The notes: generated by a model not told the origin, from the sequence alone. Shown: positions 1-64,000, counted from the stretch's first letter. The stretch: 64,000 nt of DNA from Candidatus Tenderia sp. (GCA_031416075.1 JANOSY010000090.1:8288-72287); one strand, 5' to 3'. Translations and numbers: made by a program.

Positions 1-3000
1 ATTCATAAATATACCAATGCAGACACCACCCTCACTACCGGCGGAGGGCTGTTTAATGTGACCGGTGTTGATTACATTGCCGACTCCACTTCAAGCAGAT
101 CAGTACTCATCAACACTGGTGCTGGCATGGCCACACTGAACATCAGCGGCAGTGCCACCCTGGGCCGGATGCAGGTGGCAGGATTGAGTATCACAACAGC
201 GGGAAAAGATGGCAGCAACCCCAGCATTCAACAGGGCAGCACCAATGCCAACGACACCCTGACCGTCACCGGTGCCGCCAGTTTTACCTCCACCGCCAGC
301 GATGGAAAGATCATCCTTAGCAACAGTAACAATCTGCAAGGCGACATCAATCTGAACAGCAGTGGCGGCTACCAGGGCGACATCACCCTCAACAACAGCG
401 CCACCACTACAACACTCAACAACGTCAGCGTGGCCGGTAACCTGACCGTCAATGCCAACCGCCACCTGACCGTGAAGGGCAGTGTCATCGGCAAAGGCAG
501 TGATGGCATCGACACCAACCCCAGCAACCCTACCACCACCACCCTGGCACTCAACTTTGGTCAGGGCGGTAGTAACAGCACCTTCACCGCCAACGGCGCC
601 ATCGCTGCCGGGAATATTAATAGTATGGGTGATGACATCGTCAACATCACCCTGCAGGGGGGCGCGGGCAATGACACCTTCACCCTGAATAGCAGCGGCA
701 CACTCACCACCCTTAACGGCGGCGCCATCACCCTGAATGGGGCCAGTGGCAATGATACGTTTAATATTCACACCGCCATTGCCGGCAGTGTGAACGGTGG
801 TGATGGCGATGATGTTTTTAATTTGAATGCCACGGGGCTGGCCATTACCAGCATTAATGGTAATGGTGGTGACAATACGTTGAGTGGTGCCGCCGAGAAT
901 ACCGAGTGGTTGATCAGTGGCAGCGATGCGGGGAAGATCACCACCAGCGGTAATAACACCGTTAACTTCAGCGGCATTAAAAACCTCACCGGTGGCAGTG
1001 GCGATGACAGCTTTACCTTGGGTAGCGGCGGCAGCATCACCGGCACCCTTGATGGCGGGGCTGGGGAGAACTCACTGACGGCGCGTGATGCAAATAACGT
1101 CTGGTTAGTGGCGGCAGTGAGCAGCATCAGCAGCGTTGACAACGCCACCCGCTTTAGCAACATAAAAACACTCAACGGTGGCAGCGGTAACGACGCATTC
1201 ACCCTGACCGGTGCGTTTGCCGGAGAGATCCATGGCAACGGTGGCAGTAATACCCTGCAGGCCACCAACAGCTCCAACAGCTGGGCGATTGGTGCAGTGA
1301 ATCAACTGAATACCACCCTGACCTTCAGCGACATTCAAACAGTGATCGGTGGTACTGCCGTGGATACCTTTACCATCAGTGATAACTTTGGTGGCACCCT
1401 CAGGGGTGGTGATGGCAACGATGTTTTTAATATTGCCGCGTCTCTTACTGGCGTGTTGCAGGGGGAGGGCGGTGATGATGTTTTTAACCTGAATGCCACG
1501 GGTCTCTCCATCGCCAGCATCGATGGTGGTGTTGGCAGTAATACCTTGCGTGGTGCCAATGATCTGCTTGCCGACTGGTTGATCAGTGGCAGTGATGCCG
1601 GTCGGCTCACTACAACAGGTGGTGGCGTGGTTAACTTCACCAACGTTAAACACCTGACTGGTAACAGCGCTGCTGACAATTTCACCCTGGGCAGTGCAGG
1701 GGTAGTGACCGGCACCCTGAATGGTGGAGGCGGTGCCAACAGACTCAGCGCACGTAATAGCGACAACGTCTGGTCAGTGGCCACAGTGGGCGGCACCAGC
1801 AGCGTTAACAACGCCACCAGCTTTACCAACATACAGACCTTAAACGGTGGCACCGGTAACGACACCTTCACCCTGACCGGTGCGTTTGCCGGTGTGATTA
1901 GTGGCAATGGTGGCAGCAACACCCTGCAGGCCACCAACAGCACCAACAGCTGGGCGATTGGTGCAGTGAATCAACTGAACACCACCCTGACCTTCAGCGA
2001 CATTCAAACAGTGATCGGCGGCACAGGGGTGGATACCTTTACGATCACTGATAACTTTGCAGGCACCCTCAATGGTGGCGATGGCAACGATACTTTTAAC
2101 ATAGCGGCCTCCATCAGCGGACAGCTTAACGGTGGCACGGGTGACGACAGCTTTACCCTCAACGCCCTCGGCCTCACCATCGCCGATCTCATCGGTGGTG
2201 GTGGCAATGATACTCTGCGCGGTGCCAATGAGATTGCCAGCTGGAGCATCAGTGGCAGCGATGCAGGCAGACTCACCACCACTAACGCGGGCAGCGTGAA
2301 TTTCAGCGGCATCAAAAACCTGACCGGCGGCAGCGCCGCAGACACCTTCACCCTCGGCGACGCCGGTTCCGTCACTGGCACCGTTGATGGTGGTGCAGGC
2401 AGCAACAGCCTCACTGGCCGTGCAACCGGAAACCAGCTTTGGACCATTATCACGGGTAACAGCAGCGCCACCTACGTCAACCGGTTTTTTAATATACAGA
2501 CGCTCAACAGTGTTGCCGGTGACGACACCTTTACCCTCAGCAGCGACTACAGCGGCACCATTAATGGTGGGACGGGCAACGATACTTTTACCCTTTCTAG
2601 TCTGATCCCTTCTTACAGTGGCACACTCAATGGCGGGGCGGGCAATGATATCTTTAACATCGGCACCCGCGTCACCGGCACCCTCAATGGTGGTGACGGG
2701 AATGACACCTTCAACATCAACGCCGCCGGATTGACCATCGCCACCCTCATCGGTGGTGATGGCTTCGATATCCTGCGTGGCAACAACGCCACTGCCACCT
2801 GGTTAATCAGCGCCCTGGACAGTGGTTCAATCACCAGCACCTTGGCAGACAACATCACCTATAGCGGCATCGAACATCTGCAGGGTGGCAGTGGCGACGA
2901 TACCTTTACCCTTGAGGTGGCCGGGGGCGTGACCGGCAGCATCGACGGTGATGGTGGCAGCAATACCCTGAACGGTCGCGCCACCGGCAACAACCTCTGG

Positions 3001-6000
3001 ACCATCGCCGGCAACAGCAGCGCCGTCAGCAATGTCGCCGAGTTCCGGAACATGCAGCGACTCAACGGTGGTAGCGGCGTCGACACCTTCAACATCAGCA
3101 GCGATTTTATCGGCACCCTCAATGGTGGTGCCGGGGCCGATATCTTCAACATCAATGCCACTGGTTTGAACATCACCAGCCTCATCGGCGGTGAAGGCCT
3201 CGACACCCTGCGCGGTGCCAACGAGACCGCCACCTGGAACATCAGCGGCATGGACAGCGGCACACGCAACACCACCACGACCCTCGCCTTCAGCAGCATT
3301 GAAAACATCAGCGGCGGCAGCGGTGATGACACCTTCACCCTCGGCAACAGCGGCGTAGTCAGCGGCACCCTGGATGGCGGCACTGGCAGCAACCGCCTCA
3401 ATGGCCGGGCACAGGGAGACAACGACTGGTTAATCACGGAGACACTGAGCAGCGTCAGCTACGTCTTTGCCTTTCGTAACATGCAGCACCTCTATGGTGG
3501 CAATGGTGTAGATACCTTCACCCTCAATGGCACCCTCAACGGCAACATCAGTGGCAGCGTCAACGGTATGGCCGGTGATGACATTTTTAACATCAGCATC
3601 GCCATCACCGAGCAGCTGCTCGGCGGTGAGGGCAACGACACCTTCAACATCAACAGCAATGATCTGAACATCGCCAGCATCGACGGCGGCACGGGCAGCA
3701 ACACCCTGCGTGGGGCCAATGAGAGCAGCCGCTGGCAACTGACCGGCAGCAATAACGGCACCCTGATCACCGCGTTCGATGTCAGCGGTCTGGCCCTGAA
3801 AGAGATCACCTTTGCCAACATCAACCGCCTGCAGGGCGGCACGGCGGATGATTGGTTTACGTTGAATAATGTTGCAAGTCTGGAAACACTCACCATCGAT
3901 GGTGGTGATAACGGCTTGTTGGGCGATACGGTGGATCTATCAACATTGACGGGCGCACTGCGGATAGTGCTGGGTGGCAGCGGCATCAGCAACATCGAAA
4001 CGCTGCTGGGCAACAGCGATCCCGACACCGTCCTGGTAGGGGAAGAGCGCGACAACAGCTGGCTGATCAACGGCATCAACAGCGGTGCGGTGGGCGGCAT
4101 GCAGTTCAGCGGCATGACCCACCTGCAGGGCGGTGCGGCCAACGACAGCTTCGCCTTTTCAGATACATTGACCGCCCCGTTTGGTGGCAGGATAGACGGC
4201 GCTGCCGGTCGTGACACCATCAACTACAGCAACCTCAAAGAGGTGGTGGTGACAGTGGGCAACGCCTTTGATACTGGCACCGGCTCCAGGATCAGCAGCA
4301 TCGAAGGGGTGGTGGGCGGCCTCGGCAGCACACTCAAGGGCACCGACTATGACTCACTCTGGACTCTGAATAGTGGCGGTGGTAGTGGTGGCACTGTTAA
4401 GTACCAGACCATTGGCAATAACCCGGAGCAGGTGACCCTCTTTTTTGATGGCTTCTCGACACTGCTCGGTGGTGCGGGTAGTGACACCCTTAACTTCAAC
4501 GTGGCCGGCACCATGAATGGCGCACTGCACTTTAATGGTGGTGCGGGCAGCAACAGCGTCCAACTGACCGGCGGTGGCAACGGCTACAGCGAAACTTATC
4601 GTGTCAACGATACACAGGGCGAGTTTGCCTTTAGCAGCGGTGATAACCGCTACACCCTGGCCCTGAGCAATGTCACCTCGATCCGTGACGACGTGACCGC
4701 CCCCCTGACGGTCTACGGCACTGCCGCCAACGATACCTTTGTACTCAACAGTGGGACGTTTGCCGTCAATGGCGCACTGCCAGTCCAGTACAGCAATAAA
4801 AACAGCATCACCTTTGATGGGGTGACCGGCGATGCCGATGTGATCACCGTGCAGGTGGACCTGACCCTGCCGGGAACGGTGACCTTCAGCGCCGCCACGG
4901 TCACCAGCACGCCGGGGGCCACCGTCACCGCCGATACCTTGACACTCAACCGGGTGAATGGGGCAGGCACAGCCACCGACCGCCTGCAGAGTGATGTGAA
5001 AAATATGCAGCTGATCAACAGCGGTGGTCTCTATCTGGAGAACCGGGGCGACCTGAACCTGACACAGCTGAGCACTACAGGCGCGGTGGACCTGCTGGTG
5101 AATGGCAATATCAACAGCACTGCCCCCCTAGTGGCGGACCATGCACTGACCCTGACCGCCGCAGGCAACATCAGCCTGACTAATGCCACCAATACCCTGC
5201 GCGGTCCCCTGGGACTGAAAGCAACCACCGGCAAGGTGACCCTGAATAATGGCAGCAATACCACCCTGGCCCGTGTTGACGCCAGGAGCGTGGCACTGGA
5301 TGTGGCGGGGGATCTGGTCAGCAGCGACGGCATCCACGTCACAGGCAATAGCCGCCTCTCAGCCACACAAGCATTGACCATCACCGGCAGCAACGACTTT
5401 GCCAGCGTCGAACTCACCGCCAACACCATTGAACTGCACGACAGCAACAGCATTGATGTGACCCGCGCACAGGCCAGCCGCAGCATCGCCATCCATGCCG
5501 AAGGCACTATTGGCACCGGCAGCCTGAGCGCACCACAGGTGGCGCTGACCAGCAATGGTGGTCAGATCATCGACACCAACGGCAACGCCGACAACATCAT
5601 CGCCGACAAAGTGATACTGCGCGCCAGCAGCGGCATTGGCCTGACAGATACAGCGGGGCTGATCGATGGACTGGAGACACGGACCGCGATCCTCGACGTC
5701 ATCAACCAGAACGGCAATATAGGTATCAACAACCGTGGCAAGGTACAGGTCAACACTCTGGTCACCCAAGGCAACATCGCCTTTAAAAATGAGCAGAGTG
5801 TATCGGTAGACAAAATCGACGCCGGTTATGAGAGCGGCGTTGTGACGATCGATATCAGCAACGGCTCACTGTATGGATATGCTGCCATTCCTACCGAAAC
5901 CCCCACACAACGCAGCTACAAAACCACCCCTGACATCATTGCCGACAGGGCAAGCATAAAAGCAACCGGCGACGTAGGTACGCAATATGAACCAGTGAGC

Positions 6001-6291
6001 GTGAGCATCAACCGCGAGTTTGCGCTGCTCTCCAACGTCGGCAGTGTTTACTACTACGGTGGCAAGCCTGCCAAGATCATCGATGACTCCAGCATCAAGG
6101 TCAGCGTCTTTAACGACCTGGTCGGCCTCTCCGGACAGCAACTGATCACGGTAGAGAGCCTGGCAGAGATCGATCCTGCAATTTTTACTAACATTAAAAA
6201 CTTTAGCTATGGCGACATCTCGGTGATGCTGCCCCTTGATCAGCTCTATGATGGAGAGGATGACGAGGAACGTGAAGAGGATGGGGTGTAG
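1..6291 (+). CDS. Giant repetitive secreted/surface protein (adhesin-like, RTX-like GGxGxD repeats); 5' end lies outside the window
   Basis: Frame +1 is open from base 1 to the TAG at 6291 (>2090 aa). Dozens of GG(S/A/T)G(N/D)DTF motifs and repeated W-x-I...F-x-N-I-x-x-L-x-GG units; Gly/Asn/Thr/Ser-rich; acidic C-terminus. Confidence 0.8.
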   Translation: MHKYTNADTTLTTGGGLFNVTGVDYIADSTSSRSVLINTGAGMATLNISGSATLGRMQVAGLSITTAGKDGSNPSIQQGSTNANDTLTVTGAASFTSTASDGKIILSNSNNLQGDINLNSSGGYQGDITLNNSATTTTLNNVSVAGNLTVNANRHLTVKGSVIGKGSDGIDTNPSNPTTTTLALNFGQGGSNSTFTANGAIAAGNINSMGDDIVNITLQGGAGNDTFTLNSSGTLTTLNGGAITLNGASGNDTFNIHTAIAGSVNGGDGDDVFNLNATGLAITSINGNGGDNTLSGAAENTEWLISGSDAGKITTSGNNTVNFSGIKNLTGGSGDDSFTLGSGGSITGTLDGGAGENSLTARDANNVWLVAAVSSISSVDNATRFSNIKTLNGGSGNDAFTLTGAFAGEIHGNGGSNTLQATNSSNSWAIGAVNQLNTTLTFSDIQTVIGGTAVDTFTISDNFGGTLRGGDGNDVFNIAASLTGVLQGEGGDDVFNLNATGLSIASIDGGVGSNTLRGANDLLADWLISGSDAGRLTTTGGGVVNFTNVKHLTGNSAADNFTLGSAGVVTGTLNGGGGANRLSARNSDNVWSVATVGGTSSVNNATSFTNIQTLNGGTGNDTFTLTGAFAGVISGNGGSNTLQATNSTNSWAIGAVNQLNTTLTFSDIQTVIGGTGVDTFTITDNFAGTLNGGDGNDTFNIAASISGQLNGGTGDDSFTLNALGLTIADLIGGGGNDTLRGANEIASWSISGSDAGRLTTTNAGSVNFSGIKNLTGGSAADTFTLGDAGSVTGTVDGGAGSNSLTGRATGNQLWTIITGNSSATYVNRFFNIQTLNSVAGDDTFTLSSDYSGTINGGTGNDTFTLSSLIPSYSGTLNGGAGNDIFNIGTRVTGTLNGGDGNDTFNINAAGLTIATLIGGDGFDILRGNNATATWLISALDSGSITSTLADNITYSGIEHLQGGSGDDTFTLEVAGGVTGSIDGDGGSNTLNGRATGNNLWTIAGNSSAVSNVAEFRNMQRLNGGSGVDTFNISSDFIGTLNGGAGADIFNINATGLNITSLIGGEGLDTLRGANETATWNISGMDSGTRNTTTTLAFSSIENISGGSGDDTFTLGNSGVVSGTLDGGTGSNRLNGRAQGDNDWLITETLSSVSYVFAFRNMQHLYGGNGVDTFTLNGTLNGNISGSVNGMAGDDIFNISIAITEQLLGGEGNDTFNINSNDLNIASIDGGTGSNTLRGANESSRWQLTGSNNGTLITAFDVSGLALKEITFANINRLQGGTADDWFTLNNVASLETLTIDGGDNGLLGDTVDLSTLTGALRIVLGGSGISNIETLLGNSDPDTVLVGEERDNSWLINGINSGAVGGMQFSGMTHLQGGAANDSFAFSDTLTAPFGGRIDGAAGRDTINYSNLKEVVVTVGNAFDTGTGSRISSIEGVVGGLGSTLKGTDYDSLWTLNSGGGSGGTVKYQTIGNNPEQVTLFFDGFSTLLGGAGSDTLNFNVAGTMNGALHFNGGAGSNSVQLTGGGNGYSETYRVNDTQGEFAFSSGDNRYTLALSNVTSIRDDVTAPLTVYGTAANDTFVLNSGTFAVNGALPVQYSNKNSITFDGVTGDADVITVQVDLTLPGTVTFSAATVTSTPGATVTADTLTLNRVNGAGTATDRLQSDVKNMQLINSGGLYLENRGDLNLTQLSTTGAVDLLVNGNINSTAPLVADHALTLTAAGNISLTNATNTLRGPLGLKATTGKVTLNNGSNTTLARVDARSVALDVAGDLVSSDGIHVTGNSRLSATQALTITGSNDFASVELTANTIELHDSNSIDVTRAQASRSIAIHAEGTIGTGSLSAPQVALTSNGGQIIDTNGNADNIIADKVILRASSGIGLTDTAGLIDGLETRTAILDVINQNGNIGINNRGKVQVNTLVTQGNIAFKNEQSVSVDKIDAGYESGVVTIDISNGSLYGYAAIPTETPTQRSYKTTPDIIADRASIKATGDVGTQYEPVSVSINREFALLSNVGSVYYYGGKPAKIIDDSSIKVSVFNDLVGLSGQQLITVESLAEIDPAIFTNIKNFSYGDISVMLPLDQLYDGEDDEEREEDGV
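1201..2019 (+). repeat. Internal tandem duplication (669-bp period) in the giant protein gene
   Basis: 1252-1349 and 1921-2018 differ at only about 2 positions (LQATNS.NSWAIGAVNQLNTTLTFSDIQTVIGG). accctgaccggtgcgtttgccgg occurs at both 1201 and 1870. Confidence 0.9.
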
Positions 6292-6303
6292 GTGATCCGC
6301 TGC

Positions 6304-6319
6304 TGGCATAGCAATTGCT
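6304..6319 (+). promoter_or_regulatory. sigma54 (RpoN) -24/-12 promoter for fliK
   Basis: TGGCAT-agcaa-TTGCT with GG-N10-GC spacing, 35 bp before the fliK ATG. Confidence 0.7.
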
Positions 6320-6354
6320 GTTCCTGGTATGTATAAAATCTTACGATCAGATGG

Positions 6355-7581
6355 ATGTTAACTATGCAGCTGAGCCTACAGGCTATTCCTTTAGTATTGA
6401 ACGCCTCTCCAGCGGCTGGGGCTGGATCTTCTCTGAAGACACAACCTGTTGATAATGCTGGTGATGTTGTCGGGGCTGACTTCATTGACTCCTTGAAGGA
6501 GTCAATTCAGGAGTTGGCGCGGGGTGAGATTGCGCCACTGTTGGCACTCGATCAGGCCCAGCTGTTGGCAACGGTTGAGCAATATCTTGCTGGCGAGGCG
6601 GGGTTGTCGGGCGGCAAGGGCATGCCGCTTGAGGGTGTGGTTGCCGCTGATGACAGTGCTGAGTTAACGGCGAATCTGCGTGAGTTGATGGAGCGTTTAC
6701 GGACGCTGTTGTTGAATGGCCCGTCCGTGGCCCCATCGGTCGCCGAACTGTCGGGGACGGCAGTGGCGACTGCAGTGGTTGACAGTGTGGCGGCCCAGGC
6801 ATCCTTTGATCAGCGCCGACTGCTTGAGCGTTTTCAGTCACTGCCCGAGTTGCGGCGCTCAACAGAGGCTGTTGCTTTTGCCCCAGCGCAGCCGACGATC
6901 CTTTTGGATAGTCCTTTGAATAGCGCCTCCCTTACCCAGGGCGATGAGCTTGTATTGCAGTTGGGAAAGATGGCTGAATTGAGTGCGGTCGCCATGCCAC
7001 TCAAGGAGGGGGCGTTGTTAGATGCGAAAGGTGCTGGCATTGATTTGAGTTCGTCATTGACAGCCACCACCACGCGCCAGCCGGGTTTATTGACAGGCAG
7101 TGCCGAGGCGCGTCCGGTTTCACCCACCTATATTCATGTGCCGTTAGGTAACACTCAGTGGCAGAGTGAACTTGGCAATCGTGTCACCTGGCTGGCGCGG
7201 GCCGGTGGGAATCAAAGTGCGGAGATACGTCTGAATCCAGCCAATCTTGGGCCGATTGAGGTCAAGATAATGATGAAAGATGACCAGGCCACTATTACCT
7301 TTAATGCACAGCATGGTGTTGTACGCGACGCTATTGAGGCGAGCCTGCCACGGTTGCGGGAGATGTTTTTGAATAGTGGCATGCAGTTGGCCCAGGCTAA
7401 TGTTTCAGACCAGCCATTTCAGGAGTCTCGCCAGCGCCAACAGTCTGAATCGGGGGAGGGTGATGGTCCTTTTCAAGAGTCGAACAGTCAAGCAGATGAG
7501 TCTGGTGAGCAGGCCTCTTCTGTTGCTTTGTCCCAGAGACGTACTACCGAGCTTGTTGAAAGTGTTGACCTGTATGTGTAG
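6355..7581 (+). CDS. fliK: Flagellar hook-length control protein FliK
   Basis: C-terminal T3S4 domain (W..ELG.RV.W...QSAEIRLNPANLGPIEVKI...LPRLREMF...LAQANVS), VDLYV tail, upstream of fliL. Confidence 0.9.
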   Translation: MLTMQLSLQAIPLVLNASPAAGAGSSLKTQPVDNAGDVVGADFIDSLKESIQELARGEIAPLLALDQAQLLATVEQYLAGEAGLSGGKGMPLEGVVAADDSAELTANLRELMERLRTLLLNGPSVAPSVAELSGTAVATAVVDSVAAQASFDQRRLLERFQSLPELRRSTEAVAFAPAQPTILLDSPLNSASLTQGDELVLQLGKMAELSAVAMPLKEGALLDAKGAGIDLSSSLTATTTRQPGLLTGSAEARPVSPTYIHVPLGNTQWQSELGNRVTWLARAGGNQSAEIRLNPANLGPIEVKIMMKDDQATITFNAQHGVVRDAIEASLPRLREMFLNSGMQLAQANVSDQPFQESRQRQQSESGEGDGPFQESNSQADESGEQASSVALSQRRTTELVESVDLYV

Positions 7582-7901
7582 ACAAACACTGAATAAGCGT
7601 GCTTTTACACCCTTTGTTGGAGGGGGATTGACGTAATGTATTAACCGTTAAGCGCCCTTTGTTCATGGTTCGATAGGTTCACCACGCACAGAGGGCAGAC
7701 TCAGATAGTCCCACCGTTTTTGGAATGCAATTTTTAGCGGTTGCCCACCACTCCTTCTCCTAACTATCAAACCGAACTCCTTCCCCGTTTTACTCCTGCT
7801 GTTTCTGTAAAACTGACATTTCTACGGCTAAAAAACCGTCAAATATATAACTCATGGTTTTGTTTGTATTTTAACTTATTGAAATATAAATATAAAATCA
7901 G

Positions 7902-7917
7902 TGGCACCCTTATTGCT
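7902..7917 (+). promoter_or_regulatory. sigma54 promoter for the fliL operon
   Basis: TGGCAC-cctta-TTGCT matches the consensus; AT-rich IHF-like stretch upstream. Confidence 0.8.
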
Positions 7918-7960
7918 TTGTCTTGGATGTTACAAGTAACCGCTATTTGGAGATAAAGGC

Positions 7961-8479
7961 ATGGCCGCGAAGGGAAAACCGAAAGAAGAAGCCGCTGAGA
8001 AACCAGCCGGTGGTGGAAAGAAAAAGATGATCATCATGATTGCGGTGATTGTACTGGTTCTTGGTGGAGGCACAGTGGGTACGCTTTTTTTTACCGGGAT
8101 GTTGGGCGGTGGTGCAGATAAAAAAGAGGACGCTGCAAAACATGAGGCACCGGCTGCTCATGATCCTATCTATTTTGCTTTCGAAAAACCGATTGTTGTC
8201 AATTTTGAGACGGAATCAGGGTTACGTTTTTTACAGGTTGGGGTAGAGCTGATGTCTTATGATCCGCTGGCTATTGAAGCGGTGAAGACACATATGCCTG
8301 TGATAAAAAACAACGTAATTTTAATGTTTAGCAATCAGAGTTTTGAAGGATTGGCTGGCCGTGATGGCAAAGACAAACTACGTGAGCAGACGCTTAAAGA
8401 GATACAGGCAGTGATGGAAAAATACTTTGGTAAGCCTGGTGTTGAAGAGGTTTATTTCACCAGCTTTGTTATGCAATAG
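7961..8479 (+). CDS. fliL: Flagellar basal body protein FliL
   Basis: N-terminal TM helix, C-terminal VEEVYFTSFVMQ, gene order. Confidence 0.93.
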   Translation: MAAKGKPKEEAAEKPAGGGKKKMIIMIAVIVLVLGGGTVGTLFFTGMLGGGADKKEDAAKHEAPAAHDPIYFAFEKPIVVNFETESGLRFLQVGVELMSYDPLAIEAVKTHMPVIKNNVILMFSNQSFEGLAGRDGKDKLREQTLKEIQAVMEKYFGKPGVEEVYFTSFVMQ

Positions 8480-8523
8480 AGCTGTTCTATATTCCAATGA
8501 GTCCTTCTACTAAAGGGTGATGT

Positions 8524-9525
8524 ATGTCGGTTAGTGATCTCTTATCCCAAGATGAAATTGATGCGCTCCTCCATGGCGTAGATGGTGGTGATGTTGGGGT
8601 GGAAGAGGATATTTTTGATGGTGAGGCCCGTTCATACGACTTCACCAGTCAGGATAGGATTGTTCGTGGCAGGATGCCGACTCTGGAGATGATTAATGAG
8701 CGGTTTGCACGCTATTTCAGGACTAGTCTATTTAATATGTTAAGACGGTCGCCAGAGATATCTGTGGGTGGTGTACAGATGCTCAAATTTGCAGAGTATG
8801 TCCATAGTCTGTTTGTTCCTACCAGCTTAAATCTTGTCAATGTTCGTCCAATGCGTGGCACGGGACTGATAGTGTTTGATCCAAAACTGGTATTCATTAT
8901 TGTCGACAATTATTTTGGTGGAAGTGGCAAGTTTTATAACAAGATAGAGGGCCGTGAGTTTACTCAGACAGAATCCAGAATTATTGAGTTGATGCTGCAA
9001 AAAGTATTTGTTGATATGCAGGAGGCGTGGTCTCCGGTCATGGAGGTGGAATACGCCTACCAGAGTTCAGAGGTGAATCCACATTTTGCCAATATCGTTA
9101 GTCCGACCGAGGTGGTTGTGATTAGCACTTTTCATATTGAGCTTGAGGGTGGCGGTGGAGATCTTCATGTCACCATTCCTTATTCAATGCTGGAACCTAT
9201 TCGAGAGTTGCTTGATGCAGGGACAGTCAGTGACCGCACTGAGACAGATGAGCGGTGGACTACATCTTTGAAAGAGGATATCAAAACTGCTGATATTCAT
9301 CTTAAAAGCACATTGATTGATGTTGAAGTCACTCTTGAAGATGTCCTTGGAATGAAAAAAGGGGATGTCATTCCGTTTGAGTTTCCAGAGATGATCTCAT
9401 TAACAACTGAAGATGATGTGCCAATTTTTCGCGGTAAATTTGGTGTTTCCCACGGCTTTAATGCGATTAAAGTTATTGAGCTTGTTCAGAAAAGATTGCC
9501 TGTCGTAGCTAAGTTAGGAGTGTGA
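8524..9525 (+). CDS. fliM: Flagellar motor switch protein FliM
   Basis: LLSQDEIDALL CheY-binding peptide, RIVRGRMPTLEMINERFAR. Confidence 0.97.
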   Translation: MSVSDLLSQDEIDALLHGVDGGDVGVEEDIFDGEARSYDFTSQDRIVRGRMPTLEMINERFARYFRTSLFNMLRRSPEISVGGVQMLKFAEYVHSLFVPTSLNLVNVRPMRGTGLIVFDPKLVFIIVDNYFGGSGKFYNKIEGREFTQTESRIIELMLQKVFVDMQEAWSPVMEVEYAYQSSEVNPHFANIVSPTEVVVISTFHIELEGGGGDLHVTIPYSMLEPIRELLDAGTVSDRTETDERWTTSLKEDIKTADIHLKSTLIDVEVTLEDVLGMKKGDVIPFEFPEMISLTTEDDVPIFRGKFGVSHGFNAIKVIELVQKRLPVVAKLGV

Positions 9526-9527
9526 AA

Positions 9528-9929
9528 ATGAGTGATGAGATTGATGACGTAGATGCAGGTGACGATTGGGCTGCGGCATTGGCTGAGCAAGATGAGAGCG
9601 AAAACAAGGCTGTTGAGACTGCCAAGTTTGATGAATTCTCAGAGAGCAAAGGGAAGTATGTAGAGGGGAATGAGAATCTTGATATGATTCTTGATATCCC
9701 TGTAAACATCTCAATGGAGATTGGTCGCACCAAGATAAGTATTCGTAATTTATTGCAGTTAAACCAGGGTTCTGTAGTAGAACTTGACAGATTGGCAGGA
9801 GAGCCAATGGATGTGCTGGTAAATGGAACATTGATTGCTCATGGTGAGGTGGTGGTTGTTAATGAGAAATTTGGCATTCGCCTGACGGATGTTATTAGCG
9901 CCCAAGAAAGAATAAAGAAGCTCAGATAG
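9528..9929 (+). CDS. fliN: Flagellar motor switch protein FliN
   Basis: LDMILDIPV...LNQGSVVELDRLAGEP...GEVVVVNEKFGIR; ATG 9528 follows an AGGAG RBS. Confidence 0.96.
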   Translation: MSDEIDDVDAGDDWAAALAEQDESENKAVETAKFDEFSESKGKYVEGNENLDMILDIPVNISMEIGRTKISIRNLLQLNQGSVVELDRLAGEPMDVLVNGTLIAHGEVVVVNEKFGIRLTDVISAQERIKKLR

Positions 9930-9947
9930 CGATACTGGAGAGCGGTA

Positions 9948-10412
9948 ATGAATGGTAAAGGAATATCGATAAAAATCAATTTGAAATTTTCTATGTTATT
10001 GCTAATGACGTTACTATTTTCTGGAATCTCTTGGGCGGCAGACCCTGTTGCCTCTTCACAATCGGCAATTGTTTACTCACCTGTTAACCAGGTAATAAAG
10101 ATGGTCATTGGCCTGATGATTGTGTTGGGTATGATATTTGCGTTGGCGTGGGTAGCAAAAAATCACATGGGTTTTAATGCGTCATCCAATTCTGAGTTGA
10201 AACCACTGGCGGGGGTTTTGGTTGGGCAAAAGGAGCGTGTTGTTCTGGTCAAGGTAGGTGACAGACAGATTCTCATTGGTGTTGCACCAGGGCAGATAAA
10301 CCTTTTACATGTTATTGAAAAAGGGGATGAGGTTGTGATTAATAATGAGCCATCATTGAGCCCGTTTGCTGAAAAACTTAAACGAAGCCTAGGACGGTTT
10401 GATAAGTCATGA
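9948..10412 (+). CDS. fliO: Flagellar biosynthesis protein FliO
   Basis: TM helix then [29 protein letters not shown]; lies between fliN and fliP. Confidence 0.88.
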
Positions 10413-11155
10413 AAACTCTATCTATTCTAATATTTTTTATGTTTTACAGCATGGGTTCTATGGCGTCAGCAGCTGGCATAGATGCGCTTACAATGACCAC
10501 TAATGCCAATGGGAGTGAGACATATACATTGAGTATTCAAGTGTTGTTGCTCATGACAATGATGGCATTTTTACCAGCAGCGCTTTTAATGATGACCTGT
10601 TTTACCCGTATTGTGATTGTGTTGGCTCTGTTGCGACAGGCTATCGGTACGATGTCAACACCGACAAATCAGATAATTATTGGTCTCGGACTTTTTTTGA
10701 CGTTTTTTATTATGGCACCGGTCTTTGATCGGGTGTATGACGAGGCGGCAAAACCCTATATGGATGGGGCAATGGAGGGTGATGTCGCACTTAAAATGGC
10801 ACAGGTTCCCTTTAAGAGATTTATGATGGATCAGGTACGTGATACTGATCTGTCTCTTTTTGTAGATCTTTCCGGTGTGACTATTGATGAAGCTAACCTT
10901 GATTCTATTCCTCTGACAGTTCTTGTTCCTGCCTACGTAACAAGTGAGTTAAAGACAGCTTTCCAGATAGGGTTTATTATTTTTATACCCTTTTTAATTA
11001 TTGATCTGGTCGTTGCCAGCGTACTTATGGCGATGGGCATGATGATGTTATCACCATTAATTGTTTCATTGCCCTTTAAAATCATGCTGTTTGTTTTGGT
11101 GGATGGCTGGGTTCTTGTTATTGGCACATTGGCATCCAGCTTTTACGTTACATAA
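10409..11155 (+). CDS. fliP: Flagellar export protein FliP
   Basis: [16 protein letters not shown]...[11 protein letters not shown]...[13 protein letters not shown]. Confidence 0.97.
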
Positions 11156-11166
11156 GGAGGAGCGCC

Positions 11167-11436
11167 ATGACCGAAGAGGTGGTATTGGATATTGGCCGAA
11201 ATGCTATCCAGCTTGTTATTGTTCTGGTATCTGTTCTGTTGTTACCGGCATTGGCGGTGGGCTTGTTGGTAAGTGTTTTTCAGGCCGCTACGCAGATTAA
11301 TGAACAGACGCTCAGTTTTATCCCGAAATTACTGGTTACATTTTTTGTCCTGATTATTGCAGGACCCTGGATATTAAATCTCCTGGTGAATTATATGAGG
11401 GCGCTTATTAATGACATTCCCGGGTTGATTGGTTAG
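11167..11436 (+). CDS. fliQ: Flagellar export protein FliQ
   Basis: FQAATQINEQTLSFIPK. Confidence 0.97.
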   Translation: MTEEVVLDIGRNAIQLVIVLVSVLLLPALAVGLLVSVFQAATQINEQTLSFIPKLLVTFFVLIIAGPWILNLLVNYMRALINDIPGLIG

Positions 11437-11451
11437 CGCCGGGTTGTTTCT

Positions 11452-12228
11452 ATGAACATCCAACTTGATGATGTGGTGGCTCAGTTTATCTGGTATCTAC
11501 TTCCTTTTGTGCGGCTGGCTGGTTTTGTCATGGTGGCTCCTATTTTTAGTACTGGTTTTGTGCCAAGGAGGGTTCGGGTTGGACTGAGTGTGATGCTGGC
11601 CTTGATTGTTATGCCCAATCTTACCCCTGATATGAGTTTTGACCCCGTCTCATTAGATGGGGTGATCATGTTGATACAGCAGATGATTATTGGAATTGCA
11701 CTTGGGTTTGTGATGCAGATTATCTTTGCCGCTATCGTTAACGCGGGGCAACTGGTAGGTATGCAGATGGGGCTTGGGTTTGCTCAAATGATGGACCCTA
11801 CCAGTGGTGTGACGGTGCCGGTAATTGGCCAGTTTTATAATCTTATGGGTGTGTTGCTGTTTTTGGCGATGAATGGCCATTTGGTATTAATTCAGGTGCT
11901 GGTTGACAGCTTTTCTATTCTTCCTGTTGCGGCGGGTGGGCTGCCCAGTTCGTCGTTAATCAATATTGCCTATTTTGGATCGTGGATATTTTCGGGGGCG
12001 GTGATGATTGCGCTGCCAGCCATTATTTCATTATTGATGATTAGCGTGGTGATGGGTGTAGTGACAAAATCGACGCCGCAGATGAATATTTTTGCTGTTG
12101 GTTTTGCAATTACAATTATCGCCGGATTTATCATCATTTTGGTAACACTCTCTACTGCCTTTCCACAGATGGCCAGACTCTTTGGTGAAGGGTTTACATT
12201 TATGCGCGAGATGTTGATTCATGGCTGA
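11452..12228 (+). CDS. fliR: Flagellar export protein FliR
   Basis: AGQLVGMQMGLGFA..DP, LFLAMNGHL, PQMNIFAVGF. Confidence 0.96.
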   Translation: MNIQLDDVVAQFIWYLLPFVRLAGFVMVAPIFSTGFVPRRVRVGLSVMLALIVMPNLTPDMSFDPVSLDGVIMLIQQMIIGIALGFVMQIIFAAIVNAGQLVGMQMGLGFAQMMDPTSGVTVPVIGQFYNLMGVLLFLAMNGHLVLIQVLVDSFSILPVAAGGLPSSSLINIAYFGSWIFSGAVMIALPAIISLLMISVVMGVVTKSTPQMNIFAVGFAITIIAGFIIILVTLSTAFPQMARLFGEGFTFMREMLIHG

Positions 12229-13399
12229 GTCGGATGGTGGCGAGCGTTCCGAGGAGCCCACGGAGAAAAAGTTACGCGAAGCGCGTGAAAAAGGGCAGGT
12301 AGCCCGTTCGCGGGAGTTGACGACGTTTGTGATGTTATTGGGCAGTTCGATTGGATTGTTGCTGTTTGGCAATATGATTGTTGAGTCCATGATGTCTGTG
12401 ATGCGTAATAGTTTTACTACGCCGCGTGATCAGTTGTTTGATCCTGTTCATATGACACTTGCTTTTCGGGAGGCTGTTTCAACCTCACTATTAATGCTCT
12501 CTCCTTTTCTGGTGCTGATGGCTATTTCGGCAGTGGTTGGCTCTATTGCGGTTAGTGGCTGGAATTTTTCCATTCAGGCAGTATCCCCCAAATTTTCAAA
12601 ACTCAACCCTTTGAGTGGCATGAAACGGATTTTTGGGTCACAGGGGCTGATGGAGCTGACTAAGGCATTGGCCAAGTTTTTTGTAATATCAGGTGCGGGC
12701 ATTTTTGTGCTTTACAATACTATTGACCAGGTGATGGGGTTGGGTAGTGAGCCTGTTACGCAGGCCATCGCTCATGCAGGGTCACTATTGGTCTGGACCT
12801 TTCTAGCGGTGAGCACGAGTACGTTGTTGATTGCGGCGATTGATGTTCCGTTTCAGATGTGGAACCACAAGCGTCAACTGAAGATGACGAAGCAGGAGGT
12901 GAAACAGGAGAACAAGGATGTTCATGGTAGTCCTGAACTGAAGGGGCATATTAGACGTACTCAGATGGAGATGTCTATGAAACGTATGATGGAAGCTGTG
13001 CCCAACGCTGACGTGATTATTACCAATCCAACCCATTTTTCTATTGCGGTGAAGTATGACCCCGACAATATGCGTGCGCCTGTTGTGGTTGCCAAGGGTG
13101 CAGATTATGTTGCCTTTGAGATCCGGCGTATCGCTAAAGACAATAATGTCCCTATTTTATCTGCACCACCCCTGGCCCGTGCCATTTACCATACCACTGA
13201 AATTGATGATGAAATCCCAGAAGGCCTATATCTTGCAGTAGCTAGGGTGTTGGCCTACATTTTCCATCTTAGACGTACGGCATCGAGTGTTAATCCAGAT
13301 GATTTGAAGATGGTGGATATTACGATCCCTGAGGATATGCAGTATGACGTTGATGGCAAATCAAATAAGAATCAGCAGGCCGATTCTGGGGATAATTAG
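12221..13399 (+). CDS. flhB: Flagellar export protein FlhB
   Basis: EEPTEKKL..AREKGQVARSREL; NPTH autocleavage motif. Confidence 0.97.
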   Translation: MAESDGGERSEEPTEKKLREAREKGQVARSRELTTFVMLLGSSIGLLLFGNMIVESMMSVMRNSFTTPRDQLFDPVHMTLAFREAVSTSLLMLSPFLVLMAISAVVGSIAVSGWNFSIQAVSPKFSKLNPLSGMKRIFGSQGLMELTKALAKFFVISGAGIFVLYNTIDQVMGLGSEPVTQAIAHAGSLLVWTFLAVSTSTLLIAAIDVPFQMWNHKRQLKMTKQEVKQENKDVHGSPELKGHIRRTQMEMSMKRMMEAVPNADVIITNPTHFSIAVKYDPDNMRAPVVVAKGADYVAFEIRRIAKDNNVPILSAPPLARAIYHTTEIDDEIPEGLYLAVARVLAYIFHLRRTASSVNPDDLKMVDITIPEDMQYDVDGKSNKNQQADSGDN

Positions 13400-13495
13400 C
13401 GATTTTATGCGGCATGTCCACGTTCCTGTTTTTTTTCTGCTGTTTGCATGGCCATTGTTTGAGACGTTGATTGCAGTCTCTGCTGTCTGGTTTAT

Positions 13496-13513
13496 GCGTC
13501 TGTTTGATGACGC
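13496..13513. promoter_or_regulatory. Palindrome upstream of flhA, possible FleQ/FlrA-type activator site
   Basis: GCGTC-N8-GACGC, downstream of a degenerate sigma54-like TGAGAC-N5-TTGCA (13460-13475) that lacks the invariant GG. Confidence 0.35.
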
Positions 13514-13544
13514 GGGCTTAACCGGTTTTAAAAGGGCTTAGGTT

Positions 13545-15650
13545 ATGGAAGGTGTCAAAATATTGCCGTCTCTATCACGGGTGATGCTGTCTGGTTTGGG
13601 CATCCCTACCGTTGTATTAATGTTGTTGGCAATGTTGATTTTGCCGTTGCCGCCCTTGGTCCTTGATGTTTTTTTCTCCTTTAGTATTGCGCTCTCCATG
13701 ATTATTTTATTGGCGGCGGTGTATACCCAGCGGCCATTGCAGTTTGGTGCTTTTCCAACATTGATACTGTTGGCGACGTTGTTGCGGTTGGGATTGAATA
13801 TTGCCTCCACCCGTGTGATTTTGCTGGAGGGACACAACGGTACGGATGCTGCTGGCCATGTGATTGAGGCGTTTGGTGAGTTTGTGATTGGAGGTAACTA
13901 CGCAGTTGGTTTGGTGGTTTTTTCCATCCTTGTTATTATCAATTTTGTTGTGGTGACAAAAGGGGCGGGTAGAGTATCTGAAGTTGCGGCCCGTTTTACC
14001 TTGGATGCAATGCCAGGCAAACAGATGGCGATCGATGCTGATTTGAATGCAGGTCTGATTGGTCAGGAGCAGGCCCAGATACGTCGTATGGAGGTGATTC
14101 AGGAGGCCGATTTTTACGGTTCTATGGATGGTGCCAGTAAATTTGTACGTGGTGATGCGGTAGCAGGGATTCTTATCTTGTTTATCAATTTGATCGGTGG
14201 TTTGATTATTGGTCTGGTTCAGCACGATATGCCGTTTGCTGAAGCGGTCAGAAACTACACGATGCTGACCATTGGTGATGGTTTGGTGGCACAGATTCCC
14301 GCGCTGTTACTTTCAACCGCAACAGCCATTATTGTGACACGTGCCTCTAGTGAGCAGGATATGGGTGGCCAGATTATGAGCCAGCTTTTTAGTGATCCTC
14401 GTGTTTTAACAGTCACGGCGGCTATTCTTGGGCTGATGGGAATTATTCCGGGTATGCCTAATGTGGCGTTTCTCTCATTTGCGGCGTTGATTGGTGGTGC
14501 CGCCTGGCTGCTTTCTAAAAAGAAAGCCCAAGAGGTAAAAGAGAGAGAGGTGCTGCCGCAGACCAAAATGGAGCCTGCTGCAGAGAGCCGTGATCTGAGT
14601 TGGGACGATGTGCTGCCGGTTGACATCTTGGGACTGGAGGTGGGTTATCGATTAATCCCGATGGTGGATAAGAGCCAAGGTGGCCAATTGATGGCTCGAA
14701 TTAAAGGGGTACGTAAAAAGCTTACCCATGAACTTGGTTTTTTGATTCCATCGGTACACATTCGTGACAATCTGGAGCTGACACCCAATGCTTACCGCAT
14801 CTCTCTGCTGGGCACTGTGATTGGTGAGGCGGAGATATACCCTGATCGTGAACTGGCCATTAATCCTGGTCAGGTTTATGGCGAGTTGCCGGGGATTGCC
14901 GGAAAAGATCCGGCATTTGGCCTGGAGGCGGTCTGGATCGATGCGAGTCAGCGTGATCAGGCGCAGACCCTCGGGTATACGGTGGTTGATCCTAGTACGG
15001 TTGTGGCGACCCATCTTAGCCATATCATCACCGGGCACTCTTCAGAGCTGCTGGGGCGCGAAGAGGTACAACAACTATTGGATAGTTTGCGCAAAGCAGC
15101 ACCAAAACTGATCGAAGGGTTTGTGCCGGAGCTGCTCTCTCTGGGTGTTGTGGTGAAAGTATTGCAAAACCTGCTGGAAGATCATATCCCGATCCGTGAT
15201 ATGCGCCGTATCGTCGAAACGTTGGCGGACGAAGGGAGCAGGAGTCAAGACCCCGCTGCTTTAACTGCCTTGGTCCGTGTCGCCTTGGGACGGTCTATTG
15301 TCCAGAAAATCAATGGGATGGTAACCGAATTATCTGTTATCACCCTGGATCCATCATTGGAACAGATGTTGCAAGACTCTGTACGTAACGCAAGTAGTGG
15401 TGCGTTGGGATTGGAGCCGGGGCTGGCGGAAAAGATGTTTACAGCCTTGGGCGAAGCCGCCCAGCGTCAAGAGATGAAAGGTCAGCCAGCAGTGTTATTA
15501 GTGTCAGCGATTATCAGACCCATTCTGGCACGGTTGATACGAGGGTCAATAGCGTCATTAAAAGTGCTCTCGTATAACGAGATCCCTGATGACAAGCAGA
15601 TCAAGATTGTTGCAACAGTGGGTGGGCAGGCCTCTCTTGGGGGGCGCTAA
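13545..15650 (+). CDS. flhA: Flagellar export gate protein FlhA
   Basis: RVSEVAARFTLDAMPGKQMAIDADLNAG, FYGSMDGASKFVRGDA. Confidence 0.98.
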   Translation: MEGVKILPSLSRVMLSGLGIPTVVLMLLAMLILPLPPLVLDVFFSFSIALSMIILLAAVYTQRPLQFGAFPTLILLATLLRLGLNIASTRVILLEGHNGTDAAGHVIEAFGEFVIGGNYAVGLVVFSILVIINFVVVTKGAGRVSEVAARFTLDAMPGKQMAIDADLNAGLIGQEQAQIRRMEVIQEADFYGSMDGASKFVRGDAVAGILILFINLIGGLIIGLVQHDMPFAEAVRNYTMLTIGDGLVAQIPALLLSTATAIIVTRASSEQDMGGQIMSQLFSDPRVLTVTAAILGLMGIIPGMPNVAFLSFAALIGGAAWLLSKKKAQEVKEREVLPQTKMEPAAESRDLSWDDVLPVDILGLEVGYRLIPMVDKSQGGQLMARIKGVRKKLTHELGFLIPSVHIRDNLELTPNAYRISLLGTVIGEAEIYPDRELAINPGQVYGELPGIAGKDPAFGLEAVWIDASQRDQAQTLGYTVVDPSTVVATHLSHIITGHSSELLGREEVQQLLDSLRKAAPKLIEGFVPELLSLGVVVKVLQNLLEDHIPIRDMRRIVETLADEGSRSQDPAALTALVRVALGRSIVQKINGMVTELSVITLDPSLEQMLQDSVRNASSGALGLEPGLAEKMFTALGEAAQRQEMKGQPAVLLVSAIIRPILARLIRGSIASLKVLSYNEIPDDKQIKIVATVGGQASLGGR

Positions 15651-15692
15651 TATCAAGGCCTCAAACCTGTTTGAAAAAAGAGGTTGGAAATA

Positions 15693-16895
15693 ATGAAAAT
15701 AAAGCGTTTTTTTGCTTCGGATGTACGTCAGGCCATGCGTATGGTCAAGGATGAGCTTGGTGAAGACGCTGTTATTTTATCTAACCGACGTGTGAACGGT
15801 GGTGTTGAGATTGTCTCAGCAATCGATTACGACGAGAGTATGTTGGCCGAATCAGAAGCAGCCTCACCCAACGTTGCTTCTGGCAAGGGGCAACAGAGTA
15901 TCCACAAAGAGCATATGACATTGCAGGATAATTATCAGCAGAACAGACCCCAGGTTGTCTGGAGCCAGGAACCAGCGCTGGTTGAGATGCGCAGTGAGCT
16001 TCAAAACATGCGCGGCTTATTGGAGAGCCAGTTGGCAAGCCTGACGCATAAAGAGCGGCAAAGTGACCACCCTTATCATTACGAGCTGCAGCGCCGGCTG
16101 GTGCGCCTTGGGTTGGGTACCACGTTGGTTGCAAGGTTGTTGAAAGAGCTCCCTAACGATGGACAGGTGGAGGAGTCATGGCGTCGTTTGTTGGGCAAAG
16201 TGGCTGTTAATGTTTCTGTGACTGATGATGACATTTTGACTCAAGGTGGCATTGTGGCTCTGGTGGGTGCAACGGGTGTTGGTAAGACTACAACTGTTGC
16301 CAAACTGGCTGCGCGTTACTCCATGCGTCACGGCAGCCGTAGTGTGGCGCTGATCTCAACAGATAACTTCCGTATTGGTGCCCATGAACAACTTAAAGCC
16401 TACTCAAGAATATTGGATGTGCCGATACGTTTTGCCGATTCAGCGGAGTCCCTGCAGGCCGCGCTCGATTGTTTCTGTGACAAGCGCTTAGTATTGATTG
16501 ATACAGCGGGTATGAGCCAGCGAGACCTGCGTTTAAGTAAGCAGTTTGCGGTACTTAAAGGGGAGCGTGAGCGGGTTAAGCCCTATCTGGTGGTCTCTGC
16601 TACATCGCGTCTATCCGGTCTGGAGGAGGTGGTGAGAGGATTCTCTGACATCAAACCACACGGCTGCATCATTACAAAAATGGACGAGAGCGTGAGCCTT
16701 GGCCATGTTCTTAACATGGTGATACAGCATAAGTTACCGGTCTCCTATGTGAGTGATGGGCAGCGTGTGCCAGAAGACCTGCAGCCGGCACGGGCACATA
16801 CACTCGTCAGTCGAAGTGTAGCGTTGATGCAGGAAAATACAGAGCTGCTGGATGAAGAGCTGCCTGGAGTATGGCTTGGGGAGGTTGGAGTTTGA
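15693..16895 (+). CDS. flhF: SRP-type GTPase FlhF
   Basis: MKIKRFFA N-terminus, GATGVGKTTT, DTAG, TKMDE, GQRVPEDL. Confidence 0.95.
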   Translation: MKIKRFFASDVRQAMRMVKDELGEDAVILSNRRVNGGVEIVSAIDYDESMLAESEAASPNVASGKGQQSIHKEHMTLQDNYQQNRPQVVWSQEPALVEMRSELQNMRGLLESQLASLTHKERQSDHPYHYELQRRLVRLGLGTTLVARLLKELPNDGQVEESWRRLLGKVAVNVSVTDDDILTQGGIVALVGATGVGKTTTVAKLAARYSMRHGSRSVALISTDNFRIGAHEQLKAYSRILDVPIRFADSAESLQAALDCFCDKRLVLIDTAGMSQRDLRLSKQFAVLKGERERVKPYLVVSATSRLSGLEEVVRGFSDIKPHGCIITKMDESVSLGHVLNMVIQHKLPVSYVSDGQRVPEDLQPARAHTLVSRSVALMQENTELLDEELPGVWLGEVGV

Positions 16896-17761
16896 TGCAA
16901 ATGCCTGGCTCATTGACAGATCAAGCGGCGGGATTACGGCGTATAAATAGTCGCCGCCCAGTACAGGTTATTGCAGTCACCAGCGGCAAGGGTGGTGCAG
17001 GTAAGACCAATGTGGCGGTGAATATGGCTGTGGCCATGGCGGGAGATGGGAAGAAGGTAATGGTGATGGATGCCGATCTTGGTTTGGCAAATGTCGATAT
17101 TATGTTCGGATTACACCCCAAGTTTAATCTTTCTCATGTTATTAGTGGCGAGCGCACGCTTGAGGAGATTATTGTTACGGGCCCTGCGGGTGTACAGATT
17201 GTTCCAGCCTCGTCTGGAACACAGAATATGGCTGAATTAACACCCATGCAACATGCGGGCGTAATTCAGGCATTCAGCGAGATTGGCCAGGATCTGGATG
17301 TGCTGATTATTGATACTGCCGCAGGTATTAATGATTCGGTCGTGAGCTTTATCCGCGCTGCTCAAGAGGTTATTGTGGTGGTCTGTGATGAACCCGCCTC
17401 AATCACTGATGCTTATGCGGTGATCAAGCTTTTGAACCGTGATTACGGTATACCAAGATTTAGGGTAGTATCAAACATGGCTCAGAGTATGCAAGAAGGA
17501 CGTGAACTATTTAATAAGATGGTCAGGGTGACAGACAAATATCTGGATGTGATCCTGGATTTTATGGGAACGGTGCCATACGACGAATACTTGAAAAAGG
17601 CTCTGCAAAAACAGAAAGCAGTGGTAGAAGCATACCCCAGAAGTAAATCTGCCATGGCATTCAAGAGTTTGGCGAAAAGAGCCGATAACTGGCCAATACC
17701 AAAAAATGCGGGAGGGCATCTGGAGTTTTTCGTCGAGCGGCTTATTCAAAATACACAATAA
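16895..17761 (+). CDS. flhG: MinD-like flagellar number regulator FlhG/FleN
   Basis: DQAAGLR, SGKGGAGKT, DADLGLANVD; TGATG overlap with flhF. Confidence 0.94.
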   Translation: MQMPGSLTDQAAGLRRINSRRPVQVIAVTSGKGGAGKTNVAVNMAVAMAGDGKKVMVMDADLGLANVDIMFGLHPKFNLSHVISGERTLEEIIVTGPAGVQIVPASSGTQNMAELTPMQHAGVIQAFSEIGQDLDVLIIDTAAGINDSVVSFIRAAQEVIVVVCDEPASITDAYAVIKLLNRDYGIPRFRVVSNMAQSMQEGRELFNKMVRVTDKYLDVILDFMGTVPYDEYLKKALQKQKAVVEAYPRSKSAMAFKSLAKRADNWPIPKNAGGHLEFFVERLIQNTQ

Positions 17762-17779
17762 TGACTAGAGGCAACCGCC

Positions 17780-18529
17780 ATGAATGGACTCGCGATGTAT
17801 AGCAACATTATGCAGCCAAAGAAAAAAAACAGTAAAGATGAAGTGGTCGTTCAACATGCGCCACTGGTAAAACGTATCGCATACCATCTTATGTGTCGTC
17901 TACCGCCTAGCGTACAGGCGGATGATCTGATTCAGGCCGGTATGATTGGTCTGTTAGAGGCGGCTCGAAACTATGACTCTACCCAAGGGGCCAGTTTTGA
18001 GACCTATGCAGGCATTCGAATTCGTGGATCAATGCTTGATGAGATACGTAAAAATGACTGGGCACCACGCTCGGTGCATCGTAAGGCCAGAAAAGTGGCC
18101 GAAGCAGTACGACAGATAGAAAGCTTGAAGGGACGTGATGCCCGTGATAACGAAGTTGCCGAGGCGCTGGAAATGTCGCTGGATGAGTATCACACAACAC
18201 TACAGGCAGCCAGTGGTTATCTGATGTTGAGTTTTGACGATCTGGGTGCAGATGATGAAGCCGTTGCCACTTATCTGTCAGAGCCCGCGACAACCCCTTT
18301 TGATGGATTACAGAAAGATGATTTTAAACGTTCGTTAGCCGAAGCAATTGCAGGGCTTCCCGAACGCGAACGGTTAGTGATGACACTCTATTATGATGAA
18401 GAGTTAAACCTTCGGGAGATAGGGGCAGTTCTAGGCGTGAGTGAATCCCGTGTTAGCCAGATACATAGTCAGGCGTTGATTCGACTTCAAGCACGCCTTG
18501 GACAATGGACAAATGAAATTAAAAACTAA
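17780..18529 (+). CDS. fliA: Flagellar sigma factor sigma28 FliA
   Basis: DDLIQAGMIGLLEA, FETYAGIRIRGSMLDE, LNLREIGAVLGVSESRVSQIH. Confidence 0.97.
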   Translation: MNGLAMYSNIMQPKKKNSKDEVVVQHAPLVKRIAYHLMCRLPPSVQADDLIQAGMIGLLEAARNYDSTQGASFETYAGIRIRGSMLDEIRKNDWAPRSVHRKARKVAEAVRQIESLKGRDARDNEVAEALEMSLDEYHTTLQAASGYLMLSFDDLGADDEAVATYLSEPATTPFDGLQKDDFKRSLAEAIAGLPERERLVMTLYYDEELNLREIGAVLGVSESRVSQIHSQALIRLQARLGQWTNEIKN

Positions 18530-18545
18530 ATTGTCCAAGTTTACC

Positions 18546-18572
18546 TAAACTATTCCTTGTATGTGCAGATAA
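18546..18572 (+). promoter_or_regulatory. sigma28 promoter upstream of cheY
   Basis: TAAA-N15-GCAGATAA (consensus TAAA-N15-GCCGATAA). Confidence 0.65.
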
Positions 18573-18657
18573 GAGTAGTGAGTGAGATTCTGATAGCGAC
18601 AAAGTTATATGGTTTTATTTTTATTAAGGTTTCTAGGCTAAATGGAGGTTTCTAGTT

Positions 18658-19053
18658 TTGGATAAGAATATGAAAATCCTCGTTGTGGATGATTTTTCTA
18701 CTATGCGCCGGATTATCAAAAATCTATTAAGGGACCTTGGGTTTAACAATACCCAGGAAGCCGATGATGGACTGACGGCTTTGCCAAAACTGCAAGCCGG
18801 AGATTTTGATTTTTTGGTAACCGATTGGAATATGCCTGGGATGCAGGGAATTGACCTGCTCAAGGCGGTTCGAGCAGATGCAAAATTATCAACACTTCCT
18901 GTGTTGATGGTGACAGCTGAGGCTAAAAAAGAACAAATTGTTGAGGCTGCTCAGGCTGGTGTTAATGGTTATATCGTTAAGCCATTTACCGCCGCCACAT
19001 TGAAGGAGAAAATCGATAAGATTTTTGAACGCATAGAAGCCAATAAAGGCTGA
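18658..19053 (+). CDS. cheY: Chemotaxis response regulator CheY
   Basis: [35 protein letters not shown]; TTG start after GGAGG. Confidence 0.97.
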
Positions 19054-19071
19054 TGAGCAGAAGGAATTACA

Positions 19072-19818
19072 ATGACTAATATGAAAATTTGTGATGCGGC
19101 TAGTCTTGAGTCTGCTAAAAGGTTGGTTGAGTTCATTGAGTGCGGAGATGAGCGTGCTGCGTTTGATGTGTTGGAAGAGCTTTCGGCAGTTCGTGAGAGT
19201 TCACTCTTTCAGGATCTTGGTAAATTGACACGAGATTTACACAATACAATTAATGGCTTTCAGCTCGATTCAAAAATATCGTCAATGACTGAGAATGATA
19301 TACCTGATGCCAAGGAACGTCTCAATTATGTAATAAGTATGACAGAAAATGCGGCCAATACAACATTGAGCGCTATTGAAACATCGATGCCTATTTCCGA
19401 AGAGCTACAGACACGTGTTGAAAAACTTTATAGTAGCTGGGGTCGTTTTAGACAGCGCGATATGGCTGCGGATGAATTTAGATCACTTAATCATGAAATA
19501 GACGAGTTCTTCCAGTGGTTAACAGAAAATGTTCCAAGTCTTCACTCCAATCTCTCAGACATTATGATGGCCCAGGGGTTTCAGGATTTAACCGGACAAA
19601 TAATCCGTCGTGTTATTGCGTTAGTACAAGAGGTTGAAGAAAGTTTAGTAGGACTGATTCGAATAACAGGACAGAAGATGAATACCGTGCAGCAGGTAGA
19701 AGAGAAAAAAACTCCGAATATCACTCCTACAGGACCTGTTGTCCCTGGTGTAGATAAAGGTGATGTGGTAAGTGGGCAGGATGATGTTGACGACTTGCTT
19801 TCGAGTTTGGGTTTTTGA
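19072..19818 (+). CDS. cheZ: Chemotaxis phosphatase CheZ
   Basis: AQGFQDLTGQ catalytic motif, C-terminal QDDVDDLLSSLGF. Confidence 0.96.
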   Translation: MTNMKICDAASLESAKRLVEFIECGDERAAFDVLEELSAVRESSLFQDLGKLTRDLHNTINGFQLDSKISSMTENDIPDAKERLNYVISMTENAANTTLSAIETSMPISEELQTRVEKLYSSWGRFRQRDMAADEFRSLNHEIDEFFQWLTENVPSLHSNLSDIMMAQGFQDLTGQIIRRVIALVQEVEESLVGLIRITGQKMNTVQQVEEKKTPNITPTGPVVPGVDKGDVVSGQDDVDDLLSSLGF

Positions 19819-19829
19819 GGCTGACTTAG

Positions 19830-21992
19830 ATGGCAATCGATCTGAGCGACGAAATACTCCAGGATTTCTTGGTTGAAGCGGGTGAAATCCTTGAGACGCT
19901 GGGCGAGCAGCTTGTTGAGCTGGAGCAGCGGCCTGATGATCAAAATCTTCTGAACGCCGTATTTCGTGGTTTCCATACTGTAAAAGGTGGTGGTGGGTTT
20001 CTTAATCTAACAACACTGGTTGCTGTATGCCACCGTGCTGAAGATGTATTTAATCTGTTGCGACAGGGTGAGCGGCAGGTGAACGCACAGTTGATGGATG
20101 TCATTCTCAAAGTGACTGACATTGTTAATGAAATGATGGACAGTGTTCGCTCTGGTGAAGATCCTGACCCCGCCGATCCTGTTGTGCTTGAAGCGCTTGA
20201 TGCTATTATTCGTGGTGATGAGATTGGTGAGATGTCTGTTTCACCTCCAGCGGTTAAGATGATTTCTACTGTTCAGGCTGAAGATGTTATCGTGGGTAAA
20301 AACACGGGATCGAACACCAGTGCATCGAGTAATAACGACGAGATTAACGATGATGACTTTGAGGCGTTGCTGGATCAATTACAGGGTAAAATTGAAACAC
20401 CTCCCGTGTCTGCTGGTAATTTACAGAGCGGTAAGGGGCTCGCACTCTCCAATGATATTTCGGATGAAGAGTTCGAAGCGCTTTTAGATCAGATTGATAG
20501 TGATAAAAAAACAGACTCTCCAGCAGTAAAGGTTGTTCAAAAATCTCAGCCTGTCGTAGATAAACATGTGTCTAATAAGGATGAGATCAATGATGATGAG
20601 TTTGAGGCATTGCTGGATGATCTTAATTCAAAGAAAAATACTGCTGAAGTCGCTGCTGTTAAAAAAGAGCATTTAAAATCGGCGAGTATCGAAAAATCTG
20701 TTCCGGGAATATCTGTAGTATCGCCGCCACCCAAAAAAGTTACAGAGGTGGCGGCTAAGGTGGTTGCTGACCATGACCATGATACAAAACCTTCCAAGGA
20801 TGCCCCGGCCGTCGTTGAGACGACGGTTCGTGTTGATACCAAACGGCTTGACGATATTATGAACCTTGTGGGTGAGCTGGTTCTAGTTCGCAACCGGATG
20901 TCAACACTGAAAACCACTATGTCGGCTGACGATGAGGTGAGCAAAGCAATAGCTAATTTGGATATTGTCACTTCTGATCTCCAAGCGTCTGTCATGAAAA
21001 CACGCATGCAACCGATCAAAAAAGTATTTGGGCGGTTTCCACGCGTGGTCCGTGATTTGGCGCGCAGCTTGAAGAAAGAGGTTAATTTGGAACTGATTGG
21101 TGAAGAGACCGATCTTGATAAAAATTTGGTTGAGGCATTGGCGGATCCATTGGTGCATCTGATTCGTAATGCAGTTGACCACGGCATTGAGTGGCCCCAT
21201 GAACGTGAGCAGAGCGGGAAACCGCGCGCAGGTACCATTGTTCTTTCTGCACAGCAGGAAGGTGATCATATTCTTCTGGTGATTGAGGATAATGGTAAAG
21301 GGATGGATCCCAATTTTCTGCGTCAAAAGGCAGTTGAAAAAGGGATGATGGATGAGGATGGCGCGGCACGTCTTGATGACCGTGCTTGTTATAACCTGAT
21401 TTTTGCGCCGGGCTTCTCTACCAAAACAGAAATATCGGATGTCTCTGGCCGAGGTGTTGGCATGGATGTGGTCAAAACCAGAATCAATCAACTTAACGGA
21501 TCTGTTGAGATTGACTCTGTTCTTGGCCGTGGCAGCCGTATTGTTATTAAACTACCATTGACCCTGGCAATTATGCCTACTTTGATGGTGGTGTTGGGCA
21601 AACAAATTTTTGCATTACCGCTGGCTAATGTGAATGAAATTTTTGATATGGATTCCGCTAAACGTGGCAAGGTGGATGGTAAGGATGTTGTTATTATCCG
21701 TGATAAGGCTGTGCCACTGGTGAATCTCAGTCGCTGGTTGGCTAAAGACTATCCAGATTGCAAATCCGCTGATACGGGGCAGGGCTACGTTGTTGTTACG
21801 ACCATCGGTAATAAAAATATCGGTTGTGTTGTTGATAATCTTGTCGGCCAGGAGGAGGTGGTGATAAAACCTCTGGGTGCAATGTTGCAGGGAACTAAAG
21901 GAATTTCTGGTGCAACGATTACTGGTAATGGTGGCATTGCTTTAATTCTTGATATGCCCGGACTTCTTGAAGCCTACGCCAATAAACTATAG
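19830..21992 (+). CDS. cheA: Chemotaxis histidine kinase CheA
   Basis: Hpt FRGFHTVKGG, HLIRNAVDHGIE, GFST...SGRGVGMDVV, C-terminal CheW domain. Confidence 0.97.
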   Translation: MAIDLSDEILQDFLVEAGEILETLGEQLVELEQRPDDQNLLNAVFRGFHTVKGGGGFLNLTTLVAVCHRAEDVFNLLRQGERQVNAQLMDVILKVTDIVNEMMDSVRSGEDPDPADPVVLEALDAIIRGDEIGEMSVSPPAVKMISTVQAEDVIVGKNTGSNTSASSNNDEINDDDFEALLDQLQGKIETPPVSAGNLQSGKGLALSNDISDEEFEALLDQIDSDKKTDSPAVKVVQKSQPVVDKHVSNKDEINDDEFEALLDDLNSKKNTAEVAAVKKEHLKSASIEKSVPGISVVSPPPKKVTEVAAKVVADHDHDTKPSKDAPAVVETTVRVDTKRLDDIMNLVGELVLVRNRMSTLKTTMSADDEVSKAIANLDIVTSDLQASVMKTRMQPIKKVFGRFPRVVRDLARSLKKEVNLELIGEETDLDKNLVEALADPLVHLIRNAVDHGIEWPHEREQSGKPRAGTIVLSAQQEGDHILLVIEDNGKGMDPNFLRQKAVEKGMMDEDGAARLDDRACYNLIFAPGFSTKTEISDVSGRGVGMDVVKTRINQLNGSVEIDSVLGRGSRIVIKLPLTLAIMPTLMVVLGKQIFALPLANVNEIFDMDSAKRGKVDGKDVVIIRDKAVPLVNLSRWLAKDYPDCKSADTGQGYVVVTTIGNKNIGCVVDNLVGQEEVVIKPLGAMLQGTKGISGATITGNGGIALILDMPGLLEAYANKL

Positions 21993-22257
21993 ATCCTGCC
22001 TATGGCAAGGACCATCAACTTGATTGCGTTTAATTAGGTTGGTAAATAGTTGTTTGGTGTTAGTAGCAGGAAGTTTTGTTTGATTGATCAGGTTGGATAT
22101 GGAGTAGCCTTGACAACTTTATTTACCAGTGTAAACGGACAGGATAGTGTTTTGTATGTCCTGGATTCATCCGTTATCTTATATCCCTTTTCGGTGTGCA
22201 TTTTTCTGACCAAGCCATCTGTTTCTATACAGTTGCCGATAGGTCTGTATTAAAAAT

Positions 22258-23301
22258 ATGCCAGTCCGCGTTTTGATTGTTGATGATTCCGCATTTTTCA
22301 GACGACGTTTGATAAAAATCCTTAACAGCGATAGACATATTGAAGTGGTTGGGATTGCTGCAAACGGTCGTGAAGCGATTGCTCAGGTAGCGGCTCTTTC
22401 CCCTGATCTAATCACTATGGATATTGAGATGCCTGTGATGGATGGAATTGCTGCAGTGAAGCATATAATGCAGCGTCATCCTACACCGATTTTGATGTTC
22501 TCTGCCTTCACCACAGCAGGTGCCAAATCGACCCTCGATGCTTTGGAGGCAGGGGCAATTGATTTTCTTTCAAAGCGCATGGAAGATATTGCTATTGATC
22601 GAGAAAGTGCAGGTCGCCAACTGTGCGCACGTGTCAGGTTAATTGCTGCCCGTAGTTTACGAACATTACCGACAAAGACTCCTGTTGGCGCTGTTGTGCC
22701 ACCGCTACAGCGGAATGAAGTTAAACGTAAGGAGAGCTATAAGGCAGTGGTGATCGGCGCATCTACAGGTGGGCCAGTGGCTTTGCAGGAGGTTCTAATT
22801 AAACTGCCGAGTGATTTTCCATTGCCGATTTTACTGGTTCAGCATATGCCAAGTACATTTACACCGACCTTTGCAAAAAGACTGGATATGCTTTGTGCGA
22901 TTACGGTGAAAGAGGCGATGGATGGTGATTTGTTAAAACCAGGCACTGCCTATCTGGCACCAGGGGGAATGCAGATGTTATTGCAGGGCAAAGGGAGTGT
23001 GATGTCTATTCGCATAGTCGAGAGTGTTATTTCGCAAACTTATAAACCAAGTGTTGATGTGACTTTTGGCTCTGCAGCCAAGTTATTGGGCGCTAATGTA
23101 TTGGCCTTGGTTTTAACCGGTATGGGTGCGGATGGGCGCGAGGGTGCAAAACTGTTGAAGCGTGGTGGTGCGACGGTTTGGGCTCAAGATGAGGCATCGA
23201 GTGTTATTTATGGTATGCCCGGTGCTATAGCAGACGCTGGTCTGGCCGATAGAGTTGTTGCGTTAAAGGAAATCGGTTCGAATTTGCTGGATGCTGTTTA
23301 A
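22258..23301 (+). CDS. cheB: Chemotaxis methylesterase CheB
   Basis: Receiver domain plus GASTGGP, QHMP, LTGMGADG. Confidence 0.96.
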   Translation: MPVRVLIVDDSAFFRRRLIKILNSDRHIEVVGIAANGREAIAQVAALSPDLITMDIEMPVMDGIAAVKHIMQRHPTPILMFSAFTTAGAKSTLDALEAGAIDFLSKRMEDIAIDRESAGRQLCARVRLIAARSLRTLPTKTPVGAVVPPLQRNEVKRKESYKAVVIGASTGGPVALQEVLIKLPSDFPLPILLVQHMPSTFTPTFAKRLDMLCAITVKEAMDGDLLKPGTAYLAPGGMQMLLQGKGSVMSIRIVESVISQTYKPSVDVTFGSAAKLLGANVLALVLTGMGADGREGAKLLKRGGATVWAQDEASSVIYGMPGAIADAGLADRVVALKEIGSNLLDAV

Positions 23302-23304
23302 TAC

Positions 23305-24045
23305 ATGGATATTTTAACCCTCTTAGGATTGCTGATCGGTTTTGGCGCTATTATTGGCGGCAATATTCTTGAAGGCGGCCACACCAGTTCACTGCTGCAG
23401 TTGACTGCCTTTCTTATCGTGATAGGCGGTACGGTGGGTGCCGTTTTGATACAGACCCCTGTGCCTATCTTTATGCGGAGTTTAACGATGTCACTTTGGG
23501 TGTTAATGCCACCTAAGCTTGATCATAAAACGTCGGTTGACAAGATTATTAACTGGAGCAATATTGCGCGCAAGGAGGGTTTGCTGGGGCTGGAGGTTCT
23601 GGTGGAGGCGGAAAAAGATAGTTTTGCCAAAAAGGGATTACAGTTGCTTGTTGATGGCAGTGAACCGGATGTGATACGTAATATTCTGGAGGTAGAGCTG
23701 GGTGTAAAAGAGCACTTTGATACTCAGGCAGCCAAGGTATTTGATGGGTTGGGTGGGTACTCGCCCACAATTGGCATTATTGGCGCGGTCATGGGGCTTA
23801 TCCATGTGATGAATAATTTGGCTGATCCTAGTAAGTTGGGGGCTGGCATTGCGGTGGCTTTTGTGGCGACGATTTACGGCGTCGGTCTGGCCAATTTAAT
23901 CTTCCTTCCGATGGGCAATAAATTAAAAGCGATTGTTCATAATCAGACCCAATTTCGCGAGATGGTGATAGAGGGCATTATCTCTATTGCTGAGGGTGAA
24001 AATCCTCGCAACATTGAAACGAAACTTGAGGGGTATCTCCCCTAG
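23305..24045 (+). CDS. motC: Flagellar stator protein, MotA/MotC family
   Basis: ARKEGLLGLE, GGYSPTIGIIGAVMGLI, GENPRNIE; after cheB as in Pseudomonas motCD. Confidence 0.85.
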   Translation: MDILTLLGLLIGFGAIIGGNILEGGHTSSLLQLTAFLIVIGGTVGAVLIQTPVPIFMRSLTMSLWVLMPPKLDHKTSVDKIINWSNIARKEGLLGLEVLVEAEKDSFAKKGLQLLVDGSEPDVIRNILEVELGVKEHFDTQAAKVFDGLGGYSPTIGIIGAVMGLIHVMNNLADPSKLGAGIAVAFVATIYGVGLANLIFLPMGNKLKAIVHNQTQFREMVIEGIISIAEGENPRNIETKLEGYLP

Positions 24046-24167
24046 TTGGTGTCATAAAAACAGTGTTTTCTGTAGTCTTGAATTTTCCGCTATGGGCATG
24101 AATATTGCCTTCTCACTACGGAAGGTATTAATTTGACACTCCTACAGGAGAGGGCGATTTAAGATTT

Positions 24168-25226
24168 ATGGCACGTAAGAAGAGACATGAGGAGCACGAA
24201 AATCACGAACGCTGGTTGGTCTCTTATGCCGACTTCATTACGCTTCTGTTCGCTTTTTTTGTTGTTATGTATGCGCTGTCATCGGTTAACGAGGGAAAGT
24301 ATAGGGTTCTTTCAGACTCACTAGTCTCTGCGTTTAACAATCCACAAAAAGATCTTGATCCGATTAAGATGCCTGATCCGGTGCAAGCCCCAGCGGAGAT
24401 TGTTATCGGCTTTCCTTCACCAATGAGTCTCAATAATCAAGATCGCCCGCCTATCATCCAAAAGAGGAGTGAGCCAGCTGAGCCACAGCCACCTGCTGCT
24501 GACTCTCCGGACCAAAAGAACCTGGATAATATTGCGGATCAGCTCTCTTTGGCGCTCAACAAAATGATTGAAAAAGATCTGATTAAGGTCAATAAAAACG
24601 GTGATGGCATTGATGTTGAGATCAATAGTTCCATCCTTTTTAATAGTGGTAGTGCCCTTTTGCAGCCGCAGGCGGTGCCTGTTTTAACTGAGATTGCCAG
24701 GGTTGTGAAGGATTTTCCCAATGCGCTTCGGGTTGAAGGGTATACAGATGATATTCCTATTGAGACGCCTATGTATGCCTCCAACTGGGAGTTGTCCGCT
24801 GGGCGCGCTGCCAGTGTAGTGCATCTTTTTAGTGATGAGAGGGTCGATCCTTTTCGTATGTCGGCGACAGGGTACGGTGAGTATCGCCCGATTGCGGCCA
24901 ATACAACAGCGGCCGGGAGAAATGCAAATCGTCGTGTGGTGGTGATGATTCTTGCTCAGACAGCTGAACGGCCGATTGATCGGGGGACGCTACCAACATT
25001 AAAGGCAGCAGCAAAACCGGTAAGCAATGTCAATCTTGATGCCAAGACCCCTCTGTTGAGAGGCCGCAGTGCAGTTGGGGTGGATGGTGTGGTTGAAGAG
25101 AGACCGGTTCAGCAACAGAATGGTACAGCTGCTGGTGGTTCCATAGAGGCGATGGGAAATCTGCTGGAAGACATCTCACAACCACGTAGTGGTTCACCAA
25201 ACTCACCGCCCAGGGGTGGACAATGA
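24168..25226 (+). CDS. motD: Flagellar stator protein, MotB/MotD family
   Basis: RWLVSYADFITLLFAFFVVMY, OmpA-like domain (NWELSAGRA...NRRV). Confidence 0.85.
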   Translation: MARKKRHEEHENHERWLVSYADFITLLFAFFVVMYALSSVNEGKYRVLSDSLVSAFNNPQKDLDPIKMPDPVQAPAEIVIGFPSPMSLNNQDRPPIIQKRSEPAEPQPPAADSPDQKNLDNIADQLSLALNKMIEKDLIKVNKNGDGIDVEINSSILFNSGSALLQPQAVPVLTEIARVVKDFPNALRVEGYTDDIPIETPMYASNWELSAGRAASVVHLFSDERVDPFRMSATGYGEYRPIAANTTAAGRNANRRVVVMILAQTAERPIDRGTLPTLKAAAKPVSNVNLDAKTPLLRGRSAVGVDGVVEERPVQQQNGTAAGGSIEAMGNLLEDISQPRSGSPNSPPRGGQ

Positions 25227-26008
25227 AAGTATGGGCTGTGGCAAATCAGAAGGGTGGTGTGGGTAAAACTACCACTGCGGTGACGTTGGGCGGGCTGCTT
25301 GCAGCGCGTGGTTATAAAACGTTGCTGGTGGATATTGATCCACACGGTTCATTAACCTCCTATTTTGGGTATTCGGCAGATGCGGTGGAGCGTGGTGTTT
25401 ATACGCTGTTCCAACATCGTGAGAGTGATCCATCTATATTAATCAGTCCGACCCGTTTTGATAATCTGCAGATATTGCCAGCATCAATGGCATTGGCAAC
25501 ACTTGACCGGCAACTGGGTACCCAAAGTGGTATGGGATTGGTATTACATAAAGCGTTAAAACAGCTGAGTGGTCGTTATGATTATGCATTAATTGATTGC
25601 CCGCCAGTGTTGGGCGTATTAATGGTGAATGCATTGGCTGCCTGTGACCATCTGCTTATTCCGGTACAAACGGAGTTTCTGGCACTTAAAGGGCTGGAAC
25701 GGATGCTCAGAACGCTCAGCATGATTACACGTTCACGTAATATTAAATTACCGTTCACCATCGTGCCCACTATGTTTGATCGGCGCACGCGGGCCTCTAC
25801 CGAAGCGTTGCAGCAGTTGCAAAGTGAACATCAGAGTGATGTATGGTCTTCGGTGGTTCCGATTGACACCAAGTTTCGTGAGGCAAGCCGTGAAGGGGTG
25901 CCGCTCTCCATAATGCTTCCTCAGGCGCGTGGTGCAGTTGCTTATAATCAGTTACTGGATGTTTTATTAAGTGGTGTGGACGGTGAGCGCCGGTCAGTGG
26001 CGCTATGA
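25223..26008 (+). CDS. ParA-family ATPase (ParC-like chemotaxis array positioning protein)
   Basis: NQKGGVGKTTT, DCPP, PVQTEFLA; located within the che cluster. Confidence 0.88.
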   Translation: MKVWAVANQKGGVGKTTTAVTLGGLLAARGYKTLLVDIDPHGSLTSYFGYSADAVERGVYTLFQHRESDPSILISPTRFDNLQILPASMALATLDRQLGTQSGMGLVLHKALKQLSGRYDYALIDCPPVLGVLMVNALAACDHLLIPVQTEFLALKGLERMLRTLSMITRSRNIKLPFTIVPTMFDRRTRASTEALQQLQSEHQSDVWSSVVPIDTKFREASREGVPLSIMLPQARGAVAYNQLLDVLLSGVDGERRSVAL

Positions 26009-26676
26009 GTATTGTTGACAAAAAGGTAGTGTGTCAGCTGATTGAGCAGGAGCTGGCCCTCAAGACTTATCTCGATGCCCTGTTGTTTGAGGATAGCTTG
26101 CAGATAGAGAGTGAGGTTTTATCTGACTCGACCTTGCAGACCACCACAGCGCCTGTTGAATTCGATGTAACACCACCCTCCGTAGTGTTGCCGGAGTGGA
26201 GTAACGGTGAGTTTGAGAGTCTACACTTCAAAGTGGCGGGTGGATTAATGCTGTCAGTGCCGTTGGCCTGTTTGAACGGAATTGTGCCGTGGCCCGGAAG
26301 ATTAACGGCTGTGCCGGGGTATGCAGACTGGTTTTTGGGGCTGTTGGCAAGTCGTGGTTATCAGATAAAAATAGTGGATATAGCCAAATTTGTTATTCCT
26401 GAGAACCATCAAGCGCGTAGTCACTTGGTGGGGGGGGAGCGCCAGTTGAAACACATCATATTAGTTGATGATGGGAGGTTTGGTTTTGCGTGTGATGAGT
26501 TGGGTGGAATTCTTAAGTTGACTCAAAAACAGGTGCGCTGGCGTCATGGTAAATCTAGCAGGCCATGGTTGGCGGGGACCATTATAGAGCAGATGTGCGC
26601 ACTGCTTGATGTGGACCGTTTTGTTGCAATGCTAAAGGAAGGGGTGCCTCAGGACGACATATCTGATGGAGATTGA
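26005..26676 (+). CDS. CheW-like domain protein (ParP-like)
   Basis: CheW-like fold with V.WR....SRPWLAGT..EQMCALLD; lies between parA-like and cheW. Confidence 0.8.
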   Translation: MSIVDKKVVCQLIEQELALKTYLDALLFEDSLQIESEVLSDSTLQTTTAPVEFDVTPPSVVLPEWSNGEFESLHFKVAGGLMLSVPLACLNGIVPWPGRLTAVPGYADWFLGLLASRGYQIKIVDIAKFVIPENHQARSHLVGGERQLKHIILVDDGRFGFACDELGGILKLTQKQVRWRHGKSSRPWLAGTIIEQMCALLDVDRFVAMLKEGVPQDDISDGD

Positions 26677-26765
26677 TCCAGTAGGATGTCCTGCGTTTTG
26701 TATGATGGAAAAATTCCAAAAATAATCTCCAAACTGGGGCAAAAGATGAGCCGTGAGGGCTGGAA

Positions 26766-27242
26766 ATGAATCAGAGTGCAGCAGCTGAGAGTGATCAGAT
26801 AACTCAATGGGTCACTTTTCGTTTAGGCGAAGAGACCTATGGGGTGAATGTCATGCAAGTACAAGAGGTGCTGCGGATGACTGATATTGCCCCTGTTCCA
26901 GGTGCGCCAGATTACGTACTTGGTATTATTAACCTGCGTGGTAATGTGGTGACGGTCATGGATACACGCAAGCGTTTTGGCTTAATGCCAGCGGAGGCGG
27001 ATGACTCTACCCGTATTGTGATTATCGAAGCCGAAGATCAGGTGGTGGGGATTCTGGTGGATAGTGTTGCAGAGGTTGTCTATTTAAGTAACTCTGATAT
27101 TGAGATGGCCCCAAATGTGGGCAATGAAGAGAGTTCACGTTATATTCAGGGGGTAGCAAACCGGAAGGAAGGGCTGTTGATTCTTGTCGATCTTAACCGT
27201 TTGCTTACTGATGATGAATGGAAGGAGTTTTCCAATCTTTAA
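26766..27242 (+). CDS. cheW: Chemotaxis coupling protein CheW
   Basis: QWVTFRL..ETYGVNVMQVQEVLR...GIINLRGNVVTV. Confidence 0.96.
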   Translation: MNQSAAAESDQITQWVTFRLGEETYGVNVMQVQEVLRMTDIAPVPGAPDYVLGIINLRGNVVTVMDTRKRFGLMPAEADDSTRIVIIEAEDQVVGILVDSVAEVVYLSNSDIEMAPNVGNEESSRYIQGVANRKEGLLILVDLNRLLTDDEWKEFSNL

Positions 27243-27295
27243 TATTTGAGATGCGGCGGTGCAGGCTGTTCGGCGCAGGGACGGAGGTTCCTATT

Positions 27296-27469
27296 ATGGC
27301 AGCGATTGATACCAATCCATTAACACCTGTCTGGCCGCAGAGGCCAATACGCAAGATAGACCCCGAAGATAAAGGGGCAGAGCGGCGTCCACGGCAGAAA
27401 AAAGATGATGATGTAGATGATAATAATAGAGGTGACGACGGGTTACCTCGGATCGATGAGTATGCATAA
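27296..27469 (+). CDS. Small (57 aa) charged hypothetical protein ending in IDEYA
   Basis: GGAGG RBS 8 nt before ATG 27296; fills the cheW-DUF2802 gap. Confidence 0.6.
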   Translation: MAAIDTNPLTPVWPQRPIRKIDPEDKGAERRPRQKKDDDVDDNNRGDDGLPRIDEYA

Positions 27470-27490
27470 GGATGAACCTGTAAGGAATAC

Positions 27491-27877
27491 ATGATAGATC
27501 TGGCGTTGCTTACATTGATTTTTGTGGTGTTGCTGACGATGGTGGTGCTGATGCTTTACAGAAAGCACCGGCAATTGCGTGATGCCATTGTGGAAAATGG
27601 TCGGCAGTTACAGCATCATCAGCAAGAGCTGGCGGCCCTTTATGCGGGGGCTGCGGGTGTTGGTTCCCATCTGGTCCGTCTTGAAAATCAGATTCATGGC
27701 CTGACAGACCGGCAGGAGAAACAGGAGACTCATGATCCTGTGGCTCAAAATTACCATCTTGCGATTGACCTAGTGCATCAGGGGGCTAGTGCCCGCCAGT
27801 TGGTAGAGCAGTGTGGCCTGTTGCATGAGGAGGCAGAACTGCTGGTGCGGCTGCATGGACCACGACTGCCGGAGTGA
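27491..27877 (+). CDS. DUF2802-like protein
   Basis: N-terminal TM, coiled coil, Y..AI.LV..GA....LV..CGL...EAELL..LH; usual position after cheW. Confidence 0.8.
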   Translation: MIDLALLTLIFVVLLTMVVLMLYRKHRQLRDAIVENGRQLQHHQQELAALYAGAAGVGSHLVRLENQIHGLTDRQEKQETHDPVAQNYHLAIDLVHQGASARQLVEQCGLLHEEAELLVRLHGPRLPE

Positions 27878-28054
27878 TTAGCGCCGAGCGTTTTTACGAT
27901 TGACCGCCCTGGACGGCATTAAATTTACCCCCCCCGTTATAATCCTCCCGCCATTATGGTAGATATAAATTGCAATGGTTTTTATGCTCGTACTGTTTTT
28001 AGCCTTCTGCTGGATATCAGTCCTGCCATTATAAAAATGGGGTATTACACTACT

Positions 28055-29704
28055 ATGTTTCAGATTTCACGGAAACTGAATTGCGTTTCGGTCGTTCTAT
28101 TGGCCAATGTTTTAACCGCATGTGGCGGTGGTGTGGGGGAGCCGGCAGCACCTGTTGACAGTAATGTGAATGTTGGGACGGGGGGAGGTGCCACCTTGAT
28201 TGTGCCCGCCAGTGCAAAGTTGCCGTGGCAGTTTGATACATCGTTAGTGATGATATTGCGTAATGCCAAAGGGGAAATACTGACCAACATCAGCTGTCAG
28301 GCGGTTAAACCAGCGGCACTGATGGTGGACAGTGACTGTTCGGGGGCGGTTGGTTTGCAGCTTGGCTCACAGGAGATCACCGTGACCTCGGGTACTATCA
28401 GCGCCACTGTGACGTTACAGGTAACACCACAACGTCATTGGGCGGGGACCCGTGGTGTGACCTCCAGCTCAGGGTCTGGCGATTACAACCTGATGGTGAC
28501 TCCGTCAGGCAATGGGCTGACTTGGGGGGCTAATCCTTCCGGAGTATTGGGGCAGAATAAATCGGGGACTCAGTTGACCTTTTCAACGCTGCCGATTGCG
28601 GTCATGAACGCCAGCGGCGCACCATCATTGGACACTATATATATGGCCTCGGCAGGTGATAGCGCTGTGCTGGCGCTTTCTGAAGAGGGCAAGGTCTGGG
28701 GCTGGGGGGATAATAGCGCTTGGGAGCTAACAGCTCAAAATCCCCAATTTTCGTTATTGCCAGTGCGGGTGCGTAACTCAGCCAATTCAGCAGATCTTGA
28801 GCGGGTGGTTCAAACGGCCATTGGCGATAATAATGCCTTGGCCTTGCTGGATGATGGCTCGGTGTTGAGTTGGGGATATTACAGTGGCCAGACCATAGGG
28901 GCGTCAGCGCGTTATCCAGGGTCTGTGATGCGTGCTGATGGGGCACTGTTGACAGGTATTGTCGGTATCAGTGCCGGTTGGAACTACTCATTGGCACTGG
29001 CGGCGGATGGACGTGTATGGGCCTGGGGGTACAACTCCGAAGGCCGCACGGGTACAGGGGCTGTCACACCGCCTATTGCGTTAGCCACTACGGTTAAACT
29101 TGTGGATGGTCGTGATCTTACCAATATTGTTGCTATTTCAGCGGGTTATAACTTTGGCATGGCGTTGACTCGAAATGGTGAGGTATATGCTTGGGGAGAT
29201 AATCTGAGTGGTCAGTTGGGGCAGGGGTCTAAATTGTCTCAAATGATACCTTATGCTGTTCAGGTGAAGAGTGAGGGGGGCGCACCACTGTCTGACATCA
29301 CCATGGTGGCGGCGGGTGGCAGACATGCGTTGGCGATGACCTCATCTGGAAAGGTATTGAGTTGGGGTTTGAATAATGACGGTCAGCTGGGGCGTGGTCC
29401 AAATATTGCTCAAGGTACGGGTAGCCGGGATCTACCGACTCAGGTAGTTGGTGAAGCTGCACTTGGTCAGCTTGAGGGTGTGGTATCGATTGCGGCAGGT
29501 TATAACCATAGCCTTGCCCTTAAATCCAACGGTGGGGTGCTGGTATGGGGGACCGGTTTCAGAGGCAATACAGGCCAGGGCGGGACGGTAGAAAACCCTT
29601 TCTATCAGCCAACACCAATACTGGTTAAAAATATGGAGGGGACGGGGCCGCTGGTGCTGACGCCATTGACCGCCTATCCAAATCTGTTGCAACGGTTCCG
29701 TTAG
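28055..29704 (+). CDS. RCC1/BLIP-II repeat lipoprotein with an N-terminal Ig-like segment
   Basis: Lipobox LTAC-GGG; about 7 repeats of AG..HSLAL..DG.V.(A/S)WG.N..GQLG; start could be further upstream (27956). Confidence 0.82.
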   Translation: MFQISRKLNCVSVVLLANVLTACGGGVGEPAAPVDSNVNVGTGGGATLIVPASAKLPWQFDTSLVMILRNAKGEILTNISCQAVKPAALMVDSDCSGAVGLQLGSQEITVTSGTISATVTLQVTPQRHWAGTRGVTSSSGSGDYNLMVTPSGNGLTWGANPSGVLGQNKSGTQLTFSTLPIAVMNASGAPSLDTIYMASAGDSAVLALSEEGKVWGWGDNSAWELTAQNPQFSLLPVRVRNSANSADLERVVQTAIGDNNALALLDDGSVLSWGYYSGQTIGASARYPGSVMRADGALLTGIVGISAGWNYSLALAADGRVWAWGYNSEGRTGTGAVTPPIALATTVKLVDGRDLTNIVAISAGYNFGMALTRNGEVYAWGDNLSGQLGQGSKLSQMIPYAVQVKSEGGAPLSDITMVAAGGRHALAMTSSGKVLSWGLNNDGQLGRGPNIAQGTGSRDLPTQVVGEAALGQLEGVVSIAAGYNHSLALKSNGGVLVWGTGFRGNTGQGGTVENPFYQPTPILVKNMEGTGPLVLTPLTAYPNLLQRFR

Positions 29705-29718
29705 CAGGTAGAACCGTA

Positions 29719-30129
29719 CTACTCTGGCCGTTGCAGTGATGCAATTAGCGGGCAGTTAACCTCACCATGGGTGGCACAGCACTGTGCCACCAGCCGGGCG
29801 AGTACTGCTTCGATACGTTGCAGATTGGCCAGCTTGTTGCGTACATCTTCGAGTTTGCGCTCTGCCAGCTCGCGCGCCTCACCGCAGTGGGCGCCATCCT
29901 CCAGTCTTAGTAATTCAGCTATCTCGTCCAGGCTAAACCCAAGCTGTTGGGCTGATTTAATAAATCTCAGCCGTGCGATATCGGCATGACTATAACGACG
30001 GATGCCGCCGTAGGGTTTCTTTGGCTCCAGTAACAGCCCCTTGCGTTGATAAAAACGGATCGTCTCGACGTTGACCCCGGCCCGTTTGGCAAAGATGCCG
30101 ATGGTTAACTGCTCTGAAGGGTTGCTCAT
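29719..30129 (-). CDS. merR: Hg(II)-responsive regulator MerR
   Basis: [26 protein letters not shown]; Hg-ligand Cys in HCGEA, CCA and NCPLI. Confidence 0.93.
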
Positions 30130-30134
30130 CTTGC

Positions 30135-30165
30135 TTGACTCCGTACTTGACTACAGAGGTAACGT
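30135..30165 (+). promoter_or_regulatory. mer operator/promoter (PmerT)
   Basis: TTGACT, 19-bp spacer (ccgtacttgactacagagg), TAACGT; matches the Tn21/Tn501 merOP layout. Confidence 0.85.
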
Positions 30166-30200
30166 TATACCATCACACAGCGATGTAAACGGGGTTAGAT

Positions 30201-30551
30201 ATGGCGGAATCGGGCAAAGGTCGTGGTGCATTGGCAATGGAGGGCATGGCGGCGATACTCGCCTCCACCTGCTGCCTTGGCCCGTTGATACTGGTGACAC
30301 TGGGCATCAGTGGCGCGTGGATCGCTAACTTGCGGGTATTGGAGCCGTATCGGCCGCTCTTTATCGCTGTGGCCCTGGTGGCTATGTTTTTGGCGTGGTG
30401 TCGTATCTTCCGGCCGGTGGTGGTGTGTAAGCCCGATGATCTCTGTGCGGTTCTGCAGGTACGACGCAGTTATAAAACTATCTTTTGGGGTGTGGCCGGA
30501 CTGGTGCTGATGGCCATCGGCTTCCCTTATCTATTACCGCTGTTCTACTAA
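30201..30551 (+). CDS. merT: Mercuric transport protein MerT
   Basis: ASTCCLGPL..LGISGAWI.NL..LEPYRP, loop Cys pair C.....C. Confidence 0.93.
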   Translation: MAESGKGRGALAMEGMAAILASTCCLGPLILVTLGISGAWIANLRVLEPYRPLFIAVALVAMFLAWCRIFRPVVVCKPDDLCAVLQVRRSYKTIFWGVAGLVLMAIGFPYLLPLFY

Positions 30552-30564
30552 CCGAGAGTTCGTT

Positions 30565-30849
30565 ATGAAAAAACTGTTTGTCATGATTGCGCTTGTTACA
30601 ATGATCTCTCCTGTCTGGGCTGCTACTCAGACCGCCACACTGGCGGTGGAGGGCATGACCTGTGGAGCCTGTCCGTTAACGGTCAAGAGTGCACTCTCCA
30701 ATGTGCCGGGTGTTACCCATGTGGAGGTGAGTCTGGATAGACGTGAGGCGCAGGTCAGTTATGACGACAATCGAGTCGATGTGAAGAGGCTGACGCAGGT
30801 GACGGAGGGGGCCGGTTACCCCTCTAAGGTAAAGGGGGGCAGTCGATGA
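30565..30849 (+). CDS. merP: Periplasmic mercury-binding protein MerP
   Basis: Signal peptide, GMTCGACP HMA motif, AGYPS. Confidence 0.92.
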   Translation: MKKLFVMIALVTMISPVWAATQTATLAVEGMTCGACPLTVKSALSNVPGVTHVEVSLDRREAQVSYDDNRVDVKRLTQVTEGAGYPSKVKGGSR

Positions 30850-31067
30850 GCGGCGTGACCCTGGAATCGACCCTGACCTGCTCGCATTGTGGACACACCA
30901 AAATGGAGACCATGCCGACCGATGCCTGTCAGTGGTTCTATGAGTGTGAAGGGTGCCAAACGGTGTTGAAACCAGAGGCGGGGGACTGCTGTGTCTTCTG
31001 CTCTTATGGCACCGTTCCCTGCCCGCCGATTCAGGAGCAGGGTAAAGGGGGAGGGTGTTGTGGTTGA
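30846..31067 (+). CDS. GDCCVxC-motif Cys-rich small protein
   Basis: CSHCGH...MPTDACQWFYEC..C...GDCCVFCSYGTVPCPP...GCCG; ATGA overlap with merP. Confidence 0.85.
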   Translation: MSGVTLESTLTCSHCGHTKMETMPTDACQWFYECEGCQTVLKPEAGDCCVFCSYGTVPCPPIQEQGKGGGCCG

Positions 31068-31086
31068 TGTTTGCGGGTTTAACCCT

Positions 31087-31374
31087 TTATAACGCTTCCG
31101 TTGGTGGCCGTTTACCTGATAACGAGTAAGCAAAAGAGATGACCAGGGCAACGGATAGATAAAGCTCGCGGGGTATCTCGTCACCTTGCTCAATTTCTGA
31201 CAGTGCCAGCACCAGTGGCAGATTCTCCTGGATGGGGATGTTGTGCTCTTTGGCAAGGGCGATGATCTCTTCGGCCAGACTGCCTTCACCCTTTGCCATC
31301 ACCTTGGGGGCCTGTTTGCCACTTTCCCACTGGAGCGCTACGGCCTTGGCGGGCGGGGAGTTGTGTTGGCTCAT
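31087..31374 (-). CDS. Stand-alone FlhB C-terminal-like protein (EscU/YscU family)
   Basis: KAVALQW....APKVMAKGEG.LAEEII.LAKEHNIPI...EIP.ELY..VA. Confidence 0.88.
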   Translation of the reverse strand: MSQHNSPPAKAVALQWESGKQAPKVMAKGEGSLAEEIIALAKEHNIPIQENLPLVLALSEIEQGDEIPRELYLSVALVISFAYSLSGKRPPTEAL

Positions 31375-32609
31375 GCGTTTACATCCAGTACGATGGTGGG
31401 CAGTGGTTGGCGGTGGGGTTCGGGCGGCTGCCCCTGAAAACAGCGCAGCTCCCGGCTCTCAATGCCCGCCTCATGATAACGTTGGGCTAACTCTGTTAAA
31501 TGTTGGCTGATAAGCGTCGTTGTCTCCATGCGCTCCGCCCAGAAGGTAGTGCTGATCTTTCCACCCTCCAGCTGTAACCGCACATGCATTGGGCCGAGTG
31601 ACTCCAGTTCCAGCGCGATAGTGATGTTCCAGCGGAGTTGTTGCTCATCGTTGTTATTTTCACTTCGCTCCTCGTTGATCACACATTGAAACAGATCAAC
31701 CCTCTCCTGATGACGAATCGGTAACTCAAAGCTCCATGTGAGTGGGTTCTGGTCCGACGTAGAGAGTGACGCCAGCTGGTGCAGTTGAGTTCTGGCCAGC
31801 CCCCCCTCCACCTGTTTGCCTAGCTCCTGCAGGAGCGCGAGGGTATTATTGAGTGTGGCCAATGTCGCCTCTGCCTGCCCTTGGGGTTGTGGACGCCCCC
31901 CCGGTATGGCGGGTACTGGGATGGATATTGAAGGCAATATTGGGCGTGTGAGTGATGGCGAGGCCGCTGTCTGTGCAGACTCTTTCTGTATGCTGCTGAG
32001 CAGTTGTAACAACAGGCTTTTAAGATCGTTACCCGGCGCGGGTGTGGTTTTGCTCTGGACCGTCTGTCGAAGTGCACTCTCCATAAACAGCCCCGACTCC
32101 TTAAAGGCCTGTTTAACGCCCTCAGCAGAGGCTATTTTTCCGCGATTGGGAAGTTGATCGAGGAACGCCTTTGCCAAAACCTGAATGGCCTGTGGCAATG
32201 GGACGGTACTGTTTTGTGGCTGGGCGATCCAGCTGATATTCGCCAGCAGTGGTGTTAGGCCCATTTGACGCGGCAGACTCTGCATCAGCGCCTGTTTAAG
32301 CACGGCGTCGGGCGAAGTGGTTTGACTGAGCACTTTTAAGAGTGGTGTATCACCAAGTTTGCTCACCTCCAGCTGAAGCTGTTGCCCAACAATGAGTGGT
32401 TGTGCGGTGTTGGCCTGAAGCTGGTGCGGTGCTGCCGGTTGGCTGGAAGATGAACGGTTGAGTGAGGGGAGTAGCTGTAGTAATACGTGGTTGCTGGCGA
32501 GCTGCTTAATTACCACCGCCTGTAACAGCTGCCCAACACGCAGTGGTTGCGGTTGTGCCGTGGCAGCGGCTAGATTGGGCAAGGTTGAAGGGGGTCCATT
32601 AATTTTCAT
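31371..32609 (-). CDS. Second FliK-family protein
   Basis: SGLFMES, W.FELP, C-terminal W.ITIALELESLGPMHVRLQL...FWAE, LDVNA tail; coupled to the FlhB-like gene. Confidence 0.75.
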   Translation of the reverse strand: MKINGPPSTLPNLAAATAQPQPLRVGQLLQAVVIKQLASNHVLLQLLPSLNRSSSSQPAAPHQLQANTAQPLIVGQQLQLEVSKLGDTPLLKVLSQTTSPDAVLKQALMQSLPRQMGLTPLLANISWIAQPQNSTVPLPQAIQVLAKAFLDQLPNRGKIASAEGVKQAFKESGLFMESALRQTVQSKTTPAPGNDLKSLLLQLLSSIQKESAQTAASPSLTRPILPSISIPVPAIPGGRPQPQGQAEATLATLNNTLALLQELGKQVEGGLARTQLHQLASLSTSDQNPLTWSFELPIRHQERVDLFQCVINEERSENNNDEQQLRWNITIALELESLGPMHVRLQLEGGKISTTFWAERMETTTLISQHLTELAQRYHEAGIESRELRCFQGQPPEPHRQPLPTIVLDVNA

Positions 32610-32613
32610 GGGA

Positions 32614-32640
32614 TAAAGCGGGTCCGGATTTGGCCGATGA
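32614..32640 (+). promoter_or_regulatory. sigma28 promoter upstream of the pentapeptide-repeat gene
   Basis: TAAA-N15-GCCGATGA. Confidence 0.65.
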
Positions 32641-32741
32641 ATCTGTATATTGCCAAGCTGGGCCAATATTGTATATGAGATTGTGCATAAAGCGATGGTG
32701 AGTGATTTTCAGTAATCTGTTTTCTTGTGGAAGTGATTGAA

Positions 32742-33656
32742 ATGCAAACACATACCCTGTGGTATATACAAAAAGATGGTGAGGTCCGCGGACCCTATCC
32801 ACGGACGGTGATTGCCCAATATCTGCTGCTTAACCGGCTGCGTAAAGAGGACCAGGTCAGCACTGACCAGAAGCATTGGCAAGCCATTGCTGATGTAAAA
32901 GAGTTAGTGCCAGCCGCTGTTAAGGGAACGCTCAGTGGTGCTGTGAATCAGTATCTGGCCGATGTGGCAGCGCGTGATGATGAACATATACCCACATCAA
33001 AACAGAATACCGAGGATGTCACAAACCAATATCTACTGGATGTTGCCAAACGTAACGCCAGGGCGTTGAATGGCATAGAACCTGAGGATGTTGTTGAATA
33101 TAATCGAAACAGATCGAAAACTTCGTCATCAGAGCAGAAAAAAAAACCATTAACGATAGTCTTGGCAGTCACCGCCATACTCGCCACTGTTGGTGCCCTG
33201 GTTGCATTGGTACTGAACTATACGCCTCAGGCCAACGGGCCGGAGGCAGAGTGTTCCGCAGCGCCAGCCGCCAATGTTAACTGGAGCAACTGTAGCCTGC
33301 AGGGCGCTGTGCTTGATAACAGCAATCTGCAACAGGCGGTAATGCGTAATGCAAATCTCACAGGCAGCACGTTGCAGCGGTCTGATTTACAGAATGCCGA
33401 TCTGGCCTATGCCAACTTGAGTCTTGTCAATCTTGGTCAAGCGAATTTGCGCGGCGCACAATTGATGGGGGCAAAACTTAACGGCAGTGATTTAAGTGGC
33501 GCTGATTTAAGTGGTGCAGATCTTTCGTATGCAGATTTGAGCGGGGCCAACATGATGGGTGTCAACCTGGTCGGCACCAAACTTGATCAGACCCTGTGGC
33601 TAGACAAAACGGTCTGCGCACGTGGTTCAGTGGGGCAATGTTTGGCTGGGCGATAA
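32742..33656 (+). CDS. Membrane-anchored pentapeptide-repeat protein with a GYF_2-like N-terminus
   Basis: LWYIQKDGEVRGPY N-terminus, one TM helix, A(D/N)L.. pentapeptide run, Cys pairs flanking the repeats. Confidence 0.85.
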   Translation: MQTHTLWYIQKDGEVRGPYPRTVIAQYLLLNRLRKEDQVSTDQKHWQAIADVKELVPAAVKGTLSGAVNQYLADVAARDDEHIPTSKQNTEDVTNQYLLDVAKRNARALNGIEPEDVVEYNRNRSKTSSSEQKKKPLTIVLAVTAILATVGALVALVLNYTPQANGPEAECSAAPAANVNWSNCSLQGAVLDNSNLQQAVMRNANLTGSTLQRSDLQNADLAYANLSLVNLGQANLRGAQLMGAKLNGSDLSGADLSGADLSYADLSGANMMGVNLVGTKLDQTLWLDKTVCARGSVGQCLAGR

Positions 33657-33670
33657 TATAATCTGATATC

Positions 33671-33720
33671 TGCACAGATCTGGCGCATTGGGTCGTGGTG
33701 TGATGCACAGTTTTTAGGCA
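33671..33720. promoter_or_regulatory. Tandem NtrC-like enhancer sites
   Basis: TGCACagatctgGCGCA (33671-87) and TGCACagtttttAGGCA (33704-20) versus consensus TGCAC-N7-GTGCA; 33 bp apart, about 75-120 bp upstream of a sigma54 promoter. Confidence 0.6.
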
Positions 33721-33793
33721 TAGATGGATACTGTTCTGCTTTTCACCTTACCGTCTCCCCTGTTAGATCATGACGTTACTATTAATTTTAATG

Positions 33794-33809
33794 TGGCATG
33801 TGAATTGCT
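33794..33809 (+). promoter_or_regulatory. sigma54 promoter of the oxidoreductase-cytochrome operon
   Basis: TGGCAT-gtgaa-TTGCT. Confidence 0.75.
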
Positions 33810-33910
33810 GAGCCACTTTGGAGATACTGTTTTTATTAAATATGTGCGAGGTTGTGCGGTAGGTAAGTGATGACTGCAATGGGCTGTATGTAGTACAGCA
33901 AGTTTATGCA

Positions 33911-33984
33911 GGGCCAACGGTGGCCCATCTATGACAAAGGCGTCCACAGCATGGGGAGTTTTCCATGTGCTGGACGCCTTTTTT
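33911..33984 (+). promoter_or_regulatory. ANTAR (NasT/NasR-type) antitermination leader: twin hexaloop hairpins overlapping an intrinsic terminator
   Basis: gggcc-AACGGT-ggccc, 6-nt linker, gac-AAAGGC-gtc (both loops have A1 and G4). Hairpin 2 overlaps the 5' arm of terminator ggcgtcca...tggacgcc-TTTTTT. Confidence 0.8.
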
Positions 33985-34030
33985 ATTGGTTTTTATAGCA
34001 GTTTTTAGTGATGAGGTGATTGTGGGGAAT

Positions 34031-35626
34031 ATGGCGGCGGCAGTAGATCAAGCAGCGTTAGCATTGCCCCCTGTTGTGATTGTAGGCAGCGGGCCAGTGG
34101 GGGTTCGTGTCGCACAGGAGTTGTTGCGTCTGGACCCGCTGTTGCATTTGGTGATCTATGGCGACGAACCGTGGGAGCCCTATAACCGTGTGCGATTGAC
34201 CCAGATGTTGGCAGGGCACTCCAGTTGGGCGGATATATTTCAATCGTTGCAGCTGCCCACAACCGGGAATATTGAGTGTCGTTACAACTGCGCGGTGGTT
34301 GCTATTGATCGCCATGAGAAAACAGTGACGGATCTGTTAGGACGGCAGCAGCCATATTCGCGGTTGGTATTGGCAGTGGGATCACGCCCTCATGTGCCAA
34401 CCATTCCTGGCAAGGCGCTGCACAATGTATTTACCTTCCGCAATATGTCGGACCTGAATGGCCTGCTGGCCCGCCGTATTGGTAGCCGTCGAATGGTGGT
34501 GGTAGGTGGGGGGCTGTTAGGGATTGAGGCCGCCCATGCACTACAGCGCAGCCATACGGATGTTTCGATTATTCAACATAGTGATCGTTTGATGGGGCGT
34601 CAGCTGGATGAGCATGCTGCTGCCATGATGTGTGCTGAGGTTGAGTCTCTGGGAATCAATGTCTATCTCAACAGTGGTGTTCAGGCGATATTGGGTGAGC
34701 GTTTGGTCGAAGGGGTACGTCTGCGTGATGGCAGCGTACTCGATTGCGATACCGTAGTTTTTTGTACCGGCATAAAACCCAATGTGGAACTGGCGCGTGG
34801 TGCAGGGTTGCGAGTGGGGCGTGGTATTCGGGTAGATGATCTGTTGCAAACATCCAACCCGGCGATCTATGCAGTGGGTGAGTGTACTGAACATAATAAT
34901 CAGATTTATGGTTTGGTTGCGCCGGGGCTGGAGCAGGCCTCGGTGGCGGCCCATAACATTGTTGGCCAGCACGCATTTTATCGTGGCAGTACGGCAGTGG
35001 CGCGACTCAAAGTAGTGGGCACAGCGCTGTTGAGCATTGGCGCAGTGGTAGAGGAGGAGATCCCTAGCCACTACCGCACAGCGGTTTATCAGAATGATGA
35101 AAAGGGTTACTACCGTAAGTTGGTGATGGTGGGTGGTAGACTTCAAGGGGCGATTGCCATAGGTGAGTGGCCCCAGCATCAACGGGTACAAGAGGGTGTG
35201 GTGCACCATCGCCGTCTCTGGCCATGGCAGCTGATGCGTTTTAAACGGAGCGGTGAGTTGTGGACAGAGCAGCAGTCGCAGGATGTGCGTCAGTGGCCTG
35301 CCAATGCAATTGTCTGTAACTGCACCGGTGTCAGTCGTGGTGTATTAAGCGCAGCGGTCACCGGTGGCTGCACAACGGTTGAGATGTTAGTGCAGTGTAC
35401 GGGGGCCTCTACGGTGTGTGGTGGTTGCAAGCCACGTTTGGCTGAGATGTTGGGCGAGTCTGCTGTGCCCATAAAAAACAGAGCAGGCAATCTGCTCATG
35501 GGGGCGTCGTTGCTGGCGATGTTGCTGGCCTTAATAACACTCTTGGTTAAACCCATTCCGTTTGTGACCACCGTGCAACAGGGGTGGCATATCAGTGATC
35601 TATGGAGTGCAACGTTTTCAAAATAG
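34031..35626 (+). CDS. NirB/NasB-like FAD/NAD(P)H oxidoreductase with a BFD [2Fe-2S] domain and a first TM helix; ends at an in-frame TAG
   Basis: IVGSGPVG, PYNRVRL, VVGGGLLGIEAA, IYAVGEC, CNC...CGGC; no siroheme/[4Fe-4S] domain. The ORF-track start (33965) lies inside the terminator, so the real start is about 34022-34031. Confidence 0.8.
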   Translation: MAAAVDQAALALPPVVIVGSGPVGVRVAQELLRLDPLLHLVIYGDEPWEPYNRVRLTQMLAGHSSWADIFQSLQLPTTGNIECRYNCAVVAIDRHEKTVTDLLGRQQPYSRLVLAVGSRPHVPTIPGKALHNVFTFRNMSDLNGLLARRIGSRRMVVVGGGLLGIEAAHALQRSHTDVSIIQHSDRLMGRQLDEHAAAMMCAEVESLGINVYLNSGVQAILGERLVEGVRLRDGSVLDCDTVVFCTGIKPNVELARGAGLRVGRGIRVDDLLQTSNPAIYAVGECTEHNNQIYGLVAPGLEQASVAAHNIVGQHAFYRGSTAVARLKVVGTALLSIGAVVEEEIPSHYRTAVYQNDEKGYYRKLVMVGGRLQGAIAIGEWPQHQRVQEGVVHHRRLWPWQLMRFKRSGELWTEQQSQDVRQWPANAIVCNCTGVSRGVLSAAVTGGCTTVEMLVQCTGASTVCGGCKPRLAEMLGESAVPIKNRAGNLLMGASLLAMLLALITLLVKPIPFVTTVQQGWHISDLWSATFSK

Positions 35627-36004
35627 GTGACTGGGTTTACGTTGCTGGGTATGACCGTTTTGGCACTGCTGCTCTCGTTGCGGAAGCGGATTAAAAAATT
35701 TTCGTTTATCGATTTTGGTTATTGGCGTGTACTACACTCTGTATTAGGAGCGTTATTGTTGATGTTGTTAATCCTGCATACCGGGTTACGTATGGGGGAC
35801 AACTTTAATTTTCTATTGATGTTCTGTTTTGTTGCCATTGCACTGATCGGCGCGGTGGTGGGTATGGTGTCGGCGCTTGAGAGTGGTGGTGCCAGTATTG
35901 CATTGGGGCGTTGGCGTCGTTACTCGGGCTGGATCCATCTTGGTCTCTTCTGGCCGCTGCCGGTGCTGCTCGGTTTTCACATCCTCAGTAGTTACTATTT
36001 TTAG
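35627..36004 (+). CDS. Four-helix membrane domain with four His (di-haem b-like); in-frame continuation of the upstream ORF
   Basis: Starts directly after the TAG in the same frame with no RBS; two H-x13-H pairs (VLH...ILH; WIH...GFH). Confidence 0.65.
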   Translation: MTGFTLLGMTVLALLLSLRKRIKKFSFIDFGYWRVLHSVLGALLLMLLILHTGLRMGDNFNFLLMFCFVAIALIGAVVGMVSALESGGASIALGRWRRYSGWIHLGLFWPLPVLLGFHILSSYYF

Positions 36005-36012
36005 GGGCGACG

Positions 36013-37365
36013 ATGAGATCGAGCAATATTAAATGGTGGATTGCTTGGTTGTTGCTGAGTTTAGGGGTGGCTGCTTACTACGGATATGCACTGATAAGTG
36101 AAGACAAGACTGCACTGTTGCCAGGAACGACCAGCCACGGTCATTATCAGATAGAGTTGGCGTGTGGCAGTTGTCACGGGGAGGCATTTGCAGGTGGTGA
36201 GGCGTTACAGACAGCCTGTATCAACTGCCACGGCGATCAGATGAAGGCAGCGCGCGACTCACATCCACGGAGTAAATTTACCGATCCACGTAATGCCGAC
36301 AGGGTTGCACTGCTGGACGCTCGTTACTGCATCACCTGTCATCGTGAGCATAAACCAGAGGTGACGGATGCGATGGGCGTGACGTTGCCAAATGACCTCT
36401 GTTTTATCTGCCACAAAGATATAGCGCAAGAGCGCGCTAGCCATAACGATATCTCTTTTGACAGCTGTGCCAGTGCCGGTTGCCATAACTATCACGACAA
36501 TCAGGCGCTGTATGAAGCGTTCTTGGTTAAACATGGCAATGAGCCAGCCCATCTGACTCCTCAACGTGTTCCTGAACGTAATCTGCATCAATGGAATCTG
36601 GCGGTTGCATCTTCACCGGTAACAGCACTTGCAGCGGGAGATGCCGATGCCCCGGTCAACAGACAGCTAGCGGCGGATGAATTTCAACACTGGGTTGATT
36701 CCGGACACGCCACGGCTGGTGTTAACTGTTCTGCCTGCCATCAGCAAGAGAATAAAAATTGGATCGACAAGCCAGGCGTAAAAATATGTGAGAGCTGCCA
36801 CAAACAGGAGGTATCGGGGTTTACGGCGGGTAAACACGGTATGCGCCTGGCACAGGGAATGTCACCCATGGTACCGGCCATGGCCCGGTTACCCATGAAG
36901 GCAAAAATTGCCAAGCAGCCACTCGATTGCAACAGCTGTCATGGCGCGCACCAAGGCGGGGTGAAAGAGGCGGTGGTTGATGCCTGCATGGGGTGTCATG
37001 ACGATGAACATAGCAGACACTATCCAGACTCACCTCATGCGCAGCTGTGGCAGCAGGAGCAGGCAGGGTTGATAGCTGTGGGTAGCGGTGTCTCCTGTGC
37101 GACCTGTCACATGCCACGGGAGGAGGTGCGCCAACTCGGGGAGAGACATGTTGCCATTCAACACAATCAGAGCCTCAATCTTCGGCCCAACGAAAAAATG
37201 GTACGTAGTGTCTGTATGCATTGCCACGGCTATCAGTTTGCTATCAACGCACTGGCTGATGGCGCGTTAATAAAAAACAACTTCTCATCATCACCCACTG
37301 TAGAGGTGAAGAGTGCACAAATGGCGTTGGCACGTGATGAGAAGCGGGGGACAAGATCAAAATAG
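36013..37365 (+). CDS. Membrane-anchored multihaem cytochrome c (10 CxxCH + 1 CxxxxCH)
   Basis: N-terminal hydrophobic anchor; CGSCH, CINCH, CITCH, CFICH, CASAGCH, CSACH, CESCH, CNSCH, CMGCH, CATCH, CMHCH. Confidence 0.88.
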   Translation: MRSSNIKWWIAWLLLSLGVAAYYGYALISEDKTALLPGTTSHGHYQIELACGSCHGEAFAGGEALQTACINCHGDQMKAARDSHPRSKFTDPRNADRVALLDARYCITCHREHKPEVTDAMGVTLPNDLCFICHKDIAQERASHNDISFDSCASAGCHNYHDNQALYEAFLVKHGNEPAHLTPQRVPERNLHQWNLAVASSPVTALAAGDADAPVNRQLAADEFQHWVDSGHATAGVNCSACHQQENKNWIDKPGVKICESCHKQEVSGFTAGKHGMRLAQGMSPMVPAMARLPMKAKIAKQPLDCNSCHGAHQGGVKEAVVDACMGCHDDEHSRHYPDSPHAQLWQQEQAGLIAVGSGVSCATCHMPREEVRQLGERHVAIQHNQSLNLRPNEKMVRSVCMHCHGYQFAINALADGALIKNNFSSSPTVEVKSAQMALARDEKRGTRSK

Positions 37366-37411
37366 TGCTTTTGAGTGAGTCTGTTCATTCAACGTGTAGA
37401 AGGAGATAGCA

Positions 37412-37999
37412 ATGAACCATATGCGAAAAAAAGCGCTGGTCATGGGTGTCGTTAGCACAGTGCTGTTATCAGGGTGTGGTCAGCAAGCTGAAACCCCGGC
37501 AGCTGTTAATACAGCCATTACACCACAAAAAATGGCGGACGCCCTGCATGCAGTGATGGAGGCAGATCGAGCCGTCTATACCAAACTGGTGATCAACCGC
37601 TTGGTTAAAGAGGAGAAGGTGATTAAAGCCAGTGAGCACTGGCAGGATGATAAGGCGCTACCCCTGCCAGCACAGATGTTTCGTTTTGGTGCGGAGCGGG
37701 TTGCGGAAAGCAACAGTGATTTCAGTTATTCGCTAATCTCATCCTGGCCGATCAATAAACAGAATGAGCCAAAAACAGAGTCAGAGGCGAGTGGGTTGAA
37801 GTTTATTGAAGAGAACCCCGGAAAAAATTTCTATAAAGAGGAATCTCTGGGCGGAAAAAATTATTACACCGCCATATATCCCGATGTTGCTGTTGCCCCG
37901 GCCTGTGTTGAGTGCCATAACGACCATAAAGATACACCTAAGAGTGATTTTAAAATTGGCGATACCATGGGTGGTGTGGTGATTCGTATACCACTATAA
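37412..37999 (+). CDS. DUF3365 (Tll0287-like) monohaem cytochrome c lipoprotein
   Basis: Lipobox LLSGC, LPLPAQM, S..PIN..N.P...E, ACVECHN, GD.MGGVVIRIP. Confidence 0.78.
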   Translation: MNHMRKKALVMGVVSTVLLSGCGQQAETPAAVNTAITPQKMADALHAVMEADRAVYTKLVINRLVKEEKVIKASEHWQDDKALPLPAQMFRFGAERVAESNSDFSYSLISSWPINKQNEPKTESEASGLKFIEENPGKNFYKEESLGGKNYYTAIYPDVAVAPACVECHNDHKDTPKSDFKIGDTMGGVVIRIPL

Positions 38000-38027
38000 A
38001 TGTTTAAATACCGTGGCCTGTTAAGCG

Positions 38028-38881
38028 TCACGGGATTTTTGTAACGTTAAAATGGAGCAAAGCCATTCGATGATGTGCACCGCTTAAGCTTTCCATCCCA
38101 AGCGTTATCTTGATATTGCGTAAATCCAGTTCAACATGCCAGCGCTGTTTATATAACTCAGCCAGGGATTTTCTCGGTATCTCTTTGTCAGGCAATAATA
38201 TTGTTACCAATACTTTTTTATCCGTTTTAAGTTCACGGATAGTTAGTTCACCAGGAAACTCTTCATATTGTGCCTTGTTCATCCAGTCCGGCATGATCTT
38301 GGGTTTTTTCCAGGCCACAACATGATCGCGTACACCTAGCTTCTGACCTCTTCTGAAATCAGTTTTACGCACAGCATGTTGTTGGAATACAACATCAACT
38401 CCGTTTGCTATCAGCATGGCAATCAGAAAATAGCTACAATAATAACGGTCGCTCAACACCACATCGCCAGGCTCAAAGCTCTCTAATAACTGCCGTAACA
38501 GAGCGTGTTCACTCGCCCCTTTGCCTTTAAATGCTTCCATGGCTGCATCGAGCATCACGCCACTGGACAAACAAATGACACCAACAATTCTGGCGATGGG
38601 AAAGCCTAATCCAGGCGCTTGACCGCGTTGCTGGGGATAAACGTCTTGATTGGCCGCGGTGTCTGGCAGGGTGATGGTGGTGCCATCGACCAGCTTTACG
38701 CGACGTCCTTGCCAGCGCCATGCGTTCGGTGTCTGTTCCGCAACCAAACGCCCCAATTGCTTTACCAGTACAGCTGTGGGCTGGTGAGTAGATTGAAAAA
38801 ACTGTACGAGTCTGTCTTTTTGGCACAATGGCTAATGCGCTTCTGTTGATGGCCCGGTAATTTATGGTTAGGATGAGGCAT
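38028..38881 (-). pseudogene. IS4-family transposase, internally deleted and 3'-truncated
   Basis: DDE segments VKLVDGTT, DRYYCSY, LYKQRWHVELDLRNIK. The N-terminus (MPHPNH...FFNLLTSPQL, ATG 38881) stops early in a different frame. The C-terminus is lost after LGMESLS. Confidence 0.8.
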
Positions 38882-39007
38882 GGCTGGCGACTCCAGATGG
38901 TTGCGAATTGTGTGGTAACAATTAGCTTATCATCTCGCCAGCCTTCTTATTTCTTCAATAGGTTAGTGGCTTTTCATGCGGTGCTATGGCTTAAGTAAGT
39001 GCCATTC
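38085..39007 (-). mobile_element. IS4-family remnant with one terminal inverted repeat
   Basis: cttaagtaagtgccattc at 38990-39007 resembles IS4-group ends; no matching end found near 38.0 kb. Confidence 0.6.
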
Positions 39008-39014
39008 GGGCCTG

Positions 39015-40292
39015 TTACTGTTTTGCCTGTACTAATGTTAATGATAGTGCGGGCCAGTAGGTGATGATTAACAGCGCCACCAATAAGATGAAGAAGAACG
39101 GAATGGTGGCACGGCAGAGCTGTGTAACGGGCTTTTTGAAACGGTAGCTAGCAATAAAAAGGTTCATGCCAACAGGGGGGGTGAAGTAGCCGATTTGCAT
39201 GTTGGCAAGAAAGATGATGCCAAGGTGAATAGGGTGAATGTTGTAACCAAGTGCTACAGGTAAAAGAATGGGTGTCATGATGACGATGGCTGAAAATATG
39301 TCGAGCATGGTGCCGAGAATCAGCAGGAATATATTGAGTGCCAGCAGGAATGTCAGAGGGTCTTTGATGTGTTCGCGGATAGTCTCAAAGATTTTTGTGG
39401 GGACCTGTGCATCAATAAGGTAATTGGTTGAGGCTAGTGATAACCCGAGAATGATGAGGATAGCCCCGACGAGCACCATGGATTCACGCATGATTCCGGG
39501 CAGGGCTTTTAAGCTGATTTCACGCAGGATGAATACCTCTACAAGAAGTACATAGATGGCTGTGACAGCAGCTGCCTCAGATACAGCAAAATAACCACTG
39601 TATATTCCACCGAGCATAATAAAAGGCAGTGGCAGCTCCCATCTTGAATCAATTGCAGCAGCACGTAGTTCTTTCCAGGTGAATGGAGTGGTGGGTAGTG
39701 TGCGTCCTTGCCAGGCGCTCCAGCCACTTAGCATCAGGATCATAAGTATTCCTGGAAGAATACCTGCCAGAAATAGATCATCGATACTGAACGTTTCGCC
39801 GATGCCCATCTGTTGCGAAACGATGCCGTAGAGTATGAGCGGGAGTGATGGCGCGAACAGAACGCCTAGGCTGCCAGCACTGGTGATCAGGCCTAGATTG
39901 AAGTTGTCGTGGTAGCCCGCTTGTTTGAGCGCCGGATAGAGCAGTGCTCCGAGTGCAACAATGGTGACACCAGACGCGCCTGTGAATGCAGTAAAGAGTG
40001 CACAGGCGCTAAGCGCAACAATGGCAAGCCCTCCGGGCATCCAGCCAAGCAGCGCTTGAGTGAGGCGCACAAGACGGAGCGGGGCTTTGCTTTCACTTAA
40101 CAGATAACCGGCAAAGGTGAAGAGTGGGATTGCCAGCAGGATGGGCATCTCTGCTAAACGGTAGAATTCGATGATGATGACAGACAGGTCGATCTCGGCA
40201 CTGTAAAAACCAATGAGCGCAGAGGCGGCGATAACGATAAATAGGGGGGTCCCTATGAGTGCCAGCAGTATCAGGGTTAATGCGATAATCAC
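39015..40292 (-). CDS. dctM: TRAP transporter large permease DctM
   Basis: LLAIPLFTFAG, GSLGVLFAPS.P.I.Y, IHPIHLG...GYFTPPVGMNLF. Confidence 0.93.
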   Translation of the reverse strand: MIIALTLILLALIGTPLFIVIAASALIGFYSAEIDLSVIIIEFYRLAEMPILLAIPLFTFAGYLLSESKAPLRLVRLTQALLGWMPGGLAIVALSACALFTAFTGASGVTIVALGALLYPALKQAGYHDNFNLGLITSAGSLGVLFAPSLPLILYGIVSQQMGIGETFSIDDLFLAGILPGILMILMLSGWSAWQGRTLPTTPFTWKELRAAAIDSRWELPLPFIMLGGIYSGYFAVSEAAAVTAIYVLLVEVFILREISLKALPGIMRESMVLVGAILIILGLSLASTNYLIDAQVPTKIFETIREHIKDPLTFLLALNIFLLILGTMLDIFSAIVIMTPILLPVALGYNIHPIHLGIIFLANMQIGYFTPPVGMNLFIASYRFKKPVTQLCRATIPFFFILLVALLIITYWPALSLTLVQAKQ

Positions 40293-40783
40293 TTAACGTT
40301 CTGCTGTGGAATGGTCAACAGGGTGCTGAATGCATCTGTTAAGAATCGTAGTGCCATCAGGCCAAAGCCTATGGGGATGATGAGCTCGCAGATCCAGGCA
40401 GGCGCAGTAGCAAAGGCGGTTGTACCATCGTGATACTCCATGGCCACAAAGCGTATTGCGTGGTAGCAGATGATGGCGCAGATAGTGGCGCTGATCAAAT
40501 TGGTCAAGGGGGTTAGGAAGCGTCTTGCGGTGGTCGGTAGCAGCTTTGAAAGTAGGTCAATTTTGATATGGTTGCCATCACGTGTGGCCGCTATTGCCCC
40601 CAATAGACCGATCCAAAGCACCATCACCCTGAGCAATGGATCGCTCCAGTCTATGCCGGTGCCCCAAACATTGCGCATGACGATTTGAGTGGTGGCAATG
40701 AGAATCATTGCGCCGAGCATCAGTGCTAACAAGCACTTTTCCAGGTAGGCGGCAAGACGTCCTAATGTAGTGATCAGCTGCAC
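40289..40783 (-). CDS. dctQ: TRAP transporter small permease DctQ
   Basis: Four TM helices, W...L.R...LW..LLGA..A.....HIKIDL. Confidence 0.9.
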   Translation of the reverse strand: MQLITTLGRLAAYLEKCLLALMLGAMILIATTQIVMRNVWGTGIDWSDPLLRVMVLWIGLLGAIAATRDGNHIKIDLLSKLLPTTARRFLTPLTNLISATICAIICYHAIRFVAMEYHDGTTAFATAPAWICELIIPIGFGLMALRFLTDAFSTLLTIPQQNVK

Positions 40784-41782
40784 TTAGCGATGGTTGGTTC
40801 GATATTCGTTGAGTGGGATTTGCAGCGCCTGGACTATCTCTTTGCTAATGATGTTCTTGTCGACCATCGCTTTCATTGCGCTGCCTACGGCGTTTTGCCA
40901 CTGTTTTTGCTCCTCAGCACTAGGTTCCACAAACTGAATGCCTTGCTGTTTGAGTGCCTGCAGTGCCTGGGTATTGTCTTGACGGTTGATTTTATCAAGA
41001 CGGGCGAATGTGGTTTGCATGACGCTGCTGAACGTTGCCTGGTCTTGAGCGCTAAGCTCTTCAAAGGCTTTGCGCTGAATGATTAAGGTGCCCACAAGGT
41101 ACATAAGTGGTGTTGTGTTCAGGTGTTTTACTTTGGAATGCCACTGAAGAGCGATAGCTCCCATGGATGAGGCGGCCACGGTATCCACCATGCCGGTCTG
41201 CAAGCCGGTGAGCACATCGGTGAGTGGTAGTGGGATGGGGGATATGCCGATGGCCTCGAAGGCGGAACGGCTGAATTGATCACCTTCAGGTGACCAGACT
41301 TTATACTGTTTCAGATCATTGATTTTGTTTAATGGTTTGGCAGACATTAAATAGGCAAAGCCGCCTTCGCCTAGGCCAAAGCTGATGTACCCGTTGTCGT
41401 GTAGTCCCGAGATGATTTTTTTATCCAGCCGTTCACGGACGTAATCCACCTCTTCATAAGAACGAAAGGCCAGTGGCAGGCTGTAGACCTGTGCGTCAGG
41501 GTAAATCTCAGCCAGACCGCCACCGGTGATGGCTCCGCCTTGGAGCTGGCCGATACGCATTTTACGCAGCACGCTTTTATCATTACCCATGACTCCGCCA
41601 GGATAGAAGCGAATGGTGACGCGTCCCTGGGTCTTTTTGTCGATTTCGGCAGCAGCATTTTTTAACTCCTCCATCCAGTGGGTGCCATCGGGTGCCACGG
41701 TGGCTATTTTAAAGTTTTTTGCTTGCGCCGGCTGCAATGTGATTAACAGCAGGCACAGGGCGAGTGATAGCCATTTATGCAT
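40784..41782 (-). CDS. dctP: TRAP substrate-binding protein DctP (TatP-like)
   Basis: KIATVAPDGTHW, YPGGVMG.D..V.RKMRIGQLQG, LQTGMVD. Confidence 0.9.
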   Translation of the reverse strand: MHKWLSLALCLLLITLQPAQAKNFKIATVAPDGTHWMEELKNAAAEIDKKTQGRVTIRFYPGGVMGNDKSVLRKMRIGQLQGGAITGGGLAEIYPDAQVYSLPLAFRSYEEVDYVRERLDKKIISGLHDNGYISFGLGEGGFAYLMSAKPLNKINDLKQYKVWSPEGDQFSRSAFEAIGISPIPLPLTDVLTGLQTGMVDTVAASSMGAIALQWHSKVKHLNTTPLMYLVGTLIIQRKAFEELSAQDQATFSSVMQTTFARLDKINRQDNTQALQALKQQGIQFVEPSAEEQKQWQNAVGSAMKAMVDKNIISKEIVQALQIPLNEYRTNHR

Positions 41783-41786
41783 TAGA

Positions 41787-42635
41787 TTACTCCTCAAAAT
41801 ATTCGGCGGATGTGGCCAGTAGCTCATGGGCGGTCTCTTTGGCCAGTGTGTTGCTGAGTGTTAATGTATTAATAGTGGTTGTGGTGGCCAGCACTTCGTT
41901 AAGCAACTGGTCGTGCAGCTCTTTATCGAAGGTGAGACGTGCGTAATTGCGCGCCAGCTCCACTTTGGCGATCAGGTCTTGGCCTTGAGAGATGGCAATT
42001 GCCTGTTCAAAATGGGCGCGACCTTTTTCTGGTTGCCCCCCCAGTGTGGGCGAGAGCTGGCTGTTGATGACGCCCAGATAGAGATGTGCACGGCCCCACT
42101 CGTAACGTTCATCAATGGCGACAATACGTAACATCACGGCCTCTACCTTAGGCAGGTCAGCAAGGGCATTCCAGTTGCCTTTGTTGGTCTGTATCCACGT
42201 GGCCCATGCGGTGCCGTAGGTGTACAGGTAAGCGATATCATCGGCATCTACGTTGGTGAGACTGTTTTGGAAATCGGCAAGAGTGCCAGCATCGTGTTTG
42301 CAGACGGCATGCTGGCGTTGGCACAACGCTGCTCTGGATTGCAGTTTGGCCTTGTTTGCAAGGCGCTGCGCTTGAGCGGGGGTCTGGGCAAACAGTCCGG
42401 CGTAAGCGCTGTGAAGAGTCGCGCTTGCTTTCAGTGTGGCGGCGTCATCAGGGCTTTGCAGCACCAAGCTATCAAGCATCAGCAGATAGGCAGGCACCCC
42501 TTGACGGACGGTTTCAGGATCGTCTTGAGACAGAATAGCGTTGCCGAGATTGTCGGCAAGGCGGTTGGCAGCCATGCTGGTGCAGCCGCTAATGGCAGCC
42601 AACAGAAGAATAATAATTGATGTGCGAATAATCAT
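41787..42635 (-). CDS. TRAP-associated TatT (T component) lipoprotein
   Basis: Lipobox ISGC, D.ETVRQG.PAYLL, GG.PEKGR.HFE.A, YAR...D..L...LL; upstream of dctP. Confidence 0.8.
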   Translation of the reverse strand: MIIRTSIIILLLAAISGCTSMAANRLADNLGNAILSQDDPETVRQGVPAYLLMLDSLVLQSPDDAATLKASATLHSAYAGLFAQTPAQAQRLANKAKLQSRAALCQRQHAVCKHDAGTLADFQNSLTNVDADDIAYLYTYGTAWATWIQTNKGNWNALADLPKVEAVMLRIVAIDERYEWGRAHLYLGVINSQLSPTLGGQPEKGRAHFEQAIAISQGQDLIAKVELARNYARLTFDKELHDQLLNEVLATTTTINTLTLSNTLAKETAHELLATSAEYFEE

Positions 42636-42812
42636 GTTAATAAAGGGGAATATGAGGTTTATCAGCAAGCCTGCTATCATAACAGCTTAATTTTATAGTG
42701 TTATATATTTTTAGCGAGTGGCCTTTAGGCTCTGGCGTAACAGGTATTTTGTAACTGTAATTAATCTGTGCCAACATAGGGTGCTTTTTAACTAACCTTA
42801 GAGAAATTTTTC

Positions 42813-43502
42813 ATGAAAAAATTGGTGGTAGCGGCAACAGTCGTATTATTTGCAGGGATGGGCCAGGTTCAGGCTGTTGAAGGGTTGGATACAGACCAGA
42901 AACGTCTTAGTTACTTCCTGGGTATGCAGGTAGCACAGCAGATTAAGGGTGAGGGTGTGGCGCTGGAAGAGCCTGCCTTTATGATGGGATTCCGTGATAT
43001 TTATGGTGGTGCGGCACCCAAATTATCACAGGAAGAGATTCAGGGTACCCTGACACGTATACAGCAGCAGCGGGTGGAGGTGAGCAAAAAAATCTCTGAA
43101 GCCAACAAGCGTGAAGAGCCTGTTTTTATGGCGGCTAACGCTAAAAAAAGTGGTGTCAAACAGACGGCCAGTGGATTGCAGTATAAGGTTATTAATCCTG
43201 GCAAGGGTAAATCGCCCAAGCTGACTGATGTGGTTGAGGTTCACTATCGCGGTACATTGATTGATGGCACTGAGTTTGATAGCTCAATCAAACGTGGTCA
43301 GCCAGCGACCTTCCCTGTGAATGGTGTGATTCAGGGGTGGCAGGAGGTGTTGCCGATGATGAAAGAGGGGGCTAAGTGGCAGATTGTTGTTCCCTCAAAA
43401 CTGGCCTACGGTGAGCGTGGTGCGGGTGCCATGATTGGTCCTGATGCAACGCTGATTTTTGATATTGAGTTGTTGAAGATTAAGCCTAATACCCCTCAGT
43501 AA
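42813..43502 (+). CDS. FKBP-type peptidyl-prolyl isomerase (FklB/Mip/FkpA family)
   Basis: Signal peptide, TASGLQY, HYRGTLIDGTEFDSS, VIQGWQE, LAYG. Confidence 0.95.
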   Translation: MKKLVVAATVVLFAGMGQVQAVEGLDTDQKRLSYFLGMQVAQQIKGEGVALEEPAFMMGFRDIYGGAAPKLSQEEIQGTLTRIQQQRVEVSKKISEANKREEPVFMAANAKKSGVKQTASGLQYKVINPGKGKSPKLTDVVEVHYRGTLIDGTEFDSSIKRGQPATFPVNGVIQGWQEVLPMMKEGAKWQIVVPSKLAYGERGAGAMIGPDATLIFDIELLKIKPNTPQ

Positions 43503-43863
43503 TCAGCCAGTCGCTTTTTGCGCTACGGAGTGCGGTCTGCTCTGTAGCGCAGCGATAAAATACTTTGAGTGCGTAGTTGTGTGGACTCTCCTGCCAGAAG
43601 TAGGCGTCCCAGATAGTATTAAGCATGGCTTTTGAGTATACCGGGCCGGTGGGTGCGGCCAGGGGATGGGTCATAACGGCCAGATGGAGTGCATGTTCGG
43701 CAGGCACGCCAAGGCGTGAGTTGATCACTGAGTCAAAACCGATCATGGCACGGCCGTAACAGAGCTCTTCGTGAGGGGTGGCTGGGGTCTGTTCAAAGGC
43801 TATCACATCGGCAGGTAGTGCCAAAAATAGTAATGCTAAAACTTTGCTGACGTACGTTCTCAT
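43486..43863 (-). CDS. Hypothetical exported protein
   Basis: GGAGG RBS, signal-peptide-like N-terminus, two Cys. Confidence 0.65.
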   Translation of the reverse strand: MRTYVSKVLALLFLALPADVIAFEQTPATPHEELCYGRAMIGFDSVINSRLGVPAEHALHLAVMTHPLAAPTGPVYSKAMLNTIWDAYFWQESPHNYALKVFYRCATEQTALRSAKSDWLITEGY

Positions 43864-43964
43864 GGATCACCTCCACGCCGTAGTTCTGAGTCTGTAAAAC
43901 TCAGCGGTGCATATATGAGGGTATCGACCCGTTTTTACTTTTTATAAAACAGATGGAGAGATAG

Positions 43965-44519
43965 ATGAGCCATTTAAAGGTTTTTTCGGTTGCTGAGCGG
44001 CAGTTGCTTGAATCGTCCACGGTGCATGGCGAGATAGCGTCGAGACTTGCAGGGGTAGGTATCCGTTTTGAACGTTGGCAGGTGCATCAGCCATTGGCGG
44101 CGGCAGCGACGCAGGCAGAGGTGATAGAGGCCTACCAGATGCAGGTTGATGGTTTGATGGCTGAGTATGATTTTCAGTCGGTGGATGTGATTGCACTCCG
44201 TCCAGACCACCCGGAACGCCAAACATTGCGCCAAAAGTTTCTGGACGAACATACACATAGTGATTTTGAAGTGCGTTTTTTTGTGGCAGGCAGCGGGCTG
44301 TTTTATATCCATTCCGACGACAAGGTGTATGGCGTGATGTGTGAACAAGGGGACCTGATCAGCGTCCCGGCCGGCACCAAACATTGGTTTGATATGGGTG
44401 CAGAGCCAGATTTCAAATGTATCCGGCTCTTTACCTCGCCAGAGGGGTGGGTGGCGAGTTATAGCGGCGATGCAATTGCAAGCGCTTACCCCACGTTTGA
44501 GACGTTTTTGCAGCCATGA
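43965..44519 (+). CDS. mtnD: Acireductone dioxygenase
   Basis: FLDEHTHSDFEVRFFV.G.GLF, VPAGTKHWFDMG. Confidence 0.93.
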   Translation: MSHLKVFSVAERQLLESSTVHGEIASRLAGVGIRFERWQVHQPLAAAATQAEVIEAYQMQVDGLMAEYDFQSVDVIALRPDHPERQTLRQKFLDEHTHSDFEVRFFVAGSGLFYIHSDDKVYGVMCEQGDLISVPAGTKHWFDMGAEPDFKCIRLFTSPEGWVASYSGDAIASAYPTFETFLQP

Positions 44520-45187
44520 TTAAGGCGATTCTTACCGATGTTGAGGGGACAACCTCATCTATTGCCTTTGTTAAAGAGCAACTGTTTTCGTATGCGCGTG
44601 CCCATATGGGTAAGTTTGTGCGAACCCATGCAGATGAATCTGAGGTGATAGCGCTGCTCGATGAGGTGTGTTCGGTGGCGGGTGAACCACTTGAGCAGGA
44701 GGCGCTGATTCAGCAGCTGTTGAGTTGGATTGATGAGGATAAAAAAATCACCGCCCTTAAGCGTTTACAGGGGATGATCTGGACGGCAGGTTATAGAAAC
44801 GGCGATTTTACTGGTCATGTGTACGAAGACGCGGCCCGTAATTTACGTAGCTGGCATGAGGAGGGCGTTAAACTGTATGTCTTTTCATCGGGATCGGTGC
44901 AGGCGCAAAGGCTTATTTTTGGGTACAGCGATTTTGGTGATTTGACACCGCTGTTTAGTGGTTACTTTGATACGACAATGGGCAATAAACGTGACGTTGA
45001 TGCCTATGTCAAAATTGCTGGGCAGATCGGTCTGCCTGAGGGAGATATCCTGTTTCTCTCCGATACGGTTGAGGAGCTGGACGCGGCATTTACCGCAGGT
45101 ATGCAGACGTTGCAACTGATCCGGGATGCCTCAGTGAATGTCTCGCACCACCGCTCTATATCGAGTTTTGATCAGGTAAATCTGTAA
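44516..45187 (+). CDS. mtnC: Enolase-phosphatase E1
   Basis: ILTDVEGTTSSIAFVK, LK.LQGMIW..GY, SSGSVQAQ.L.FG, LFLSD. Confidence 0.94.
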   Translation: MIKAILTDVEGTTSSIAFVKEQLFSYARAHMGKFVRTHADESEVIALLDEVCSVAGEPLEQEALIQQLLSWIDEDKKITALKRLQGMIWTAGYRNGDFTGHVYEDAARNLRSWHEEGVKLYVFSSGSVQAQRLIFGYSDFGDLTPLFSGYFDTTMGNKRDVDAYVKIAGQIGLPEGDILFLSDTVEELDAAFTAGMQTLQLIRDASVNVSHHRSISSFDQVNL

Positions 45188-45204
45188 ACCTGTGGGTGAG
45201 CGCA

Positions 45205-45240
45205 GGGCCACCCCCGTATCCGATGATAGGGGGGTGGCCC
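45205..45240. terminator. Hairpin between convergent genes (probable bidirectional terminator)
   Basis: gggccacccccgtatc-cgat-gataggggggtggccc. Confidence 0.6.
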
Positions 45241-45249
45241 GCTGTTTTG

Positions 45250-45840
45250 TTAGCCGAAGTAGTCGGGTTCCATGCCCGGCTTCCACTTGATATTACAGCC
45301 CATGCTGGGTGTCTGGTCAGCGCTGATGGGACGGTTGGCCAGCAGTGCGTCAACCGCACTACGCAGGTCATTGCCTGTGACAGCAACCTCATTTTTGGGG
45401 CGACTGCTGTCAAACTGGCCACGATAGGCTAGGTTCATCTCACCCTGACCACTGTTTTTAAAGAGGAAAAAATCCGGAGTACAGGCAGCTCGGTAGGCCT
45501 TGGCCACTGACTGTGTCTCATCGTAGAGGTAGGGGAAGGTATAACCGGCGCTTGCGGCCTCGGCGGCCATTTTTTCCGGGGCATCATCGGGATAGTTGGC
45601 AGCGTCATTGCTGTTGATGCCGACAATGGCCAAGCCCTGATCCTGATATTGCTGGTCAAAGTCGGCCAACGCCTGACGCAGGTGGATGACGTATGGGCAG
45701 TGGTTGCACATGAATATAACAAGCAGCCCTTTGGCTGTTTTGAAATCATCACGACTGACCTGTTTGCCGTGAGCGTCCGGTAAGGTGAAGGGTGGGGCAA
45801 GGGTGCCCAGTTCCAGCATGGTTGAAAGGGTACGTGCCAT
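45250..45840 (-). CDS. Thioredoxin-fold/redoxin (AhpC-TSA-like) protein
   Basis: FMCNHCPYV, YPDDAPEKM, ACTPDFF, SMGCNIKW; AAGGAG RBS before ATG 45840. Confidence 0.88.
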   Translation of the reverse strand: MARTLSTMLELGTLAPPFTLPDAHGKQVSRDDFKTAKGLLVIFMCNHCPYVIHLRQALADFDQQYQDQGLAIVGINSNDAANYPDDAPEKMAAEAASAGYTFPYLYDETQSVAKAYRAACTPDFFLFKNSGQGEMNLAYRGQFDSSRPKNEVAVTGNDLRSAVDALLANRPISADQTPSMGCNIKWKPGMEPDYFG

Positions 45841-46006
45841 CGATCTCTCCTTGAACTCTTGATATGAACAACTGCCTGATTCTACATCCTCAGCCGGATT
45901 GATTATATGGGCAATCTTCAGATTGGGCGTTGAGCGGGAAGGGGCATGGATGAATAGTTTGTTAGAATCGTTCAACGTTGAGTCTATTGGGTACAAAGGA
46001 GTGGTG

Positions 46007-46987
46007 GTGGGATTAAAACAGATGGTTGGTTGGTTGTTGGCGAGTTTGATCGGTATGAGCACGGCGACTCTGGCGGCGGAGACGCCCAGTTTTGAGCAGT
46101 GGCTAGCGGCGTTGAAGAGTGAGGCGTTAACAAAAGGGATCTCTACCAAAACCTTGGAGCGGGCGTTTGTCGGGGTGGCGCCGATTGAAAGAGTCGTCGA
46201 GCTGGATCGCAAGCAGCCGGAGTTTACCCGAACGCTGGATCAATATCTCAGCAACGCCATTTCTCAGCGCCGTATCGATCTGGGGCGTCAGAAACTGGTG
46301 GAAAATGCGGAGTTGCTGGCGCAGGTCTACCAAAAATATGGTGTGCCTCCCCACTATCTGGTCGCTTTTTGGGGGATTGAGACTGATTATGGCCGTTTTA
46401 CCGGAGGCAACAATGTGATCGCGGCCCTCTCCACCCTGGCCTATGATGGCCGTCGCAGCGCCTTTTTCCGCAGCCAGCTCTTGGATGCCTTGAAGATTAT
46501 TGAAGATGGCAATATTGAGCCGGAGAAGATGCTCGGGTCGTGGGCTGGGGCGATGGGGCAGGCGCAGTTCATGCCGTCAACCTTCCGCCAGTATGCGATC
46601 GATTTTGATGGTGATGGGCGAATTGATCTGTGGAATTCTAAGGCGGATGTATTTGCCTCAGCCGCGCACTACCTCTCCTCCGTAGGCTGGATTGATAAGC
46701 AGGGCTGGGGGCGTGAGGTGCAGCTGCCAGGTGAGTTTGATACCAAGTTATTCTCCCTGGATATCAAAAAGCCCCTGGTCGACTGGCGTGCCATGGGTGT
46801 GAGCACATTGAAGGTTGGGGATCTGCCACTTGCTGATCTTGAGGCGTCTCTGGTGCGGCCGGATGATGTGGACGGTGCCCGTGCTTTTCTGGTCTATGAC
46901 AACTTTCATACTATTCTTAATTGGAACCGTTCCAGCCGTTATGCTATCGCGGTAGGTACGTTGGCCGATGAACTTTCCCGTCCATAA
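46007..46987 (+). CDS. Lytic murein transglycosylase (MltB/Slt35 family)
   Basis: DRKQPEF, WGIETDYG, GSWAGAMGQAQFMPS, DFDGDG.IDLW, WNRS..YA; start approximate. Confidence 0.9.
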   Translation: MGLKQMVGWLLASLIGMSTATLAAETPSFEQWLAALKSEALTKGISTKTLERAFVGVAPIERVVELDRKQPEFTRTLDQYLSNAISQRRIDLGRQKLVENAELLAQVYQKYGVPPHYLVAFWGIETDYGRFTGGNNVIAALSTLAYDGRRSAFFRSQLLDALKIIEDGNIEPEKMLGSWAGAMGQAQFMPSTFRQYAIDFDGDGRIDLWNSKADVFASAAHYLSSVGWIDKQGWGREVQLPGEFDTKLFSLDIKKPLVDWRAMGVSTLKVGDLPLADLEASLVRPDDVDGARAFLVYDNFHTILNWNRSSRYAIAVGTLADELSRP

Positions 46988-47005
46988 AATCTGGTGACAT
47001 TGACT

Positions 47006-49654
47006 ATGAGTAGCACGGCATTGAAGACCATCTACCTGAAAGAGTACACACCGCCCCCTTTTGTGATCGATCGGGTCAAGCTCCACTTTGAGTTGGGTGA
47101 GGAGCAGACCGTTGTCACCACGGCCATGACGATGCGCCGTGATGGTGGTGGTGACGGGACGTTGCGGCTGGATGGGCGCCATCTGCAGTTATCACTGGTC
47201 AAGCTTGATGGTCGGGTACTGACGGCGAAGCAGTACGAGGTTGATGAGGAGTCGTTGACTATCCCCATGGTGCCGGATAGTTTTGTGTTGGAAATTCAGA
47301 CGCTTATAAAGCCACAGGAGAATACTTCACTTGATGGCCTGTATAAGTCGAGTGGTAATTTCTGCACCCAGTGTGAGGCGCAGGGGTTCCGCAAGATCAC
47401 CTACTACCTCGATCGTCCCGATGTGATGACCTTGTTTACCACTACCATCGTTGCGGATAAGGCGAAATACCCGGTGCTGCTCTCCAATGGCAACTTGGTG
47501 GCCCAGAGTGAGTTGGGGGATGGTCGTCATAGCGCCACCTGGCAGGACCCGTTCAAAAAGCCGTGTTACCTGTTTGCCCTGGTGGCCGGGCAGCTGGAGT
47601 TTATCGAAGATAGCTTCATAACTATGAGTGGCCGTCAGGTAGCACTGCGTATCTACGTCGAGCGCCACAATCTGGATAAGTGCGACCACGCCATGCAGTC
47701 ACTCAAACGGGCGATGTGTTGGGATGAGCAGGTGTACGGCCGTGAATATGACCTGGATATCTACATGATCGTGGCGGTGGATGATTTTAATATGGGGGCG
47801 ATGGAGAACAAGGGGCTTAATGTCTTCAACTCCAAATATGTGCTGGCGCGGCCGGATACGGCCACCGATGCCGATTTTATTGGCATTGAGAGTGTGATTG
47901 CCCATGAGTACTTCCATAACTGGTCGGGTAACCGAGTCACCTGCCGTGACTGGTTTCAGTTGAGTCTGAAAGAGGGTTTTACGGTTTTTCGTGATCAGGA
48001 GTTCACCTCTGACCTCTTCTCGCGGGCGGTCAAACGGATTGATGACGTCAATCGGCTACGGAGCTACCAGTTTGCCGAGGATGGCGGGCCGATGTCACAC
48101 CCGGTACGACCAGAATCCTATGTGGAGATCAATAACTTCTACACCCTTACGGTCTATGAGAAGGGGGCCGAGGTGGTGCGTATGATCTCCCATCTGGTGG
48201 GGGCGGCTGGGTTCCGTAAAGGGAGTGATCTCTACTTTGAGCGTCACGACGGCCAGGCGGTGACCACTGAAGATTTTGTGCAGGCGATGGAGGATGCCAA
48301 TGGTATCGACTTGACCCAGTTTAAACGGTGGTACGGCCAGTCCGGTACACCGTATCTCGACTGCTCATCAGAGTATGATGCGGCGGTGCAGCGGTTGACG
48401 CTGACCATCCGCCAGAGCTGCCCACCAACCCCAGGACAGGCGACAAAACTGCCGTTCCACATCCCTGTTGATATAGGGCTGTTAGCCCCTGACGGTGCCG
48501 ATTACCCGTTGCAGCTGGCGGGGGAAGCCGCTGCCATGGGCACCTCCCGAGTGCTGGAGTGTAAGGACGAGGTGCAGAGTTTTCAGTTCATCAACGTAGC
48601 GCACCCGCCGGTGCCGTCGCTGTTGCGTCAGTTTTCAGCCCCGGTGAAGCTCAACTACCCCTACAGCAGTGAAGAGCTGGCCTTCCTGATGGCCCACGAC
48701 AGCGACCCCTTTAACCGCTGGAACGCCAACCAGCAGCTGGCACTACTTCTGTTACACGGTCTGATTGAGCAGAAGATCAACGGTGGGGCGTTTGATCTGC
48801 AGGCGTTAGGCAACGGCTATCCACTCTACTCAGCGGCCTTTGGTCAGGTTCTGGCGGAGCAGGGGGGGGATCTCAATCTAAAAGCGATGGCCATGGCGCT
48901 GCCGACGGAAAACTACATTGCCGAGACCCTGGCGGTTGTGGACCCGATAGCGATACACGAAGCACGCTGGTTGCTGCGTAGTGCGCTAAGCCGTGACCAC
49001 GAGGCACTGCTATGTGAGAACTATGAAAACCATCTGGAACAGGGGCGTTACAACGTTAAGCCAGAGAGTGTCGGGCGTCGTGCCGTGAAAAATACCGCAT
49101 TGGGGCTACTCGCCACCGGTGATGGCAGCGGCATCATCGAGCTCTGTTACAGCCAGTTCAACAGTGCCGACAACATGACCGACGTGATGATGGCGTTACG
49201 TTGCCTGACTGACATTGATTGCGATGAGCGGCAGCAGGCGCTGGCGCAGTTCTACGATAAATGGCAGGGTGAACCCCTGATCGTCGACAAATGGCTCGCA
49301 CTACAGGCGATGTCACGCCTGCCTGCAACACTGGCCGATATTAAGACGCTGATGAACCATCCGGCGTTTAATATCAAAAACCCTAACAAAGTCCGGGCGC
49401 TGATCTCCAGTTTTGTCAACGGTAACGCCTACCGTTTTCACAGTGCCGAGGGGTATATCTTTCTGGCCGACCAGGTGGTGACACTTGACCGGTTAAACCC
49501 ACAGGTGGCGGCACGACTGGTCGCCCCGTTGATACAGTGGTGTCGTTATGACGAGGCGCGTCAGTCGCTGATGTGTGCAGAGCTGACGCGGATTCTGGCG
49601 GTGCCAACACTCTCCAGTGATGTCCGGGAAGTGGTCTCAAAAGGGCTGGCCTGA
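47006..49654 (+). CDS. pepN: Aminopeptidase N
   Basis: GAMENKGLN, HEYFH...KEG zinc motif, NPNKVRAL. Confidence 0.96.
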   Translation: MSSTALKTIYLKEYTPPPFVIDRVKLHFELGEEQTVVTTAMTMRRDGGGDGTLRLDGRHLQLSLVKLDGRVLTAKQYEVDEESLTIPMVPDSFVLEIQTLIKPQENTSLDGLYKSSGNFCTQCEAQGFRKITYYLDRPDVMTLFTTTIVADKAKYPVLLSNGNLVAQSELGDGRHSATWQDPFKKPCYLFALVAGQLEFIEDSFITMSGRQVALRIYVERHNLDKCDHAMQSLKRAMCWDEQVYGREYDLDIYMIVAVDDFNMGAMENKGLNVFNSKYVLARPDTATDADFIGIESVIAHEYFHNWSGNRVTCRDWFQLSLKEGFTVFRDQEFTSDLFSRAVKRIDDVNRLRSYQFAEDGGPMSHPVRPESYVEINNFYTLTVYEKGAEVVRMISHLVGAAGFRKGSDLYFERHDGQAVTTEDFVQAMEDANGIDLTQFKRWYGQSGTPYLDCSSEYDAAVQRLTLTIRQSCPPTPGQATKLPFHIPVDIGLLAPDGADYPLQLAGEAAAMGTSRVLECKDEVQSFQFINVAHPPVPSLLRQFSAPVKLNYPYSSEELAFLMAHDSDPFNRWNANQQLALLLLHGLIEQKINGGAFDLQALGNGYPLYSAAFGQVLAEQGGDLNLKAMAMALPTENYIAETLAVVDPIAIHEARWLLRSALSRDHEALLCENYENHLEQGRYNVKPESVGRRAVKNTALGLLATGDGSGIIELCYSQFNSADNMTDVMMALRCLTDIDCDERQQALAQFYDKWQGEPLIVDKWLALQAMSRLPATLADIKTLMNHPAFNIKNPNKVRALISSFVNGNAYRFHSAEGYIFLADQVVTLDRLNPQVAARLVAPLIQWCRYDEARQSLMCAELTRILAVPTLSSDVREVVSKGLA

Positions 49655-50490
49655 TGTCGCTTCAGGTCCGTGGCAATCTGCGGAAAATGGTGACACGTCT
49701 GGGGCCGCCGGTAGAGTACCTGTTACGCCTGGGCGAGCAGGAAGTGGAGTTGAATGAGTACATCGGCCGTGAAATATCCCTCAATTATTGTGGTGAAATC
49801 CACTGTGTACATTGTGGCCGCAAGAGCAGTAAAAGCTTTGGACAGGGGTATTGTTACCCCTGTTTTCGTGACCTGCCGGAGTGTGATAGCTGTATCGTCA
49901 AACCGGAGACCTGCCACTACGACGCCGGTACCTGCCGTGACCCGGCGTGGGGGCTGAAAAACTGTTTTCAGGATCACTATGTCTATCTCGCCAACTCATC
50001 GGGCATCAAAGTAGGCATTACCCGTGGCAGTCAGATTCCCACCCGCTGGATGGACCAGGGGGCGACCCAGGCATTGCCGATTGCACGAGTCAAAAATCGC
50101 CTGCAATCTGGCTTGGTGGAGGTGGCACTCAAGCAGCATGTGGCTGACCGTACCGACTGGCGCAAGATGTTGAAGGGGGCCTCTGAGCAGGTGACCCTGG
50201 CGCAGGTGCGTGATGAGCTGCTGGCCCAATGCGCGTCGGAGATTGAGGGGCTGCAGCGACGCTTTGGGGCCGATGCGATTGTCCTGCTGGGTGATGCAGT
50301 GGAGCAGCCGATCGAATATCCGGTGGTTGATTATCCTGCCAAGATCACCTCTCTCAGCTTCGATAAAACTGAACGGGTGGTGGGGCGTCTGGAGGGAATT
50401 AAGGGGCAATATCTGATGTTGGATACCGGTGTTATTAATATCCGTAAATTTGGTGGGTATATGGTTGAGTTTACAGAGGTGGTGTCATGA
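49654..50490 (+). CDS. DUF2797-like Cys-rich protein
   Basis: C..CG......QGYCYPC....CD.C...PE.CH, H.VYLANSSG.KVGITR..Q.PTRW.DQGA. Confidence 0.8.
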   Translation: MSLQVRGNLRKMVTRLGPPVEYLLRLGEQEVELNEYIGREISLNYCGEIHCVHCGRKSSKSFGQGYCYPCFRDLPECDSCIVKPETCHYDAGTCRDPAWGLKNCFQDHYVYLANSSGIKVGITRGSQIPTRWMDQGATQALPIARVKNRLQSGLVEVALKQHVADRTDWRKMLKGASEQVTLAQVRDELLAQCASEIEGLQRRFGADAIVLLGDAVEQPIEYPVVDYPAKITSLSFDKTERVVGRLEGIKGQYLMLDTGVINIRKFGGYMVEFTEVVS

Positions 50491-51143
50491 AGAGCGGCTT
50501 TTGGCTGGACCGTTGGCAGAAGGGTGAAATAGGCTTTCACCAGGGGCAGTTCAACGACTATTTAACACAATATTGGCAACGATTGGCACTGACCGGTGAT
50601 GAGTCCGTGTTTGTACCACTGTGTGGCAAAAGTCTTGATCTGCTCTGGTTGCGTCAGCAGGGACACAATGTGATTGGCATTGAGTTGAGTGATCAGGCAG
50701 TGTTGTCCTTCTGGGAGGAGAATGGTTTGGAGTGCAGCTGTCAGCCAGCAGGTGGATTTATCAATTTCCAGGGGGATGGCATCGGCCTGCTGGTCGGCGA
50801 CTACTTTGAGTTGACACAGGCCCGCCTGAATGGAGTGACGGCGGTATTTGATCGTGCCGCCCTGATTGCGTTACCCCCTGAAATGCGGGCGGCTTATGTA
50901 GCGAAGATGGGAGAGCTGCTGCCGAGTGGTTCGCAAATTTTACTGGTGACCATGGAGTATCCGCAGCAGGAGATGTCTGGCCCCCCTTTCAATGTTTCAG
51001 GAGCGGAGGTTGAGGCGCTGTACGGTCCCTGTTTTGAGATAGAGCAGTTGGCCTCGGTTGCCGTTCTGGAGCATAACGAACATTTCCGCAAACGTGGTTT
51101 AACGGCATTGACGGAGCGTGTCTGGCAGCTGCGGCGGCGTTAA
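50487..51143 (+). CDS. tpm: Thiopurine S-methyltransferase
   Basis: FW..RW....IGFH, VFVPLCGKSLD, DRAALIALP..MR, GPPF. Confidence 0.92.
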   Translation: MKSGFWLDRWQKGEIGFHQGQFNDYLTQYWQRLALTGDESVFVPLCGKSLDLLWLRQQGHNVIGIELSDQAVLSFWEENGLECSCQPAGGFINFQGDGIGLLVGDYFELTQARLNGVTAVFDRAALIALPPEMRAAYVAKMGELLPSGSQILLVTMEYPQQEMSGPPFNVSGAEVEALYGPCFEIEQLASVAVLEHNEHFRKRGLTALTERVWQLRRR

Positions 51144-51157
51144 TTGCGACGGGCAAC

Positions 51158-51253
51158 TATCAATGACTTACCTTTTTTGTTGAATCTTTTTGAAGTTTAT
51201 GGCCCCTCTGAAAGCCGCATTTTTATTGGGTGTATTTTTATAACGTATTGATT
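51158..51253. promoter_or_regulatory. Two consensus IHF sites in opposite orientation
   Basis: TATCAAtgacTTA (+, 51158-70) and AATCAAtacgTTA (-, 51241-53) both match WATCAANNNNTTR. Confidence 0.5.
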
Positions 51254-51417
51254 TTTATATAAAATAGACCGAATAATGATCTGTGTTAGACTGCCGTTAC
51301 GGTCAATGAGGCATCTGCCCGTGTATTGATTGGCCTCTTTGTGAATGTTAAGAGGCCGGTTTTTCAAACGCGTTAGCCAGGGTGGGCAAACAGCTGATTA
51401 CTGTAAGAGGTGCCGGT

Positions 51418-52233
51418 ATGGCTACAACAGATAACAATCATCGACCCCCGGTGGGGTATTTAAAATCACTCTTTCTCGCAGCGGTGGTGGTTGTATCCAG
51501 CGTGACAGTGATCGCCTTTAGCCAGTCAGGCATGGCGTTGAGCAACAAAGGATCAGGTGTGAATGGCGACGATCCAGCGGCCTGTGACGTGGCGGTCGAC
51601 GATGCTAACGTCCCCGGCCACTATAACCGGACCTACTTCACAACTACGGCCGCAGAGTTTACCCGCGACAATCCTCTGTTCTGGAACCCGTTGAGCAAAG
51701 CCTGGTTAACATCAGAGCAGATGTCACTGTTAAAACTGGCCTATGAGGTCGGTTTTGAAGATGGTGGCCATGAACATGCCGAGCTGGTGCAGGCGATTTT
51801 GATGCAGGAGACCATTGCCGGTCTGTTGGGGCGGATGGGCCACATGACGGCCCCCGTGGGCAAACGTCCTTACGGTGTTATGCAGGTTAAGGTGACGGCA
51901 TCCCGCGATGTGTTGAATGAGTACAGTGAGTTTGGCCAGTTTCGTGCCGATGAAGAGCTGATTGTTAAACTGCTCTCTGATGATGAGTTTAATATCCGGA
52001 TCGCTTCAAAATTCCTGTTGCAGTTGAGCAATCGTGTTGGACTGACGGAGCGGGCCTTGGTGGCGTATAACATTGGATTGCGCTCCTCCTATCGGATTGA
52101 TGCGCCACAATCATTTAAATATGTTGTGCATACCAAGAGCCGTCTGGAAGATGTGGTCAGACCGTTTAACCATCGTTTTGGTGGGGAAACCCTGCGTTTG
52201 GCCACGGCTACTCAGGATGTGTCTGGCTCATAA
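51418..52233 (+). CDS. Lysozyme-like/SLT transglycosylase domain protein
   Basis: N-terminal hydrophobic segment, QET (catalytic Glu position), YGVMQV, FNI....FL, AYNIG; alternative GTG start at 51382. Confidence 0.7.
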   Translation: MATTDNNHRPPVGYLKSLFLAAVVVVSSVTVIAFSQSGMALSNKGSGVNGDDPAACDVAVDDANVPGHYNRTYFTTTAAEFTRDNPLFWNPLSKAWLTSEQMSLLKLAYEVGFEDGGHEHAELVQAILMQETIAGLLGRMGHMTAPVGKRPYGVMQVKVTASRDVLNEYSEFGQFRADEELIVKLLSDDEFNIRIASKFLLQLSNRVGLTERALVAYNIGLRSSYRIDAPQSFKYVVHTKSRLEDVVRPFNHRFGGETLRLATATQDVSGS

Positions 52234-52843
52234 TCCGTGCTGCCTCTTTGTGTGTGATGTTTTTCCACGGCAGTGGGATTAGCCCTGGCACATGCTGCAT
52301 GTACTCCCGGTAACGGTTGCCATGTTCGTCGATCAGACGTCGTTCCTCCAGGCGCGAGCCAACCACAAAATAACCGCTGATTAAAAGGGTAGTGAGCAGC
52401 TGTGCCAGATCCATGTCGCGACTCCATAGCAGTATCAGGGCGCAGCTATACCAAGGGTGTCGGACATAGCGGTGTGGTGGCGAGATCACTAGCGCTGTCA
52501 GTGGGGCTGATGTTTGCGACCCTCGACAGGCGTGCCAGCCGCTGAACTCACCCAGATCGTAATAACGTAGCGTCCAGAGAAAACAGGCGAAGGCCGCCAA
52601 ACTCATCAATCCTGCCAACCAACCCCATGGTCCGGGCCAGTGGATCACGGGTGTTCCTGTATATAGAGTGTGTAGCCAGATTTGGGGTAGCAGCGTGATG
52701 ATGGCAATCAGGTTGTAGGTCAAGCGGTAGCAGTTTGATTGGGCAAACCGGCTCTTCACCATGGGGCTGGCAAGCAGTGAATGGAGCAGAAAATAGCCTA
52801 GCCAGCCGCCGCTGATCAACATCAAAACAGTGCTATTGTTCAT
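52208..52843 (-). CDS. NnrU/ICMT-like membrane methyltransferase-family protein
   Basis: HSLLAS, YRL.YN, RYVRHPWY, G..LEERRL...G..YREY...VP. Confidence 0.75.
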   Translation of the reverse strand: MNNSTVLMLISGGWLGYFLLHSLLASPMVKSRFAQSNCYRLTYNLIAIITLLPQIWLHTLYTGTPVIHWPGPWGWLAGLMSLAAFACFLWTLRYYDLGEFSGWHACRGSQTSAPLTALVISPPHRYVRHPWYSCALILLWSRDMDLAQLLTTLLISGYFVVGSRLEERRLIDEHGNRYREYMQHVPGLIPLPWKNITHKEAARIMSQTHPE

Positions 52844-52869
52844 CTCACCCCTTATTGCAAAGATAGATT

Positions 52870-53580
52870 ATGAAATATTCTACCCCACTCCAGCGTGTCA
52901 CCTTGATCAAACGCTATAAGCGCTTTCTGGGGGACGTTCTGCTGGAGGATGGCCGTGAGATGACCGTACATACCCCCAATACTGGCAGCATGTTGGGGTG
53001 TGCCGAGCCAGGAAGCCATGTCTGGATTCGTGACTCCGGCAGCGAGACCCGAAAATATCGCCACAGCTGGGAGCTGAGCGAACTGGCTTCGGGCACGTTG
53101 ATTGGGGTGAATACAGGGTTGGCCAACGCACTGGTGGTGGAGGCGATTCGCAATGGCGTAGTGCCCGAACTCAGTGGTTATGGTGGGCTGCGGACTGAAG
53201 TTGCCTATGGCCAGGAGCGTAGCCGTATCGATATTCTGCTGGAGAGCAGTGGTCAACCGCCCTGTTACGTTGAGGTGAAAAATGTGACGGCACGCCGTGG
53301 CGATCAGGCGATTTTCCCTGATGCAGTGACTGCACGGGGGACTAAACACCTGCGTGAACTGATGCAGGTGGTGGCGGATGGCGGGCGTGGGGTGATCTTT
53401 TTCTGTGTGCAGCGGGAGGATGTCGAGGCCTTTCGTCCGGCCTATGAGATTGATCCTCTCTACGCTGAGACCTTAAAGCAGGCCATCGCCGCTGGAGTGG
53501 AGGTGATGGCGTGGCGTGCCAACCTCACCCCTGAGGCGGTGGTGTTGCAGCAGCCGTTGCCGGTTCTGTTGGAGTGGTAG
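52870..53580 (+). CDS. sfsA: Sugar fermentation stimulation protein SfsA
   Basis: RYKRFL.DV, H.PNTGSM.G, SRIDILL, YVEVK.VT, FPDAVT.RG.KHL.EL. Confidence 0.95.
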   Translation: MKYSTPLQRVTLIKRYKRFLGDVLLEDGREMTVHTPNTGSMLGCAEPGSHVWIRDSGSETRKYRHSWELSELASGTLIGVNTGLANALVVEAIRNGVVPELSGYGGLRTEVAYGQERSRIDILLESSGQPPCYVEVKNVTARRGDQAIFPDAVTARGTKHLRELMQVVADGGRGVIFFCVQREDVEAFRPAYEIDPLYAETLKQAIAAGVEVMAWRANLTPEAVVLQQPLPVLLEW

Positions 53581-54253
53581 GTGGTTTTTTCTGTGTGCTC
53601 TTGGAAAAGCTGATTTTTTCCGGAGCAATGGCGCCGCCGGAGATGATAAAGGTCATCGCCTCTTCCATGGTCCAGTCTGTGGATATCAGTTTTTCCACCG
53701 GTACAATCTCCAGATAGCCCGAGGTTGGGTTGGGCGTGGTGGGTACGTAGACCGCCGCCAGCTCCTGGCCATTATGCTCATCAATCATGACCCGGGTGAC
53801 AAATCCTACCGTTTTCATATGGGGCGAAGGAAACTCAATCAGTACCACGCGGTGTAGCTTATCCGGCTTTTGCTGCAGGACAGTCAGTAGTTTTTTGGTG
53901 GAGCCGTAGATAGTCTGCAACAGGGGGATCTTGTTAACCAGGATGTCGAGCCAGGAGAGCATTTTGACGCCAATCACACGGGTAGCAAACCACCCCAACA
54001 GATAGAGTGCTGCTATGGTAATGACAACCGCCAAGGCATGTTGAACCCAAGGGTGCAGCAGCCACTGGCTGAAATTCAGGCCGGGCAGATAGCGTTCTAT
54101 GCCATCAAACAGTGCTTGAACCCAGGGTAAACCGGCCTTGGAGAGTTGGCGAAATATAAAATCAAAGACCAGCCATGTGATCCAGATTGGTATAGCGGTG
54201 ATGACACCCGCGATCAGGTAGCGCTGTATATGGGGAAATTGAATCTTTTTCAA
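53525..54253 (-). CDS. DUF502 membrane protein
   Basis: IPL...IY...K, VVLIEFP, VYVPTTPNPTSGYL, EEAM..IISGG. Confidence 0.88.
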   Translation of the reverse strand: MKKIQFPHIQRYLIAGVITAIPIWITWLVFDFIFRQLSKAGLPWVQALFDGIERYLPGLNFSQWLLHPWVQHALAVVITIAALYLLGWFATRVIGVKMLSWLDILVNKIPLLQTIYGSTKKLLTVLQQKPDKLHRVVLIEFPSPHMKTVGFVTRVMIDEHNGQELAAVYVPTTPNPTSGYLEIVPVEKLISTDWTMEEAMTFIISGGAIAPEKISFSKSTQKKPPTTPTEPATAAATPPPQG

Positions 54254-54594
54254 TTGGGTAAAAACCTATCTACTGTATGTGACAAAATCAAGGTAGAGAC
54301 AGTTGGATCATCTCTTGGCAGGATAGTGGCTAGGATACCCGTTTTGGGCGTGGAAATATATTGCTCCTGCGCCGTGCAGGCAGGTTGATGGCATTACCCT
54401 CCCATTTCCACTGCTTGTATAGTGGGTGTGGCTGTACCGTATGAGTAGAGGTGGATTATACCCGTCCCGTTTCACCTAATGCCGATGTTGGTCATGGGAG
54501 GTGGGGCGTTGGCACTGTCTGCCTAAGTGGCGTATCTAAATGGTGTTTCGGGTATACTGCAACCACGTTTCACGCTCGGTAGAGCTAACTTTTC

Positions 54595-57396
54595 ATGAAT
54601 CTGTTTTTTGCGGTACTTACCCCTTTTTTAGGTGCTGTGCTGGTGGCGTGGGCCTCCCGCTTTGGGCGTTCTCATGCCGCTTGGGCGGCAGGCGGCGTGG
54701 CGTTGACAGCGTTGGCCTGGTTGTCGCCGCTGCTGTCACAGCCGTTTGCTGGCACAACAGTGGTGCAGCGCCTTGAGTGGATGCCATCGGTGGGTCTTGA
54801 TCTGGTCTTCCGCCTGGATGGGCTGGGGCTGCTGTTTGCCGGGCTAATCCTGGGTATCGGCCTTCTGGTGATCCTCTATGCCCGTTACTACCTCTCGGAA
54901 CGTGACAGCATGGGGCGTCTTTACGCCTATATGCTGCTCTTTATGGGCTCCATGCTGGGGGTGGTGCTCTCTGAAAACCTGATCCAGCTGCTGATTTTCT
55001 GGGAGCTGACCAGTCTCTCCTCATTTCTGTTAATTGCCTATTGGCGCGAGCGCGAGATGGCGCGCATGGGCGCACGTATGGCGCTGGCAATCACCGGTGC
55101 TGGTGGCTTGGCGCTGTTGGGGGGGATCCTGCTGCTGGGCGAGATCACGGGCAGTTATGAACTGTCGGTGATCCTGGCGTCGGGAGACCTTATTCGTGGC
55201 CATTCACTCTATCTGCCCACACTAATATTGGTATTGCTGGGGGCGTTTACCAAGTCGGCCCAGTTCCCCTTCCATTTCTGGTTGCCTCATGCCATGGCGG
55301 CCCCCACTCCGGTGTCGGCCTATCTGCATTCGGCGACGATGGTGAAGGCGGGGGTATTTCTGCTGGCGCGCCTTTTTCCGGCGCTGTCGGGCACGTCGGA
55401 GTGGTCATGGCTGGTGGGTGGGGCGGGGCTGTGTACGCTGTTGCTGGGGGCGGTAGTTGCGCTGTTCAAACATGACTTGAAGGGGCTGCTGGCCTATTCC
55501 ACTATCAGCCACTTGGGGTTGATTACACTGCTGTTTGGTATTGCCACCCCGATGGCCGTGGTGGCTGGGGTATTCCACATTATCAATCACGCCATCTTTA
55601 AGGCATCACTGTTTATGGCAGCGGGCATTATCGACCATGAGACCGGTACCCGCGATATGCGCCGTATGCAGGGGCTTTGGCAGTGTATGCCGTTTACTGC
55701 GACGTTGGCCATGGTGGCGGCGGCGTCGATGGCGGGGGTGCCACTGTTTAACGGTTTCCTGTCGAAGGAGATGTTGTTTGTTGAGGCGAGTGAGATGGCG
55801 TCACAGCAGAATTTTGGCTGGCTGTTGCCGGTGACGGTGACGGTGGCGGGTATTTTTGCTGTGGCCTACTCATTACGCTTTATCCATGATGTCTTTTTTG
55901 GCGGCAAGCCCCTCGAGCTGCCCCGGACACCCCATGAGCCACCGCGCTGGATGAAGGTGCCTGTGGAGGTGCTGGTACTGCTGTGTCTGGTGGTGGGGCT
56001 GTTTCCGGCACAGACGGTAGCGCCACTGCTGGCGGTGGCGGCAGCGAGCACCCTGCAGACGGCGTTGCCGGAGTATAACTTGGCGATCTGGCACGGTTTT
56101 AATCCGGCGTTGTGGATGAGTGTGACAGCCCTGGTGGGGGGGGTGTTGCTCTATCTTGTGCGCAGACCGCTCTCTCTCTTGCATGACCGTTTTGAAGGCA
56201 AGCTGGATGCCCGTCGTCTCTACAACGCCCTGCTGCAGGGGTTAATGGTCATTGCCCGGCGGACAACCGGGCTGCTTGATGTTGGCTCATTGCAACGGAT
56301 GGTATTTGTATTTATTGGCTTTGCGCTGTTGCTAGGGTGGATGGGCTGGAGTGGTGATCGGTCAGTGCTGACGGGTTCACGGCCGCTGCTGCCAGTGGAT
56401 GCGATGAGTCTGTTGGTGACCGCTGTGCTGACAGTGATCTCTGTTGCTGTGGTGATCTTGCACCGACAACGGTTTATAGCCTTGGTTTTGGTAGGGTTAG
56501 TGGGGTTGGTGGTGTCGCTGATTTTTGTGAAATTCTCTGCCCCTGACCTCGCCTTGACCCAACTGTTGGTAGAGATGGTGACGGTGGTGCTGCTGTTGCT
56601 GGCGCTCTATTTTCTGCCTCAGCACTCACCTATTGAGTCTCATCCACTGCGCCGAAGTCGAGATGGCGTGCTCGCTCTGTTAGTGGGCGGGGGTGTAGGC
56701 ACACTGGCGTGGGCAGTATTGACCCGTCCTCACAGCAGCATTGGTGATTTTTTCCTGGCCAACAGCGTATCAGGTGGTGGTGGCACTAACGTGGTCAACG
56801 TGATACTGGTCGATTTCCGTGGGTTTGATACGCTGGGCGAGATTACGGTACTGGCGTTGGCGGGACTGGCGGTCTACGCCTTGCTGGAGAAGCTTCACAT
56901 CAGTGGTCCATCCCAGAATGCCGATGAACGTGATTGGGACTGGGATCTGCATCCAGTCATCATGGCGTCATTCACCCGCCTGTTGCTGCCGCTGGCGCTG
57001 CTGGTCTCGGTGTTCCTCCTGTTGCGCGGCCATAACTTGCCCGGCGGCGGTTTTATCGCCGGTCTGGTGACGGCGGTGGCGTTGATCATGCAGTATCTGG
57101 CCAATGGTGTGGCCTGGACCCACTCCCGGCTGTCAGCCAATATGCACCCGGTGGTGGGGGCGGGGCTGCTGATCGCCACGTTGACCGGACTGGGTAGCTT
57201 TATGTTTGGTTACCCCTTCCTCACCTCCACATTTGGGCATATGAAGTGGCCGCTGGTAGGTGATTTTGAGCTGGCATCGGCGATGGCCTTTGATCTGGGG
57301 GTTTATCTGGTGGTAGTCGGGGCCACGTTGTTGATATTGATACACTTGGGTTTGATGCACGGTAAAGAGTCCGTTCGTGGCAAGGGAAGACACTGA
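54595..57396 (+). CDS. phaA: Mrp/Pha Na+(K+)/H+ antiporter fused subunit A/B
   Basis: FWELTSLSSFLL, TKSAQFPFHFWLPHAMAAPTPVSAYLHSATMVKAG, DFRGFDTLGE, GHNLPGGGF. Confidence 0.93.
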   Translation: MNLFFAVLTPFLGAVLVAWASRFGRSHAAWAAGGVALTALAWLSPLLSQPFAGTTVVQRLEWMPSVGLDLVFRLDGLGLLFAGLILGIGLLVILYARYYLSERDSMGRLYAYMLLFMGSMLGVVLSENLIQLLIFWELTSLSSFLLIAYWREREMARMGARMALAITGAGGLALLGGILLLGEITGSYELSVILASGDLIRGHSLYLPTLILVLLGAFTKSAQFPFHFWLPHAMAAPTPVSAYLHSATMVKAGVFLLARLFPALSGTSEWSWLVGGAGLCTLLLGAVVALFKHDLKGLLAYSTISHLGLITLLFGIATPMAVVAGVFHIINHAIFKASLFMAAGIIDHETGTRDMRRMQGLWQCMPFTATLAMVAAASMAGVPLFNGFLSKEMLFVEASEMASQQNFGWLLPVTVTVAGIFAVAYSLRFIHDVFFGGKPLELPRTPHEPPRWMKVPVEVLVLLCLVVGLFPAQTVAPLLAVAAASTLQTALPEYNLAIWHGFNPALWMSVTALVGGVLLYLVRRPLSLLHDRFEGKLDARRLYNALLQGLMVIARRTTGLLDVGSLQRMVFVFIGFALLLGWMGWSGDRSVLTGSRPLLPVDAMSLLVTAVLTVISVAVVILHRQRFIALVLVGLVGLVVSLIFVKFSAPDLALTQLLVEMVTVVLLLLALYFLPQHSPIESHPLRRSRDGVLALLVGGGVGTLAWAVLTRPHSSIGDFFLANSVSGGGGTNVVNVILVDFRGFDTLGEITVLALAGLAVYALLEKLHISGPSQNADERDWDWDLHPVIMASFTRLLLPLALLVSVFLLLRGHNLPGGGFIAGLVTAVALIMQYLANGVAWTHSRLSANMHPVVGAGLLIATLTGLGSFMFGYPFLTSTFGHMKWPLVGDFELASAMAFDLGVYLVVVGATLLILIHLGLMHGKESVRGKGRH

Positions 57397-57719
57397 TGGA
57401 AGCGCTGCTTGCCTTTGTGATTGGTCTGCTTACCGCCTGTGGGGTTTATCTTGCGTTACGTGGGCGTACCTTCCCGGTGGTGCTGGGGCTGACCTTTATC
57501 TCTTATGCGGTCAATCTGTTCCTGTTCAGCATGGGGCGGCTCAGCATTGGCCAGCCGCCGGTGATCGGTGCCAGCGCTAATGCCTATGCTGATCCAGTGC
57601 CTCAAGCCCTGGTGTTGACCGCTATTGTTATCGGCTTTGCCATGACCGCCTTTGTTATCGTGCTGGCATTAAAAGCGCGGGCGGATCTGGGCAACGATCA
57701 TGTAGATGGACAGAATTAA
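57396..57719 (+). CDS. phaC: Mrp/Pha antiporter subunit C
   Basis: DPVPQALVLTAIVIGFA. Confidence 0.93.
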   Translation: MEALLAFVIGLLTACGVYLALRGRTFPVVLGLTFISYAVNLFLFSMGRLSIGQPPVIGASANAYADPVPQALVLTAIVIGFAMTAFVIVLALKARADLGNDHVDGQN

Positions 57720-57722
57720 ACA

Positions 57723-59234
57723 ATGAACCACCTTGTTATTGCACCCCTGTTATTGCCCTTGCTGGTTGGTATTGTGTTGATACTGACCCAGCGTATGGAT
57801 ATCCGCCTGCACCGGCTGTTGAGTGTGGTGGCAGTGCTTGCCCAGATTGGTCTGGCGCTGCTTCTGACCCGAGTGGTGAGTGGCGGCGATATTCTGGTTT
57901 ACAATCTGGGGAACTGGCCTGGTCCCTTTGGTATTGTGTTGGTCGCCGATGGGTTGGCGGTCTGGATGCTGCTGATCACCGCACTGCTGGCGCTGTTTGC
58001 GTTGCTATACGCCTGTCAGGGTGGTGATGTTAACGGACGTCATTTTCATGCCCTGTTCCAGCTGCAGCTGCTGGGTCTGAACGGTGCGTTTCTCACCGGT
58101 GATCTGTTTAACCTGTTTGTCTTTTTTGAAGTGCTGCTGCTGGCCTCCTACGGTCTGATTTTGCATGGGGGGGGGCGTGCGCGGGTGCGGGCGGGGCTGC
58201 ATTATGTGGTGCTCAATCTGGCAGGTTCGGCGCTGTTTCTGATTGCGGTGGGCACACTCTACGGTGTGTTTGGCACACTCAATATGGCCGATCTGGCACT
58301 GAAGGTGGCGGTTACGCCGGAGCAGGATCTGGGGCTGGCAAAGACCGCCGGTCTGCTGCTGTTTGCGGTGTTTGCCCTGAAGGCGGCATTGTTGCCGCTC
58401 TATCTCTGGCTGCCTGCCGCCTACGCCCATACCAGTGCCCCGGTGGCAGCCCTGTTTGCCATCATGACCAAGGTGGGGGTCTATAGCATTATCCGGGTCT
58501 ATAGTCTCATTTTTGGCGCTGATGCCGGCCCCGCCGCAAATCTGATAGAGCCGTGGCTGCTGCCCTTGGCCTTGATGACACTGTTAGTGGGGATGTTGGG
58601 GGTATTGGCAGCCACCGGTTTACGGCAGCAGGCGGCCTATCTGGTTGTTGCTTCGGTGGGGTCGTTGTTGACGGCGTTTGGCCTGAACAATCCGGAGGGT
58701 ATTGCGGCAGCCCTGTATTACTTGCCACATTCGACCTTTGCCGCTGCGGCGCTGTTTTTGTTGACGGATCTGATTGCTAACCGGCGTGGTGAGATGGGCG
58801 ACCGTTTTAAGCCGACCCCGGCGATTGCCCATGCCCCACTATTGGGTGGGCTGTTTTTTGTAGTAGTGCTGTTGGCCATTGGTTTACCGCCACTCTCCGG
58901 TTTTATTGGGAAGTTTCTACTGTTGCGTGCCTCAATGGATCATGCTGCAGTTGTCTGGGTGATGGCGATAGTGTTGTTGGGCGGTTTGATGGGGATGATC
59001 GCCATGGCGCGGGGTGGTAGCCTGCTCTTTTTCCGCACCCTGCGGCTGGAAGGGGCGGCCCCACCTGTTGCTCCAGCCGTGGTGCCCGTATTGGTTCCAG
59101 TGGTTGGTTTGTTGATGCTGGGGATTGCCATGACTCTGTTTGCCGGGCCAATACATGTGTATGTTTCCGCCATCGCGGAACAGCTATTGCGGCCTGATCT
59201 CTATATTTATGCTGTTTTGGGGGAGCATTTATGA
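57723..59234 (+). CDS. phaD: Mrp/Pha antiporter subunit D
   Basis: GAFLTGDLFNLFVFFEVLL, KAA..PL..WLP.AY, GLPPLSGF.GK. Confidence 0.93.
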   Translation: MNHLVIAPLLLPLLVGIVLILTQRMDIRLHRLLSVVAVLAQIGLALLLTRVVSGGDILVYNLGNWPGPFGIVLVADGLAVWMLLITALLALFALLYACQGGDVNGRHFHALFQLQLLGLNGAFLTGDLFNLFVFFEVLLLASYGLILHGGGRARVRAGLHYVVLNLAGSALFLIAVGTLYGVFGTLNMADLALKVAVTPEQDLGLAKTAGLLLFAVFALKAALLPLYLWLPAAYAHTSAPVAALFAIMTKVGVYSIIRVYSLIFGADAGPAANLIEPWLLPLALMTLLVGMLGVLAATGLRQQAAYLVVASVGSLLTAFGLNNPEGIAAALYYLPHSTFAAAALFLLTDLIANRRGEMGDRFKPTPAIAHAPLLGGLFFVVVLLAIGLPPLSGFIGKFLLLRASMDHAAVVWVMAIVLLGGLMGMIAMARGGSLLFFRTLRLEGAAPPVAPAVVPVLVPVVGLLMLGIAMTLFAGPIHVYVSAIAEQLLRPDLYIYAVLGEHL

Positions 59235-59725
59235 GACATAGTCTACTGCCTCATCCACTCCTGACACTGGTGTTGGTGGGTATCTGGCTGTTGCTCAACA
59301 ATACCTTTGCCCCAGGTCATGTTGTGTTGGGCCTGATTCTGGGTTGGGCGATTCCGATGTTTACCGTGCGCTTCTGGCCGGAGCGGGTGAGTATCAACAG
59401 ACCACTGCTTCTGCTGCGTTTTATTGCCGTGGTGCTGTGGGATATTGTGGTGGCCAATCTAGCGGTGGCGTGGCTGATTGTGGGGCGACCACAATCGTTG
59501 CGTCCGGCTTTCCTGGCGGTGCCGTTGGTGCTGAAAAGCGATCTTGCCATAGGCCTGCTGGCTAATACTATCTGCCTCACACCGGGCACGGTGTCGGCAC
59601 AGTTGAGTGAGGATCGGCGTTTTCTGCTGGTACATGCCCTGGACGCGGCGGATGGTGATGCTGTGATCGCCGAAATTAAACGACGTTATGAGCAGCCCTT
59701 GAAAGAGGTGTTTGAATCATGCTGA
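59231..59725 (+). CDS. phaE: Mrp/Pha antiporter subunit E
   Basis: LANTICLTPGTVS, LLVHALD, IK.RYE.PL.E.F. Confidence 0.92.
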   Translation: MRHSLLPHPLLTLVLVGIWLLLNNTFAPGHVVLGLILGWAIPMFTVRFWPERVSINRPLLLLRFIAVVLWDIVVANLAVAWLIVGRPQSLRPAFLAVPLVLKSDLAIGLLANTICLTPGTVSAQLSEDRRFLLVHALDAADGDAVIAEIKRRYEQPLKEVFESC

Positions 59726-59988
59726 CAGTGGCACTCTCCATTGCTTTTGTATTGGTGGGCGCTGCCGTGGTGCTAAGTGCGTGGCGTCTGTTGCGTGGCC
59801 CCAGTGCGCCGGACCGCATTCTGGCACTGGACACGCTCTATATAAACGCCATCGCCCTATTGGTGTTGTTGGGGATTCATCTGGGTAGTGCGCTCTACTT
59901 TGAGGCGGCATTGCTGATCGCCATGATGGGGTTTGTGGGGACGGTGGCACTGTGTAAATATCTGTTGCGCGGCGACATCATCGAATAG
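59719..59988 (+). CDS. phaF: Mrp/Pha antiporter subunit F
   Basis: RGPSAPDRILALDTL...RGDIIE. Confidence 0.92.
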   Translation: MLTVALSIAFVLVGAAVVLSAWRLLRGPSAPDRILALDTLYINAIALLVLLGIHLGSALYFEAALLIAMMGFVGTVALCKYLLRGDIIE

Positions 59989-59998
59989 GGGCGGATTT

Positions 59999-60322
59999 AT
60001 GTTGGAATATCTATTGTCATTTCTGATCCTGGCTGGGGCGCTGTTTACCTTTGTGGGTTCTTTAGGGTTGGCACGGTTGCGTGATTTTTATACCCGCCTG
60101 CATGGCCCTACCAAGGCGAGTACCCTGGGTGTTGGTTGTCTGTTAATTGCCTCAGCGCTCTTTTTTAGCACGCGCAGTGAGGGCATAAGCCTGCATGAGG
60201 TGCTGGTAACACTGTTTCTGTTTATCACCGCGCCGATATCGGCCCATCTGTTGGTAAAAGCGGCGCTGCACCTGGGATTGACCTCTTTGGCGCCGCCACC
60301 GGAAGATAAACCTCGACGCTAG
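59999..60322 (+). CDS. phaG: Mrp/Pha antiporter subunit G
   Basis: GLARL.DFYTRLHGPTKASTLG, TAP.SAH; ATG at 59999. Confidence 0.92.
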   Translation: MLEYLLSFLILAGALFTFVGSLGLARLRDFYTRLHGPTKASTLGVGCLLIASALFFSTRSEGISLHEVLVTLFLFITAPISAHLLVKAALHLGLTSLAPPPEDKPRR

Positions 60323-60451
60323 TTTTGTGGTTCGGGTCTAGTGGTTCCGGCGATTGTCTGGTGTCTGTTTTGCCACTTGGCCATACCCTACGCCCTTGGT
60401 GTAAAATGGCATTCTAAATAAATCAGCAGTACTTAATGGAAGGGAACAGTT

Positions 60452-61063
60452 ATGACGACGGTGGCAACAAATATCCATTGGCACGCAGGGGTAGTGGGAC
60501 GCCAGGAGCGTCAAAAACTCAATGGCCATCGCAGCGCCATTCTCTGGTTCACGGGCCTTTCAGGTGCCGGCAAATCGACCCTGGCCAATGCCGTTGAAGA
60601 GACGCTTTACCAGCTAGGCCACCGTACATTTGTACTGGATGGTGACAATGTACGCCACGGTTTGTGCAAAGATCTGGGGTTTTCCGACCAGGATCGCACC
60701 GAAAATATCCGCCGTATTGGTGAAGTGGCCAAACTGTTTGTTGATGGCGGTGTGCTGGCGCTGACAGCGTTTATCTCGCCGTTCCGCTCTGACCGCGACA
60801 CTGTGCGCGCACTGATGGCTGAGGGTGACTTTATTGAGATCTATTGCCAGTGTGACCTGTCGGTATGTGAAGAGCGTGATGTGAAGGGGCTGTATAAAAA
60901 GGCACGTGCGGGTGAGATTCCACACTTCACCGGTATCTCTTCACCGTATGAAGAGCCACTGAACGCTGAGATTGTTGTTAATACTGCCGCGCAGCCGATT
61001 GAAGTAAGTGTGGCCCAGGTGATCGACGCACTGCGGGCGCGGAACGTTATCCCGGCCCTTTAA
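60452..61063 (+). CDS. cysC: Adenylyl-sulfate kinase
   Basis: [43 protein letters not shown]. Confidence 0.96.
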
Positions 61064-61070
61064 TACGTCT

Positions 61071-61099
61071 GGCAGACCTAATGGTGCGTTAGGTCTGCC
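61071..61099. terminator. 11-bp stem hairpin after cysC
   Basis: ggcagacctaa-tggtgcg-ttaggtctgcc; no clear U tract. Confidence 0.45.
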
Positions 61100-61133
61100 C
61101 TATTATAAAAAAACATAAAAAGAACCTTTATAT

Positions 61134-62150
61134 ATGTACGGTCTTTACCCACTGATCAGACCTTTAGTCTTCTGCCTTGATGCGGAGAGTGCCCACCATT
61201 TGACCCTCTGCGCACTTAAAAAGGCCCATAAAATAGGGCTGTTAAAAGAGACAGCCAGCGCCACAGGGAAGGGTGTTGAAGTGATGGGTCTCCATTTTCC
61301 ATCAGTGGTGGGCCTGGCCGCCGGGTTGGATAAAAACGGTGACTTTATCGATGCGTTGGGTGCCCTCGGTTTTGGTTTTGTCGAGGTGGGTACCGTCACG
61401 CCGCGTCCCCAGCCGGGGAATCCCAAGCCGCGCCTGTTTCGAATTCCTGAGGCGCAGGCGATCATCAACCGTATGGGGTTTAATAACCTGGGGGTGGATC
61501 ATCTGATCGATCAGGTGAACAGCAGCGATTACAAGGGCATTATCGGTATCAACATCGGCAAAAATTTTGATACGCCGATTGAACGTGCAGTAGATGATTA
61601 CCTGATCGGGCTGGATAAGGTCTTCCCGTTTGCCAGCTATGTAACGGTTAACATCTCCTCCCCGAATACCGCCAATCTGCGTGATCTACAATCCAAGGAT
61701 CAGTTGGCAGCGCTGTTGGGTCCCTTAAAAGAGCGGCAACAGCAGTTGCAACAGCAGCATCAGCGCAATGTACCGCTGGTATTAAAGATTGCCCCGGACA
61801 TGGACGAAGAGACATTGGCCGCCTTGGCGGAGACGTTGCTGGTATATGAGATTGACGGTGTGATCGCCACCAATACCACGCTCTCACGTCAGGGGGTGGA
61901 GAATAGACGCCACGGCAATGAGCAGGGTGGTTTGAGTGGCGCGCCACTGACTCAGCGTTCCACCGCCGTTGTGAAGGCGCTTTATCAACAGCTAGGCGAT
62001 AAAATACCGATCATTGCGGCAGGTGGCATTGTCTCTGCCGACGATGCCCAGGCCAAACTGGATGCCGGTGCCAAACTGGTACAGGTCTATAGTGGGTTAA
62101 TATATAGAGGTCCGCAGTTAGTACAGGAGATTATCAGGCGTTGCCAATGA
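61134..62150 (+). CDS. pyrD: Quinone-dependent dihydroorotate dehydrogenase
   Basis: [47 protein letters not shown]. Confidence 0.96.
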
Positions 62151-63070
62151 TTCCCGCTATTCAGATCGATAACGTACATAAACATTACGGTAAGGTGCAC
62201 GCCCTCAGGGGCATGTCGCTGACCATTCAGCAGGGCGAGTTTTTTGGCCTGCTGGGTCCTAATGGTGCTGGTAAATCAACGCTGATCAACATCATCGCCG
62301 GGTTAACCCGTAAAAACAGTGGCAACGTGGCCGTGATGGGGCACGATGTGGTCAAGGCCTACCGACAGTCGCGTTATTCACTGGGAGTGGTGCCACAGGA
62401 GCTGGTCTACGACCCCTTTTTTAACGTGCGCGAATTGCTGCAGATTCAGGCTGGCTACTTTGGCAAAGGAAAGGAGATCAACCCCTGGATAGATGAGCTG
62501 CTGGAGGGACTCAAACTGACCGATAAGGCAGACGTCAACATGCAGGCACTTTCCGGTGGCATGAAACGCCGGGTATTGATTGCCCAGGCGTTGGTACACA
62601 AACCCCCCGTTGTCATCCTGGACGAGCCAACTGCAGGTGTTGATGTCGAATTGCGTAACTCGCTCTGGCAGTTTGTACAGGGGCTGCACCGCGAGGGACA
62701 TACCATCGTGCTCACCACTCATTATCTCGAAGAGGCGGAAAACCTCTGTGAACGTATCGCCATTATTAATGATGGTGCCGTCGTGGCCCTTGATACAAAA
62801 GAAGCGCTGCTGGAGCGTGGTGTGGGCAAAACCTGCAAAGTGGTGATCACGCTGGCAAAATCACTGCCGCAGATTCCGGTTGCGTTACAGCCGATGCTTA
62901 AAATACATGAACAGAATCGAATCGAATTTACCTTGCAGCGTGGCAGTGACTCGATCATGGCACTGATTAATACCCTGGTATCGGCGGGTGCGGAGATCAG
63001 CGATATTAAAACCGAAGATGCCGATCTCGAAGATGTGTTTATTGAGCTCACCCGGGCGGTAAACCAGTGA
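62147..63070 (+). CDS. ABC-2 transporter ATP-binding protein (YadG-like)
   Basis: [35 protein letters not shown]. Confidence 0.92.
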
Positions 63071-63828
63071 ACTGGCTCGGCATGTACACCCTGTTTTACA
63101 AAGAGCTGTTACGTTTCAGTAAAGTGATGTTGCAGACGGTTATGGCCCCTGTTGTCACGGCGTTGCTCTATCTGCTGGTCTTCTCCCACGTGCTGGATGA
63201 GCACATCAACGTCTACGACAATGTGACATACACCGCCTTTCTGATTCCGGGTTTGATCATGATGTCGATCCTGCAAAACGCATTTTCCAACAGCTCCTCA
63301 AGCCTGATACAGTCAAAAATGACCGGCAACATCATCTTCGTGCTGCTCACACCACTCTCCTATCTGGAGTTTTACCTAGCATTTATGCTGGCCTCCATCA
63401 TCCGCGGCCTAGCGGTGGGGTTGGGCATCTATTTAGTAGCGATTTTCTTCATTGATTTACCGCTGTATAGTTTTGGCTGGATGCTGCTGTTTGGTCTGGC
63501 GGGTAGCGCAGTGTTGGGCAGCGCCGGTATTATCACCGGCGTCTGGGCGGAAAAATATGATCATATTGCCGGTATTCAAAACTTCATTGTCGTACCACTT
63601 TCGTTTCTGAGCGGTGTCTTCTATTCTATTCATTCACTGCCTGAGTTTTGGCAGCAGCTGTCACGCTTCAACCCTTTTTTCTATATGATCGATGGCTTTC
63701 GATACGGATTTTTTGGGGTGGCTGATGTCAGCCCGGTGATTAGTCTCTTGATAGTGTTGGCCGCATGGTTGGCGTTGGCGTGTGCAACCTTGATAATGTT
63801 GAAGTCAGGTTATAAATTACGCGACTAG
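63067..63828 (+). CDS. ABC-2 transporter permease (YadH-like)
   Basis: FLIPGLIMM...QNAF.NSSSS, PL.FLSGVFYS...LP, NP.FY.IDGFRYGF. Confidence 0.92.
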   Translation: MNWLGMYTLFYKELLRFSKVMLQTVMAPVVTALLYLLVFSHVLDEHINVYDNVTYTAFLIPGLIMMSILQNAFSNSSSSLIQSKMTGNIIFVLLTPLSYLEFYLAFMLASIIRGLAVGLGIYLVAIFFIDLPLYSFGWMLLFGLAGSAVLGSAGIITGVWAEKYDHIAGIQNFIVVPLSFLSGVFYSIHSLPEFWQQLSRFNPFFYMIDGFRYGFFGVADVSPVISLLIVLAAWLALACATLIMLKSGYKLRD

Positions 63829-63873
63829 CGTTTGATGGTGATCTGAGTCATCTGCGACCAATTAAATAAATAA

Positions 63874-64000
63874 GGTAATCCCCCGGCTTAGCCGGGGGAC
63901 TCACTAGGTTTGACCGAGCGCTACGGTCAGCCTGATTCAAGGGGAAGAGTGCGATATCAATAGCGAGACGATTTGCCGGGAAGACCAGGAATTTCAACGG
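63874..64000 (+). mobile_element. Probable left end of an IS200/IS605-family element (transposase beyond the window)
   Basis: Perfect GC hairpin cccccggc-tta-gccggggg (63880-63898) followed by actcactaggtttgaccg, resembling IS200-type subterminal palindromes; no ORF visible. Confidence 0.5.

Follow-up and report, generated by a model that had tools for sequence, protein, structure and literature searches.

Nitrate assimilation in aerobic bacteria is usually drawn as wholly cytoplasmic, and NrfA-type enzymes are fed with quinol electrons through NrfH or NrfBCD. The closest described gene set is narK-bjgb-flp-nasC of Bradyrhizobium japonicum, which is under the control of NasS-NasT and couples nitrate assimilation to NO detoxification, according to the available excerpt of Cabrera et al. 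(2016, PMC4724949). Another relevant group is the stand-alone sCache_haem proteins. In the accessible part of Deshpande et al. (2026, bioRxiv 10.64898/2026.02.01.703092), these proteins have no telling gene associations and their function is called open, and the sole one studied, from P. putida, shows weak NO binding and behaves as a redox protein. Relatives of these proteins act as NO sensors, as an excerpt of another preprint has it (bioRxiv 10.64898/2026.05.25.727664).

In this study, a window of 64,000 nucleotides from Candidatus Tenderia sp. (GCA_031416075.1 JANOSY010000090.1:8288-72287) was analyzed. Positions are counted from its first letter, and features lie on the plus strand unless stated otherwise. 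The window has a three-gene operon, with intergenic gaps of 8 and 46 nt, for a flavoprotein with a membrane domain, an 11-haem cytochrome, and an sCache_haem lipoprotein. I found no description of this operon in the literature. It appears to be a widespread and uncharacterised operon that is seated in bacterial nitrate-assimilation clusters and carries NAD(P)H electrons across the inner membrane. By analogy of gene content, the family resembles the B. japonicum genes, in which an NAD(P)H flavoprotein and a single-domain globin are likewise co-transcribed with genes of nitrate assimilation and subject to NasT antitermination. However, the B. japonicum Flp is soluble, and that system comes without a membrane di-haem domain, a multihaem cytochrome, or an sCache_haem protein, as far as the excerpted text goes (PMC4724949).

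Upstream of the operon, an NtrC-like enhancer box, TGCACAGATCTGGCGCA (33671-33687), lies about 107 bp 5′ of a candidate sigma54 (-24/-12) promoter, TGGCATgtgaaTTGCT (33794-33809), found by a pattern scan. The box is the single match to TGCAC-N7-GYGCA in the window and is not significant alone (chance expectation 0.58; at least one match in 36 of 100 shuffles). Comparable GCAC-N7-GYGC boxes were seen by eye upstream of other loci. The sigma54 pattern has three matches in the window against 0.34 expected, a count reached by none of 100 shuffles, and the remaining two lie upstream of fliK and fliL. The homologous operons are likewise preceded by sigma54-type promoters. Besides the GG-N10-GC promoter and the upstream enhancer box, the genome has both rpoN and ntrC, together with a single ANTAR gene (contig C45).

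The leader has two ANTAR-type hairpins. P1, GGGCC-AACGGT-GGCCC (33911-33926), has a 5-bp stem and the hexaloop AACGGT, with A at position 1 and G at position 4, which is reportedly the hexaloop consensus described by Ramesh and colleagues in 2012. P2, GAC-AAAGGC-GTC (33933-33944), overlaps and competes with an intrinsic leader terminator, AAAGGCGTCCA...TGGACGCCTTTTTT (33936-33985), its 3′ side doubling as the 5′ arm; the terminator arms are aligned in a ctRNA_p42d match. Across loci, the stem sequences of the hairpins vary while the hexaloop type is constant. P2 is followed by a T-run in 10 of 23 upstream regions, and the ANTAR leader is missing in 12 of the 23. The leader scores just 22 bits with the Rfam narK RNA (RF03032), the gathering score of which is 43.2. 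It resembles the ANTAR leaders targeted by NasR and NasT (RF03032) in having twin hexaloop hairpins, the second overlapping a terminator, 3′ of a sigma54 promoter, but the genes controlled here are not classical nas genes.

The likelier start of gene 1, judged from its sequence, is ATG 34031, as the listed ATG 33965 sits within the terminator. The flavoprotein part (34031-35623) consists of an FAD/NAD(P)H module of the NirB N-terminal type, a BFD-like [2Fe-2S] domain, and the first transmembrane helix. In a Pfam search, gene 1 matched Pyr_redox_2 (6.9e-56), Rubredoxin_C (1.7e-11), and Fer2_BFD (9.7e-10), and no match to the siroheme/[4Fe-4S] domains (NIR_SIR; PF03460, PF01077) was found. The nirB model TIGR02374 aligned only over its positions 1-467 of 794 (E 2.6e-116), with 389.9 bits, under the cut-off of 578.35. 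Over these positions gene 1 shares the FAD/NAD(P)H, Rubredoxin_C-like, and BFD [2Fe-2S] domains with NirB, but it comes without the siroheme/[4Fe-4S] half and ends in a five-helix membrane domain with four His residues.

This membrane part (35627-36004) has the other four of the five helices and is predicted to bind two haems b. Two His pairs, H569/H583 and H636/H650, lie on two membrane helices, the two His of a pair being 14 residues apart, a spacing suited to two haems. In 16 of 16 sequences, there is no variation in these four His residues or in the BFD residues Cys429, 431, 463, and 466 (numbering from Met 34031). The domain scores only 17.9 bits with Pfam DUF4405 (cut-off 26.7). Its model is a helical bundle (pLDDT 88), and the fold matches include CybB, cytochrome b561, Dcytb, NOX5, DUOX1, and STEAP4, but they are non-specific, since unrelated helical bundles such as talin score as well. 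In its logic, with a flavin/NAD(P)H module on the cytoplasmic side attached to a predicted di-haem b domain in the membrane, the protein is reminiscent of NADPH oxidases, ferric reductases, and cytochrome b561. This likeness is an analogy with no homology established, and gene 1 differs from them in its flavin domain, which is of the NirB/pyridine-nucleotide-disulfide-oxidoreductase type, and in its extra [2Fe-2S] cluster.

The two parts of gene 1 are in frame, as the initial annotation of this DNA had claimed, but it had missed a TAG codon (35624-35626) between them. The TAG replaces a conserved Gln codon, so that this nonsense allele cuts the fusion gene in two. Of 24 homologous loci, 23 have a Gln codon here (CAG or CAA) and one has AAA; none has a stop codon. 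The TAG allele is also present in contigs of two other runs (X2 and X4), which are identical across the site. At the other end, the operon is closed by a terminator-like hairpin (38017-38044), an element shared with the related locus L002, and an IS4-family transposase fragment lies on the minus strand (38028-38828). Synteny to the nearest relative stops at 38087, and the porin gene of that relative was not found in this genome; the IS4 event took away the neighbouring porin gene. The nrtABD genes of this genome are on a different contig. Due to the CAG-to-TAG split and the IS4 event, the copy in the window is possibly impaired. It is a damaged, IS-flanked copy, and the interest rests with the family rather than with this locus.

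Gene 2 (36013-37365) encodes a membrane-anchored periplasmic cytochrome c with 10 CxxCH motifs and one CxxxxCH motif behind a signal-anchor. The N-terminal five haems are c3-like, and the C-terminal six-haem domain has a probable HAO/NrfA-like fold. Profiles of octahaem nitrite reductase (3.8e-9) and NrfA (4e-9) matched across dihaem units. In hhalign against one NrfA, only haems 4 and 5 were aligned, and neither the profile nor the hhalign comparison aligned the NrfA active site or catalytic haem pocket to the cytochrome. Structures of HAO, IhOCC, HAO-like proteins, NrfA, OcwA, or ONR account for all of the nine top structural matches, with 142-202 residues aligned in the C-terminal domain only and Z scores of 7.3-4.8, where 5-7 is middling according to the note of the structural-comparison tool. 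A Foldseek match of the model to the multihaem superfamily had an E value of 3e-3. The cytochrome is like octahaem nitrite reductase and NrfA in its dihaem-unit profile matches and probably like HAO, IhOCC, NrfA, and octahaem nitrite reductase in the fold of its six-haem domain, but differs from them in having 11 haems and a membrane anchor and in lacking a CxxCK motif; each of the 11 haem motifs has His as its last residue. Its electrons would putatively come from NAD(P)H via the fused flavocytochrome b, not from quinol as in NrfA and ONR.

Gene 3 (37412-37999) encodes a stand-alone sCache_haem (DUF3365/Tll0287-like) monohaem lipoprotein. It scores 74.3 bits with PF11845 (Tll0287-like; cut-off 24.1) and has an LSGC lipobox as the export signal, a conserved CxxCH motif (CVECH), and no fused signalling domain. 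No signalling output domain tied to this gene was seen in the loci viewed. A second Cys for Tll0287-style Cys/His ligation is absent from the sCache_haem subgroup here. This gene is the most conserved of the operon, as its alignment (A2) has a mean identity of 61% and that of the cytochrome (A1) has 46%. It is like the cluster 1 stand-alone proteins, as the accessible part of Deshpande et al. (2026) describes them, in the PF11845 match, the CxxCH near the C-terminus, the periplasmic location, and the lack of a signalling domain, and it differs from them in that the subgroup here has fixed operon partners and nas-type regulation. The operon is a concrete and testable context for proteins whose function is open in that excerpt (bioRxiv 10.64898/2026.02.01.703092). 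Docking of the cytochrome with the sCache_haem protein gave 0.43 against 0.00 for the best control, with at least 90% of contacts agreeing among runs and a partner pLDDT of at least 84. Among 80 solved complexes, 58 come up to the mark of 0.43, as do 2 of 110 mismatched pairs, and scores of at most 0.60 include just 7 of the 80 solved complexes plus both passing mismatches; the support for this contact is weak. So far the initial annotation held well: the leader with its NtrC-like, sigma54, and ANTAR elements, the anchored cytochrome with 11 haem motifs, the DUF3365-like lipoprotein, and an architecture for electron export, with its invariant Cys and His residues, were all recovered, each listed element at the coordinates given for it.

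The link of the operon to nitrate assimilation is strong. A leader scan of the whole genome (3.49 Mb) gave three matches, namely the operon, the nrtABD leader, and a further one that is taken to be a chance match from its sequence alone. The region upstream of nrtA contains NtrC-like boxes and a sigma54 promoter together with a terminator and three hexaloop hairpins. In L002, a separate sigma54 promoter with an ANTAR-type leader precedes each of the operon, a porin gene, and nrtA. In several loci, the operon shares its location and its regulation with a porin of the nitrate/nitrite type. Two loci (L039 and L040) have the order nasT-flavocytochrome-11-haem-sCache-globin-nrtABD...nirBD-nasA. In the class sample, nasT, nrt, or narK lies within about 9 kb in 11 of 21 loci, and no nas gene is in reach in the other 10. 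The three core genes stay together even without adjacent globin or nas genes.

It had been proposed from the window that the operon is under nas-type regulation and that it takes the place of siroheme-dependent nitrite reduction. The genome's regulators, the nrtABD leader, and the gene order in relatives agree with the first and with a link to the nas genes. The second is unsupported and, for this genome, contradicted. Siroheme NirB is encoded in 21 of 24 carrier genomes as against 134 of 377 non-carriers, and one of the three carriers without it (G068) has NirA beside NasA. This genome itself encodes a full-length NirB (809 aa, 944.9 bits; cut-off 578), with NasA and NarK adjoining, and also a NirA-like protein.

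The relatives often have a further component. Unlike the Flp-globin pair of Bradyrhizobium, the copy in the window has no globin gene. Of 21 loci, 18 encode a cytoplasmic globin 3′ of the operon, which is a 3-on-3 globin in 14 of them and a truncated one in four. The 3-on-3 globins are closest to Methylacidiphilum HGb (2e-33) and flavohaemoglobin-type globins. In many relatives the operon also has a monohaem cytochrome c gene. The lineage of the window (the window, L002, and L004) has the operon without the globin and without the cytochrome c, and a 3-on-3 globin of the relatives' type was not found in this genome. The near-constant globin suggests a role in NO handling no less than one in nitrite assimilation.

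I consider it about an even call that the operon is an accessory member of the nitrate-assimilation regulon, providing an NAD(P)H-driven haem chain that would remove or salvage NO, nitrite, or hydroxylamine. The genes, the residues that bind the cofactors, the regulatory motifs, and the nas link are seen directly, whereas the direction and order of the electron flow, the substrate, and the identity of the catalytic protein are what I infer here. Against this role count the possible bis-His ligation of every haem, the middling Z scores and the restriction of the NrfA and ONR similarity to dihaem units, the weak NO binding of the P. putida protein, the globin-free lineage of the window, the loci that lack a nearby nas gene or the ANTAR leader, and the non-specific fold matches of the membrane domain. 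The NtrC-dependent sigma54 promoter would start transcription and report nitrogen limitation, and only NasT bound to the twin hexaloop hairpins would allow read-through of the leader terminator and so report nitrate or nitrite. Cytoplasmic NAD(P)H would reduce the FAD, and the FAD would reduce the BFD-type [2Fe-2S] cluster. The electrons would then pass to the fused five-helix domain, where two haems b would be stacked across the membrane, and from there to the anchored periplasmic 11-haem cytochrome with its HAO/NrfA-like C-terminal half. This cytochrome would reduce the sCache_haem protein as well as, in many relatives, the monohaem cytochrome c. The flavoprotein could also keep the cytoplasmic globin of the relatives reduced for NO dioxygenation. 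The job of the operon is most likely the clearing or salvage of reactive nitrogen oxides made or leaked in nitrate assimilation, with NO as a candidate and nitrite or hydroxylamine as further possibilities. They would be removed by reduction in the periplasm and, where the globin is present, by oxidation in the cytoplasm, and the operon would act alongside siroheme NirBD, not replace it. If this is true, a conserved and co-regulated module that sends electrons from NAD(P)H out to haem proteins of the periplasm adds a compartment to nitrate assimilation and is likely an extra place where NO, N2O, or hydroxylamine is produced or consumed. It would also be a bacterial case of electron export across the membrane in the manner of NOX, with a flavoprotein of the NirB type as its base.

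A bolder form of this accessory role is tentative and rather unlikely. All parts jointly would make up an undescribed class of periplasmic nitrogen-oxide reductase driven by cytoplasmic NAD(P)H without use of the quinone pool. The NOX-like flavo-[2Fe-2S]-cytochrome b would feed the 11-haem cytochrome as an electron store, substrate binding and catalysis would fall to the highly conserved sCache_haem protein, and together with the cytoplasmic globin they would form a two-compartment salvage loop for NO, nitrite, or hydroxylamine in nitrate assimilation. If so, the large orphan class of stand-alone Cache_haem proteins would gain its first function.

Is the operon simply an auxiliary nitrite reductase? 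The cytochrome or the sCache_haem protein would make ammonium from nitrite in the periplasm with electrons from NAD(P)H, in addition to NirBD, and the ammonium would then be taken up. The membership in the nas regulon, the place between nasT and nrtABD, the porin in several loci, the HAO/NrfA-like fold, and the profile matches to ammonia-forming nitrite reductases fit such an enzyme. However, it would be redundant with NirBD in most carriers, it has neither a CxxCK motif nor an alignment to the NrfA active site, and sending electrons outward costs membrane potential for a reaction feasible inside, on general bioenergetic grounds. The near-constant cytoplasmic globin is also left unexplained, and I regard this assimilatory role as unlikely.

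The accessory role in nitrogen-oxide removal can also be set against a general electron outlet. The chain would then resemble an NADPH oxidase or ferric reductase, with the multihaem protein as a wire to metals, another periplasmic or extracellular acceptor, or a sink for excess reductant, and without nitrogen-oxide chemistry. The Pfam and NCBIfam matches of the cytochrome are to MtrC/MtrF domains and DmsE-type decahaem cytochromes, and its fold matches include OcwA and an S-layer undecahaem cytochrome. Since 12 invariant extra His residues are available to the 11 haems, all of the haems may be bis-His-ligated, in which case the cytochrome might do no more than conduct electrons. In two variant loci (L023 and L026), a GPP34 domain stands where the flavoprotein would be. 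Nevertheless, the flanks examined showed no partner of the outer-membrane porin-cytochrome kind, and the nitrate-specific antitermination, the placement in nas clusters, and the globin partner do not follow from such an outlet, which makes it improbable.

There is a similarly slim chance that the flavoprotein is mainly a cytoplasmic diaphorase for NasA, the globin, or both, and that the haem proteins are a redox or NO sensor or an overflow and not an enzyme. NasC of Klebsiella, like Flp of Bradyrhizobium, offers a comparison for this role. The NasA of this genome has a C-terminal BFD/NifU-like [2Fe-2S] domain that needs a donor. The Flp precedent (PMC4724949) and the NO-sensing relatives of sCache_haem (bioRxiv 10.64898/2026.05.25.727664) are in line with it, each as excerpted. 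On the other hand, the di-haem membrane fusion is invariant, with a junction stop in none of the 24 related loci, the core genes co-occur even where no globin or nas gene is nearby, and the sCache_haem gene has no linked signalling output domain.

The siroheme-independent nitrite assimilation of the initial annotation, in which the siroheme domain of NirB is replaced, is hardly tenable: a flavoprotein that is NirB-like only in its first part without NIR_SIR domains, and the nas-type regulation, would suit it, but the full NirB, NasA, NarK, and NirA-like protein of this genome, the enrichment of siroheme NirB among carriers, the NirA of G068, and the nirBD genes in the operon's own cluster in L039 and L040 all speak against it. 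The regulation, the nas link, and the export architecture in that annotation are retained. As for distribution, the 24 carriers were found among 401 sampled Gammaproteobacteria genomes, and the operon was also found in records that bear the labels Verrucomicrobia, Planctomycetales, Fibrobacteria, and Sulfurovum.

The operon consists of three tightly spaced plus-strand genes, which encode a flavocytochrome resembling the N-terminal part of NirB (gene 1), an 11-haem cytochrome (gene 2), and an sCache_haem lipoprotein (gene 3). It lies between a pentapeptide-repeat gene on the left (32727-33656) and an IS4 transposase fragment on the right (38028-38828, minus strand). In gene 1, a domain search found Pyr_redox_2 (6.9e-56), Rubredoxin_C (1.7e-11), and a BFD-like [2Fe-2S] domain (9.7e-10), and no siroheme domains. 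The NirB model TIGR02374 matches it over positions 1-467 of 794 only, with 389.9 bits, below the cut-off of 578.35. The initial annotation had the flavoprotein in frame with a membrane domain; the frame is indeed the same, but a TAG codon (35624-35626, plus strand) lies between them, after one transmembrane helix. Past the TAG, the frame continues through a membrane segment of 125 codons (35627-36004, plus strand), for which a GTG codon after the TAG is a candidate start. The corresponding codon is CAG or CAA in 23 of 24 homologous loci, AAA in one, and a stop in none. CAG is also the codon in L002, the nearest relative of the window (95% DNA identity across 8 kb). Since the homologues have no stop there, the intact product is a single protein of about 657 residues, which a CAG-to-TAG change interrupts in the window. 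The TAG allele is real rather than an assembly slip, because contigs of two other public sequencing runs (X2, same study; X4, another study) match it letter for letter across the site. By the positive-inside rule, I read the break as probably falling within the loop that joins helices 1 and 2 on the periplasmic side.

The four BFD cysteines are invariant in 16 aligned full-length gene 1 homologues. So are four histidines on two membrane helices, paired with a spacing of 14 residues, a pattern that also holds across 21 membrane domains. This histidine geometry is the evidence for two predicted haems b spanning the membrane and, together with the redox potentials, suggests that electrons would flow outward from NAD(P)H. 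The membrane domain was modelled confidently as a helical bundle (pLDDT 88), with structural neighbours including the di-haem carriers CybB of E. coli (Z 10.5), cytochrome b561 (8.8), and Dcytb (8.5), and NOX5 (8.0); the top Foldseek match was DUOX1 (E 0.11). Membership in a di-haem carrier family would be tentative, since talin and other unrelated bundles score equally high (Foldseek, VIA) and the matches are generic. In two related loci (L023:3880-5988 and L026:4791-5981), the gene 5′ of the cytochrome has a GPP34 domain replacing the NirB-like flavoprotein; the membrane part of the L023 variant is within the same ORF, and a third locus, L028, has flanks similar to those of both.

Gene 2 (36013-37365, plus strand) encodes the anchored cytochrome with 11 haem-binding motifs that was recognized at the outset: ten CxxCH and one CxxxxCH follow an N-terminal hydrophobic anchor. 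Its family is large and unnamed (3665 matches at E <= 0.001 among 8000 scored candidates), with members entered in databases as, for instance, "cytochrome c3 family" or "hypothetical". In the family alignment, the 11 motifs are invariant or almost so, as are 12 additional histidines. The AlphaFold model has a pLDDT of 77 with a poor N-terminal third, and its best Foldseek match is HAO (E 3e-3). In a search independent of Foldseek, each of the nine top-scoring chains was HAO, IhOCC, an HAO-like reductase, NrfA, OcwA, or octahaem nitrite reductase (Z 7.3-4.8, 142-202 aligned residues, model residues about 207-427). Thus, the modelled fold points to the multihaem superfamily of N-oxide-converting enzymes. 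The family profile also matched PDB sequences of octahaem nitrite reductase (3.8e-9) and NrfA (4e-9), only through dihaem units like NrfA haems 4 and 5, and an hhalign comparison of the family with one NrfA aligned a single dihaem unit and nothing further. These sequence matches do not extend to an active site, none of the 11 motifs is CxxCK, and the cytochrome may be an all-bis-His wire. The ESM Atlas names "cytochrome c3 family" and "putative nitrite reductase" are automatic labels on the query's own family and were not taken as evidence.

Gene 3 (37412-37999, plus strand) is Tll0287-like, and its early assignment as a DUF3365-like CxxCH lipoprotein holds (74.3 bits versus a cut-off of 24.1, an LSGC lipobox, and one CxxCH). 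It is the most conserved component of the operon, with a mean column identity of 61% versus 46% for the cytochrome. A phmmer search of the protein against PDB sequences gave no useful match. The 2026 preprint that defines the stand-alone sCache_haem class explicitly leaves its function open (bioRxiv 10.64898/2026.02.01.703092). A docking prediction of the cytochrome with the sCache_haem protein scored 0.43 versus 0.00 for the best control, with at least 90% contact agreement between runs and a partner pLDDT of at least 84. In calibration, 58 of the 80 solved complexes and 2 of the 110 mismatched pairs attained this mark; scores of 0.60 or below came from only 7 of the 80 solved complexes, plus both mismatches that passed. 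The prediction lends weak support to an association of the two proteins.

Control by NtrC, sigma54, and ANTAR signals had been proposed, and a sigma54 promoter and a twin-hexaloop leader are present upstream of the operon, with an NtrC-like palindrome (33671-33687) that is suggestive only. The sigma54 promoter is a pattern match at 33794-33809, one of three in the window against 0.34 expected. The other two (6304-6319 and 7902-7917) are exact matches just 5′ of a FliK-like gene (6355-7581) and fliL (7961-8479), inside a large flagellar and chemotaxis cluster. In the leader, the P1 hairpin (GGGCC-AACGGT-GGCCC) and the P2 hairpin (GAC-AAAGGC-GTC) both have a hexaloop, and P2 shares sequence with the 5′ arm of a strong terminator (33936-33985). 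The argument for an ANTAR leader rests on comparative hairpins, because the leader folded as a single RNA was no better than shuffles (z = -0.65). A generic terminator scan did not include this terminator among its matches. Rfam gave no match at gathering thresholds in the window region or seven related loci, nor by E-value in the region between nirB and narK; a narK RNA match of the leader (22 bits versus a gathering score of 43.2) is a lead only. P2 with its terminator was found in 10 of 23 upstream regions of homologous operons, where the stems vary and the loop type is kept. By eye, L015 has a variant of the P2 leader, and many upstream regions without one have sigma54-type promoters.

The 3.49-Mb assembly holding the window encodes rpoN and a genuine ntrC (758 bits, cut-off 559); its only ANTAR gene adjoins moaB-moeA-mobA. 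When both strands of the whole assembly were scanned for hexaloop hairpins with a 3′ side that also pairs within a terminator, three matches emerged: the haem operon, the nrtA-nrtB-nrtD leader, and one taken as chance from its printed sequence alone. Three hexaloop hairpins are present in the nrtA leader (L038:12220-12600, minus strand), along with NtrC-like boxes and a sigma54 promoter, whereas the nirB-nasA promoter region of the same genome (L035:7740-7990) has the boxes and the sigma54 promoter without the terminator leader. From this distribution within one genome, nitrate/nitrite control therefore seems to be placed on transport and the haem module, not on the reductases.

The cytochrome has relatives in 28 loci, which come from Gammaproteobacteria and Chromatiaceae MAGs and also from records of Marinobacter, Crenothrix, Microbulbifer, Luteolibacter, Brevifollis, Planctomycetales, Fibrobacteria, and Sulfurovum. 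Nearly all keep the order flavocytochrome, cytochrome, sCache_haem. Cultured strains named in the searches are Microbulbifer yueqingensis CGMCC 1.10658, Luteolibacter sp. AS25, and Hahella sp. CCB-MM4. A sample drawn evenly from Gammaproteobacteria, the genome of the window included, has 24 carriers among 401 genomes (20 of 320 genera). Neighbourhoods were counted in 21 loci, fetched from 22 of the 24 carriers; G397, 72% complete, was among those left out, and L059 of genome G215 was removed as a different system (34% identity, no sCache gene). These loci overlap the 28, so the sets are not independent, nor are related genomes independent samples. At least one nas-linked gene is present in 11 of the 21 (nasT adjacent in 10, nrtABD in 8), and in L039 and L040 the order is nasT, the three operon genes, a globin gene, nrtA-B-D, and nirB-nirD-nasA.

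A globin gene lies directly 3′ of the operon in 18 of the 21 loci, of the 3-on-3 type in 14 and truncated in four. Because two different globin families were recruited to the same position, this argues for NO or O2 chemistry. Methylacidiphilum HGb is the closest match of the 3-on-3 globins (2e-33), which are also akin to Vitreoscilla Hb and flavohaemoglobins. Signal peptides are absent from the operon globins and present on the monohaem cytochromes c. In a Fibrobacteria MAG, the operon globin has 436 residues and three tandem globin domains (L021:8308-9615). A fusion of a PP2C phosphatase with a Ser/Thr kinase adjoins narK in the nas cluster of the genome of the window (L035:3820-5526, contig C55, minus strand) and of G282 (L040:11514-13217). 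In the available text of a 2026 preprint, Cache_haem-HAMP receptors that bind NO are linked to Ser/Thr kinases, and nitrate is not mentioned.

The operon had been thought to be siroheme-independent. This is contradicted by the genome itself: besides narK and a nirB of full length (809 aa, 944.9 bits), it has a nitrate reductase of the nasA type and a NirA-like protein. Among carriers, 21 of 24 have the siroheme half of NirB, versus 134 of 377 non-carriers; the latter tally takes in two unpublished genomes (G039 and G141), used for counting only. The three exceptions among the carriers are G068, with a two-domain NirA-like gene beside nasA, the divergent G215, and the incomplete G397. Thus, the operon accompanies siroheme nitrite reductase and does not replace it.

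The best-supported reading is an accessory electron-exporting nas module, whose substrate, catalytic subunit, and direction of flow I infer. It would depend on nitrogen limitation, be induced by nitrate or nitrite, and export electrons from NAD(P)H to haem proteins of the periplasm that have the fold of N-oxide enzymes; in most lineages, the same module would supply a cytoplasmic globin. A documented parallel is narK-bjgb-flp-nasC of Bradyrhizobium, where NO arising in nitrate assimilation is detoxified by a flavoprotein and a globin that NasS-NasT controls (PMC4724949). Defence against NO linked to nas, multihaem N-oxide enzymes, and NOX-like electron export are kinds already known. Literature searches, confined to main texts, found no description of this operon, and there is a real chance that it represents a new enzyme class.

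In the lineage of the window, the locus appears to have decayed. Synteny with L002 stops at 38087, just past the operon terminator, at the start of the IS4 fragment. In L002, a porin gene and then nrtA follow, both with a sigma54 promoter and an ANTAR-type leader of their own; in the porin leader (L002:8153-8310), the hairpin overlaps a terminator, which suggests a putative nitrate/nitrite-regulated outer-membrane channel. The porin gene was not found in the genome of the window, where nrtA, 96% identical to that of L002, is on another contig, about 300 bp from its end. Neither the globin nor the monohaem cytochrome c occurs in the operon of the window, L002, or the related locus L004.

Elsewhere in the window, an ORF of 2077 codons (58-6291) has no Pfam match at E 1e-12, and the FliK hook-length-control domain recurs in a second, separate gene (31371-32666). 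At 29719-31067, a MerR-family regulator (Pfam) is divergent from small ORFs for putative MerT, MerP (GMTCGAC motif), and a Cys-rich protein, named from their translations only. Adjoining these mer-like genes is a 582-residue RCC1-repeat (WD40_RLD) protein (27956-29704), of a type that is unusual in bacteria.
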